Below are positions 1-64,000 of a stretch of 64,000 nt of DNA, one piece after another. The position numbers and the translations under genes were made by a program. The DNA is from Macrostomum lignano (Eukaryota), in contig NIVC01000293.1 in assembly GCA_002269645.1 (NCBI GenBank), forward strand, positions 310,001 to 374,000, in the 5' to 3' direction. The notes under the pieces are model-generated. The model ran no database searches, was not told the DNA's origin, and was given only the letters and a program-made list of their open reading frames with translations. The stretch's first letter is position 1. Each line of letters starts with the position of its first letter.

Positions 1-27
1 TATCCATAATCACAATTACTCGAAAAG

Positions 28-789
28 GTTGGCGAAGGACGACTCCCGGAGGACGACCAAGGCAACGTTGAGCTCCCAGCACAGATCTGCATGCCGGCAG
101 GGGCGCAGACAAGAGACCTGATTCAGCACGTCTTCCCTACATTCGAGGAATCCGACGAGCGCAACAGGCTGTTCGAGTCAAGAGCCATCCTCGCCCCGCA
201 CAACCGAACCGTCGATGAAATCAACGCTGCCTGCCTGGAGCTCTTCCCTGGCGAAGGGGTCGAGTACCGGTCGTTCGACTCCATCCCGAATGATGAAGAT
301 GCGGCTACCCAGTTTCCCGTGGAGTCTCTCAACAGCCTGGATCCTCCTGGACTGCCGCAACATCTGCTTCGACTCAAGGTGGGTATGCCGGTGATGCTGC
401 TGCGGAATCTGCACCCGCCTCGCCTGTGCAACGGCAGCCGACTGATCGTGACCAAACTGGAGCCCAATGTACTGGTCGCGAGGATTGCAACTGGAGCGTA
501 CAAAGGTGAACAGGTGTTTTTGCCACGCATTCCATTGGAGCCAAGTACGGCTGACTTACCGATTGTATTTCGACGGCTCCAGTTTCCTGTTCGTCCTTGT
601 TTTGCTATCACGGTCCACAAGAGCCAAGGCCAGACTCTGGACTTTTTTGGTGTACATTTGATTCTCTCTTGCTTTCAGCATGGACAATTGTATGTTGCCT
701 TGAGCAGAGCCCGTGATCCCAAAAACATTCGCGTATTGGCTCCTGACAACAAGACTCGGAATGTCGTTCTGAAGCCTGTTCTCTCATAG
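28..789 (+). CDS. Helitron RepHel terminal exon, PIF1-family helicase C-terminus (unit A)
   Basis: Motifs LRLKVGMPVMLLRNL, LCNGSRL, FAITVHKSQGQT and HGQLYVALSRAR. An AG acceptor lies at 26-27. The ORF translation is identical to that of 7482-8180. Confidence 0.92.
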   Translation, partial: VGEGRLPEDDQGNVELPAQICMPAGAQTRDLIQHVFPTFEESDERNRLFESRAILAPHNRTVDEINAACLELFPGEGVEYRSFDSIPNDEDAATQFPVESLNSLDPPGLPQHLLRLKVGMPVMLLRNLHPPRLCNGSRLIVTKLEPNVLVARIATGAYKGEQVFLPRIPLEPSTADLPIVFRRLQFPVRPCFAITVHKSQGQTLDFFGVHLILSCFQHGQLYVALSRARDPKNIRVLAPDNKTRNVVLKPVLS

Positions 790-1205
790 GAATTTCTTGT
801 CGTGCTATACATTAGTTTACATTGATGCGACAAAGACATTATCGATTTTGCATTTCCTGGCATACTAACGGCTTGTATTTGTTAGGAACGCTGTTAAAAA
901 AATTGTTTGCCTCCTTACTGCAATACTGCACTGTTATCCATACACTTATCTGTTCATCGTGTGCAATTTTATTAACTTCTGCAAAGTTTCGTTCACCATC
1001 TGAATGAATGCCTTGATCACCGCATAATGAAAGCCATGCAGGAAAAACATTGCATTATACAGCGTAGCTTATTTTTGCACTAGCGAAATTGATACATACA
1101 CGTAAAAATTTGCTTCATGTAAAAAATGTAATCACCAAATTTCTAACAAAGCTAAATATATACGCTTTTCTGGTATTTGTCGTAAAATAGTATATATATA
1201 TAATA

Positions 1206-1512
1206 CTAGCGGTACCCCCACCCTTCGGGTGTTCCCATCCATCTAAATTCCATCAGGCCAAATTCACACACATTGCAACTCCTTGCCATGGACGTTGAAA
1301 TCAGCAAAAAAAATTTCATTTTGCTGATGTCAATTAAATCAAGACCTACGTTGTTCAACTTTCTAGAAAGATTTATTATCTCTATCGTTATTGTACCCAA
1401 TTTTCCTATTGGTTACAATGCAGGGGATTCATCCATCCCCTCTCCTACTCATCCATCCCCTCTCCCATCCATCCATCCATCCTCCTCCCACTCTCACCCA
1501 TCCCATCTCCCT
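1206..1512 (-). repeat. Inverted copy of the Helitron 3' terminus (unit A, left arm); partner arm about 3694-3893 is truncated
   Basis: CTAGCGGTACCCCCACCCTTCGGGTG... is the reverse complement of hairpin CACCCGAAGGGTG + GGGGTACCG + CTAG. Confidence 0.85.
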
Positions 1513-2115
1513 CTATCTCACATTTATCCCACTGTCATATGGATAATGTAAGTTTACCAAATGGTCACTTCATTGGCGCTTTCCATATATTTTTTTCATT
1601 TTGCCATCCGTCCATGCATCGAAATTGGCATGTAAAACTGCGCACAGTTAAATTCTGTGGGAAAATTCGTCAATGGGATGTTATATCCGTTCGCATATAC
1701 TATTCCATGCACACAGAGTCATTTCATACAAATATGTCAGGAAAGAATAACAAACACGAGAAGTATTACTTAACGCAGCAATTAAACAGCATAGCAGGCT
1801 ATCCTCGCCTCGATAAAGAAGCACAACAGATCTGAGTCCGTATCCTAATACCGTAGGTGAATTTGTTTTTTTTGTCACTGTCATTGTCGTAAAAAAATAG
1901 TAGTGGTGTAATAAGTGATCCGCTGCAAGATGTATCATTGCGTGTATAACAAACTATACTATAGTATGTATTAATTAACTACAATTTTGGGAAACTTACT
2001 ATGCCATCAGTCAATAAAGTAGCTTCCTCGGGATGGGATCTACCATGCACGAGACTCATACAAGTGGTTCAGTAGCATTTTTTTGCATTCTGTTTTACGC
2101 AGTGTGGCAACACCT

Positions 2116-2667
2116 CTAACTGTCCATTGAAGACCTTCCCGCAGAGCCGGACTCGTCCAGAGACATCACGGAGGTTTGGCTTGCATTCGCGATCTGTTCT
2201 TGCACCTCTGTTCCGTCCAGTGGCTCGGCTGTTGACGTCTCAGTTGATGCAGCCGGGTCCGCATCCTCGCTATGTCGGGCTCGCTTGCGGGGAGAGGACT
2301 CATCCTCAGGGCAGCTCTCTTCAAGCTGCCGTCCAAGCACGGACTCCAGGTGGTCGCGTTCGTCACGCACGGTTGCCAGCTCCTTCCGCACAGTCGCAAG
2401 CTCGTCTCGCTCAGCTTGTACGATGGTGAGCTCGTCCCGCAGTTCAGAAACCGTTCTTCGTAGCTGCGCGATTTCGCATTGCTGCTGTGCAACCAGCTCA
2501 GCCAGGGCAGATTTCCTGTCGGATTCTTGTTGGGCTATCGTCTCCTGATGACGGACGATGTTCGAAGCTTTCTCCATGAAGGTCTTCATGTGTTGTTCCA
2601 TTCCTCGTCGTTGCTTCTCAAACATCTCGGGGTAGCTATCCGGCCTATTTGTCGGTTGCTGAGACAT
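2116..2667 (-). CDS. 183-aa coiled-coil protein of unknown function (Helitron cargo, unit A)
   Basis: Open GC-rich ORF with heptad-like ELATVRKELATVRDERDHLE and NLS-like PRKRARH. The translation is identical in unit B. Confidence 0.55.
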   Translation of the reverse strand: MSQQPTNRPDSYPEMFEKQRRGMEQHMKTFMEKASNIVRHQETIAQQESDRKSALAELVAQQQCEIAQLRRTVSELRDELTIVQAERDELATVRKELATVRDERDHLESVLGRQLEESCPEDESSPRKRARHSEDADPAASTETSTAEPLDGTEVQEQIANASQTSVMSLDESGSAGRSSMDS

Positions 2668-3059
2668 TGGGATTGTCTTAGTCCAAATTATACGTGAAAA
2701 AAATCAAAATTAGGCGAATGACAGAGACAGTCACATTCCTGAATCCTGTGATCGTTGAGGCAGTAGCCTCTTTCCCTCACTCTAATATATAGCTAACCCT
2801 CAGACCTTCAGTCCAGAGAGACAGGAGACAATCAGAGTAGAGGTATGAAATGCCAGGACTTACGGGAAATGAGATTTTAATTGAGTATTGCGCCACACTT
2901 CTCTTCGCCTCTCTCTGTTGCTATTCTTGCTAGGGTGAGTGAATTTTGTGCGGCGTCGCTGTTGAGTGCTGACGCAATACAATCACTGTATAGTAGTCTA
3001 CTACCCCGCACAACGTAGTGGGAGAGAAGAACAGACAGTGTGAGTGACTGTCATAAAAA

Positions 3060-3090
<31 letters not shown>

Positions 3091-3313
3091 ATAATTGAAT
3101 AGTCTCTTACCACTGTGTGCACTGCGAGCCGCCGACCTGCACCGTCGCAGCCGCAGCCGCAACCGCAACCGCAGCCGTAGTCGCAGCCACGGCAGTAGCG
3201 GTGGTTCCGTTCAGACGGATAACTACTTCGATTGTTAATGGAAAGAGAGAGACGGAGAGAGACACGGACAGAGAGAGACGGATAGAGAGAGAGAGTGAAA
3301 GAGAGAGAGAGAG

Positions 3314-3353
<40 letters not shown>

Positions 3354-3375
3354 GGAGAGAGAGAGAATGAGAGAG
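3060..3375. repeat. (GT)n, GCCGCA-type and (GA)n microsatellite cluster inside Helitron unit A
   Basis: Seen directly. The counterpart at 10453-10780 differs in repeat number. Confidence 0.9.
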
Positions 3376-3892
3376 AATGGGAGAATGAGAATTGAAAAAT
3401 ACACAAATGAGAGAATTGGAAAAATATTTTATTTCGTTCTTATTTCTTCACGCATTTTCAGCTGCGTGCTGAAATTCTAAGAGAGAAGACGCACAGAAGG
3501 ACAACCGAGACAAGAAGTCGTGGAGAAAAGAGGGAGAGAAGATAATAGAGGCACTGAGAGTTGTTTTTTCCTGTTACACCTGCAATTACGGGCAACTGAC
3601 GCGATGGCCAATGAAAATTGCATTGATAAGGGAGAGACGGGATGGCTGAGAGGGGGATAAGAGGGAGAGGGGATGAATGAAACGGTGGGATAAAGAGGGA
3701 GATGGGATGGGTGAGAGTGGGAGGAGGATGGATGGATGGATGGGAGAGGGGATGGATGAGTAGGAGAGGGGATGGATGAGTCCCCTGCATTGTAACCAAT
3801 AGGAAAATTGGGTACAATAACGATAGAGATAATAAATCTTTCTAGAAAGTTGAACAACGTAGGTCTTGATTTAATTGACATCAGCAAAATGA

Positions 3893-6800
3893 ATCAGACG
3901 TTTCAATCTGCCGACTGTCAGCGAGGTGGCAGTGCTGGTTCCTGATGGAGATGAAGACACCGACGGAATTTCAACGACGAAGCGAGACGTTCTCCTGCAT
4001 CTGAGAGGCGGTGGCCTTCAGCGCATTGACGAGACCAACCGGTGCTACGACGCTCTAGAGTATGTCTTGTTTCATCCTCGAGGTGAGGACGGATGGCATC
4101 TGGGCATGACGATGACGAATGGTCGGAAGCTGACTCCCAAGGCCATGTATCAATACCTATTGATGGTGCGACCAGGGGTGTTCAATCCACTTCACTATGG
4201 TCGACGACTGCTGCAGCAGTACATTGTGGATCAAGCGGCCAAGATAGAGACGGAGCGACTCAACTACCAGAGAACTCATCAGGCGGATCTGCGCTCGGAG
4301 ACTTACAGTGGCTTAAGAGATGCTCTGGTTGCTGTGGACGGCGATGGCAGTCAGGTTGGACAGCGAGTCATTTTGTCGTCGACATTTGTTGGAGGACCTC
4401 GCTACCTTCTTGAACGCCAGCAGGACGCTTTGGCGTATGTACAGCATTTTGGCCGCCCAGATCTGTTTATCACAATGACTGCCAATCCCAACTGGGACGA
4501 GATTGTACAGGAGTTGCTACCAGGTCAAAATGCTTCTGATCGGCCAGACCTGACAATGAGAGTATTCGATTTGAAGCGGAAAGCTCTGCTTCAGAGAATC
4601 AGGACCGTCTTTGGCCTGCAGGTGGCACATGTTTGCAGTCTGGAATATCAGAAGAGAGGTAAGTACTCGTAATTTTTTCCCGGTATTCAGGTGGTACTAT
4701 TGAAGCATATTATTTCTCGAGCTGCAACATGCTCACGACACATAAAAACCATGTTTCTTCAATTCAGGGCTTCCACACGTTCATCTGCTTCTCTGGCTGG
4801 CAACTCGGGACAGAGTGACACCTGATCGATACGACGAGATCGTCTCCGCAGAGATCCCTAGCGCCGAGACGAAGCCGGAACTACACAAGCTGGTGATCAC
4901 CCACATGCTACACGGACCCTGTGGCAAGACGAACCCGTCCTGCCCGTGCATGGATAAGGGCAAGTGCACTAAAGGATTTCCAAAGGATTTCCAGATCGCC
5001 ACAGTGGTAAACGATTCGGGCTACCCATACTACCGTCGACGAGCGCCTTCAATGGGTGGCCACGTGGGAAAGAAATTGTTTCGAGGGAAGGAGATGACAC
5101 TGAACAATGGGTAAGTGTATTGCTCAGCCATTGTTTTTCGCTATTTTACTGAACAGCATCTCATTTTAGAACCCTATGTACTAACAGCATCTCGTTTTGG
5201 GACTTATTTTTTATCCTTATTTTCGTGCAAAGTAATCGACTTGTAACCATGTATAGGCTTCTTAAATATAATATCCTCAGCGTCAGAAAGAAGTAATACT
5301 TCAGGACATAAATGCCTCGCAGATGTTTTTTTACTTAAATTGATATTTGTTTTTTCCTAGGATTTGTAAGCACCAAACTTATTTTAATTACTTTGGTGCT
5401 TCCTCCCCCAAACAAATTCTTGTCCTCCCTTAGATTCGTGGTCCCATACTCGCCGAAGCTGCTTGCGGAGTTCCGGTGTCATCTCAACGTGGAGGTCTGC
5501 GCCACGGTGAAAGCGATTAAGTACGTAGTTAAGTACTTAAACAAAGGATCCGACATGGCGGTTTGCCAGCTGAGCCGAGAGCTTCGGAACCGAGACGAGA
5601 TCAGCGCCTACCTGCTAGCTCGCTACCTGGGACCACACGAAGGCGCGCAGATAATCTTTGGCCTGGACGTTCACAGCCGGTCACCACCGGTTGTGCCTCT
5701 GAGTGTGCATCTGCCAGGCAAGGTCAAGGTCTACTTCACGGAGCAGACGGCAGCGCAGAGAGCAGTGCAGCCACCCCGCAGCACCTTGACGGCCTTCTTT
5801 GAACTGTGCCGGACCGACAGCTTCGCTCGGCAACTGCTATACGGAGAGCTCCCTCGCTACTTTGTATGGCATGTGGACAAAAAGGAATGGCAGCGGGCCA
5901 AGCGAGGTGCACAAGTGGAAGGCCATCCGGACGTTCGACAGCGTGACGCCATCGGCAGAATCTACACCGTCAGTCCGCGTGCTGGTGACGTCTTTTATCT
6001 TCGCCTGGCCCTCCTGCGCGTTCGAGGCCCAGTCGGCTACGAGGCCCTGCGCACAGTCAACGGAGTTTTGCAGCCAAGCTTCAAGGAAGCCTGCAGAGTC
6101 CTGGGCTTTCTGGAGGACGACAAACACTGGCAGTTGTGCATGGAGGAGGCGGCCGAAACTCGGATGCCGACTGCACTTCGCTGTCTGTTCTGCGTCATCC
6201 TCTTCTTCGGTGACGCCAGTGATATTCCCAGCCTGTGGGATCGATTTCGTGCTGCCATGGGCGAGGACTTCGTTCATCAAGGATTGGACGAGGAGACGGC
6301 AAGCAACCGAGTCCTGCAAGAGCTGGCGGTGCGGCTGGAAGCCATGGGCGGTGGCCGACTGCCTGACTTCGGCATACCGGAACCGAGACAGCAGACAGCA
6401 GAGGATGCGCCCGAATATGACAGTCAGCAGTTGCACAACTTTGTCGAAGAACGCGAGCTGCTGCTGACTGAGGAACAGAGGACAGTCTACAATGTTGTTC
6501 GAGAGAGTCTGCAAGGTGGGCGTGGTGGACTTCATTTCATTGATGCAGCTGGTGGCACCGGAAAAAGTTTTCTGCTCGAACTTCTCCTGGCGTGGGTGAG
6601 ATCACGTGGTGAAGTAGCCAGCACCGGAATTGCGGCCACTCTTCTACCTGGAGGGCAGACTGCGCACTCAGCATTCAAGATTCCCGTGTCACCAGTGCGC
6701 CGGGACAACGCCTTCTGTTCGATCGGCAAGCAGAGCAACCTTGCGGAGAGATTAAGAAGAACCCGACTGATTGTGTGGGATGAGGCTGCCATGATGCACC

Positions 6801-8180
6801 GGAAGGACCTGGAGACCGTTGAGCGTAGCCTCAGAGACACAGTGGTAGATCAGCCTTTCGGCGGTCTCGTAGTTGTGTTGGCTGGGGACTTTCGCCAGCT
6901 TCTCGCCGTCATCAAAGGTGGAACTGCGGCCAATATGGTGGACGCATGCATTAATCACAGTGCATTATGGTCAGGGTTCGTGAAGCACCGGCTGACTCGA
7001 AACCTTCGGCTTCAGGCAGAGAGCGACTCTGGGGCTGCAAATTACGCGGAATTCCTGCTGCAAGTGAGTACAGTGCTATCCCTTGCTTTAAAAGTAGCAT
7101 TTTTTGGGTAATTTTTTCGCTGGCTCGTATGAGCCTAAAAGTACTGTTTCTTTATGAGCCTAAAAGTACTGTTCCTTTATGAGCCTAAAAGTACTGTTCC
7201 TTTATGAGCCTAAAATTATGAGCCTAAAAGTACTGTTCCTTTATGAGCCTAAAAGTTTATTTTATGAGCCTAGAAATACTGTTTCTTCGTGTCTAAGTTT
7301 GCATTGGTATTCTTTATATTGTGTTCATCCTTTCATCCTGTATTTATACACGTGTAGTAACTTTTTCCTTTATTATTATTGCATATTCCATTATCCATAA
7401 TCACAATTACTCGAAAAGGTTGGCGAAGGACGACTCCCGGAGGACGACCAAGGCAACGTTGAGCTCCCAGCACAGATCTGCATGCCGGCAGGGGCGCAGA
7501 CAAGAGACCTGATTCAGCACGTCTTCCCTACATTCGAGGAATCCGACGAGCGCAACAGGCTGTTCGAGTCAAGAGCCATCCTCGCCCCGCACAACCGAAC
7601 CGTCGATGAAATCAACGCTGCCTGCCTGGAGCTCTTCCCTGGCGAAGGGGTCGAGTACCGGTCGTTCGACTCCATCCCGAATGATGAAGATGCGGCTACC
7701 CAGTTTCCCGTGGAGTCTCTCAACAGCCTGGATCCTCCTGGACTGCCGCAACATCTGCTTCGACTCAAGGTGGGTATGCCGGTGATGCTGCTGCGGAATC
7801 TGCACCCGCCTCGCCTGTGCAACGGCAGCCGACTGATCGTGACCAAACTGGAGCCCAATGTACTGGTCGCGAGGATTGCAACTGGAGCGTACAAAGGTGA
7901 ACAGGTGTTTTTGCCACGCATTCCATTGGAGCCAAGTACGGCTGACTTACCGATTGTATTTCGACGGCTCCAGTTTCCTGTTCGTCCTTGTTTTGCTATC
8001 ACGGTCCACAAGAGCCAAGGCCAGACTCTGGACTTTTTTGGTGTACATTTGATTCTCTCTTGCTTTCAGCATGGACAATTGTATGTTGCCTTGAGCAGAG
8101 CCCGTGATCCCAAAAACATTCGCGTATTGGCTCCTGACAACAAGACTCGGAATGTCGTTCTGAAGCCTGTTCTCTCATAG
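3893..8180 (+). CDS. Helitron RepHel (HUH Rep + PIF1 helicase), 4 exons: 3893-4658, 4768-5110, 5434-7063, 7419-8180; N-terminus missing
   Basis: The GT-AG introns restore EYQKRG|LPHVHLLLWL (HUH motif), NNG|FVVPYSP and FLLQ|VGEG. Other motifs are RPDLFITMT, YVVKY, DAAGGTGKS, LIVWDEAAM, LAGDFRQL and HGQLYVALSR. Exon phases sum to a continuous frame of about 1166 codons. Confidence 0.93.
7128..7287. repeat. 25-bp minisatellite (TATGAGCCTAAAAGTACTGTTCCTT) in RepHel intron 3
   Basis: About 7 full or partial copies seen directly. Confidence 0.9.
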
Positions 8181-8596
8181 GAATTTCTTGTCGTGCTATA
8201 CATTAGTTTACATTGATGCGACAAAGACATTATCGATTTTGCATTTCCTGGCATACTAACGGCTTGTATTTGTTAGGAACGCTGTTAAAAAAATTGTTTG
8301 CCTCCTTACTGCAATACTGCACTGTTATCCATACACTTATCTGTTCATCGTGTGCAATTTTATTAACTTCTGCAAAGTTTCGTTCACCATCTGAATGAAT
8401 GCCTTGATCACCGCATAATGAAAGCCATGCAGGAAAAACATTGCATTATACAGCGTAGCTTATTTTTGCACTAGCGAAATTGATACATACACATGTAAAA
8501 ATTTGCTTCATGTAAAAAATGTAATCACCAAATTTCTAACAAAGCTAAATATATACGCTTTTCTGGTATTTGTCGTAAAATAGTATATATATAATA

Positions 8597-8905
8597 CTAG
8601 CGGTACCCCCACCCTTCGGGTGTTCCCATCCATCTAAATTCCATCAGGCCAAATTCACACACATTGCAACTCCTTGCCATGGACGTTGAAATCAGCAAAA
8701 AAAATTTCATTTTGCTGATGTCAATTAAATCAAGACCTACGTTGTTCAACTTTCTAGAAAGATTTATTATCTCTATCGTTATTGTACCCAATTTTCCTAT
8801 TGGTTACAATGCAGGGGATTCATCCATCCCCTCTCCTACTCATCCATCCCCTCTCCCATCCATCCATCCATCCTCCTCCCACTCTCACCCATCCCATCTC
8901 CCTCT
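8597..8905 (-). repeat. Inverted copy of the Helitron 3' terminus (unit B); partner arm about 11097-11405
   Basis: About 310-bp near-perfect inverted repeat including the hairpin and CTAG. Each CTAG is followed by T on its own strand. Confidence 0.9.
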
Positions 8906-9508
8906 CTATCTCACATTTATCCCACTGTCATATGGATAATGTAAGTTTACCAAATGGTCACTTCATTGGCGCTTTCCATATATTTTTTTCATTTTGCCAT
9001 CCGTCCATGCATCGAAATTGGCATGTAAAACTGCGCACAGTTAAATTCTGTGGGAAAATTCGTCAATGGGATGTTATATCCGTTCGCATATACTATTCCA
9101 TGCACACAGAGTCATTTCATACAAATATGTCAGGAAAGAATAACAAACACGAGAAGTATTACTTAACGCAGCAATTAAACAGCATAGCAGGCTATCCTCG
9201 CCTCGATAAAGAAGCACAACAGATCTGAGTCCGTATCCTAATACCGTAGGTGAATTTGTTTTTTTTGTCACTGTCATTGTCGTAAAAAAATAGTAGTGGT
9301 GTAATAAGTGATCCGCTGCAAGATGTATCATTGCGTGTATAACAAACTATACTATAGTATGTATTAATTAACTACAATTTTGGGAAACTTACTATGCCAT
9401 CAGTCAATAAAGTAGCTTCCTCGGGATGGGATCTACCATGCACGAGACTCATACAAGTGGTTCAGTAGCATTTTTTTGCATTCTGTTTTACGCAGTGTGG
9501 CAACACCT

Positions 9509-10060
9509 CTAACTGTCCATTGAAGACCTTCCCGCAGAGCCGGACTCGTCCAGAGACATCACGGAGGTTTGGCTTGCATTCGCGATCTGTTCTTGCACCT
9601 CTGTTCCGTCCAGTGGCTCGGCTGTTGACGTCTCAGTTGATGCAGCCGGGTCCGCATCCTCGCTATGTCGGGCTCGCTTGCGGGGAGAGGACTCATCCTC
9701 AGGGCAGCTCTCTTCAAGCTGCCGTCCAAGCACGGACTCCAGGTGGTCGCGTTCGTCACGCACGGTTGCCAGCTCCTTCCGCACAGTCGCAAGCTCGTCT
9801 CGCTCAGCTTGTACGATGGTGAGCTCGTCCCGCAGTTCAGAAACCGTTCTTCGTAGCTGCGCGATTTCGCATTGCTGCTGTGCAACCAGCTCAGCCAGGG
9901 CAGATTTCCTGTCGGATTCTTGTTGGGCTATCGTCTCCTGATGACGGACGATGTTCGAAGCTTTCTCCATGAAGGTCTTCATGTGTTGTTCCATTCCTCG
10001 TCGTTGCTTCTCAAACATCTCGGGGTAGCTATCCGGCCTATTTGTCGGTTGCTGAGACAT
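9509..10060 (-). CDS. 183-aa coiled-coil protein of unknown function (Helitron cargo, unit B)
   Basis: Same translation as 2116-2667; lies between the inverted termini. Confidence 0.55.
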   Translation of the reverse strand: MSQQPTNRPDSYPEMFEKQRRGMEQHMKTFMEKASNIVRHQETIAQQESDRKSALAELVAQQQCEIAQLRRTVSELRDELTIVQAERDELATVRKELATVRDERDHLESVLGRQLEESCPEDESSPRKRARHSEDADPAASTETSTAEPLDGTEVQEQIANASQTSVMSLDESGSAGRSSMDS

Positions 10061-10451
10061 TGGGATTGTCTTAGTCCAAATTATACGTGAAAAAAATCAA
10101 AATTAGGCGAATGACAGAGACAGTCACATTCCTGAATCCTGTGATCGTTGAGGCAGTAGCCTCTTTCCCTCACTCTAATATATAGCTAACCCTCAGACCT
10201 TCAGTCCAGAGAGACAGGAGACAATCAGAGTAGAGGTATGAAATGCCAGGACTTACGGGAAATGAGATTTTAATTGAGTATTGCGCCACACTTCTCTTCG
10301 CCTCTCTCTGTTGCTATTCTTGCTAGGGTGAGTGAATTTTGTGCGGCGTCGCTGTTGAGTGCTGACGCAATACAATCACTGTATAGTAGTCTACTACCCC
10401 GCACAACGTAGTGGGAGAGAAGAACAGACAGTGTGAGTGACTGTCATAAAA

Positions 10452-10485
<34 letters not shown>

Positions 10486-10708
10486 ATAATTGAATAGTCT
10501 CTTACCACTGTGTGCACTGCGAGCCGCCGACCTGCACCGTCGCAGCCGCAGCCGCAACCGCAACCGCAGCCGTAGTCGCAGCCACGGCAGTAGCGGTGGT
10601 TCCGTTCAGACGGATAACTACTTCGATTGTTAATGGAAAGAGAGAGACGGAGAGAGACACGGACAGAGAGAGACGGATAGAGAGAGAGAGTGAAAGAGAG
10701 AGAGAGAG

Positions 10709-10756
<48 letters not shown>

Positions 10757-11407
10757 GGAGAGAGAGAGAATTAGAGAGAATGGGAGAATGAGAATTGAAA
10801 AATACACAAATGAGAGAATTGGAAAAATATTTTATTTCGTTCTTATTTCTTCACGCATTTTCAGCTGCGTGCTGAAATTCTAAGAGAGAAGACGCACAGA
10901 AGGACAACCGAGACAAGAAGTCGTGGAGAAAAGAGGGAGAGAAGATAATAGAGGCACTGAGAGTTGTTTTTTCCTGTTACACCTGCAATTACGGGCAACT
11001 GACGCGATGGCCAATGAAAATTGCATTGATAAGGGAGAGACGGGATGGCTGAGAGGGGGATAAGAGGGAGAGGGGATGAATGAAACGGTGGGATAAAGAG
11101 GGAGATGGGATGGGTGAGAGTGGGAGGAGGATGGATGGATGGATGGGAGAGGGGATGGATGAGTAGGAGAGGGGATGGATGAGTCCCCTGCATTGTAACC
11201 AATAGGAAAATTGGGTACAATAACGATAGAGATAATAAATCTTTCTAGAAAGTTGAACAACGTAGGTCTTGATTTAATTGACATCAGCAAAATGAAATTT
11301 TTTTTGCTGATTTCAACGTCCATGGCAAGGAGTTGCAATGTGTGTGAATTTGGCCTGATGGAATTTAGATGGATGGGAACACCCGAAGGGTGGGGGTACC
11401 GCTAGTG

Positions 11408-11564
11408 TCTATTCTATAGCCATAAAGAAAAAGAGCCCCCTACTATAGTACACTTACTAATGCCAGGGGCGTGGGGGAAATACATAAGTCATAGCCATAA
11501 AAGTTACGAACAATATATAAACCATCGTCCCACCTTTGAAGACGACAGCGTCTTCATTCACTAG
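11408..11564 (+). mobile_element. 157-bp non-autonomous mini-Helitron
   Basis: 5' TCTATTCTATAG...; 3' hairpin TGAAGACG-ACAG-CGTCTTCA, then TTCA, CTAG and T. The same 3' end recurs at 41891-41933. Confidence 0.7.
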
Positions 11565-11899
11565 TTTTACTAGGTCTCAGTCTTTACAGCTTTTTGTGTG
11601 TGAAATGTTTGCTTGAAACCTTTCAATAGCTTCATATAGCTTGAAACCTTTTTAGACGCTTACAATGAATAAAATGCTTAGTATGATGCAATGTTTGTCA
11701 AAATCAGAATTCAGTCAGTCAGTTTTTTCTCTATAATTCTTACAATGCATTTCTCGTGGAAAGGGCTACTTGACCTTTGCAGAAAAGTTTTTCTTTTTAC
11801 CTTATTATCTTTTAGCATTGACCAATTTCTTAGCCACGATACATGTACCCTCACGGAAAAATGAGTTCTCTTCAGAGCCTTGAAAGTCAGCGAAGTCAA

Positions 11900-12297
11900 G
11901 TTTTTGCTCTTTGGTCGGTAGGATGGAGTGGAGCCAAGATTTCTGACCACTTATTCTCCATCCACGGTGAGAACAGCCTGAAAAAAACTGCAATTTACGG
12001 ATGGATCGAACGCTTTAGAGATGGCCAGTCTGCTGTGAATGAATTCAAAATGAAAAACTCCAAAAATGGAGATGAAAAAATTATTGCCATAGATTGTTGA
12101 GGTTGTGTAACACTACCCCTGACCTTTGCGCAAGTTTCTTGCTGTAGCTCTTGAATAAAAAAAGATATCAACATGATTTTAACTTTGTATTCTTTGTGAC
12201 AAAATTTCCTTTCATTTGACACTATGGGCGTGAAATTTCATGGCTCTGTTGAAGAGCTACGTTAGACATTCCGGGAACTTTTGGGACACCCCTCGTA
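11900..12297 (+). mobile_element. Tc1/mariner relic (internally deleted)
   Basis: HTH-like KISDHLFSIHGENSLKKTAIYGWIERFRDGQSAVNE. The right TIR reads TACGAGGGGTGTCCCAAAAGTTCC on the minus strand (ends 12295, followed by TA). No left TIR was found. Confidence 0.7.
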
Positions 12298-12445
12298 ATA
12301 GTGCAAGTTTGAAGAAAAGCGGTTCACACAATGTTAAGTTAAGCCAAAATTCGTATAGATAGATACATAGGTTGGTAGATAGTTCTATTTTTAGTATAAC
12401 TGAATGATGATGATTAGTCATTTGGTTCGTATTTTCTGCTTTCAG

Positions 12446-13735
12446 ATGTCGAATTTTTATTTTTATTTCGGCCGCGATGGCGGCCCTGCCGGTGGCGGCC
12501 GTGGCGGCCATGGCGGCGGTGGCGGCCTCGGCGGTGGCGTCGGTGGCGGCCGCGGCGGTGGCGGCAACGGCGGTGGCGGCCATCCGGGTGGCGGCGGTGG
12601 CGGCCATGGCGGCGGTGGCGTCGGTGGCGGCCGCGGCGGTGGCGGCCATCCGGGTGGCGGCGGTGGCGGCCATGGCGGCGGTGGCGGCCAAGGCGGTGGC
12701 GGCCGCGGCGGTGGCGGCCATCCGGGTGGCGGCGGTGGCAGTAATGGCGGCGGTGGCGGCCAAGGCGGCGGTGGCGGCCGCGACGGTGGCGGCCATTCGG
12801 GTGGCGGCGGTGACAGTAATGGCGGCGGTGGCGGCCAAGGCGGCGGTGGCGGCCGCGACGGTGGCGGCCATCCGGGTGGCGGTAGTGGCGGCGGTGGCGG
12901 CCAAGGTGGCGGCCGCGGCCGTGGCGGCAGTGGCGGCGGTGGCGGCCATTTCGGCAGTGGCGGCGGTGGCGGCCATTTCGGCAGTGGCGGCGGTGGCGGC
13001 CATTTCGGCAGTGGCGGCGGTGGCGGCCATTTCGGCAGTGGCGGCGGTGGCGGCCATTTCGGCAGTGGCAGCCGCGGCGGTGGCGGCGGCGGCGGCGGTG
13101 GCGGCAGACGAAGTTATCGTGAGTAAAGCAAACACTAAATTTTCAATTTAGCAGTCTAAAACATAAATTTGTTGTTAAAATTATTACATATTTCTACATT
13201 ATCTTAGTTAACGTAAGCAACCTTTTTTCCAAATTTTAAATTTGTAGGATGCTATCGATGTAAAGTTCTCGGGCACGTTGCCCGAGAATGTAAATTGACG
13301 CGGCGCAACGTAAGTTCATGTGCAAATGTATTTGATTACTCTCATTAATTACTAAATCCTTTAAAGAAGTTATAGCTGCAAAAGCTTGCGTTTTAATTTT
13401 AAGCACACAAAATTTGTGACTAACTGAAAATGATAATTAAATTAATATTAAATTTAATTTAGGCCCCTGCTACAGCTGCTCCTGCTGCAGCTGCTACTGC
13501 TGCAGCTGATACTGCAGGTGCAGCGGCTGCACGTTCGGCCACTGCCCGTGCGGCAGCAGCACGTGCGGCAATTGCCCGTGCGGCAGCAGCACGTGCGGCA
13601 GCTGCACGTGCGGCAGCTGCACGTGCGGCAAGTATTCCAGCTGCCGTCTCGACGTCTGCTCCTGCTGCTTCTGCTGAATCTGGGACTGGGGCTGGGTCTG
13701 GGGCTGGGGCTGGGGGTAGGTGCGTTGTGCAATAG
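12446..13735 (+). CDS. Predicted 3-exon gene (12446-13118, 13248-13309, 13463-13735): Gly/His-rich region + CCHC zinc knuckle + Ala/Arg-rich tail, about 335 aa
   Basis: GTGAGT...TGTAG and GTAAGT...TTTAG introns join in phase (1 and 0) to give ...GGGRRSYR-CYRCKVLGHVAREC-KLTRRN-APATAAP...(ARAAA)n...GRCVVQ*. An upstream exon is possible because TTTCAG precedes the ATG. Confidence 0.7.
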
Positions 13736-14381
13736 GCAGTGTTGGGCACTATATTGAAAATTTTAAATTCCGCTATGACGCCAATTATTATTAATACAAA
13801 TAAGTTAATTGTTTATAAACACTTAACGGCAGGTCAGTAGTGTTAATGAAAAGTATTTTCAGGTCTGGCATAGGTATTCTGGCACAGATAAATGTTGATC
13901 AGCTCTATGCAGTACATAAAGCCTGGTTCACATTTCCGCAAATAGCTCCGTGCTTCAAACTAATAGCAGTTCGCCGCCGCTACCAGCTGATTGCGAACGC
14001 TACTATCCGTGCGCAGCTCTACTATCCGAAAGTCCGCCGCTCCTGGCGGACTCTAATAGTGATTTTATTTGGTTCTATTCATTAGAACTAGAAAGGACAA
14101 TATAACTTTCAATTTTATGCATGGCAAACGAAACCGAAATGCACCCCATTCACATAAACACTCACAACTCCTTGCTTTGAGTTGTCCGCTTCTGCAGCAT
14201 GGATGGCAGGGGTAGGTGTACAGTAAATTTAAACGATAGTGTCATTGCTCACTGCTCACTGTACAATGAGTACAGACAATTTCTTGCGCAACCAAACAGG
14301 AGCACAGCTGGAGGCCATATGAAACGAATAGAATCATGCTCTATTCTTCACCCCACACTCCACACAACTTGATACCTGGAA

Positions 14382-15208
14382 ATGTCCGACTTGTCACACG
14401 AGACTCCGGAGTTGGATGCAACTCTGATAGATGAAGTTGCCAAACATGAAGTTGTCTACAAAATCTCAAGCCGAAAATTCAAGGATCATCAGGCGAAAAC
14501 CAGCGCATGGAATCAGATCGCTGAGACTTTGGGCAAGGATGCAACTTGGTGCCTTAAGCGGTTTCAAGGTCTCAAGCGTGACTACTTTGTTTTCCGGCGT
14601 GGAAGCAAGCTTTCGAGTGGAAGTGCGGTCAAGCCTACTCCCAGGCGGTTGGGAATATACAGTCGCATGAACTTCCTGGACAAGTGTGACTACATTGGCG
14701 ATACTACCTCAAATGTGCCTCCGCCCACACCAGAACTTGTAGCTGTGGGATCTGCTGGACCCTCTCAGCAGGCAACCTCGGTCAATGAAAAGGCGCAACA
14801 GTCCAGTCGAGCAGAGGCACAGGCTGCAACAACTGACCCCAGTGAGGCGTCAATGCGAGAGTTTGCGGAAAGTGCGCCAAAAAGGCCAGAAAGGCAACTG
14901 CAACAGAAGCATCAAAGCTGGATACTGCCCTCAGCCAGTTGACCCAGCAACTGACAAAAGATGAGGACGAATATGCCTCCTTTGGCCAAGCAATTGGACA
15001 GGCCATCCGTCGGCTTCCAACGCAAATTGAGCGCGACTATGCCATGGCGCACCTGCGGAGCGAGTTGTTCACAATCCAACTCCACGGCCTGCCCCGAAGC
15101 GTTGCCATCCGAACTGAGCCTGCCGCTGATGCCGCTGCTGGATCAGTTTCCTTCGACGACATGCTCGGCTCCATCATATCCACGGTCACACCTCCCAATG
15201 ACTCCTAG
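14382..15208 (+). CDS. Harbinger MADF (Myb/SANT-like) DNA-binding protein, frameshifted near 14845-14940
   Basis: LIDEVAKHEVVYKISSRKFKDHQAKTSAWNQIAETLG (MADF). The second frame continues KCAKKARK...KLDTALSQLTQQLTKDEDEYASFGQAIG. Confidence 0.85.
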
Positions 15209-15539
15209 AAGTGCGTGAGATAAAAGCGATAGAGTGCAATATTTTGCAAACTAGAAGGAAATCTTTTTTTCCTTTTTTTCATGACCAGATTGCATTGTGC
15301 GTGTCAGAGAGCAAGTGCAGAGATCGAGAGAGACAGAAAATATAATGAAATCATAAATGAATATGTTGAAAATATTGTCTCCACAGTCTTGCCAATTTAT
15401 TTACGAGTTTGGATTACTTTCTGCTGCAGCATTGTACTTTCTCGCCGCCTTGTTTGAAATTTCCACAAAATTAGCTCATAAATTCACGTTCTGTATGCGA
15501 AATAAACATGCGGAATAAATTAATGATTCATCAACAGTG

Positions 15540-16880
15540 TTATCGATTATCATCAGTAGGTACATGTATCATTGCGCTCTGCCATGGAATGGCACCATTG
15601 GGGCTGACGAAGAAGTCCCTCAGCAGCATCTGTTGCTCCCGAGCGGAGGCGCTGCTTCGATTTCCACCCAGATTCCGGGCTGGCATTACCCCGACGCTGC
15701 CTGTCACGGTGGATCTCCATGAACCCTCCTGTACCTGGCCGGTGGGCAGTTCCTGGTCAACACTTCCAGGTGGCATGTAGGACCGAGTTGCTGTAATTTT
15801 GGCCTCGTCCTCTATTCGCACGAAGTTTTGCAGTACGAATGCGCACCGAAAAAAGGCCTCAACGTGATCGATTCTCGCTATGACAGGCCGCAGGAAGAGT
15901 CGCCAGCGAGTCACCAGGATTCCAAACGCATTCTCAATTGTGCGTCTTGCTCGAGACAGCCGGTAGTTGAACACTTGCGTCTTGTAGTCCAATGGTACCA
16001 TTCCGCCGCGCCCAGGGAATGGGCGCATGAGATAATTCTTCAGCGGGAAAGCCTCATCACCGACAATTGCAAATGGCATGACGAGGCTGCTGCCAGAAAT
16101 GCAGGAAGGCTCCAGGACTTTCACCCATCCAGACTCCAATCCAGCGTACAAGGCTGAACGTGAGAAGACTCCAGCGTCTCCTTCTCTCCCTGAGCTGCCA
16201 CTCTCTATGTACGTGAAGATGTAGTTACTGTCGCACATGGCGAGTACCAGTGAGCTGAACTGTTGCTTGTAATTGAAGTACTGGGAGCCGGTGTTTCTTG
16301 GACAATGAACCTTGAAATGCTTGCCGTCAATTGCACCGAGGCAGTTCGGAAAATGCCACTTTTCCCAGAATCCACCAGCGATTGCTTTCCATTCTTCTGC
16401 AGATGCAGGAAACTTTAGATATGTTGACGCCAGCTTGTCGTAGATGGCAATCGCAGTCTCGAACACGACCCCTGACACAGTAGAGCGTCCTCGGCCAAAT
16501 CGAAACGACAAGTCGGCTTGGCTGCAACCCGAAGCCAGGTAGCAAAGCGTCATCATTAGCTTCTCCTCTGCCGGAACGGCCTCTCTTCTTGCACATGGCC
16601 AGGAGAGTTTGGTTGCAACCAGTGAAAACAGATGCTCAAACCGAGCCGGGCGCATGCGCATATACTTGAAGTACATCTCCGAGTCTCTATCTCGCAGATG
16701 TGGGATCAATCCGGCAAACTCGCCAAGCTCTTCTCTTCGTTGATGACTCGGTCTCCGCCACCATTGCCTAGGGCGGCGGCCTTGCCTGATCAGCCTACGA
16801 TGTTGCAGTATCGTTACGATTGCCAGTAGCAGTAGCTTCTTGGCTCGTGAAAGCATGTTTGAAATCTGAATGCTGGTCAC
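15540..16880 (-). CDS. Harbinger DDE transposase (DDE_Tnp_4-like), intact 446 aa
   Basis: Motifs YLASGCSQADLSFRFG, FPNCLGAIDGKH, YFNYKQQFS, IVGDEAFPL and FNYRLSRARRTIENAFGIL. Confidence 0.95.
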   Translation of the reverse strand: MTSIQISNMLSRAKKLLLLAIVTILQHRRLIRQGRRPRQWWRRPSHQRREELGEFAGLIPHLRDRDSEMYFKYMRMRPARFEHLFSLVATKLSWPCARREAVPAEEKLMMTLCYLASGCSQADLSFRFGRGRSTVSGVVFETAIAIYDKLASTYLKFPASAEEWKAIAGGFWEKWHFPNCLGAIDGKHFKVHCPRNTGSQYFNYKQQFSSLVLAMCDSNYIFTYIESGSSGREGDAGVFSRSALYAGLESGWVKVLEPSCISGSSLVMPFAIVGDEAFPLKNYLMRPFPGRGGMVPLDYKTQVFNYRLSRARRTIENAFGILVTRWRLFLRPVIARIDHVEAFFRCAFVLQNFVRIEDEAKITATRSYMPPGSVDQELPTGQVQEGSWRSTVTGSVGVMPARNLGGNRSSASAREQQMLLRDFFVSPNGAIPWQSAMIHVPTDDNR

Positions 16881-17152
16881 GGCTTTCTGGTCAAGATTTT
16901 TTAGATTGAAAACGCCCTGTCCGAAGCACAGATAGGGCTAGCACTAGACTGAATTACTTTATATACTCGTAACAGTGGCCAAGAATCAAATATTGCCTAT
17001 TATCTTCGCGGGTTAAATTGAACTGCATGGCGATGCATCTATTTGAGGCCGATAGTAGCACCCGCTAAAAGTGCTCGCGCTGAGCTAGCAGATTTCTGAA
17101 AATCAGCTATTAGCTGTGAGCGTCGGCTATTTGCGGAAATGTGAACCAGGCT

Positions 17153-17456
17153 TAATGAGAGATTTCTTCTTTCTCCATCTTCAAGAGATTGTAATGTTTC
17201 AGATCTCAATGGCATTTGCTATAGGATTGTTAATGTGCTGTGTGACAAAATCAATCAAAATCACCTCATAGTTTGCCAAAGATACAAGTGCAAAAAGTCC
17301 TATTTTGACTATCCTATGGATTCATGCAAAATATCAATTTTTGTTGTATCTGATTTGGATTACAATATCACATGCTTACCTTTGAAGAACATTTCAAAGA
17401 AGTTTTGTGGTATTCCCATAGATTCCGGAATGCTTTTTGTCCCTATGCTTCTTTAG
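17153..17456 (+). pseudogene. EnSpm/CACTA transposase C-terminal fragment (begins about 13860, split by the Harbinger)
   Basis: SRDCNVSDLNGICYRIVNVLCD...YFDYPMDSCKISIFVVSDL...ISKKFCGIPIDSGMLFVPML matches the typical EnSpm C-terminal pattern. Confidence 0.7.
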
Positions 17457-17489
17457 ACAAAATAGTTCTGCTTTGCGCTGCAATTTTCA

Positions 17490-18936
17490 GACTCTTTTTC
17501 CATTGTTCTTTTCCCTGAAGTGGATGTGGAGTATGTGAGTGAAAAGTGGCTTATTGGAAGGATACAGTGCAGATGGCCGAAATGTGGATCTGCAGAAATC
17601 AAGCGCCTGCGAAGTCGTCACGCTCCAACATCCAATGATTGGGAATCACATTCCTGTTAACTGCTGTCCTGCACACCTGAGGCCACTGCGAGGTTAAGGT
17701 TGGTGCGAGCTGTTGAGGGTAATGATGACCTTACTCCTGATGCAGATGCTCTGCAATCCCGCGAGTCATTTCCACTTAAAATATTTTGCCACAAGAGCTT
17801 TCCTTTAAAAATAAATAATCGTGTCGATAATCATGCTTCTAAAACAGCAAGCTCCAGTGAGGAGTCGGATGATTCGGATGGAGATCTGTCGAGCTTCTTT
17901 GTACAGCCGTTTCCAGAAGCCTCCGGTATGCTTCTTTTCTAAGCATAATGCATTGTGGTTTGTTTTAAACATTTTAATTCAACATTTTATTTTGCTATAG
18001 TGCCGACAGTTGCCAGTACAGGCCGATGGGGCGTTTCCTGGTCGAAGTGCGTCTTTTGTGGCGCTGACACCGACAGTTGCCAGTACAGCCGACGGAGCGA
18101 CTCCTGGTCTAAATGCATCTTTTGCGGCGCCGACAGTTGCCAGTGTAGCCGACGCAGCGACTCCTGGTCGAAATGCATCTTTTGCGGCGCCGACAGTTGC
18201 CAGTGCAGCCGACGCAGCGACTCCTGGTCGATGCTTTTCGCAACAGCAATCGACAGGTATAAGAAAAAAATTTCAATACAAGAATTTTCGTTGAATCTCT
18301 TGGGCGCTTTTGAGTCCTCTATGTTTCTAGCCTTATTTCTTATCATTTCTGTATACTGTGCATTTTTGTAATATTATTGCAGCGTTTGAGCGTGTTGCGC
18401 TGAGAGAGCTCGCAATTATGAAAAAACAACTCGACGATATGGGACGACAAGTTTCTTTCCCTGCTACACGTCGAGGGGGCAGATCAACCTACCTGTGTCG
18501 CTGCCATGTATTTCAATAGATGACTTTAATCTATTGTGCGACTTTGTTGCTACCGATGATGGCAATTTGGAAAATTTGGTAAGAATAATTTTTGTCTTCA
18601 ATGCGTAGATAGTACGCAGACATACATATTGTCTAATAAATTATAATTGTTTTATTGCAGAAAAGGCAGATGGCCTGTGTCGGCGGCAAGGATGTGAAGG
18701 ATGTGGTGCGTCGGATTATACGCAAACTGCTCACTCCTGCTACAGCATCATTATTTAGCTTCTGTAGACAGCGGGGCAAAAGGGCATTTCGCTCGACACG
18801 TCTCTGGCCGGTTCTACTTGCTGCAGCCAAACTGTCATTGAAGACAAACGACAACGATGTCGAAAATGCTGCAAAGGAACAATTAAAGCATGCCATTGAC
18901 CCTGTGCGCAATCGAAAAAGTACACTGCATCCTTAA
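17490..18936 (+). pseudogene. Spliced DUF4806-like gene (EnSpm ORF2)
   Basis: N-terminal FSIVLFPEVDVEYVSEKWLIGRIQCRWP with an in-frame TAA near 17660. C-terminal VGGKDVKDVVRRIIRKLLTPATASLFSFCRQRGKRAF...LKHA. Several GT-AG introns are present. Confidence 0.75.
17999..18240 (+). repeat. About 60-bp tandem repeat x4 (encodes PTVAS.AD.ATPG.NASFAA)
   Basis: GCCGACAGTTGCCAGT recurs four times. Confidence 0.9.
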
Positions 18937-20172
18937 TTTAAGATTAGAAATTCGCAATGATTTAGTGTGAAAGTACATAATTAGGACATTCAAACGCGTA
19001 AAAAACTGTTTATGTAGAAAATTATTATGGCATCCGTTTCATATGGAACTAGTCACAACTTAAAGGTGTAATTAGGAATCAGAAATCCACTTAATGTTTG
19101 TCCGAAAATATTTGTTTTCTTCTTTCTGTTTACCTTTCTATTTCATTGAAAAACTTAGTAGATCACCTAAAATCCTAAAAAAGCAACAGAGAGAATGACA
19201 GCTACTGTCAGCTACCTGCCAGCAATGAAAAACCACTTCCACAATCTACCTGTTTGAGGAATTCTAACCAGCCCTAAACTTTGAAAAATTTGGAATACAT
19301 TTATAAAAAAACTCCTGTTTTCTGTCCCGTTGACCCCGTTAACGTTGTTCATCATTATAGTTTCACCCAAACTTTAGAGACTAGACTTCGCGGTCATAGG
19401 CCACATGGTCACGTCTTAGAAAAGTTAGGTCGGTTTTTGCATGTTGATTTTGACATTTGATTATTTTTAAAGTATTTTTATAGCCGACTTAAGCCTACGA
19501 GTATCGAGCATAAAACATGTGCTTAAAAGTGCAACATTTTTTAGCCCTTTCTTATTGTGTAAATAAGAAAATGCGCTGACACACCGAAACTGTTAAAGTA
19601 GCAATAATGTTTGTTTTTTTCTTTTATTCAGCTAATATTTACTTTCCTATGTTTACAAATCACAATTACGATTATATTTTTATTACGATATAATTACAAA
19701 TTGTATTTTTAATATTAAAAAAATTACTTCTAAATGGTGCTCTCTATAGCTACTCGGTGCCTACTTTTATGATCCGTTTTTTGTATCATTTCATTCACTT
19801 GCTCCATAATTCAGCAATTGTCAATGAATTTTAAGATAAAAAATAAATCCTAAGAACTCAGAGAATGACAAGAACTAAACTGAATTAAATAAATAAACAA
19901 AAATTAAAATTAAATGTAACTCTACATAGCGCCATCTTTTGCTATGGACTTGGACTTGGAACTTGGAAGCATTGTCACTGTAGCTATGTACAATATAATT
20001 TTTAATAAAATTGCGAGGTCGCATACTGGTCGCACAGAAGGTATATGGCGACGTAAACTCGTCGCCAAAAATTTGTATGTCGACGTCGCCCAGCGCGACA
20101 AACTTTATCAGTTTGCGACGTATTTTGGTGACGTGTAGTCGACGTGGGGACGACGAAACAGGTTACCTGGGT

Positions 20173-20415
20173 ACCCTGGACGACATCAACGACTGGTGCG
20201 ACACGTGGAACATGGATGCCCAAATACAGTTACACCACGTTCAGCCTCGCACCGTCAGAGACCAGAGCCAAGATGCCACTGCAGCTGAACATCCACAGCC
20301 AGACGCTCAGATAAGACCCCAAGCCCACATTCCTAGGCATCAAGCTAGACGGTCAACCTACTTTTAGCGGCCACGCTAAGGACTTATGCCGACGCATGAC
20401 TTCCAGAACGACGAT
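20173..20415 (+). pseudogene. Non-LTR retrotransposon RT C-terminal fragment
   Basis: TLDDINDWCDTWNM...PTFLGIKLDGQPTFSGHAKDLCRRM matches the W..W / LG..LD..LTF..H pattern. It begins immediately after the EnSpm right end. Confidence 0.7.
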
Positions 20416-20829
20416 CGCTGTAGGCCTTACAGGCGTTCTGCCTTCAACTATCCCCAAGAGTGTTTGCCTACTCCAAGGGCGCCTTGTCCACTAGAGACGT
20501 ACTGGCGACCCTAAGGGCGTTATTCTACTGAAGGCGTTCTGCCAGCCCCAATAGATGTTTTCCCTGTAGGTTATAGGGTTCCCATGGAAATCCGTACGCT
20601 AACCAGGCAACTTTAGTCCGCTGTGAAAGCCCCTATAGACTGGAGAGATATTAAATTAAAAGCAGTGTCTTACAGCTCGGGAACTACACGCAACCAGGGT
20701 GACGTTGAACCGTCGAAGCTGCATTCGCCGGCCCTACAACAACCGCTTCAAAGTTTCGGCAAAATTTCTTTCGTTGAGCAGTTTCAGAAGCCGGAGGAGA
20801 AATCAAAAACAGGGATGACTCATCTGCGG

Positions 20830-21608
20830 TCTGATGTATCAACAGCTCGTAGGCAAGCTGTTGGTAAATGACCGTCATAGTTTGACCTTCATGGACCTAC
20901 GACTTCGTTTTAAAAGTACGCCGAAAACTATTGCAAACAGGCTATTGTCGAGCCTATTTCGAAATTGGAGCGTATCGTCATGCTCCGATTGAATGACAAT
21001 AGACATCCTGGAGCCCAGAGTTATCAGCCACCGCAGCATGTCCTGAACTCCAGTAACCATAATCACAAGAACCGTAGGCCACTGAAGTGTTTTAGGTGTG
21101 GGGAGACAGACCATCTGATCGCAGTGTTTCTATCCCAGAGAGCCAGGTGCCAGTGTGGCCCCATCGAAGTTCAGGGCCCCGCAGCCGTTCGTCGACCTAA
21201 AGGACAGAGGGAAGTCGAGCCCGAGACCGCCGAGAGAGAGAGGGGGTAGTGACCCACTGGAAGGGATCTTACGGGTTCGTCCGATCCTCCCAAATCGGAG
21301 ATTCAGTTTTCGTGCACCTGTCCCAGCTAGTGCAGCCCCTGATGGACCTGGCCTTAAACCACCAGCTAGTGGGCACCTATGTGACCTTCGGCCGTGTTGC
21401 TGACGCTGGAAAGACAAGAGACCGGGCCATCAGCGTGACCGCAGATTCGGTAGACTCCAAGTGTGCGGGGGCCTCTTCCGACCTGCCCCACTACAAGGCG
21501 GGATTCTATGTTCAGATCGAAGTCGGAGAGACGGAGACCGTGGCCTCTCAAACTCAAAAAGCTTGCGGTTTTTACCGAAGAGTGGCAAGCCTGAAAAGTC
21601 CACTATGA
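20830..21608 (+). pseudogene. Decayed gag-like ORF with CCHC knuckle, RS-rich linker and cold-shock domain
   Basis: KCFRCGETDHLIAV (last Cys lost by frameshift), then PRSRSST*...RDRREREGVVTHWKGSYGFVRSSQIGDSVFVHLSQL...VGTYVTF (CSD RNP1/RNP2-like). Confidence 0.6.
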
Positions 21609-21629
21609 AGTTTAAAGAAGCCTTTCAGC

Positions 21630-22505
21630 TGCATCGATTCGTGAGCTCTCAACAGCGCTAATTGACGAGGAGAGTTTCGACTTCATCTGCACCCGCAGTC
21701 TGACACAAGATCATGTGGAAGTTTTAGAATGATTTTATTGACAATAAATTGAAACAGCGCGTTATCAACTAAATAATAAACAATTTGCAACTTTTCCAGA
21801 ATCTCTTCAGTATCATAAAAGGCCGATATGGTTTCAATGAGAAGCCTAAGCAGGCAGCATTTGTCGGAGCATTGAGATCAGTGATCAGTGGCAGCGAGCG
21901 GACTTGATTGCCCTGATTCTACAGGACGAAATTGTGAAGACGATTAGTGCACTGCGGCTGTGACAGCCAATCTTTTGTCTGCTGCTACAGACACCAGCTG
22001 CGCATCTTCAAGCGACTTTCCTACGACCAGCGTTGCTCAGCAGGCATCCCAGCCATCTCAACCAGATCCTATTCTTGCTGAAGCTACTGAGTACGTCGGT
22101 GGCTTTGTGCTCAAAGCGAGCCGTGTTTTGGAGTGCTGCGCATGCAAGCAGGTGCTAACTGCCGCATAGCCTAGTGGTTTAAACCTAAAGAACAAGCTAT
22201 TTAGCCATGCCTGGCGCAAACTTCAGCCGCTGCCCTTCAGGCGTTTTCAAGATTAGAGGCGTCCTTTTTACAAAAAAAAAACGGAAACATGCGCGTTGCA
22301 TCCAAAGGTGGCTGCACAAATTGTTACAAACTCCTGGCTGATGAATTTTTCCGGCTTGCAGTGCACATTTTCTGATGTGCACAACAGTATTGTCTTAGCA
22401 TTTGATCGCTTGCGGTTTCACCATTAGTGTCGGGAAAAGATGCGAAGCTTGAGAGCTGCTGCTTACAAGCGGTGTGCAGTTCGCAAAGTAAAAATGGTAA
22501 AACTG
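21630..22505 (+). pseudogene. P-element/THAP9-type transposase C-terminal fragment with an intron at 21721-21799
   Basis: SIRELSTALIDEESFDFICTRSLTQDHVE|NLFSIIKGRYGFNEKP...F; EYVGGFVLK...CCACKQVL; F.RLRFHH. Confidence 0.8.
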
Positions 22506-23140
22506 AGCAGACATTTTTATTTAATTAGCCTGCTTGTAGAAAAGCACAAACAAATCTTGCAGCTTTAAAACTTGTATTTCGTTCAAAACTAGATAAATTT
22601 GATTTTCACTTTTATAAAGGCAAAAACGCTAATTTTGCTACTAAAAAGACTAGAAAACGCATTTTTGCGGTTGAAATATATAGTTATTCTAGTATCTGCG
22701 ACTAAAACTTAAAGGCTTACAGAAACAGATATAAAAATTTTATTAGATGCACATGTTAAAAAGGAAGACGGATTTTTACCCATTCTTCCAATTCTTCCAT
22801 CTCGAAGTCATAGCCGAATAGAAGGGACGCTGCTGGGACTAAGATCGCATTGGCCATGCAGGGACAGAGAGGACTTCTGCAGGGGGTTCTTGCGCTGGCG
22901 AGCCTTCATACACCACTAAAAGTACTATTTCATTACCGAATTTCCAGAAGTACATGTATAAGTACACGTAACTGCACGCTTTTGGCACTAAATGTGTTAA
23001 CACGTCGACAAATAGCGATGATGTAGATGCATTGTCACTTTCGGAGATCTTTAGACTAATGTTTAACTTACTTTAGCCGCTTAACTGCCTGTGACCGCGC
23101 CAAAGCGCCAGTCTGGCTCTTAATTTGCATGCTTAACATA

Positions 23141-23288
23141 AGTAGTGGATAGAAATATAGGATATGGCCAATGGCCATACATCCCTCCTTTGTCGGGCAC
23201 ATTCACTCTGCCGCTCTCTTGCTTGCTTCGCTCCTCGTTCGGGACATCGTTCATTTGATGTCCATATCCTATATTTTCATCCACTACT
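23141..23288. repeat. 148-bp foldback with AGTAGT...ACTACT ends (27-bp arms, 2 mismatches)
   Basis: AGTAGTGGATAGAAATATAGGATATGG / CCATATCCTATATTTTCATCCACTACT. Confidence 0.85.
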
Positions 23289-23369
23289 TAGAAGTGTTTT
23301 TACTAGTGTGTAAAAAAAAGCTTTATACCCCCCATACTAGGGAAGAGTTATTTATGTTTTGTAAAAACG

Positions 23370-23590
23370 TTGAGGGTACTGAGGGTGAGGGCAGTCCCCA
23401 AAACAAAAAGGGGGTACCTTAATATTTTCACTTTTTTGATATTCTATAAATATGCCTTAGACCCCCCCACTTCTATGGGGATTTTAACTTTCATAAAAAA
23501 CCTAAATTTTCTATACCCACTTTTAAAGATGGAAGGTGCCTTCACCCTCATGCCCTCATTAGTTTTTAAAAATTAATAAAAAATTGTTTT
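23370..23590. repeat. Quasi-palindromic GAGGGTGAGGG/CCCTCACCCTC module; diverged inverted homologue at about 36845-36990
   Basis: GGTGCCTTCACCCTCATGCCCTCA matches the reverse complement of TGAGGGCATGAGGGTGAGGGCACC (36858-36881) with one mismatch. Confidence 0.7.
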
Positions 23591-23602
23591 AAGACCTATC
23601 CT

Positions 23603-23850
23603 TTTTCAGGATTTTGTAAAACTTAATTTTAAGTTTCCGAAGTAGAGTAACACTTTTTCAGGATTTTGTAAAACATAGTTTTAAGTGTCCGAAGTAGAGT
23701 AACACTTTTTCAGGATTTTGTAACTTTCGAGGCGTGTATTTTGTAATTTTCAGGGAGTGTAAAAAGTGTATAACATTTTTCAGTATCTTTGTAATTTTCG
23801 GGGAGTGTAAAAAGTGTAAAACATTTTTTAGAATTTTGTAATTTCCGAAG
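23603..23850. repeat. 52-bp tandem repeat, decaying rightward
   Basis: CAGGATTTTG at 23607, 23659 and 23711. Confidence 0.8.
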
Positions 23851-25952
23851 AGTATCTTAACGACGAGGACTATGAAGAGATAAGTAGTGACTCTTCTGAG
23901 AATAATAGCGAATTTGAGAGTGATGCCAACTCTTTTGGGGTGACTCACACTCTGATTAAGCTAGCACGCAGACTATGGTTAGCTACGCGGAGGCCAACTC
24001 CATTGAGAGTTGCTCTGAGTCAGAGAGGAAAAATGAAAAAGGGGAACTACGACATAATTGGCACTCTGCCAAAAACTGCACACGATGTGTCGTTCTTTCA
24101 TTGGTTGGGGTAATTCAATATATATAGAAAATCCCAATACTAAAAATGGTTTGTCAGTAGGTATCCCTATAATACACTCCGAGAGAGAAAAATCTGCCTT
24201 GCCAGCCTCCCTTCCAACAGAGTTGTAGCTTACTTTTTCATCTTTTAGTATGAGTGATATTGAAGCTGAAGTTGGATTAGTAGAAGCTCTAACTGTAGTA
24301 GGGGATTATTTTAGGAACGGGAATTATTGTGGGTTCAAATATGCTTTTTGCCTACTATCAGTAGTTTCAACCCGGGGAAATAATTAGAGCGGGGGTAATT
24401 CGCTATTTTTGGGGTTTCTCTAGAACTACAGAGCAGTTGGGCTCTTTGAGAAGCATCTGGCTTGGTTTTGTCTCACATAGAGGCGCCTAACCGCAGTACC
24501 CCTGTGAAACTTGTCTCTGCCTGGCTGAAAGCTTGTAATGAGTGAGTAGGCTGGGTTGGAGGGTAATAGTGGATCAGGAAGGGCTGTGGGTGGCTGTATA
24601 GGAAGGCAGGCCTATACCTGTTCCAGTTGGTGCTTTGACGGTCTCCTTCAAGTGCCCTCTGAGCGAACAGCCAGCGACCCTATTAAAGCTGGAGTGTGCC
24701 AGAACCAGGACTGAGTCTGAGCAGGACGAGACCGTTGGCACGGTCACTATAGAAATGGCGGGTTGGCGAAGCAAAGGGTGAAATAGTCCCGGCGAGTAGC
24801 CCTCCTGCCGCTTCAAAGATAAGAGACTGTCTGGCAAGAGTACCCGGGGTTTAGTTGGGGGGGGGGAGGCTCCTTCGGGCTGCCAAGGCCGTGGAGGCGG
24901 TCATATGACCGGTTGTTTTGGCTTTTCTAACCCAGGAGAAGGCACGGGCTTCCCTGAATGGTTCACTCTACCCCCTCTAGGAGGCCCCGGGGAGGTTTAT
25001 GTACATTTGGCCTGAGTACCCGGGGGTGGTGGGCGGTCGGCCCAGCATGGTAGCCACGGCTCTCGGCCTTCGGGCCATCCCTAATAGGCTAGGGTCTATC
25101 CAACTTGGTTTTTTGGGTACGGGCTTCCTGACTGGTATGTCGTTCCGCTGTCACTGTCCCCCGGGGAGGTTTTTGATCTGATTTTTGCCCTTTGTACAGT
25201 CCTCTTAGCTCCAATTAGGATCTCAGTGTACATAAGTACACTCCCAACCTGGAATCAATTTCTATCTAGTGGCGTAAGAGCCTAATCAATGGCTGAGGCG
25301 CCGAATACTTATTACTGTACTGTACTTGGAGAAGCATCTGGCTTAAGCGTCTTGCGAACAAGGAATTCGGTAAGAAAAGGAAATAAAAAAGGGAATTATA
25401 GGATAGGATTGCACAGAGGAGTCTTGCTCTAAATCTATAACTGGGAGTCTTGCCCAACGCAAAACGGGGAAACTTAAGATAGGAACTAATGTAAAGACCA
25501 ACTTTTGTACAATCAAATAACCATTTCCGTTCTTCATTATTCAACTTTTGTGTTAACTAAATCTAAATTGGTGTCCTGACTCAGTTCTTTAAACCTAAAT
25601 CTAGAATTAGGGAACAGCAGGAACCTGGTGGCAGCGAACTACCAAAAGTCTCAACCAGTAGGGAGTAAATCCACTAGTAAAATCCTTAGCAATAAGAAAA
25701 CCAGAAGCCTAAACCGCAGGTAGCACGACTTGTCCATAACCAAGTGCAATCCAGAGGTAGTAAAGCGGCTCAATAGTCAACTCTCCTCCTTAGGAGAGCA
25801 AGCCTGCTCTAATAAAAAGAAAGTCTCCAAAAAAGTAAAAGCACTGAAAAGGAGGAGGCCTCTTTTTGCGTAGCCTTAAGGAGAGAATTGCAGGCGTTGC
25901 GCAGTCGGGGTTAAAAATTGATAGTAAAGCGTTTAGCAGCCTTATTTAAGCA

Positions 25953-26450
25953 TTGGCTGTTGATTTAGCTTCTCAGAGTAAGAACGATATTGAGGAGCAC
26001 TTTAAAAACATTTCTAAAGCCCTTACTCATATCGGCTCATTAAAGACTTTGGGAGAATTTGAGCTAGCTAGAACGATTGCTTTTGCAGTAACGATGCATA
26101 CAGAAGCAGAAGCAAGAGTTGCAAAGGACTTTCGCATCACAAAGCGTAAGGTTTTAGACAACTGCCGTTTTTACGATTTCTGCATGAAGTTTCCAGCGCT
26201 TATTTTTTGTGGGTTTAGTTTGTCAACTATTATTAAGTATAGAGGACCCATTCTGGGAGCTAGTAAAGAGGACGAAGAATTGAAGGAGTTGCTGCAGATC
26301 AATCAGGAGACTGTTGAATATCTTGAGGGCGAAAAGATAATCGAAAAAGATGTCTCCGCTTGGAGTAATGATGTTAGAGCGAGCTACGATAACCACGAAG
26401 AGGAAGGTTCGGTGTTTTCGATATCTACCGCGGTGCTCCAGGTAGGATGA
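25953..26450 (+). CDS. Unknown helical protein, paralogue 1 (5' part decayed from about 25700)
   Basis: 165-codon open frame; KFPALIFCGFSLSTIIKYRGPI aligns with paralogue 3. Confidence 0.5.
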   Translation: MAVDLASQSKNDIEEHFKNISKALTHIGSLKTLGEFELARTIAFAVTMHTEAEARVAKDFRITKRKVLDNCRFYDFCMKFPALIFCGFSLSTIIKYRGPILGASKEDEELKELLQINQETVEYLEGEKIIEKDVSAWSNDVRASYDNHEEEGSVFSISTAVLQVG

Positions 26451-27079
26451 GAGCTCGACTTTAAGGAAACACTCAATTATTTTATGTTTTATCTAATTTT
26501 TCTTTAATCTTTTGCCACGTTTTAGGGTGCAGAAGGCGGTCAAAGCGAGAACATGGACGAAGTTGCTAGTGAAGAAGATCAGCAAGAGGATGATGACCTC
26601 TACAATGTTGATTGATTCTAATAAACGCAAGTCTTTTTATCATTATAGCTCTGAACTAGCAGAAAAACTGTTTTCTGACAGTTGAAAATATCTGACAAGC
26701 TGTCCAGACCCAAAGACAATAAAATAGCAGACCTTGTCAAAGTTTAGCTTTTAGCATTTCATTCACAAAGGTGGATTTTTATACTATGCTTTTTACTGAC
26801 AGTAGCAAGACATGAGTATGGTTGATATTTTTTGCTGAAGGGAATAAGAGTTGACGAAGTCTTCACCAAATTTTTAGTAGTTCAGAGCTATAATGCATAT
26901 AGGCTAACAACCGATATTTTTCTTCACTTTTTACTGACAGTACCAAGACATGAGTATGGTTGATGTTTTTTGCTAAAAGGAATGAGACTCATTCGAAATC
27001 TAGTAAAACGTTTTATCAAGGCAAAAGTTCGTTTTGGATTAGGCATTTATAATCACAACCCCAACAATTGCATAGATTG

Positions 27080-27505
27080 TCTAACCATATACGGAAATTG
27101 TCTAAGCTATGAAGATGCTGTGAAATTACATAGGGAATACAGAAAACCAAAACTGTTTAGAAAGAGGATTCACTATGCAAAAGACACCATTTGGCATGCA
27201 GATATTATTGTCCTACCACCTAAAAGAGGTTACAAATATGCTCTCACTGTTATAGATGGTTTCACACGTTACGCTTGGGCAGTTCCTTTGAAAACAAAGA
27301 CCGGAGCAGAAGATGCAGAAGCATTCCAGAAAATCTTTAAAGATTCAGGAAGACGATCAGAAAGACTTTGTGTTGATGAATGCAAGGAGTATTATAATCA
27401 GCATATGCACAAGCTATACTCGTTTTCAAGAGACAACGTTAGAAAGAAGGATGAAAAGGGTGAATATATAAACAAGATGTTCTCAATTTATGGCGAGTCC
27501 AAGAT
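27080..27505 (+). pseudogene. Polinton-type retroviral-like (rve) integrase, truncated before the catalytic Glu
   Basis: LHREYRKPKLFRKRIH...IWHADIIVLP...GYKYALTVIDGFTRYAWAVPLKTK...RLCVDECKEYYN. The expected ERFNRT helix is absent. Confidence 0.85.
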
Positions 27506-27745
27506 TTATTTCAGGACTTCTGGGACCTTTAGTATTTCTATACCTCTGGCAAGAGCCAAAGTCACTAGATCTCTGTAATTCTTTAGTTTCCTCACGGAGA
27601 TTTTCTCTTGGTTCTTGGTCATAAAAGTTAGTAAGGCGTCTGTGAAAGGAATTTCCATAGTTTCTGAGCCTTTGAAAACAGAAATATTTTCCTTATTAAT
27701 GTCGATATAATATTCCACTGGTTCATTATAAATGTTTTTTCTCAC
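27506..27745 (-). pseudogene. Small Polinton-associated hypothetical ORF fragment
   Basis: ISVFKGSETMEIPFTDALLTFMTKNQEKISVRKLKNYRDLV resembles the T.GL..LL..K.P...L..Y pattern of Polinton accessory proteins (recognised by eye only). Confidence 0.4.
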
Positions 27746-28649
27746 GTACTTATTCCAAATACATATTTCCCATCATGTTCTACACGCTCTACTGGTCCAA
27801 AAATGTTGTCTGTCACTTTTAGTTGTGATTGTTCTGGTTGCGGCTGTAGTTGTGGTTGCGGGCCGCGGCTGCATCTGTGGTGCTTCTAGAATTTTTACCA
27901 AAGCCTTTTGCACCTATGTTTCCTGTATTTCGTCGATAGTTTCTTTACTTGATCAATATTTTTCTTAGCTTCACCATACCCGGGTTTATGAAACTGTGGC
28001 TGCTTGGATAAACTCATTGTAGGATCGTTGCTCCTTATTAATTAGCCCAGTACTCTCTTTTCTGCTTGTGCTAGCTCCTCCGATTCAGATATCTGCTGCG
28101 CATTTTTTTCGCTTCATTTCTTACTTTATGTTTTCTTTTAGTTAAAAAAATGAACGACTCACTGACAATTCATCCAATGGACCATTAACTTGAAATTTTG
28201 TCAATTTTTTGCAAATATCTGACAGTTTTATGCACAGCTAACTATAGATAACATCTCTATGGAATCTGCTGCTGCTAGCCATAAAAAAGCCGAGGCATGA
28301 ACATTGATTCCTACAATGTCATTGATTTCTACTTACAGTATGATTGTGTTTTATTGTGTGACAAACATCTGACAGCATGCCAGAAATATAACATCTTTTA
28401 AACTAGCTGACGCCTTGAATCGACAATATGCTGCTTACTGCGGTGCTGAATTTGTCAATGTTATTGTCTTAAAAAAGTGCCTCCGATTTCTTAAAAATAT
28501 AATAGAAACTATAGACATGAGAATGAATTACATTCCGAAGAAGGAATTGGAGATTAGCTGGCATAATAATTATACCAAAATATCACAGTAAAAATAGGCT
28601 TCAGTAAGCACGTATTTCTAGGAAGAGCATTAAACATTCAGGCAGCAAT

Positions 28650-29905
28650 GACTCATTTGCCTCCAATCTTCTCTACTGGAAAATATCCTGGCGAATTTCA
28701 TATTCCAGGGTATTCTTTCACAGGTCCAAGTACAAATCTAGACAAGAGACTCAATCCAATTACAGACTGGCCTCGGTATGACAGTTTACAAATTAACCCG
28801 ATAGATTGAACCACAGAATATACACAGAATGGTGAATTAGCTCTCTCGCAAAAAAATCTTGCTCCGAAACTATATTCGCGATATGCTGCTAATGATGAGG
28901 CGCGTGATAAGTAGTAGATTTAGGCAGCTAGTGCCATAGACAGCGGTTAGGTGAGCTGTCCACAGAATATACTGTATATACTGTGTATACTCTGTGGAGC
29001 TGTCAGCCGATGCAATATTTTCGATAGCAAGCGGCAGCATGAATGCTAAGACAAAATCCAAGATCCAATGCGCAGCAGAGGAAGTGGAAGACTGCAGTTG
29101 TGTAAGCCAAACAATTTCTGCCTCCTTCGCGCGTGCCATTCGGCCTGTGATAATCTCCCACTGCGACGATCACTCCGAGCGATGTGCGGTAGGAATAGCA
29201 AAGATCTACAGCCAGCTGCGCCTGCATCACTGGTGCCGCAGCCAATCAAAGATCGCGCAGCAAAGGAAGCGAGGCCGATCAGTTGCTTTCGAAAAATCGG
29301 ACGAAATAAAAAAGTTCAAGCGAATGGGCGCAATAAGCAAATTCTAATTCAATGTTAATCATGTTAATTTTTAAATTCTTAAATTGTTATTCAATTAATT
29401 CTTATTCAATTAATTCCTACATTCTTCAATTCAATGTTAATTCTAATTCAATGTTATCAAAAAATGCACGTGCAAGCAGCACAGCTAATCGAAAAGTCTT
29501 TTACGCTTATCCTTACCACTTTACATTGACTTTTAATACATATAGCCTAGGGCGCTTAGCTTAATCTACGTCAATTTAATTGCACTACTTTTCGCCACCT
29601 CATCATTAGTAGTCTATGAACATTTTATTCCGATAACTAGTTTAAGCGCTGATTCACCATTCTGTGTATATTCTGTGGATTGGACTACTTACTATCATGA
29701 CAAAAACTATAGAAATGCTGAAAACACTTCTTCAAATCTAGAGGAAGCTCTAGCAAAGAAGCATATAGCTGATGAAAAATGATAGCTGATTTAGATGCCA
29801 TTCCAATCAGTGAATTGACTGTGAAAGAAAGACTCATTCGAAATCTAGTAAAACGTATTATCAGGGCAAAAGTTCGTTTTGGATTAGGCATTCATACTCA
29901 CAACC
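28650..29905 (+). pseudogene. Parvovirus-VP1-like/Polinton PLA2-like domain split by a P-type MITE
   Basis: GEFHIPGYSFTGPSTNLDKRLN...INPID | WTTYYHDKNY...KKHIADEK(M)IADLDAI...IRNLVKRIIRAKVRFGLG. Removing 28812-29677 plus one TSD restores the frame. Confidence 0.8.
28812..29677 (+). mobile_element. 866-bp non-autonomous P-element-like transposon
   Basis: 26-bp perfect TIR CACAGAATATACACAGAATGGTGAAT, 8-bp TSD GATTG(A/G)AC, and an internal P-transposase C-terminal remnant IAKIYSQLRLHHWCR. Confidence 0.85.
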
Positions 29906-30927
29906 CAGTAAAATGCATGAGCGGGCTTACGGGACAAAATTTTAACGTCCTCCATAACCCTCCTAATTCCATTCATATTATCCCCGACAGAATCAGAAAA
30001 ACGGGGGGTCGCACTTGCTCCGAAAACTTCGAACATAATCCCATTAAATCCATCCATTTTATCTTTGAATCAGAAAAAAAGGGAGTCGCACTTGCTCCGA
30101 AAACTTCGAACATAATACCATTAAATTCATCCATATTATCACTGACAGAATCAGAGCATAACAGGTGTCCTACATAATCCACTGACATCCACCCATAGCA
30201 TCTTCGAAACAATCAGAAATAATCTGCATTATTCTCCCCACATTTAATTCACAACGCGAAAGCACATCCCTAAGACTTTAAATCATCAGCGCAGGGTGCT
30301 CATCCTCCGAAAAAGTTAAATTTTTTTCTAAAAATGTTTCCAGTTGTCTTTCCAGGTTTCTAATACAAAGCGCACGAGCCTAATTACAAGAGTAAGTATC
30401 AATGCAAACTAGAATGCAGCGAGTACATGAGAAAATATTGGGCCGACCACACAATAAATGTCCCTAATATTAATCTAGCTCTCCAAAGACACTGGTTTCT
30501 TAAGTATGGAGTAACCTACGTAAAAGCTTACGACAGCTACTATAACTTTACAGAAATCATTAAGCAATTGTAGAATGTCGTTACAATACGCTTTAAGACT
30601 TTAAGACTGCATTAATATATATTTTACGCATGGTATCTTGCTGGTTGGAGGGTGGGTGATGAGCAGAATAGTTATGGCAGCTGTTTCTTGTCATAGCGCG
30701 AGCGGCGTTGGTAGCCACTCCCAGTTGGCTCTTATTCGTTGCATTAATTTGACGAACGTTCGTAAAAATCATGTGCAGAATAGAGAAAAAAGCTTGCCCA
30801 GCTCAGGATCCCAGGATCCCTTAACTAGCTTAAAGGATCCCTTGCCTAGCTTTAGAAACGTCCATTTAGTTCCTTGTTTAAACCCCCAGCCTAACCCCCA
30901 GCTTTAACCCCCAGCTAGGGGTTAAAG

Positions 30928-33699
30928 CATGGGTCCCCAACCTGCGGCCCGCGGGCCGCATGCGGCCCGCGAGCCCTTTTTGTGCGGCCCGCGGCACCTT
31001 CCAGTAGTTTGCATTACATGCGGCCCGCCGAGTCTATCACTGGATTTCACTGCGGCCCCCGAAAATGTTAAAGTTTTCCTAGCTGTATTGAAAATATGCC
31101 CAGAAATCTCTTACCCCCCCAACCGCTAGAAGCGACGCTTCAATTCATTTGGATTGCTATTTTAGCCACTCCTAGCGCACAAATGTACATGCAGTCAAGA
31201 GTTGAAGTGAAAAGTAGGAAGGAATGCTAGCTAATATCAATAAGGTTCAAGGCAAAGGAGGTGGGGGTTGGGGGTAAGGGCTCTACTGCCTCTCTCTCTC
31301 TCATGAAAGCTAGTTTAGTTCAGTCGATATTTTCTCTCCCCCACAGTGCGCTGATTCAACCTCCGCTGATTCAACCCCTCACCGCTTCAAACCTCTCTCT
31401 CCATATCTGGCTACGCATGCGTGGGGGAAGGGGGAGTGACGCACAACACAACCCCCCACTTTCCCTCCCCCCGCACTAGTATATTCTCGCTAGCAGTTTA
31501 TTGGCTGCTTCTTTCTCACTGTACAATGAAACGGCCTGACGGGTCTGCGGCCCAAAGCCTCGCTGGGGGTGGCATTTCGTCTCTAGTCCAGCCCATAGTT
31601 CTTGTAACCAATAGAAACTTATCGATTTTTCTTCTACACCCTTTTTCATGGGTGTACATTGTTTATTGGCCCTTAAATGCCAGTAGAGTTCCTTAAAATG
31701 GTGGACCAGTAGCAAGGAGTAACTCTATAACTCAGTAACTCTATAGTTCCAGATGGCACACGCTGCAAAAAAGAGGAAGATCGCGGAGGAGAAGCGCTCC
31801 TTTAATGCCGACTGGTGTCAGTTCTTTTTCGTGGAGCGCAAGGGGAAGCCGCTGTGTGTCATCTGCCAGGAGACGATCGCCGTATGCAAGGAGTTCAATG
31901 TGAAGCGGCACTTCACCACGAACCATGCCAAGTTTGTGGACATGCCGGAGGACAAGCGCAAGACTGAGTTCACTCGCTTGGCAGCCAACTTGGACCGGCA
32001 GAATGCCCTCTTTAAAAAGCCTGTGAATCTGGCTCAATCTGCCGCAATCCGCAACACGCGCGCCAGCTACCGAGTTGCCCACCTGGTAGCGACCCAGCTA
32101 AAGCCCTTCACCGACGGGGCATTTGTAAAGGAGTGCATGATGGCCGCTGTAGAGGAAGTCTGCCCAGAAAAAAAGGATCTCTTCACCAACATCAGCCTCT
32201 CTGCTTCCACCATCACTCGCCGCATTGAAGAGATGGCAATCGACATTCGTTCAACGCTTAAGCAGCGCTGCCACAGTGCACGTTTCTTCTCCATTGCCCT
32301 CGACGAGTCTACCGACGTCAAGGACACAGCTCAGCTCGCCATCTTCTTTCGTGGCGTCACGGACACCTTTGACGTAGTGGAAGAATTCGTCCGGCTGATG
32401 CCGATGCAAGGAACCACCACTGGTGCCGACATCCTGCAGTGCGTGCTAAAGTTGGTGCAGGAATTCGAGCTGGATCTATCACGCCTGTGTGCCATTACCA
32501 CTGACGGTGCACCTGCCATGGTTGGGCCAACCAAGGGCTTTGCTTCCCTCCTGGTAAAGCACTGCCGGGACCAGGGACATATGCAGGACATCATGCGCAT
32601 CCACTGCATCGTACACCAAGAAGTCCTCTGTGCAAAGTCGACCACCATAACGTCCGTTATGGGCGTCGTGGTGAAGGCGGTGAATTTTGTGCTAGCTCGG
32701 GCCCTGAATCACCGCCAGTTCCGGGACTTGCTGTCAGAGGCCAAAGCACAGTATGGGGACCTTCTCTATTACTGTGAGGTGCGCTGGCTCAGCCGCGGGA
32801 AGATGCTGCAAAGAGTCTTCGATCTGAGGGAGGAGCTAGCCGACTTCTTGGATTCAAAGGGAGCTGCTGTCCAGGAGTTCACTGACCCAGCGTGGGTGCA
32901 AGACCTCGCCTTCCTTGTTGACCTGACTGGGCACCTCAACACCCTGAACACCCAGCTGCAAGGCCGTGGCGTCCTTGTGCCAGACATGATAAACAAGATC
33001 AAGGCATTCGAGACCAAGCTCAGGCTGTGGGAAGCACAGATAAAGAATCGAGAGCTCACACACTTTCCCAACCTTGCAACTTTCGAGCTGACTAATTCAG
33101 CTGCCCAGAAGTACGCTGACGCCCTTTCGGACCTGAGGGACGAGTTCGCCAACCGCTTCTCGGAGTTGCGAGCGAATTCAATGGAGCTGAAGCTATTCAG
33201 CAGCCCTTTCGACCTGGATGCTGATGAAGTGCCTGCCAATCTGCAGATGGAGCTCATTGAGCTTCATTGTTCTGACGAGCTCAAAGCAAAGTTCGGCTGC
33301 ACCTCCCCAATGGGATTTTGGAGCCAGGGCATCAAGCCTGCTGACTTTCCAGGCCTCGTCCTACACGCCACGAAGATTGCTGCCATGTTTGGTTCTACAT
33401 ACGCATGTGAACAGCTCTTCAGCCGAATGAAGCTGACCAAGAGCAAAACTAGAGCGCAGTTGACTGACGGCCACCTCGAAGATGCACTGCTGCTCGCTGT
33501 TTCGTCGATCAAGCCAAATGTTGAACTGCTGTCGAAGGATAAGGAGCACCAGCCATCTCATTGATTTTGTTTGACATTTGGAAATGGACATTTTTGCTTG
33601 GTTTTGTGTATTTCATGTTTTGTGTATTAGCATGCGGCCCGCACACACCAAGCCAGTTGTCAATGCGGCCCGCCGCCCATAGAAGGTTGGGGACCCCTG
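30928..33699 (+). mobile_element. Complete hAT (Charlie/SPIN-like) transposon, 2772 bp
   Basis: TIRs CATGGGTCCCCAACCT / AGGTTGGGGACCCCTG (1 mismatch), 8-bp TSD GGTTAAAG, and subterminal GCGGCCCG repeats. Confidence 0.96.
31753..33564 (+). CDS. hAT transposase, intact 603 aa (GTF2IRD2/SPIN-like)
   Basis: BED-like PLCVICQE...KRHFTTNH, FSIALDESTD, TTDGAPAM, IHCIVHQE, VRWLSRG and dimerisation motif FGSTYACEQLFSRMK. Confidence 0.96.
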   Translation: MAHAAKKRKIAEEKRSFNADWCQFFFVERKGKPLCVICQETIAVCKEFNVKRHFTTNHAKFVDMPEDKRKTEFTRLAANLDRQNALFKKPVNLAQSAAIRNTRASYRVAHLVATQLKPFTDGAFVKECMMAAVEEVCPEKKDLFTNISLSASTITRRIEEMAIDIRSTLKQRCHSARFFSIALDESTDVKDTAQLAIFFRGVTDTFDVVEEFVRLMPMQGTTTGADILQCVLKLVQEFELDLSRLCAITTDGAPAMVGPTKGFASLLVKHCRDQGHMQDIMRIHCIVHQEVLCAKSTTITSVMGVVVKAVNFVLARALNHRQFRDLLSEAKAQYGDLLYYCEVRWLSRGKMLQRVFDLREELADFLDSKGAAVQEFTDPAWVQDLAFLVDLTGHLNTLNTQLQGRGVLVPDMINKIKAFETKLRLWEAQIKNRELTHFPNLATFELTNSAAQKYADALSDLRDEFANRFSELRANSMELKLFSSPFDLDADEVPANLQMELIELHCSDELKAKFGCTSPMGFWSQGIKPADFPGLVLHATKIAAMFGSTYACEQLFSRMKLTKSKTRAQLTDGHLEDALLLAVSSIKPNVELLSKDKEHQPSH

Positions 33700-34149
33700 G
33701 GTTAAAGCAACCCCCAGCTAGGGGTTAACGCAACCCCCAGCCTTCTCAACCCCCAGCTCTTTCAGCAGTCTTCCTAGTTCTTTACTTGGCGCATGCAATA
33801 AAAAACCCGCCCCTTTTCCCAGGCAACCCCAATCAACCATTAATAGACAATCGGCGGGTTTCCCATATTATAGAATATTCTAGAATAAAAAAAGAATCCA
33901 GTGATTACCGAGCCGACACCAATTGTATATAAACAGCCGATTCACACCGCCCCTCGCCTCATCCCGCCTGCTCCGCCGGCAGGGTCCGCTCCGCCTTGGC
34001 TCCGCCTCGTTATGAGTTCCAGCAATGCTGCAAAAAATTGTGAATACGATAAGGAGTATTAGTAGTAAATATTCTGCCAGTACGGCAATCACCTTTGCTA
34101 ATCTATAAGATCAGGGAAAAGCTTTACTTTTAAACTTTTTAAAAAGTAG

Positions 34150-34804
34150 ACGTAAATTCTATAAAAAGAGCGCTTGGAGAAAGAAAAATCTTCTAATCAA
34201 GAAAAAGAAGACCGCGAAGCTCGGTTTTTAGCTCGCTTAAAGCAAGAAATCATGTCAATAAAAAACGAACAGCTGGTGATTAAAACAAGGTAAGTCTTGC
34301 TTATTTTTTACTATATAGACAATTTCCTCAATACTTTAAGAGGCAGAAGTTAAAAAGCATTTGAAGGAATTGAAAGAACGTGAGAAAAAAGCTAAACAGA
34401 AGAAGATAAAAGCCAGAGAGAAGAAGAAAAAGAGCCTCCACGCAAAGCTTAGAACTTCGATAGCTAATATGCACTATGACCTGTCGCCGACATCACTAGA
34501 ACTACCACATCAAGAGCCAATAGGAGAGGCTGTGAACAAACTACGAAGCCTGGTAAACCACTCCGAAAATGTTAATGCATCGCTATTGTGGCAACGAATA
34601 GTGATCGGACAATGGCTTACCTACATCCACAGATTGTTGGATAAGAAGGCAGAGCTTATTGTCTATTTAATGGCACAAAAAGTTAAGATTAGTAAGACTG
34701 ATATCTACTTTCTTCGGCTTCTTAAGTTGCCAATTAGGGAGATCAAAACAAATTTTAAGATTATCAAAGAGTTGGTGAAGGAGGATGGCGCATACTGGAG
34801 ATAA
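34150..34804 (+). pseudogene. Unknown protein, paralogue 2 (spliced, probably disrupted)
   Basis: EDREARFLARLKQEIMSIKNEQLVIKT|GTAAGT (donor 34290), then open frame 34361-34804 ending IYFLRLLKLPIREIKTNFKIIKELV. Confidence 0.5.
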
Positions 34805-35094
34805 TAAGTTAATCAATACAAATGTTATATTGTTACATACATTACTGTATGCGTTAAACCTTTGCTATTATAACGGGTTGAACTGTTATTAAATATTTAC
34901 AGTCCATGAGGATATCATCCTATTGAGGCCCTTCGAAGAGAAGCTAAAAGTCTACACATGCTACACAGTGGTCTGACTACTTTTTATTTAAACTAGCTCA
35001 TAATATCACATGACACTAGAAGCATAGTTTTGTGCTGTACTTTAAGACAGGATTAAGACATAATTTAGGATTAACACAAAAGATATATGATTGT

Positions 35095-35450
35095 GCTGTA
35101 CTCATTCCTATATGCTTCTTAAACAAGTTTCGCGCGAGAGACCTGCATAGCAACCTGGCAAGCTTTTTTGTGGTGTACTCATTTCCATATGCTTCTTAAA
35201 CAATTTTCACGCGAGAAACCTGCAGAGCAACCTGGCAAGCTTTTTTATTGTGCTTTACTCATTCCTATATGCTTCTTAAACAAGTTTCACGCGAGAAACC
35301 TGCATAACAACCTGGCAAGCTTCTTGAACAAGTTTCACGCGAGAAACCTGCATATTAACCTGGCAAGCTTTTTTATTGATCAATGCACTCATTCCTATAT
35401 GCTTCTTGAACAAGTTTCACGCGAGAAACCTGCATAGCAACCTGACAAGC
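35095..35450. repeat. About 76-80-bp minisatellite, about 5 copies
   Basis: CTCATTCCTATATGCTTCTTAAACAAG...GCGAGAAACCTGCA...AACCTGGCAAGCTT recurs. Confidence 0.9.
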
Positions 35451-35639
35451 TTTTCTTTATTAACGAGAAACCAAATCCAGTGAAAAGAGTTGTATTGAGT
35501 AATAAGGAGATTCACGAGATTGTGCTACAGTTTGAGACTGAAGATGGGGTGGGTGTTGATTTCAACGATGAAGAGTTTGTATTGACGTTAATCATTAAGA
35601 GAATGTAAATAAAGCTAATTTATTGAAGATCGATCAAGA

Positions 35640-36306
35640 ATCTAGTAAAAAGACTAGGGGTGAAGGGAACGAAAAAAAGCAAAAGAGAAGATCGACAGAG
35701 AGGTGCGCTTTGTGGCGAATCTGAAGGTTAAACTAGACAACATACGAAACGAGGCTTGCACGGTCAAGACGAAGTAAGTTTTCATTTTTATACGTACATT
35801 TAATTTGAGTAAACAAATTGTTTATTACTCGTATATTTTGTTTTTTAGCTTCAACGATGCTAAGCGACTATGCACCGCCGAGGTCAGTCCACTTGATGAT
35901 GTCGCCCATCTCCAATTCCAAGAGCTGGAAACGTTTGTGCACAGTTTAAGCCAGTTGGAGTGCATCGCACGGAAAAAGCAGGCCGATAGCCACCTTGAGA
36001 GAAAAACACGGGCTAACCGTCGAAGGCGTAGCCAAAAGGCTAAGCATCGAAACAAAGTTTGCCCAGCGGCTATATACGTTCTATGGCCTCATAACCAAAT
36101 ACCTAGCTCTGCAAGCAACTGGCTACGCTTTTGAAACGCTGCTATCTTACAAGGTGGCTATTGAAAAGTTTGCGCCCGATGATTCAAACTATGACTGCAA
36201 GATGAGGGCGCCTATTACCATTCGATTCGAAGGAGAAGACGATGACGAAGACACCCTACTTGCTGAAAGCATATCGAGCATGTCTACGAATACTATGAGG
36301 GAGTAG
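35640..36306 (+). pseudogene. Unknown protein, paralogue 3 (intron 35774-35848, frameshifted)
   Basis: EVRFVANLKVKLDNIRNEACTVKT|N FNDAKRL...; C-terminal KYLALQATGYAFETLLSYKVAI. Confidence 0.55.
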
Positions 36307-37103
36307 TTTTTAATAGCTAACTTAAAAACATTGAATGGACAATAAGCACTAGCCACCTTTTATAAATTGTATTTTTTTAATGTTCAGAATTTATTCTGAA
36401 CTTTCAGAATAATGATATAAAATACACAATCTTTATGTCTACCGTATTCTTTTGTGCCTCCAGTAGTCTCTTTTTCTGTTACTAAAAATAGACAAAAATG
36501 GCACACTATATTCAATAATACAATTTGAATGAATTGCAAGTAGGAGACCCAGTAGAGTATCGTGCAGAAAATAGCTGATTGAATATCTAATGCAGAACCT
36601 AGAAATAATGGTTTACTGAAGGCCCTTTTATATATTAAAAATTTACTATTGTTAAATTGGATGACACTTTCAAATTTTATATACCCGAAATCGCATTGAA
36701 TCGAGCCGTGAATCCAACTTTTCTCATGGTTTTACTCTCGAAATCGTGAAAATTTAACTTTTTCAAAATTTTCAAAAATCACAAAAAATCGCTGTTTTCA
36801 GACCATTTTCACCTGTTTTTAGTCATTTTTACTCATTTTTAGTGATTTTCAAAATGAGTGAGGGCATGAGGGTGAGGGCACCCTCCTTTTTAAAAAGTAT
36901 AAAATTCTGAAAAATCTTTGTTCTGTGAAATATTCCAAAGGCCAATGCCCCCACATGCTCTCACCCTCAACACCCTCACTCACAGATTTTTATATATAAA
37001 ATTATATATATATATATATATGATATTATATATTATAATGTATATTATAATATTATAATATATATAATATTCATATCACACACACCTTGCAACAATGACC
37101 TGG

Positions 37104-37200
37104 TAGTAGTAGTGTTATATAAAGGGGTGAGTCATACAGCGAGCTAGCGCAATGCGCCCGGGCAATTAGTGTGGCGCACCCCCTTATAACACTACTACTA
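37104..37200. repeat. 97-bp foldback with (TAG)3...(CTA)3 ends
   Basis: TAGTAGTAGTGTTATATAAAGGGGTG / CACCCCCTTATAACACTACTACTA. Confidence 0.85.
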
Positions 37201-38437
37201 ATAATTATCCAGATTTAAATAAATCACGCGCCCTGTTATAGAGTTGTGCGTTTTTACTTTTATTAGCAATTATCTATTTTTAATTTAATGTAACAAAAAA
37301 TATAGTTATTCTTGTTTTGTTTGTTTAATTTATGTGATTTTGCATTGATTTAGGATGTAATATATATCTCGGAAATATTTCATATCTAATAAAATCTCCT
37401 AATGATGCTAATAAGCAAGCAGCTGCTGCGTCAGTAACTTTAACTTCAGAGAATTATCAATTACTTATTAATAGGGAAGAGGAAGAGAAAACACATTAGG
37501 TATAGTGATGATTTTTCAATCTCAATATTTTTCTACCCAGCCTAAATGTTATCCAGAGTATGTAATTTCAAATATATTGTTTTTTCAATAATTAGTAATT
37601 ATTAATATCAACTTTGAGTCTTTCTTTAATTAGGTACATGTGGAAAAAGTCAATTATTCAATACGCGGAACCAGATCCCAAAGACTTTAATTCCCTAAAC
37701 CCAGGGTGCTCATCTTCCGAAAAAATTAAATTTTCTCTAAAAATGTTTCCAGTCGTCTCTCCAGGTTCTTATTACAAAGCGCACAAGCCTAATTACAAGA
37801 GTAAGCTCTTCCTCTTCAATCCTCATCAATTTAGCTTTACTCGAGGCCAACATCCTCTTCTATCTGGCCTTGCACGAGGCCAAATTTTATCGCAAACTGG
37901 CTTTCTGGCCTTTGCTTCTCTTCTCTCCACACAATTGTACAGTCTTGAGCACACTGGTTTCGACTACAATCTCTCTTTCCACCATGCTTCTCCTTCATGC
38001 TCCTCACCTCCTCAGCCTATGCTCTTTGTACACAGAAGTCTCACCCCTCACTTTCACACGCCTTATGCTTTATCGTAAACTGAGCTATATCGATTACTTT
38101 TCCCTGCTTGACTCCAAGATTGTAGTCTAGAATTTACTGGAATTCTACGGCTAACTGTATATTTAAGCAAACACAAACACTCGGGCTTCTTCACCCCACA
38201 TATGCCATTGAAGTGATCTTAATTTAAGCATGTTATGACCAATGTTATTTTTTAGTCTAATGCGAAATTCAGAAGGTTTTCCTATCAGGAAAGTACAGCA
38301 CATGCTTGTGCGGCAGTAAAGATCTGATTGCGTGAAGCGAACACCAATGAAATGCGTTATAGAAATCATATATAGCGTTCAGTGAGAATGAAGCCACTCT
38401 CCGCCTTTGTCCGCCCTTGTACGCTCTCGCCCCCTTT

Positions 38438-38486
38438 GCGCCTCGCGCCTCGCGCCTCGCGCCTCGCGCCTCGCGCCTCGCGCCTC
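38438..38486. repeat. (GCGCCTC)7 heptamer array
   Basis: Seen directly. Confidence 0.9.
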
Positions 38487-39076
38487 GCCCTCTTGCCGCA
38501 CTCGGTTCTCCGCCTCTTTGCCCTCTAAACTGCTCCATTAGCTTGCCCCAACAATCGGGCCTGAACTCTAATATCCCAATCTAACAGAGATAAATCCGGA
38601 CAAACGTCAATTCGTGCAACAATATCGATAAGTAGCCTGTGGCTCCATTTTCACTGAATTGCTTAACAAATTTGCGTAATTGCGTGATCAATATCCTATT
38701 AGGAATTGCTACTAACATTGATTAGTAATAAAAATCTTGTTGAAGGTTAGAGATCGAGAGAAACAAATCGAACCCCCGACTTATTTAATTCAACAGAAAC
38801 ATCGACGATTATAGACATCGTCAAAGAATCTTAAAACGAAACTAAGGACTGCACAAAATGTCACAGTCGTGCTGCACGCTGAAAGCGATCTAAGAAATTT
38901 TCCGCTAGACAAAATATATCATAAGTGGACTGAATGTTTGCTTCAGAAAAATACCGATTTTTAAAGCAGTGCAGGTAAGACTCGAAATCTGTTTTCTGTG
39001 TATTTCTGGGTACTTTTTATCATTCCTCATTGCATTGTTTCATTTCTTACTATTTGAAGAAGGTTTAAGACCCAAG

Positions 39077-39352
39077 GGAAAAGGTTCGAATCAAGGAAAA
39101 CAAGTTGGAGAGCCGCGAGGGGGAAAAAATCTTACGTGGACTCGAATGTCCCGTGTGTTATAACTAGCTATTGCAATCTAAAAACTGGATTGCCCACATT
39201 CGTTCTGTCTGAGATGCGTCCAAAGTTTGTACATTGCGGCAACGAACAGTATAAAGTGTCCAGAATGCCGTGCGGAAACATTCAAGACGGTCGATGAGCT
39301 GCAAGCAAATGTGGCTATTGAGCGTACGATTGAAAATCGTCGAAGAAATTAG
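39077..39352 (+). pseudogene. C3HC4 RING-finger (TRIM-like) pseudogene, not present in the ORF track
   Basis: GLECPVCYN*LLQSK/KLDCPHSFCLRCVQSLY...IKCPECRAETF...LQANVAIERTIE*, with one stop and one frameshift. An upstream donor GTAAGA lies near 38976. Confidence 0.8.
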
Positions 39353-41066
39353 TTTATTAAATTAGTTTTGACTTAAGATTCTGTAGTCATCGTTTATTAG
39401 TTTTTGAAATATAAAATGAGTTAAAACACCTTTGGAAAAAGAAATATAAACGAGTCTTTGTTTCTTTTCTTTGCTTAAAGTGAAATTACCATTTATGATT
39501 CTAGCTTGCGTGCAGAGTGAAACTCTTACTCAGTCAGCATGAATAAGCAAATTTTACTTTGAACTAAACTGCGTAGTACCAGGTTTCACAGCCATAGGTC
39601 TTATACTCCTTAGACCACGTCACTGCACTGCAGAGAGATTATAGGGTTCTCGGACCATAGTGTTAGAGCACTCAGGCCAGCTACTTGTCGTGCTAGTTTA
39701 AGGACAGACAGAGGGAGAGTTAGTAGGCAGCAGCAGTAGTCATCAAAGAGTAAAAAACTTAGTAAAATATCCTTTTACACATTCGGCTAATGTTTTAACA
39801 TAGTAGTAAAAATTATTAACTATCCAACATTCACATCCTTGCTACCCGCTAATAATGTTTAATAACTCAAAACCTAGAATATAATCCTTGCAGCTCTTCA
39901 GGCTTTGGGAATTTTATACAAAAAGTCATGAAGAGCTCACCGCATATGCCGGTGCTAAGTTCTTGAAGGATAGTCTGAGCGGCAAATTGTTTGCCCTTTG
40001 TTTGCTTGAACATTTTGTTTTTATCTCTAACGATCTTGCGCAAATCGAATCACTCGAGTTATAAAGTGAGTTTCGGTAGGCAATGACAATAGCTTTTTTG
40101 AAAGCCAATTCTTCTGGAAACATCATGCGATTTTGAAATTACAAACAGCAAGGTTTACGAGCATTAAACGTTTTACAATTTTACTTTAGTGTATCCAGCT
40201 TTGATATTTCCTGGTTACAGTCTAATGACTATTCTTGAGTACAAATCAGCAATAGAGAGATAAATGGACGCAGAGTTAAGCAATACTCTAGGAAGGTACA
40301 TAAGAAACAGAGTTCATTTAAAATAAGGAAAACCGAATGCAAAGTGAGAAAACTCTCTATGTTTGTCTGTGTGTGGGGGCCTCTCTCTCTCTCTCTCTCT
40401 CTCTTTCTTTTAAAAAGCAACTTAATAATTTATTGCTATAACTATAACCCGGCTGTCCTCTCTTAAAACATCTGTTGTGAAGGTACTTTCCATCTTTTTT
40501 GGAAAAACGAAAGGGTGGACCGCGAATTCCATCCTGCTGATTTTCCTGGATTAAGTTTTGCTTGGAGCTTTGTTAAGACTCTGTTAAATATTCAGTTGTT
40601 ACATTGCTTATTTTGATTCAACTATCGTGGTTTTAATTCACTAAGGCTGGAAAATTTCCTTGTAGTATAGAAAAAAGCTAAAGTTGTCGGCATTTGTCAG
40701 CAGCTAGTTTTAACTTTCTGAGTACAATGCATTTGTTTCATTTAGCTAGATGTATTTTTATGCATTTGGTATTCCTGTTGTTCCGTATACGGATTTTTTC
40801 CTCAGCTCAAAATTGCTACATTTCAAGCATTTTTGACAATTTTTTCCACTTCTTTCGATTTTTTGACATGAAATGCTTCTTTCGCATCCATATCATCAGA
40901 ACTCTATTCGTGTAGTTGCGAAACATTTAGAAAGACGAGAAGCACCACAAATCAGGTAAGGTTTCATTTGTATTTTCACCATTGTCATGACTATATGACG
41001 CCCTTTATTTGTTTTTCATTTAAATGATAGAAGTTGTGATCCAATTTGACACTAACAGGCCAACAT

Positions 41067-41251
41067 CTAGGGTTGAGTTTTGGAGCTGGCCATATTCTAA
41101 GAGTGAGATTTCGGAGCTAGCCATAATCTAGGGGTGAGATTTCGGAGCTGGCCATAATCTAGGGGTGAGATTTCGGAGCTAGCCATAATCTAGGGGTGAG
41201 ATTTCGGAGCTGGCCATATTCTAGGGGTAAGATTTCAGAGCTGGCCATAAT
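41067..41251. repeat. 31-bp minisatellite x6 (CTAGGGGTGAGATTTCGGAGCTGGCCATAAT)
   Basis: Seen directly. Confidence 0.92.
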
Positions 41252-41305
41252 GTTGTCTATTTTGTTGTCTATTTGATGTATTATTTGTTGTTACTTTTAC
41301 TTCTG

Positions 41306-41454
41306 GGACCGATTTCACGAAGCTTAGCAGCTAGCAGTTAGCATTAGCTCAGTCAACAGTAGCACTTGAGCGATGCATCACGTGACAGAATCGAGGCCAT
41401 AGATTGGTTGAGCTACTGCTAACTGCTAGCTGCTAAGCTTCGTGAAATCGGCCC
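41306..41454. mobile_element. 149-bp Harbinger/Tourist-like MITE
   Basis: About 45-bp TIR GG(A/G)CCGATTTCACGAAGCTTAGCAGCTAGCAGTTAGCA and 3-bp TSD CTG. Confidence 0.8.
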
Positions 41455-41890
41455 CTGTTGTCCTTATGAACTTTGCCAATTCGCAGCCATTCAAGCATTT
41501 GTCCTTTTCTACAACTATCCTTGTTGCTATAAAGGCACTGTTCCTAATAATCACCCAACGCTGCTGGCAAATTACATGCGTAACCTTTTTCGTTTAAATT
41601 TTTTAATCAAAAATGCTTTTGCCTTCCATTCTTATGTTTTCTTTTTTTAATAACTTTGTGTGCAACATGAAAGGGCACATACTGATGGACCTGTCCACTG
41701 ATAGACAGGTAGCATACCCGCTGATCGACAGGTAGCACACATAAATTTTCTTGTACAATACACTGTATTAAACACAGTTATCAATTAATCCTGCTATACT
41801 CTTAAATAATATTTAATTATAATCATAGCCCATTAAGCTTCTTAGTAAATACGTTAAATTTTAGGCCATAAACAATAATGGACAGTATAC

Positions 41891-41933
41891 CCATCGTCCC
41901 ACCTTTGAAGACGACAGCGTCTTCATTCACTAG
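41891..41933 (+). mobile_element. Helitron 3' terminus (same family as 11408-11564)
   Basis: 43-bp identity CCATCGTCCCACCTTTGAAGACGACAGCGTCTTCATTCACTAG, followed by T. Confidence 0.75.
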
Positions 41934-44157
41934 TTTCAGGCATCTATGGCAAGCGCAATGAGGCGTCTGAAGTTATCATGCAGTTTCTGCGCAAGAAGAT
42001 CCTACCCAGTCCATCGTTGTCATGCATAATTAGTCGTTCGTCTTTGCAAGGATCGTCAGCAATTACCAAGGTAACTCAATAATAAAAGATTTATTATTGA
42101 GTTAATTAATTAATTAATTAATTAATATTAATAATTAGTAATATTCTTCCCAGTCAATTGTTGCCATGTATAATTACTTTTCTATCTCAGGAAGGATTGT
42201 CAGCAATTACCAAGGTAACTGTCAATGGTAATACTTTCGTGTCTCTCTATCCATCTCCTCAATGTCTACGTCAATTACTAGTCTCCCGGCTCGCTTTCTT
42301 CCTTCACTTCCGGCTTCTGCTTGGTCTTTTCACTATTGCTAGCTACGTGTACTGCTCTAATCCGTGGCGGCTCATTCTCGTCTGGATCTTTGTTTCTTTG
42401 CTTTCTGGCCATAAGTTCTCTTTTCTGGGTATACGTGGAGTGAAGCATCGGCCATTGTATTAATTCTTTAGCTGCAAGAGGTTAAATGGGTTGAACAACG
42501 CCACCGTAGTAAAAAACATCGAAACTTATAAAGTACCATTCCAAGTAACAGTGAATACGTCTGCCAAGTACTTGGCACACACTTAGCAAGTTTATCTTGT
42601 CATTTCAAATTCTTACAAAGTATTAAATGTTACTTAGTACTTACTTAAAAAGTTAACTTCGTGTATTTTTCTGCTACTTGTTCTGCTACCTGCGTCGATT
42701 AATTTTACATATACATCTGCTCATTATCGGCGTACTCTCTAAAAATCTGTTTGCAATTTAACCAAAATTACAGTCTTATTGTTAGCATTAATAAGTTGAT
42801 TCATTGAGTTTACGAGAGCTGTTTATTGTTGACACAGTTGAGAAAGGCCTCCTTGTTTCCTAGGATATATTCCTAGAGGATTTATTGATTTAATTGAGTT
42901 ATCCGTTACATTTTGGAGTAACGAAGAAGCCGCCCTTCAGGAGGACCTATCACAGAAACTTAGAGAATTCAATTGTTTATTAGGGCGCATATTCTATTGC
43001 TAATTCTGAGCTTGAAGACCGTTAAGAAGTTCTGATTTACTCTCGTTTTGGTCGACCCACAGATAAAAGTCAAGGACTCAATAAGACTACTCCAAATCGG
43101 CCATCACTACTGCTAAGCCAAGTTAGACAGTCACACACACATACCGCAAGAACCAGAAGTCTACCAACCACAAGAGGATCTGCTACAGTAAGTAATTTGA
43201 ACTGGTAAATGCCTACGCACTTGTTCCCCAGTGTTTAGAAGTAGGAGTTTTTGAATGACTGATCACCATTCTCAAACTTTTCATTAACTTGGTCTACTAA
43301 AGTTCAAAGAAACAATTGCTTCAAATTCAGAACTATCAAACTGTTACAGCTAAATTTAAGCTGAGCCATACCCAGGGCCTAGGGGCTAGGTCAAGACTTG
43401 AGTCAGTTGAGTCAAGTGCAGCATCTGCGTGAGCCACTTTTAAATTGGTGCCGGCGTTGCCGCCGAGAAACACCAAAAAATATCATGATTTTCATTACAG
43501 TTTCAAACCATCACGACTCACAAGACTCTATTAAGTCTTTTGATACTGAGTCTGACTCTTTTTACTATAAATAGTATAATACTATACTATATAAATACTA
43601 TAAATAGTACTTTTTTTTAATTGTTTTTTGTCCAGGGACGGGGATTCTTGGTGGACCTCCCCGGGGTGCTTTCCTGGTGGTATACCCTGGGAAGGCCAGG
43701 GAGCACTCCCCGAGGATGACATCTTTAGTACTAGGTTGCCTTTATTTATTCAAGGATTTTAGGCATCTGACAACTAAATAATAATTTAGGTCTATTATGG
43801 TAAGTTTTAAACTTTTAGAATTTATCTATTCTAGGTACTGTTTTATTTCAAGTGGGATATTTAATTTAGAATTGGATATAAATAGATTATTAGGCTTAGA
43901 ACTAGAAGGCCAGAATTGGCAAAGGCATTAAAGTTAAATCTAAATTGGCATAAGGCTTAGGCCTATTAAAAAATCTATTTGACTAGGTTTATAGTCATTT
44001 ATTAGCTATATAAAATGACTAAAATAGTACTAGCAATTTTTTAACATTTATTCTATCTCTATAGTATTTAGTTAGGTTTTTTAGTTATATTCAAAATATT
44101 TTTAAAAGTCTTGATTTTTTTTTATTTTAAAGTTCAAAACTTACTAAACATGGATAT

Positions 44158-44435
44158 ACATACATGCGCAACCCCCCTGATTTGCACTGGCCATGCTACT
44201 TACTTTTTGATCAAAAATGCGACTTACCTGTGAAAATAACCCTAAAGCAAAATTAATGCAACTTTGGTTAAATGGCGGGAGTAACTATGACTGTCTTATC
44301 AGTCCTAAATGCCTAAGCATCTAATTAGTACTTCATTTGTATTCTTTGGGGTGGCATTTTTGCGACTTACCCCTGGTCTACCATAATTTATGGAGGCCAG
44401 ATTAACCAGGTTGGTTAGTAGTTGCGCATGTATGT
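44158..44435. mobile_element. 278-bp MITE with AC...GT termini and 6-bp TSD
   Basis: Perfect 15-bp TIR ACATACATGCGCAAC / GTTGCGCATGTATGT, flanked by GGATAT on both sides. Confidence 0.8.
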
Positions 44436-46780
44436 GGATATAGGATGTCTAGTTTATTGAAATTAATGAAATTATTAGGCCCTATAATTTAAACAAAAAT
44501 TTTATCAACATTCAACTTTGATTGTCCACTTTTCAGTACAATTTTCTTCATTGGCTGGGGGGGGGCAAGTCTGTCACAACGCAAGTAGCTACCATCATGT
44601 ATAACATCATGATGGACTCTCTAGGAAAGTAGTACAGCCTTTGAGGCGCAAAATGCAATGGCACTGACAAACTATCTTTTGAAGCCCTTGGTCTTCTCCT
44701 GCTTATTAGACGTAAGAATTGTTGGATAAATATATATATTTTTTTTACTTGTCAGCTGCCACCACTGTGTAAGAATCTTTTAAATCTATTTTAAATAGTA
44801 GCTTCTTTTCCTTGGCAAAAAGGAGTCTTAAATATAAACTTAATAATATAATTAATTAGTTTAGTAAACCATTATTGAACCATAGAATTTTTGCTAATAA
44901 ATAGTTTGTAAATTCTCTAGAAACTGAAAACTCAAAGGAAAACTTAATACCTTTTCTGCTTATCATATAACTACAAACAATTTCACCTTTGACAGAAATT
45001 GTTTGGTCAGTTCATAAAAATAGAAGCCAATAGAGATTGAAGAGGCTATAGGCGATCATCTGCACTTTGCAATGATTAGAGAGTGCTGGAAAGCTCAATG
45101 CACCATTGCTAGTCCAACAGTTGCAGCTGCTGTTGCTGCTATTGATGATGATGACACCTATAGTCAAGCTGACAAGGATGGCTTCAGTGTTAATCACACC
45201 TGTGGTCAAGCTGACTGGGATGGCTTTAGTGCTGACGAGAAAGACAATCAAGACTTCAGTGTTATCTATATCATTTAGCTAAAACTTACACCTTTTTGCT
45301 ACTACAAAAAACACTTTCTATCAATAACTTAAAGTACTACTAAGTACTACTAAATACAAGAAGTAAAGGTTAGACACGAGACAAGTTACTAGAGAAGTAC
45401 AGATTAGACATAAGACGAATAGAGATTAGACACCAGAGAGGTAGAGATTAGCCACGAGACAGGACATTTTGGAGATTCCGTGCCATTTTAAAGATTGTTA
45501 TTTTGAAAAATTTTGACCATTTTTATTAATATTGCCATTCAAATTCAATTTTTTAAAAAGCGCTACTTCTTTTAATATAGTGCCATTTTTTCAAATTTGT
45601 GTCTCTTCCAATACATATTTTCAAATTTTTTTAAATTGCATGTCATAATTTAAATAATTAAGTAAGTGCTTTTGCCATTTATTTAAAATTGATTGCCATA
45701 ATTTCTTTAAAAGTTGCTGCCATTTTCTAAGTTGATTTAGACTTTGTTGTCACTTTTCTAAATACAGTGCCATTTTTTTAAGTCAGTTGCCATTTCTATA
45801 AAAATAAATGTGTGCCCATCTGCTTGATTGGTTAATGCATTGTTTTTGATAAAATAATGATTAATATATTTTTTCCATATCTTATTATGCTACTATTAGT
45901 AAAAAGTAAAGAAAATTAAAAATGTCATGGCAACATTGCATGCTGTTGCTGCAACATTTAAGCATGAACAGCTACAACGACAAATGAATAGTTGATATGG
46001 GTGCTGACCATTTTGGCAAAAGACCACTTCGGCGAAGGCCACTTCCACTTCGGCCTTCCACTTTGGCAAATGAAATGACCACTTCGGCGAAGCCTATGAA
46101 ACTTAACGAAAAATTAGTGTATCAAAACAAGACAATGGAATGCTAGTACAAGTTTATCTTTAACGGAGAAATTAATATCCTTTTCTTATAATATTGAGTT
46201 CATCGTGATCTACTACACCTTTTCACGTTCAATTTTGATCAAAGCCCAGTTCTAAAAAACTAGCGGAAATTCAATAAAAACAAACCCCAGTTCAAAACAT
46301 TCTGTTTATACTGCCACCAAAGCAAGGTTTAGCCATAGACAAAATTATCCCCAGTCTGAATTGAACTTTGAATTGATTGACGTACCGTTTATTATAAGAC
46401 TATCAAATGTAGCCTTTTCGCGGCCTACTTGGCCTGCTCTGTGGGGTGCTATATAGCGCATAAAAATGTGCAAAATTAAACATGCTGTATTGGCTTAGAC
46501 TCACAGGCTTATTATCAAAGGAATTTGGCTTGACGAAATCATGAAATGAAATGTACATTTGTGCTTCTTTGCATAAGAATTTTACCTTACCATAGGATCG
46601 CTACAATTATGTGCTTCCTTGCAGGAGAATTTTTTCATTCATGTATGTACCATGCATAGAAAGGAGGATATAGTAGGGGAGGATTTGGCATATATATACG
46701 CGTATTGCGTATGGTCTTGGAATTATTTTTAGAACTAAGAACAGTAATTGTTTCCTAGCTATGTGAATAGTGACAACTGC

Positions 46781-47030
46781 ATGATGGCGGATAACTGTCT
46801 TGTCTGCCCAAAAATTGTGACAGGACAACAGCAAGCATTAGAATGTGACCATTGTCTTCGTTGGCAACACAGATATTGCGGCAGTGGCATTTCCCAAGCT
46901 GAGTACCGCCGACTTGCTTCACTGGATGTGTTCCAGTGGAGGTGTTCAGCTTGTAACATGCTTGTAACTGCGCCATCTGCACCGACATCGCCGCCTCTAC
47001 CTGTAGCCATGGCGCCCACATCGCCGCCTC
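46781..47030 (+). pseudogene. PHD finger exon inside the MULE derivative
   Basis: CLVC...ALECDHCLRWQHRYCGSGIS...QWRCSAC (46796-46954), a C4HC3 pattern. Confidence 0.85.
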
Positions 47031-47039
47031 CAACTTTTA

Positions 47040-47440
47040 TCTCTGAACTATCCTCTCTTCTCTTTTCTCTTTTCCCTCTTATCTCTCCTCTATTTCTTCT
47101 CTTCTCATTTTTCTTTCTCTCTCTTCTTTTTCCACTCTCCATTGGTTGAGTGGCCTGCATGGAATCGAGTCCATAGTTTTTTTTCTTCTCTATTCTCCCC
47201 TCTCTCCCTTCTCTCGTCTCTGCTCTCTCATTTCCTTTCTCCTTTTTTATCTCTTTTCATTTCTCTCTACTCTCTTCTCTCTTCTTTTAACTTTTTCCTC
47301 TCCTCTCTCCACTCTTTTCCTCTCTGCACTCTTTCCTTTCGTCTCTTATATCTTTTCTCCCTTTTTTTCTTTCTCTTTTATGAGGTATCTCTTCTCATTT
47401 ATCTCTCTCCTCTTTTTTTCTCTCTCTTTTTCTCCCTCTC
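47040..47440. repeat. CT-rich low-complexity tract
   Basis: Pyrimidine-rich. A similar tract lies at 49685-50225. Confidence 0.85.
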
Positions 47441-49294
47441 TGAAAATTGTATGCAGACAGACAGACATATTCCCACTTGTTTTTCTGTTTTTGGTGAAAG
47501 TGTGCGCACTAAGGGTGGCACAGAAGACTGAACACCCATGCTCAACGAGGCCAGCTGCCCTTCTACCTACTGATCCGGTTGCTTCATGAAGAGGCTCCTG
47601 TTTAAACTAAAGAAATAAGGTTGTCAGAAATCCATACCTGAAATACCTGGGTAAAAAACATGCTAACTTCCTAAGTCATGTACATTTGGATGACATTGTT
47701 GACTTACCGAGTACTTAGCAATGGTTTGTTTTTTCTTAGGTTATACCTACTATCTTGACATGAACTCTAGCCATTGCCTATAATATCTTACGGATTAGCT
47801 AAATATAAGATTATGGAATACAATTGAAATTCAATATGAATTAGGGAATATAAATTTGAACATATGAGCTGACTTACTAAGTATTCTATGTTAAGAAAGT
47901 ACAACAAAATTTGCAGTTGTAGTCATTTTGAGCACTTAATTTTTAGTTGTAGTCATTAAATACTATTAAAATTTTATTATATAAAGTTAAATATACTATA
48001 TTATATTGTTTGCCAAAGTGGTCATTGCATTTGCCGAAGTGGATTCTCCAAATTGTCTTTCGCCAAGGTGGCCTTCGCTGAAGTGGGCTTTTGCCAAAAT
48101 GGACTGTAACCGTTGATATAATATTGCCATGCAACAATGAAACAAAGTTTGGCAACAACATTGTGGCAACATTATGGGAATATGTTTGGCAGCTAGGCCT
48201 AGGGCACTAGTACATAATCCTGACACTGCTTTGGTGAATGGCACATTAGAAAAAATGGGGGAAATTTATTCTAGTACATATGGCGCACCTTCTTGACTAG
48301 GCCTATGGAGCTAAGCCACTTTCCTGACTATTATGGGGCATCGGTATAATATCTGCTTAACAATTAGTATGATAATTCAATAATATTTTGCCCGAAAGCG
48401 AAATATTTATTATATTTAGTAAAACATATAAATTGTAAAATTTGATATGTATAGGCCTAATAACTATAAATATAATAAAAAGAAATGTTAATACTAATAT
48501 TGTATTAATAGGCCTATGCATTATAGTCCTTGAAAGATTAGTATCTGTTGCTTCATTTTATTAAGATGAATAGATAAATTTTATTATTTATTTGTTTGCT
48601 TTTTTTAACTAGAAATAAAATTATAAGCATCAGTATTAAACTGAAAGTCGCGTATATAGGTATTTTAGGGACTTGCAGGAGACTTAAATTACAGTGACTT
48701 ACTTAGCCTAAGTTATTAAGAGCGGATGGAGTCTTAGGCCTATTCAAGTTTTTCTTAAAAATATCGTACAAATACCTAATAAATAAGTTCCCTAGCTGGT
48801 TAAGTGCAGATTAGAATTAACAAATGAAGAAATAAAGAAACGTTACCTTCATTTCAGTTACGTGCATTCCTCTCCAGCTCTCAAGCCTTAAAACAAGCCA
48901 CGGCCAGTCCTGGCAGCCCCGCAGCACCAGCAGCCGTGTAAGACTTGATACTTAAATTAACGGGTGGAATTGGGCAAGGCCAGAAGGAAGAGCGGAGAGA
49001 GAGGGGAAGGCTTTATTGTTGCTATAACTACCCCCGCCCTCTCTGCCTTAGCCAGGGTTCGGAATGAATGTGGAAGCCCTCCCCCCCCAGTGTACACTCA
49101 GCCAAGTACACTCCCGCTCTCCACTCTTTCTGAGAGAAGGCATTGAAAAAAATCGATAGTCACACGCCCGACGTTCCTTGTCCAAGCCCAGACCAAGCGT
49201 TATCGTAACATCCCCTTCCCCCAACGGTCTCGGCTGAGCCAAGGCGAACTAAATCTAAACGTCTGCCGGATTGTATAAGCATGCAGCATTTGTT

Positions 49295-49460
49295 CATCAA
49301 AATCCTCTCCGTGAGACAGAAATCCATCAATCCAAATCCTCTCCGTGAAACAAGACTCCATCAAAAGTAAAAACCAAAATCCTCTCCGTGAAACAGGACT
49401 CCATCAATATTCTCTCCATGAAACAGAAATCTATCGAAATCTTCTCCGTTAAACAGAACT
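49295..49460. repeat. Five degenerate 30-40-bp repeats (AATCCTCTCCGTGAAACAG core)
   Basis: Seen directly. Confidence 0.75.
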
Positions 49461-50232
49461 AAGTCATATTCAAACAAAAGCTTTTTAATAGTTAGAATAG
49501 AGGTAATAAAAAATTGGAGTACATTATGTTAAATAAAGATTTGAGGCAAGCATTGATCTCTTTTGCTGGTTTGCCGCGCAGAATATCCGGCACCGTCTGT
49601 TTAAAGCATGCGTGTGCCGTCCCGTGTGGAAACTGGCCTATGGCATGCATCTGCCTCTCTCTATATCCCTTGGGGTCCTTAAAACTTATCTACTCTCTCC
49701 TTTCTCCTCCCTCTTCCCGTCTGTCTTCTCTCTCCTCTCCTCTCCTCTATTTTCTATCATTTCTTTTCTCATCTCATCTACAATCTCGTCTTTTCTCTCT
49801 TTCCTCTCTTCTCTCAATTCTCTCTCTTTTCTCTCTCCTCTCTCAATCTCTCCTCTCTTCTCTCTACTCTTTTCTCTCTATCTCCTGAGGAGAGGAGACC
49901 TGACGAAGAATTTACCAAATTTAAAATATCGCCAACATTAACATTAACTACATTGACTTATCAGTCCTTTCTTCACCGAATCAGCGCCTTAGATTGGTCC
50001 TCTCTACTCATTTCTCCCTTCTCTACTCTCTTCTCTCTCATCTCTCTTCTTTCATCTCTCATCTCATCTCCTCTCTTTACTTTCTCTTCTCTCCTTTCTT
50101 TCTCTCTCCTTTTCTCTCCTGCCTTCCCACTTCATTCCCGTCTCACTCCCCTCTTCTCTCCCCTCTCTCTGCTGTCATCGCTATTCTCTTTTTCTATCAT
50201 CTATCATCTCTTCCTTTTTTCTCTTTAGGAAT

Positions 50233-50649
50233 TTAGGATTTAGGATTAGGATCTTGAGTACAAAATTTGGTGCCATTTGGAGGGCTGGTGCAGAGTTCCT
50301 CCTCAGCTGGAGCGGTGTGTCCAGTAGTTGCAAAACTTGTAGGCAGTGGCGACGCGGGCGCGTTCAAGATGGCGGTAAAAAAGTCGCGCAATTCATTCCT
50401 GCGCTCCTCCGGGGTGTCGTCGGCCAGGTTCATCGCCACGCACTTTTTGCGCCCCGTCAGAGTCCGGACGGCCGTCCAGACTCTGCGCGTCTCTTAATAA
50501 CGTCGGGGCCGGCTGCATTGATAGACCGGACGGCGTCACCCGTGCAAATAGTGCTGGCACCGATCCTGGCATCGCGGGCCAGATCACCAAACAGCGAATG
50601 ACCTCGGTTGGCTCAGACGGCCGCGCCTCGGCTGCGGCAGCAAAGCGCA
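50233..50649 (-). pseudogene. Non-LTR retrotransposon fragment (endonuclease-RT linker, RTE-like)
   Basis: ETRRVWTAVRTLTGRKK...DDTPEERRNELRDFFTAILNAP resembles the W..I..LTGRK...ER..W..F..LLN.P linker. GC-rich sequence resumes at 58184 beyond the foldback. Confidence 0.5.
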
Positions 50650-53600
50650 ACTACGTAGGACGCAGATTGTTGTTGATTTTCAGATGTTTTGACGCAAAAA
50701 ACGCAAATTATACTACTATCTGAAAAATGAAGTAAGTAGTATACAAAAACGCTATCCTAAGCGTGATATATGCCAATATGTAGTTGTAATAATCCATGTG
50801 CTCATATTAATTCCATGTACATTAATCCCTATCTATCTCAAAATGGATATGTACATTATTCCCATGTACATTAATCCCTATCCCAAATTGTCTATCCCCA
50901 ATTCTATATGTACATGTGCATTAATCTACAGTGTCATCCCCAGCGCGCGCGCACCAAAATTACAACTCGAAACCCTACTACATGTACAATCTCATCCAAA
51001 TGAGTCAACTAATTGTATAGCTCACATCGTAATGTATATTTCCAATGTACATTCTCAGAGACAGATTTGAATAATACGGGTCGGAGTCTTTATGTACATC
51101 GATAGCCTCTATACTCATATCCGCTACATACCGCAAAAATTAGGTATGTACATTTTCACCCTCGGAGAATGTAGGTTTGAATATGCTGATAATTTATTCA
51201 AAATCACTTATAAAATACACATACTTTCATATAGAGGCGGGCCTGTACAAACTCTCGCCAAGCGATGGGGTGGAGGTTGCGTCATCCAAGCCTCTCCCAA
51301 GTCAGACCCCAAATGCAGGACTGTGTTGAAGCAGTGCTTTATATTTCTATATTGACAGTGTGGATGATACAAGACCTTTAATTGGTAATTATCAACTGCT
51401 ACTGCTTTACGGTATATCCTCACCCCTCGAAGCCCCTATACTGAATGTTGAATCACCCTTTAACTCCGGACCATAGTCAAATTCAACCCTGTTCGAAAAC
51501 AGCCACCCCTCCGATGTTCACCAGACTCGTCTTCACAGCGCAGACCCCATAGCAAATCGAGCTAAATTTTAACACTCGCCCCTGTTCTCTCTGTCCCTCT
51601 TCTAAATGCCAAGGAATTCCGACCCTCTCTCCATTTTCAGTGTACAGACAGATCTTTCCACAGCACAGACCCTATATAAAACTTCATTCAGCAAAACCCC
51701 CCCTCTCTTCTCCGATTACGTCATCCATGCCGCCCCAGATAGCAAGAAACCAACTTTTAATGCACACATCAACCCCGCGAATCTGGGCAAATCCGAGTCC
51801 GCCAACCTCTACCTGCATTGACAAACCCCAGCTGCATTTGTAAATGTACACAGCCTATGAATCAGTGTCTCCACCGCATGCAATTCTGATTTACTTGATT
51901 CTAAACTTTGTAAGTAGTATAAGTCACCCTTGCGTTTACTAGAAGTAGTGAAGTCCACAAATTTAAATACGTGAGGCTATTCAATTCTGCCTCTCCACCT
52001 CCCCTGCCTTCTCACTTCAAGCTTTCAGACTTGGTCTTTGAGACGGTCGGTTTAATCTGTTAGAAGCAGGAATGAATCATGCACTGACCTCTCCATACAA
52101 AGTAAAGTTGGAATTTCAGACAAGAAATTTGGTTATTTTAAAAGCTAAATGACTAGAAATGCACATTTTTTTCATTAAAATGCAGCTTTTTACAGTTTTT
52201 TTACGATTTTAACCTTAAAATGCAGACTTTGTTGATCAAAATCAGTAGTTTCATCACTAGAAACCATACTTTCAGCAACTAATTTGTCCAAATGTCGCTT
52301 TCAACTTGACCTTAGACAGCTTTTAAGCAGGAATGAACCCCACACAAACATCCACAAGCCAGCCCAAAATCAGCCAAAGACATGGCTATTGAAGCCTAAA
52401 TTGCTAGAAATGCGCATTTTTTTTCATAAGAAAATACAAATTTTCACAGTTTTTATGCATTTTTACGTTAAAATGCAGACTTTATTGATCAAAATCAGTA
52501 GTTTCATCACTAAAAACCACAATTTTAACACAAAATTATCACAAATGCTACTTCTGGAACTCTGAGACAGCTTTGAGCAGGAATTATAATCGCACACGGA
52601 TTACCCGAGCCAGTCCAATTTCCACTAAAGCCATGGTTTTTTTAAAGCTATTCATAGAATTTCTCATTCTTTCGTTTAATAAAGGCCAATTTTCACAGTT
52701 TTATTATTTTCTAACGTTAAAATGCGAAATGCGAATTGATCAAACTTAGTAGTTTCATCCCAAAAGCCATAATTTCAACCGCTAATTTGTCCAAATGCTG
52801 ATTTCAAAGTTGGCAAGAGACAGCTTTCGAGCAGGAATGAGTCACACACTGATCTCCATATGCACACCCCGGCCCAAGTTGGAATTCCACCCAAGACATT
52901 TTCATTGAAAGCTAAATTACTAGAAATTTGCGCATTTTTGTTTAAAGCATGTCAATTTTTCACAGTTTTTACTCTTTTTAACGTTAAAATGCTGACTTTA
53001 TTGAACAAAATTAATCACTTCATCAGCAGAAACCATAATTTTTACAACTTAATCGTCAAAAATGCTGTTTCATCATTCAAATGTATGTATTTGGTACGTG
53101 TAATACCCCTCAAGAAGTCAGGGAAGGGATTATTCTTGAATATTGGGTTAAAACGTACAGTTTGCTATAAACCTAGCTATAATAATTTTAACATATACAG
53201 TCGGCGAAGCGGCCCGTTGATTTCGATTGACATTTAAACTGTCCCTCCCAGACCTCTCTCTCTCTCCTTCTGCACCCACCGAGAAAAGTGACTCATGCGG
53301 CAATCAGCTGGACAGGTTTAGTGTATTACTGAATTGGCAAAACACCCAACACCCAATGGTCATATTAGACTCGTCTTCACAGCACAGACCCATGTAGAAC
53401 AGAACCACTCGTCCCTGTCTCTCTGACCTTACCATTTCTAACTGTCAAGGAATTCCGACCCTCCCTCTCCAATTTCAGTGTATAAACAGATATTTTCACA
53501 GCACAGACTCATATATTGAGCCTCCTCCAACCAAAACCCTATCTTGATTACGTCATCCACCTCCCCCATAGGAGCAGTTAGCAAGAAACAAAATTTTTCG

Positions 53601-56600
53601 ATGCACATATGAACACTGTAAACCATGCAAAATCGCACATCTACGGGTCGATTTTGATTGACAATTTAATACCTTTTGTTGATGCTGCTGTGTACAGTAG
53701 TCTTATTTCCGAAGCTCCTAGCAGTCATCTTTTAGATGTGGTGAATCAGTGTTGTTTTTGCCAACTTTACATCTTGATTCATCCCCCAAATTCTTCAACT
53801 CTGACCATATTCAATAATTTAACCCATGCAAGTAGATTTGCCAATTCGCCAAATTGGCCAATACGAATGGAGCCAGAGGACCCACCCAAATCGAGCCCTT
53901 GTCTCTCTCAGGCCTCTCTCTCCTACACATACCCCAGAAAAGTGACTCATGAGGCAATCAGTTTAACAGGTTCAGTATACTGAATTGGCAAAACAGCAAA
54001 CACCCAATGGTCAATGGACTCGTCTTCGCAGCACAGACCATTTTGAATAAAGCCAAAACACACATACACCCCTATTCTCTGACCAAACCTTTCCATTTCT
54101 AGTTGTCAACGAAATTCGACCGGCCTCTCTCTCAATCCCAATGTACATTTTGACGAAGCAAGCAGATCTTTTCACAGCACGGACCCAGCCTCCCCCAACC
54201 AAAGCCCTATCTCTGATTACGTCATCATCTATACATCCCCATAGAAGCAGTTAGCAAGAAAAAAATTTCGATGCACATATATGAACAATGCGAACCAAGC
54301 AAATCCGCGCGTCTACCAAAGCCAACCCTACCATGTGTGCTGTAATTGCATTTGTCAATGTACACACCCTATGAATCAGTGTCTCCTTCTTTGGAACACA
54401 CGAAGGCATTAGTCAGAAAGTTTGGATGCAATTAAAAACTCTCTCGATACTTTGCGTATAAACGAGTAATCGATTGAATCAATTGTACACTTGACACATT
54501 TAATTACGTGCTGCCATGCAACGGAAAGACAGGATAATGGGGTGGGTGGTCACGCAGCCTCATTCTCTCTTTCCTACTGATTTTTCATTATCTATCAATC
54601 TCAGCTCTTTCCGGGGCAACTCGCGCATGTATGCATAGTTCCTCATCAGATTTACCACATGTTCATTTACATGTGATGTACATATGCAAGCGGCAGCCGA
54701 TTTAAACCTGAGAAATGGTTGAAGTACTCCCCCGACTATGACTAAATGCACGTACGTTCAGTCAAATACAGGAAAATTTGACACCCGTAGTATGAAGATG
54801 TAATCTTCACGAAAGCTTCACATGTTTATCTTTCTCTGTGGAAATGACGATAGTTTCTCAATAAAAATCTGTCATAGGCCCAATATAGCAGTTTAAATAT
54901 TTTCACGAAAATGTCGCATTCTTCCAAGAACTGATTTTTGCAAACTCTACTGTCAGTAGGAAGATGAGTTTTCATAGAGACATTTAGTAAAACATAGACT
55001 AAACTTTCAAATTATTCGTTTACACGACCAACTGTCTATATTAATGGTGGGGTTATTATTACTTTACAGAAAAACGCATGTCCTGTGTTACGACACTGCC
55101 TAGCAACCGTATAATTTTATTAATACATGAACTAGCACTCCTATTTTACATTCATTGAGAGGCGGCGGCAGCGGGTGGAGGGTGGCCAGACCGTGACTGT
55201 GCGCAGCACAGTCCCTGTCTCTACTGCCGAGGGTGTTTTGCCAATTCAGTAATACACTAAACCTGTCCAGCTGATTGCCGCATGAGTCACTTTTCTCGGT
55301 GGGTGCAGAAGGAGAGAGAGAGAGGTCTGGGAGGGACAGTTTAAATGTCAATCGAAATCAACGGGCCGCTTCGCCGACTGTATATGTTAAAATTATTATA
55401 GCTAGGTTTATAGCAAAACTGTACGTTTTAACCCAATATTCAAGAATAATCCCTTCCCTGACTTCTTGAGGGGTATTACACGTACCAAATACATACATTT
55501 GAATGATGAAACAGCATTTTTGACGATTAAGTTGTAAAAATTATGGTTTCTGCTGATGAAGTGATTAATTTTGTTCAATAAAGTCAGCATTTTAACGTTA
55601 AAAAGAGTAAAAACTGTGAAAAATTGACATGCTTTAAACAAAAATGCGCAAATTTCTAGTAATTTAGCTTTCAATGAAAATGTCTTGGGTGGAATTCCAA
55701 CTTGGGCCGGGGTGTGCATATGGAGATCAGTGTGTGACTCATTCCTGCTCGAAAGCTGTCTCTTGCCAACTTTGAAATCAGCATTTGGACAAATTAGCGG
55801 TTGAAATTATGGCTTTTGGGATGAAACTACTAAGTTTGATCAATTCGCATTTCGCATTTTAACGTTAGAAAATAATAAAACTGTGAAAATTGGCCTTTAT
55901 TAAACGAAAGAATGAGAAATTCTATGAATAGCTTTAAAAAAACCATGGCTTTAGTGGAAATTGGACTGGCTCGGGTAATCCGTGTGCGATTATAATTCCT
56001 GCTCAAAGCTGTCTCAGAGTTCCAGAAGTAGCATTTGTGATAATTTTGTGTTAAAATTGTGGTTTTTAGTGATGAAACTACTGATTTTGATCAATAAAGT
56101 CTGCATTTTAACGTAAAAATGCATAAAAACTGTGAAAATTTGTATTTTCTTATGAAAAAAAAATGCGCATTTCTAGCAATTTAGGCTTCAACAGCCGTCT
56201 TTGGATGATTTTGGGCTAGCTTGTGTATGTTCGTGGGGGGTTCATTCCTGCTTAAACGCTGTCTAAGGTCAAGTTGAAAGCGATATTTGGACAAATTAGC
56301 TGTTGAAAGTGTGGTTTCTAGTGATGAAACTACTGATTTTGATCAATAAAGTCTGCATTTTAACGTAAAAATGCATAAAAACTGTGAAAATTTGTATTTT
56401 CTTATGAAAAAAAAATGCGCATTTCTAGCAATTTAGGCTTCAATAGCCATGTCTTTGGCTGATTTTGGGCTGGCTTGTGGATGTTTGTGTGGGGTTCATT
56501 CCTGCTTAAAAGCTGTCTAAGGTCAAGTTGAAAGCGACATTTGGACAAATTAGTTGCTGAAAGTATGGTTTCTAGTGATGAAACTACTGATTTTGATCAA

Positions 56601-58183
56601 CAAAGTCTGCATTTTAAGGTTAAAATCGTAAAAAAACTGTAAAAAGCTGCATTTTAATGAAAAAAATGTGCATTTCTAGTCATTTAGCTTTTAAAATAAC
56701 CAAATTTCTTGTCTGAAATTCCAACTTTACTTTGTATGGAGAGGTCAGTGCATGATTCATTCCTGCTTCTAACAGATTAAACCGACCGTCTCAAAGACCA
56801 AGTCTGAAAGCTTGAAGTGAGAAGGCAGGGGAGGTGGAGAGGCAGAATTGAATAGCCTCACGTATTTAAATTTGTGGACTTCACTACTTCTAGTAAACGC
56901 AAGGGTGACTTATACTACTTACAAAGTTTAGAATCAAGTAAATCAGAATTGCATGCGGTGGAGACACTGATTCATAGGCTGTGTACATTTACAAATGCAG
57001 CTGGGGTTTGTCAATGCAGGTAGAGGTTGGCGGACTCGGATTTGCCCAGATTCGCGGGGTTGATGTGTGCATTAAAAGTTGGTTTCTTGCTATCTGGGGC
57101 GGCATGGATGACGTAATCGGAGAAGAGAGGGGGGGTTTTGCTGAATGAAGTTTTATATAGGGTCTGTGCTGTGGAAAGATCTGTCTGTACACTGAAAATG
57201 GAGAGAGGGTCGAAATTCCTTGGCATTTAGAAGAGGGACAGAGAGAACAGGGGCGAGTGTTAAAATTTAGCTCGATTTGCTATGGGGTCTGCGCTGTGAA
57301 GACGAGTCTGGTGAACATCGGAGGGGTGGCTGTTTTCGAACAGGGTTGAATTTGACTATGGTCCGGAGTTAAAGGGTGATTCAACATTCAGTATAGGGGC
57401 TTCGAGGGGTGAGGATATACCGTAAAGCAGTAGCAGTTGATAATTACCAATTAAAGGTCTTGTATCATCCACACTGTCAATATAGAAATATAAAGCACTG
57501 CTTCAACACAGTCCTGCATTTGGGGTCTGACTTGGGGAGAGGCTTGGATGACGCAACCTCCACCCCATCGCTTGGCGAGAGTTTGTACAGGCCCGCCTCT
57601 ATATGAAAGTATGTGTATTTTATAAGTGATTTTGAATAAATTATCAGCATATTCAAACCTACATTCTCCGAGGGTGAAAATGTACATACCTAATTTTTGC
57701 GGTATGTAGCGGATATGAGTATAGAGGCTATCGATGTACATAAAGACTCCGACCCGTATTATTCAAATCTGTCTCTGAGAATGTACATTGGAAATATACA
57801 TTACGATGTGAGCTATACAATTAGTTGACTCATTTGGATGAGATTGTACATGTAGTAGGGTTTCGAGTTGTAATTTTGGTGCGCGCGCGCTGGGGATGAC
57901 ACTGTAGATTAATGCACATGTACATATAGAATTGGGGATAGACAATTTGGGATAGGGATTAATGTACATGGGAATAATGTACATATCCATTTTGAGATAG
58001 ATAGGGATTAATGTACATGGAATTAATATGAGCACATGGATTATTACAACTACATATTGGCATATATCACGCTTAGGATAGCGTTTTTGTATACTACTTA
58101 CTTCATTTTTCAGATAGTAGTATAATTTGCGTTTTTTGCGTCAAAACATCTGAAAATCAACAACAATCTGCGTCCTACGTAGT
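50650..58183. mobile_element. 7534-bp non-coding foldback element: arms 50650-53347 and 55231-58183, termini ACTACGTAGG...CCTACGTAGT, 6-bp TSD AGCGCA
   Basis: The arms are near-identical inverted copies (mirrored ORF pairs in the track). AGCGCA lies at 50644-50649 and 58184-58189. The arms contain about 250-bp tandem units. Confidence 0.93.
52060..53110. repeat. About 250-bp degenerate tandem units within the left foldback arm (4 units; 5 in the right arm, about 55520-56770)
   Basis: GCAGGAATGAA...AAAATGCAGACTTT...GATCAAAATCAGTAGTTTCATCACT recurs. The extra 252-bp unit in the right arm runs 56093-56344. Confidence 0.85.
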
Positions 58184-58700
58184 AGCGCAGCACACCAGGG
58201 ACACGCAGAGGTCGGCGTGGTGCGGCCAGGCGCCTGTTGCCCCCAGTCCCTGCTATTTCAACTATGGATCTGCCAGGTGCTAATTCTCTACCCTGCTTCA
58301 TTGCACATGACCTGACACATTTAGTTGCTCGCAGGGATGAAGAGGCTGACAATATCTGTTCACCTGACCTGCAGCCATTCAACAGCACTGAAGGGGCAAC
58401 TTGGAGCCGCTAAAGGCCAGAGAGCAGCAGGCAATACCGATATCATCGCTCAGTGCGCTGCAATAGTCTGCCGCCAAAAAATCAGCTTCCGACGACAGAT
58501 GTCCAGACAGAAACAGAAAGCAACTGAATAGCTAGCCGTCCGGATGCAGAAGACGGTCAGGTGATGTGTTGCAGCCGCAGCATGGGCTGGACCAACGTGG
58601 ACATTGCGTGCTAATCACAAAGTACTCCGTATTGTCTGACGCCTGGCACTTGACGATGCAACTGTAATGCTGTGCCTTGTGGCCCTTTGGATCACCCAAT
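58184..58700 (-). pseudogene. Possible heavily decayed APE endonuclease region of the same LINE
   Basis: GC-rich with weak similarity (SGRLAIQLLSV...FF) and many stops. It is contiguous with 50233-50649 once the foldback is removed. Confidence 0.3.
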
Positions 58701-59232
58701 GTAATGGCCTGTGGATCCCTTTCTCCTTGATGACTACTGCTGTTGCCTACTACTTTCTCTGTCTGTCCTCAATAGCCTGCACGGCCGGTAGCTGGCCTGA
58801 GTGGTCTAGCCCCTACCCCTACCCCTGGCCTACCCCTCTTAGTCTCTACAGAGTACAATTAGATATTAAACCGAGTGTTGGTAGTTGGGTTGCTGCCACC
58901 TTGTAGGTCTACAGGTGATATCCTCGACAGGTTATCCCTAAGTAGGCCTACTGATAAGTAGAAAATAAATAAGACAAACAAGTCAGTAAAGCGTTTATTA
59001 ATGTGAATAACGGTCACAGGCCGATCCTAAATTATCGTTTGTAGCTCCGCTGGTGTCGCAGTAACAAGCCTTAAACCCTATTAGGTATCACTGATGTTGC
59101 CCAAACAGCGTAGGTTGTAGGCCGCGAGACCGGGTACAGACGGTGTCGAAGGTCTTGCGAGCTGATGACACAAAAGACCTGCGGCAGTCTTAAGAGCAAA
59201 TGGCAGCTGCAACAAAGGTTTGTTAGCAGGTT

Positions 59233-62141
59233 CCCAGTGAAAAAAATGATATGGATTCCATGTGGATTTTTCATATGAAATCCATATGTGCATTTGTCTC
59301 CGTCCATCCATGTGGAATCAAGATATGGATTCCACATGGAAGATCCATATGGAAGTAATTATGTATTTCACATAGAATCCACATTGTCATTGAATAAGCA
59401 GCCATTATACTGGTTGCCATAATAAATTGTTGCATCCTAAATCTCAAAATAATACCAGATCTCAAAATTTCATACGAACCCCAGATCTCAATACCATATA
59501 AAAGAAACTGAAACACAGATAAAACACTAGCTATAGCCAAAAATATTTCTGCACAAAAATTCAAAATTCAATATTCAAAAACGATGTAAGGTGTATTTAT
59601 GTACAGTAGTGAGTCACTGGCACACAAAGAATAAACACACTGATGTAAATATTGATATCTTTAGAGTTGCACTGCGCATATGATATAATATATAATTTGA
59701 AATTGACATTGTCAATAGCATTAATTAACAATAATATAATGCATCAGAATTAGAACAGTCAGAAACATGCTGCTGCCAATTGCCAGAATGCTGCTTCTTC
59801 AGGTCAGGTGAGCAACCTTAGAAAAGAAAGGGGTTAAATTACAGAATTTTATAACAGATTGATGACAGATTTTGTAATAGATTTTGATAGATTTTGATGA
59901 CAGAAAAAAATAAGTTTATAACTAAAACTTACCATTGCTTCACAAAAGGTAGCATTTGAGATATTAAATTCAAATTCCAAGTAGCTTTGCAAGCTTCTTC
60001 AAATGCAAGACCAAGGTGACATCCAAGTTTGAGGATGGGTCATGTAATGTTAGGCTGAAATGAAATAGAAAAATAATTGTTGCCAATTAAGATTGATAAA
60101 TAATATTGATATAATTCATAAAACTAATTTAATGATGAATACTTATAAAATAAAATAAAGTTTATTTTAAAATTAACTAGGCCTAAGTCCTAGGTTTATT
60201 TTTTAAGCGCAAAGTGTGCATATGCACCCTAAATTTAAAAATTGCACCTTGAAAATTGAAATTAAAAAGTTGATGATGCAGTTTAGGTGTGATCTCACTA
60301 CCTATTTTTCTATTGAAGCCTTTTTTGCACTGCCTTTATATAAGAAAAAAGAGAAACTGCATTTTAAGCCTTAAAATCATAAAACCCTAAAAGTGAGCAT
60401 AGGGTATGATTTTGCACCTTGTCTCTAGCAAAAAAGAAAACCCTACCCAAGTCAATCAATAAAATTAAATTAATAAAATTAAAATAATAAGTACAAAAAA
60501 TTAATATATGTTTCTATAAATTTAATTTTTTATTTTAAAATTGATTTTAGACTATAAAGTATTTAGGCAAAGCAATGCATGTTTTTTTTATATTTGCGGG
60601 CCTATTATGATTAAAAGGGGGGCTGTAGCCAAGCGGTAGCACAGCTGCTCTGGTGTGCCAGCGACCTAGGCTCGATTCTAAGTGCAGTCACATTAATTTG
60701 GGGCTGAATTGGAATCTTGGCTTGGCTCTCTGCTTGTGCAATTAATGGCCTTGAGAGCCAACCCCCAAGGCACAATGAAGTATACATGCCTAACAATAAA
60801 TAAAGTTAGGGCCACTGTACACTCCTGTGTAAATGTGCCTGCATATGTATCCGCACGCTTGTGTGCCTACTCAAGGGAGTTAGTGGAATGGGCAGCAATG
60901 CCTCTCGCCAGTTGTATGCCTATGTCGCTTAACGTGTGCCAGGGTGCACACAACCCCCTGCCTCTAATAAAAAAAATAGTATGATTAAACATTAGGCCTA
61001 ATCTTAAAAGCTATGCCCTATAGCTATTAAATTCTAGACTTGGCCTAAATCAGATCAAATTTACAATAATCATTATTTATTTATAATAGCAACCTTAGGG
61101 ATCTGCTAGGCTAGCTATGCCAAAAACAGGTTGCAAGTGTAATTGCAAAGAATTATTTATAATGATTAATAATATTGTTTTTAAAATGCAACAAGTCTAA
61201 AAGATGCTAACAGGCTTTTTTGAAGAAAATCATAAATGAATAGATTTTTAACAGATTAACTAGATTGACTAGTCACAATTCACAAAGTCAAGCTAGTCTT
61301 AACCTTAATTAAAATAGAAGGACCTAAATTGATAGTTATAGGCCTAGGCCTAGCTTAAAATAGGCCTAATAAGCATACATAAATAGATAAGACTAATAGG
61401 TAGGACTAAGAGGAAATTATGAACTTCTAAAGGACTATTTAAGTTTAAAAATGAGTAGCCAATCTATGGACATGGCCATGGGATTCCTAGAAATTGGATA
61501 AGCCTAAATAAATTTATCATGGATGGATTTTACCAAAAGTATTAGGCCTATGATGAAATACTGATTTATCTAATTTCTAATCCCATGGAGGCCATGGCCT
61601 TATAAGTTATTGCCTATAGGCTACGTCTACTAAAATTTTTAAGGTGCTTAAATAGCCATAAACAAGGCAATTTATCTTTCAAGGCCTTGAACCAAGACAT
61701 TGACGAATATAAAATAAAATAAATTTAATTTTAAAAAGCACGAAACGTTTTTTATTGTTCACTTCTATTTTGTCTATTTTAACAAACAGTATCTTATTTT
61801 CTGATTATAATTTAGCTTTAAGATATTAATTTTTACTTAAAAGCATATAAATATAATAATTAATTATAGTATTCAGACGTAAAAACGTCTGAATGTGGTG
61901 TATCACAGTTTTTTTATCGAAGTGGATTCCATGTTGAATCAATATACGCTTATTTCTCATGAATTCCTTGTAAAATCCACATCAACATTAGGACAGTAAA
62001 AATTAAAAAATAGTGCATAAAAATACTTTGCATACCATTATGTCATCTTTAAGTCATTAATTTGCAAAAATTAAAGAAACATTTAAATTCCACATGGCCA
62101 CGTGGAACCCACGTGGAATCCATGAATCATTTTTCACTGGG
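59233..62141. mobile_element. Non-autonomous EnSpm/CACTA-type element, 2909 bp
   Basis: Termini CCCAGTGAAAAA / TTTTTCACTGGG, 2-bp TSD TT, and subterminal GTGGAATCC/GGATTCCAC repeats at both ends. Confidence 0.85.
60617..60976 (+). mobile_element. tRNA-derived SINE
   Basis: A box TAGCCAAGCGG, B-box-like GGCTCGATTCT, 3' AATAAAAAAAA, and 13-bp TSD TA(T/G)TATGATTAAA. Confidence 0.8.
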
Positions 62142-62956
62142 TTATCCCTAGGAAAAGCGTCTAGCGAATTTGCCTAAGCTAGTTCGTCTAGGAAAAGCAT
62201 CTAGGAATCTAGCCTTTGCTCGAAGCCAAGCAGGCGGTCTCGGATCGAGAATGAGATCGTCTCCTGAACGAGGATGGTCTCTTCGGGCCCTCACCTATTC
62301 TGTATTTATACTAAAATTCGGGGGTCTCAGGGCCAATGGGAAGCTCAGAGGCAGTTTCGTGGCAGATCCCATGGCAGTTCCGTGGACTACCCGGAGCCAG
62401 GAGCGATCTTGGAGATGTCCATAAGACATCTGCCTCATCATGCAGCCTCCGCATGGCCTGCTGGTACACTGCTTGCATGTTGCGGCATGCAAGGAGTGCA
62501 CCAAGACCCCACGAGAGCCTACCCCGGGCGGAGAGCTATGCTCTCACTCCCGCTGACTAAATAAGCCTGTACTAAGGGAGAAATGTCCCACTGACTAATG
62601 TTTCTATTTTTAGCCCATTGCAGACTGCGCCAGGGGGAGAGGGGGAGAGAGTTTCTCTCCCTGTCCCGCGACAGCTGCACATCTGAGCCTGCACAAGGAA
62701 GAGGGGGAAAGGACAGCCCTATGCCCAGCTCCCACTGCTGCAGCCCAAGCACTAACTGACTACGGGGGGATCCCAGGAGCAGCCTATGCTAGCTATGCTG
62801 GATCACCACACAACCCTTTGCAGTCCAAGTTTTATGCATCATCAACAATGAGCAGCGAAATGCGCTACCCTTAGATTCGATGGAATGGACCACATCCGGG
62901 TTCAATATGGTATCACTACCCGCCTGCGAGCTGCATCGCTGAACAAGTGTTTTAAA

Positions 62957-63218
62957 TGTTGTGCATTGAGAGAATGCCTCCTATCAACGCGCGCATTGAT
63001 GTACTACTATTACGAGTAATTCTCTTACTGACTCTCTCGTTCCCTTCAAGTTTCGCTTTTTGTCTATGTCCTATCTCTCTACAGGCATTCGTATATTTTA
63101 GAGCACCGCTCTCTTGTTTGTTTCCTAAAAGCATGTTTGAGCCTTAAGGCAATATAGAAAACAATAAAGTGCATCAACATTAACGCTGCTCTAAGTCTTT
63201 GGAGAAGAGTCCACGTTC
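62957..63218 (+). mobile_element. Probable 5' LTR of a Gypsy element (3' limit 63179-63218 uncertain)
   Basis: Starts TGTTGTGCA, AATAAA at 63163, TGCATCAACA at 63170-63179, and degenerate PBS-like TGACGACAG just before gag. Confidence 0.55.
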
Positions 63219-63243
63219 TGACGACAGTGCATGAGCCACTTCA

Positions 63244-64000
63244 ATGGCGTCGCGACTGAACGAGTTGCAACTCGAGAAACCCGAGCGGGCTCTGACCTGG
63301 CTGAAGGCTTTCCAGGCGTTGGCCCGTGCGAAAGGCTGGAAGGATGAAGGCAACGATTTTGCAATTGCGAACAATTTCCTGGCTACATGTGGCCTCAGTG
63401 CCTTTGAGAAATTAGAAAGCCTGGTGGCTCCAAAAAAATCGAGACTTTGAAGTTTGCGGATCTAGAAAAAGCACTTCTCTCGTATCTCCGACCGAAGGAG
63501 AAACTGACTGTTGCGGAACGCACGCGGTTTTTTCATGTGCGTCAGCGGCCTGATGAAACGGTTTGCGATTTTCTCTCGCGCCTTCGCACTGCGGCCACGG
63601 ACTGCAAGTTTGACGAATTGCGGTCTTGTGCAAGTCCTGCCGAGGAGCTGATTCGACTGGCTTTGATTTCGGGAATGCGAGATCATCGGACTCAACAGCG
63701 TATTTTAGAAACAATGCAAACTGACGACATGTCAATTGAAGACATTGGGGATTTTGTCCGCAACCAGGAGCAAGTGGCTGCTTTTATTGTCTCTACCGGT
63801 GCGGATGCCAATAGCGTTCAATCTAACAGTGCTACTGCCTCTACGAGCATTTCCTCTGCAGCTACGGATGCTGGCACATTGCATTATTCCCAGGCCAGCC
63901 ACACAAAGAAATCAGATGGCTATAAACGTGTTGTTACGGACTGCAGGTTCTGTGGGAAATCACACCCGCAAGGCAAGTGCCCGGCATTTGGTAAGACATG
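63244..64000 (+). CDS. Gypsy (Ty3) gag, runs off the window; -1 frameshift in the A7 run near 63433-63439
   Basis: NNFLATCGLSAFEKLESLVAPKK/IETLKFADL...YLRPKEKLTVAERTRFFHVRQRPDETVCDFLSRLRTAATDCKF...LISGMRD...CRFCGKSHPQGKCPAFGKT. Confidence 0.9.

Follow-up and report, generated by a model that had tools for sequence, protein, structure and literature searches.

Dead copies of a probably DNA-binding helix-turn-helix gene family in a Maverick/Polinton-like remnant of Macrostomum lignano

The locus at ~23141–37199 of the window (the whole 64,000-nucleotide stretch of Macrostomum lignano DNA that was analysed) is a collapsed, decayed Maverick/Polinton-like remnant in a transposon-rich region, and it holds broken copies of a genuine, unnamed helix-turn-helix family. 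We favor the reading, at a probability of about one half, that flatworm Mavericks carry a DNA-binding regulator of which these are dead copies; as intron-bearing cargo or regulatory genes of Maverick/Polinton-like elements, the family is probably of a new kind. The features concerned are, in window coordinates:

23141..23582, no strand: probable left end, with a short hairpin (23139–23290) at whose edge AGTAGT lies (23141)
23519–23582: left arm of an imperfect inverted repeat, 64 nt, 81% to 36836–36898, short and degenerate
25670..26620, plus strand: gene 1, type A pseudogene (type-A HMM, iE 2.9e-37 over 25815–26402)
26964..27500, plus strand: duplicated PLA2-like gene tail, then a truncated rve integrase (Pfam rve, E 7.5e-9, above cut-off)
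27509..27885, minus strand: broken gene with no significant Pfam or PHROGs match, which we take to resemble a common Polinton accessory gene
28650..29907, plus strand: parvovirus-type PLA2-like (PLA2X-like) gene, weak (Pfam PF08398, E 0.07, below cut-off)
30928..33699, plus strand: young hAT transposon of the Spin-doc type, its 605-codon ORF still open (Pfam zf-C2H2_12, DUF4371, Dimer_Tnp_hAT)
34012..34289, plus strand: gene 2a, type-B exon 1 with stops and frameshifts (type-B HMM, iE 8.8e-12 and 1.4e-5)
34340..34801, plus strand: ORF 2b, a 5′-truncated helical ORF with its own K/E-rich leader
35090..35452, no strand: tandem array of about five 48–82-bp units, a near-palindromic 16-mer in each
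35438..35608, plus strand: 56-aa fragment, without support from Pfam, PDB or PHROGs, presumably resembling the C-terminal end of a minor capsid protein of Polintons
35612..36306, plus strand: gene 3, type B pseudogene (type-B HMM, iE 6.7e-6, 2.6e-11 and 2.6e-33 for three pieces)
36836..37199, no strand: probable right end, with the right arm of the inverted repeat (36836–36898), a TA-rich run, a hairpin (37104–37200) and ACTACT ending at 37199
~40008..40290, plus strand: gene 4, a decayed type A copy outside the probable element ends (iE 1.2e-11)

The near-palindromic 16-mers of the tandem array, which we take to be similar to parS and E2F sites, are only marginal as an operator (palindrome strength reached in 108/3000 and 1025/3000 shuffles for two units). 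The integrase matches foamy-virus integrase at E 2e-4, and the PLA2-like tail ahead of it is a duplicate, 26985–27061 being 95% identical to 29830–29906. The PLA2-like gene itself matches parvovirus VP1 weakly (E 0.14–2.7) and is split by an insertion of ~870 bp with 34-nt inverted ends (28811–29678), while the hAT transposon, inserted in the element with an 8-bp target duplication, has no kinship with the helix-turn-helix family. Mavericks and Polintons end in (AGT)2..(ACT)2 or (AG)3..(CT)3 (PMC8097293); a 6-bp target duplication at the locus reached at best 3/6 over four motif pairs, and none appeared in a scan of nearby end positions. There was no Pfam match to protein-primed PolB, packaging ATPase, protease or major capsid protein in 167 of 181 ORFs of at least 33 aa. 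The copy is not an intact Maverick, and the missing core genes are compatible with a deleted remnant.

Seventeen relatives of the family were found; all seven that carry an organism name are from M. lignano, and two of these are annotated as transcribed genes. Intact relatives are ~250 aa long. No Pfam, NCBIfam or PHROGs family scored above cut-off for the three ORFs or the relatives (0/13 family members at the curated Pfam cut-off), the family profile retrieved no PDB sequence at E<=0.001, and the phages and plasmids searched gave no family match. None of 173 pattern matches of P0012 in bacterial and archaeal genomes was confirmed, a single-sequence word search with gene 1 yielded nothing among 98 candidates, and the gene ids Mlig000052 and Mlig029811 are absent from the supplements of PMC5816591 (1 file) and PMC5730564 (3 files). 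The family falls into two subfamilies, type A (genes 1 and 4) and type B (genes 2a and 3), with gene 1 only 13–23% identical to type B, both types present in M. lignano, and different recognition helices in each. The motif pair reported for genes 1 and 3 was confirmed (score 50, shuffle mean 27.8, p 0.001), and external relatives establish the homology. A clade of gene 1 and gene 3 was nonetheless rejected by the AU test (p 1.9e-7; P0017 was excluded from both trees, and P0010 and gene 4 also from the AU-test tree). Because genes 1 and 3 are not sisters, the duplication is old rather than local; the A/B split is deep, which contradicts the suggestion that the family was amplified inside this element.

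All copies at the locus are broken by stops, frameshifts or truncations. Gene 1 has in-frame stops at 25836, 25845 and 25947, and its N-terminal part is out of frame and hard to recognise. Its sole candidate intron (26442–26525, phase 0), putative and read from the sequence, lies near the 3′ end and is followed by a short acidic last exon. Gene 4, a fourth copy missed when three were counted, has stops at 40165 and 40261, is ~50% identical to gene 1 in two stretches and was grouped with it in the tree at 82/70. Upstream of gene 4, at a distance of 2.2 kb, lies another copy (85% identical) of a 150-bp piece of the element, which suggests a second related remnant near that gene.

In gene 3, a 5′-truncated exon 1 extends to 35773 and exon 2 is frameshifted near 35965–35990. 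The intron between them (35774–35848; 75 nt, GT..AG, with an in-frame stop) is supported by collinear junctions in relatives: in 7/9 type-B relatives the two exon pieces abut except for the single residue of the split codon. The sequence-only reading had paired the EDR...IKT/VKT stretches of genes 2 and 3, and rightly so (score 83, where 2000 shuffles reached at most 44; z 13.6); it also placed GTAAGT in phase 2 after both, at 34290 and 35774, where it is found. The conserved intron that it ascribed to all three genes is narrower in extent, for the donor is common to the type-B genes 2a and 3, but gene 1 is continuous there, with a single-frame HMM match from 25815 to 26402. The shared intron is a mark of type B only.

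Gene 2a is followed directly by its phase-2 donor, and its own exon 2 is missing; it is identical at 34/41 residues to M. lignano P0005, which runs on into type-B exon 2 sequence. ORF 2b scored -2.8 bits with the family HMM and 0.2–0.3% probability by hhalign, and in hand-guided alignments with softer gap penalties 39 and 44 of 500 shuffles scored as high. Of 25 AG dinucleotides in 34290–34480 that might serve it as acceptor, three keep the reading frame, and all 25 lack a pyrimidine tract. No homologues of ORF 2b were found, a single-sequence word search of 74 candidates giving nothing, and L001, the sole match among 199 pattern matches, was discarded: it is a small, unrelated bacterial protein whose seed match is due to chance. 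ESM Atlas feature leads for ORF 2b were LmbU-like/HTH/DUF6192 at 0.91–0.94; its single-sequence model is poor (pLDDT 54.6), and fold searches from such a model are uninformative. The former gene 2 is a chimera in which a family exon 1 and its donor abut a separate gene, ORF 2b, which could still be related to the family very remotely.

An intact relative was modelled with confidence (pLDDT 87) as an all-helical protein that includes a helix-turn-helix. Its predicted N-terminal part comprises a helical hairpin and a long K/E-rich helix, after which a second long helix leads into the helix-turn-helix (P0003 residues 156–182) and then a small helical bundle, often with an acidic tail. When the whole model was searched, structural matches spanned only residues 130–230, and the closest neighbours, though with a modest Z (6.0 at most), were the DNA-binding domains of ParB, KorB and Spo0J; Pfam ParBc matched none of 13 members. 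A putative P0003 homodimer scored 0.69, against 0.58 for one unrelated control. On the strength of these models the family proteins are probably DNA-binding. The earlier picture of a helical family, uncharacterised and probably DNA-binding, in a Polinton-like region is upheld, but its description as basic was overstated: all three proteins have Lys-rich stretches, whereas the net charge of intact relatives is -6 to +8 and their K+R content 14–18% (10 proteins).

It is possible, though we consider it distinctly less probable, that the genes are passenger cargo, a flatworm host helix-turn-helix family repeatedly captured by Mavericks, acting on host DNA and of no use to the element. Gene 1 does lie between the left end and the integrase, in a slot that is partly GC-rich (GC 0.45–0.57 over 24201–25400) and corresponds to the cargo slot described in the available part of a nematode study (Widen et al., 10.1101/2022.07.12.499685); a spliceosomal intron is present, and the named relatives are restricted to one flatworm, two of them as annotated transcribed genes. 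On the other hand, the helix-turn-helix domains closest in fold come from prokaryotes and plasmids, not from a family of animal transcription factors, none of 13 members matches a Pfam family at the curated cut-off, and copies occupy three places within one remnant. That the genes instead belong to another mobile element, or are host pseudogenes that merely accumulated beside Maverick debris, is unlikely. Helitron, Harbinger-like and hAT elements crowd the window, internal duplications and insertions make the remnant a patchwork, and gene 4 lies beyond its ends; yet genes 1, 2a and 3 alternate with what is left of the integrase and PLA2-like genes, share their orientation, resemble them in GC content and decay, and display neither ends nor target duplications of their own, and the 150-bp element piece near gene 4 suggests a second related remnant.

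A virion core or DNA-condensing protein, not sequence-specific and analogous to adenovirus core proteins, would suit the Lys-rich stretches and the adjoining structural-module genes, PLA2X having a pX-like tail (Starrett et al., PMC8502044, section 3.2). The nearly neutral charge range given above, the ordered predicted fold with a helix-turn-helix and the subfamily-specific recognition helices make this improbable. The original proposal of three whole paralogues, amplified within the element and sharing one intron, is hardest to sustain: it is favored by the donor position common to genes 2a and 3, and the hits of ORF 2b and gene 1 have three named ESM Atlas cluster sets in common, but the AU test, the uninterrupted gene 1 and the non-significant kinship of ORF 2b (34340–34801) speak against it. 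Genes 1 and 3 and exon 1 of gene 2 do belong to one family, whereas ORF 2b is not detectably a member.

We infer, in keeping with the regulator reading, that the proteins would be sequence-specific DNA-binding regulators, with a spliceosomal intron present because they would be made in the host nucleus. Working as dimers, they would probably target inverted or repeated sites within the DNA of the element itself and, by analogy with KorB/ParB-type domains on plasmids, could switch or tether the element; because their recognition helices differ, types A and B may read different sites. Internal deletions after insertion would have removed the core genes and joined a type-B exon 1 to the middle of another ORF. 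A bolder version, which we regard as rather doubtful, is that flatworm Mavericks carry their own spliced ParB/KorB-like regulator pair (types A and B), derived from a plasmid- or phage-type partition or repressor domain, that binds the ends or palindromic arrays and controls when the element passes between the integrated and the replicating state, or tethers episomal copies; a literature search found no spliced ParB/KorB-like regulator for Mavericks. For the control that keeps integrated Mavericks silent and allows their reactivation, an element-borne spliced helix-turn-helix protein would be a concrete candidate. At this locus all copies are dead, but M. lignano, a model species in which RNAi and transgenesis are established, has intact, apparently transcribed relatives, which makes such a role testable. 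If the genes are only cargo, they would extend the nematode pattern to a third cargo family and to a new phylum.

Within the comparable DNA-binding domain, the family is 6–14% identical to ParB, KorB, Spo0J, SopB, VirB and Noc. The N-terminal CTPase domain of the ParB/KorB type is unmatched among the matches listed, long helices taking its place, and the flatworm family is eukaryotic and spliced, unlike that group, of which a ParA partner and a parS site are features. In the part of the Ginger report considered (PMC2836005), those DNA transposons share an integrase-type transposase, introns and, probably, short TIRs with the locus, but their introns lie in the transposase gene; the integrase core of the locus, as read from its sequence, has no evident HHCC finger directly before it, and the locus has in addition a PLA2-like gene and several accessory genes. 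Alpha (Mayetiola-class) adintoviruses or Polintons, as presented in the accessible part of PMC8502044, have an rve integrase, as here, and a parvovirus-type PLA2-like gene and inverted ends, of which the locus has probable, degenerate counterparts, whereas PolB, FtsK, adenain and hexon were not detected at the locus; the text and readable maps of that source name no helix-turn-helix gene, though the family may correspond to one of its unnamed 'Adintoc' groups. According to the available part of the nematode study (10.1101/2022.07.12.499685), nematode Mavericks have intronless core genes and carry intron-bearing cargo families, the wasp proteases and krma kinases. The flatworm genes likewise form a multigene family with introns, gene 1 in the same slot, but they encode a helix-turn-helix protein rather than a protease or a kinase with a ubiquitin-like N-terminus, their relatives are from a flatworm, and copies also lie near the right end. 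Because intron-bearing cargo is already known in nematode Mavericks, the introns of the flatworm family are less surprising.

The genes at this locus are decayed members of a helix-turn-helix (HTH) family with two subfamilies, types A and B, and an intron in type B. The family is real, unnamed and lineage-restricted, lies here within a Maverick-like remnant, and its named relatives are all from M. lignano (an organism was assigned for 7 of 17). That an uncharacterised family exists, as the sequence-only reading proposed, is borne out by these 17 external relatives. Run against 1,835,955,588 representatives, a two-sequence profile of gene 1 (25670-26620) and gene 3 (35612-36306) yielded 11 proteins (E≤0.001), and a second search with an alignment of the found relatives gave 8 proteins, 6 of them new, from 8000 scored candidates; seven of the eight are from M. 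lignano and three bear HTH-type names. The relatives sort into type A, on the side of gene 1, and type B, on the side of gene 3 (split support 96/95), with one external relative, P0010, on a long branch of unsure placement. Identity between the types is 13-23% (40 pairs), and in 17 of 18 tests a profile built from external members only picks up the opposite type, with 31-86 bits, shuffles reaching at most 9.4 bits (1800 shuffles). Genes 1 and 3 as sisters were rejected by an AU test (p 1.9e-7) on a quick tree built without P0010, P0017 and gene 4. Since both types are present in M. lignano, the A/B duplication is older than this element copy, and the proposed amplification inside the element is contradicted. 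Two M. lignano type-A proteins originate in the annotation of PMC5730564, which, in the part of that paper available, is built from RNA-seq and gives transcripts 95% alike a common prefix; their g5 suffix and cluster sizes of 4-8 suggest, indirectly, that the family is transcribed and multicopy.

Kinship among the local copies is above chance where the sequence-only reading had aligned them. The motifs it quoted are present, as are both GTAAGT donors (34290 and 35774), each after two codon bases. The exon-1 stretches of gene 3 and gene 2a (34012-34289) score 83 when aligned, and no shuffle exceeds 44 (z 13.6); for gene 1 and the final piece of gene 3 the score is 50 (p 0.001; 2000 shuffles each). 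The two exon-1 regions show no DNA-level likeness beyond chance (score 20, shuffle mean 21.5); identities of 14/33, 20/33 and 9/33 at codon positions 1, 2 and 3 indicate an old divergence under protein-level selection. The intron claimed for all three genes holds for type B: genes 2a and 3 share the donor, and the exon pieces of gene 3, which lacks its 5′ end and has a 75-nt intron and a frameshift within exon 2, adjoin with a one-residue gap in 7 of 9 type-B relatives (P0004 is off by -5 and P0001 is without the region). Gene 1, however, is uninterrupted at that position, in a single-frame match (25815-26402) that runs through three stop codons; a GT..AG interval at 26442-26525 may plausibly be a 3′ intron.

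Three whole paralogues are not present, although genes 1 and 3 and the first exon of gene 2a are related. Gene 2a is exon 1 of another type-B gene, with 34 of 41 residues identical to M. lignano P0005; aligned to the relatives, it stops at the residue where exon 1 of gene 3 stops in 7 of 9 cases. P0005 runs on into ordinary type-B sequence, whereas the window sequence beyond gene 2a differs; only 3 of 25 AGs there are in frame as acceptors, none with a pyrimidine tract. ORF 2b (34340-34801), the supposed exon 2, does not align above chance with gene 1 (p 0.61) or gene 3 (p 0.83; 2000 shuffles per pair), and gains no support as a family member from a family-profile score of -2.8 bits, an hhalign probability of 0.2-0.3% and an alignment equalled by 44 of 500 shuffles. 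The simplest reading is a deletion reaching from the intron of gene 2a into another gene. ORF 2b may still be a remote relative, because it has three named ESM Atlas lead sets in common with gene 1: HTH_3 (15% of members), DUF6192 (56%) and PF01818.

Family profiles match four places in the window (858 six-frame segments), the fourth beyond the probable ends of the surrounding element.

Features of the element and the fourth family copy
23519-23582 and 36836-36898: imperfect inverted arms, 81% identity
Between the arms: truncated rve integrase (Pfam E 7.5e-9)
Between the arms: PLA2 gene of parvovirus type (weak support), interrupted by an insertion
28811-29678: that insertion, ~870 bp, an unclassified non-autonomous element with 34-nt inverted ends (94%)
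30928-33699: young hAT/Spin-doc transposon that appears intact, with a 605-codon ORF, flanked by an 8-bp target duplication
~39870-40290: gene 4, decayed type-A copy, found by profile match

Gene 4, whose recognisable part spans ~40008-40290, is ~50% identical to gene 1 across two stretches, and all local family copies are dead; a broken C3HC4 RING-finger gene (39130-39349, Pfam E 8e-5) lies just upstream of gene 4. The hAT/Spin-doc ORF has a high third-position GC (0.68). No Pfam match to a polymerase, ATPase, protease or capsid was found in 167 of 181 ORFs of at least 33 aa (one scanned in part; the other 14 lie at the hAT edges, tandem array and right end). One fragment may come from a Polinton minor capsid protein gene and another from an accessory gene. 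The element is more fittingly described as a Maverick-like remnant than as an intact member. AGTAGT at 23141 and ACTACT, whose last base is 37199, fit the Maverick end motif as given in the available part of PMC8097293; no 6-bp target duplication was found at these ends. Each probable end has a short hairpin (23139-23290 and 37104-37200) bordered by the AGTAGT or ACTACT motif, and the hairpins could instead be small independent inverted-repeat elements. Within the element, a tandem array with five copies of a near-palindromic 16-mer (35090-35452) is a statistically marginal candidate for protein binding, and 36571-36629 (minus strand), near the right end, is an inverted 73% copy of 28591-28649, just upstream of the PLA2-like gene, one more sign of internal rearrangement. 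A 150-bp piece occurs both inside (30247-30396) and outside (37656-37805) at 85% identity, which suggests a second related remnant at ~37600-40300; both copies terminate at GTAAG, a possible splice donor for one more small exon.

The window is rich in transposons (Helitron, Harbinger-like, MADF). A near-identical tandem duplication at 1-11400 (period 7.39 kb) includes Helitron helicase genes, a Harbinger-like pair at 14373-16937 comprises a MADF ORF (+) and a DDE_Tnp_4 transposase (-), and a very large, nearly perfect inverted repeat at 50645-58188 (arms ~2.7 kb, 100% in blocks) contains 252-254-bp subrepeats.

We propose that the host nucleus would transcribe and splice the genes of intact members and that the HTH of these proteins would bind specific DNA sites; by analogy with structural neighbours, they probably do so as dimers, on DNA of the element, which they would regulate or tether. 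We give this about an even chance. Less likely, they could be passenger cargo acting on host DNA. Chance nesting of family genes among Maverick debris, in favour of which gene 4 lies outside the probable ends, is unlikely, and a core protein of the DNA-condensing virion type is more doubtful again. The local triplication of the sequence-only reading, with the donor shared by genes 2a and 3 in its favour and the separate tree positions of genes 1 and 3 against it, is very improbable.

Among known elements, keyword searches found no HTH or ParB-like Maverick gene in the available parts of PMC8502044, PMC10748475, PMC11071296, PMC3671162, PMC12220804, PMC11131425 and 10.64898/2026.10.13.758929, nor did the titles returned by wider literature searches; comparison with Ginger transposons rests on the accessible part of PMC2836005. 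Introns by themselves are no surprise in a Maverick-like element: nematode Mavericks carry cargo gene families with introns (wasp proteases and krma kinases; 10.1101/2022.07.12.499685), and introner-derived introns occur in dinoflagellate elements, according to the part of PMC11957031 available. The family may prove to be one of the unnamed Adintoc groups of PMC8502044 or a cargo gene that is already listed.
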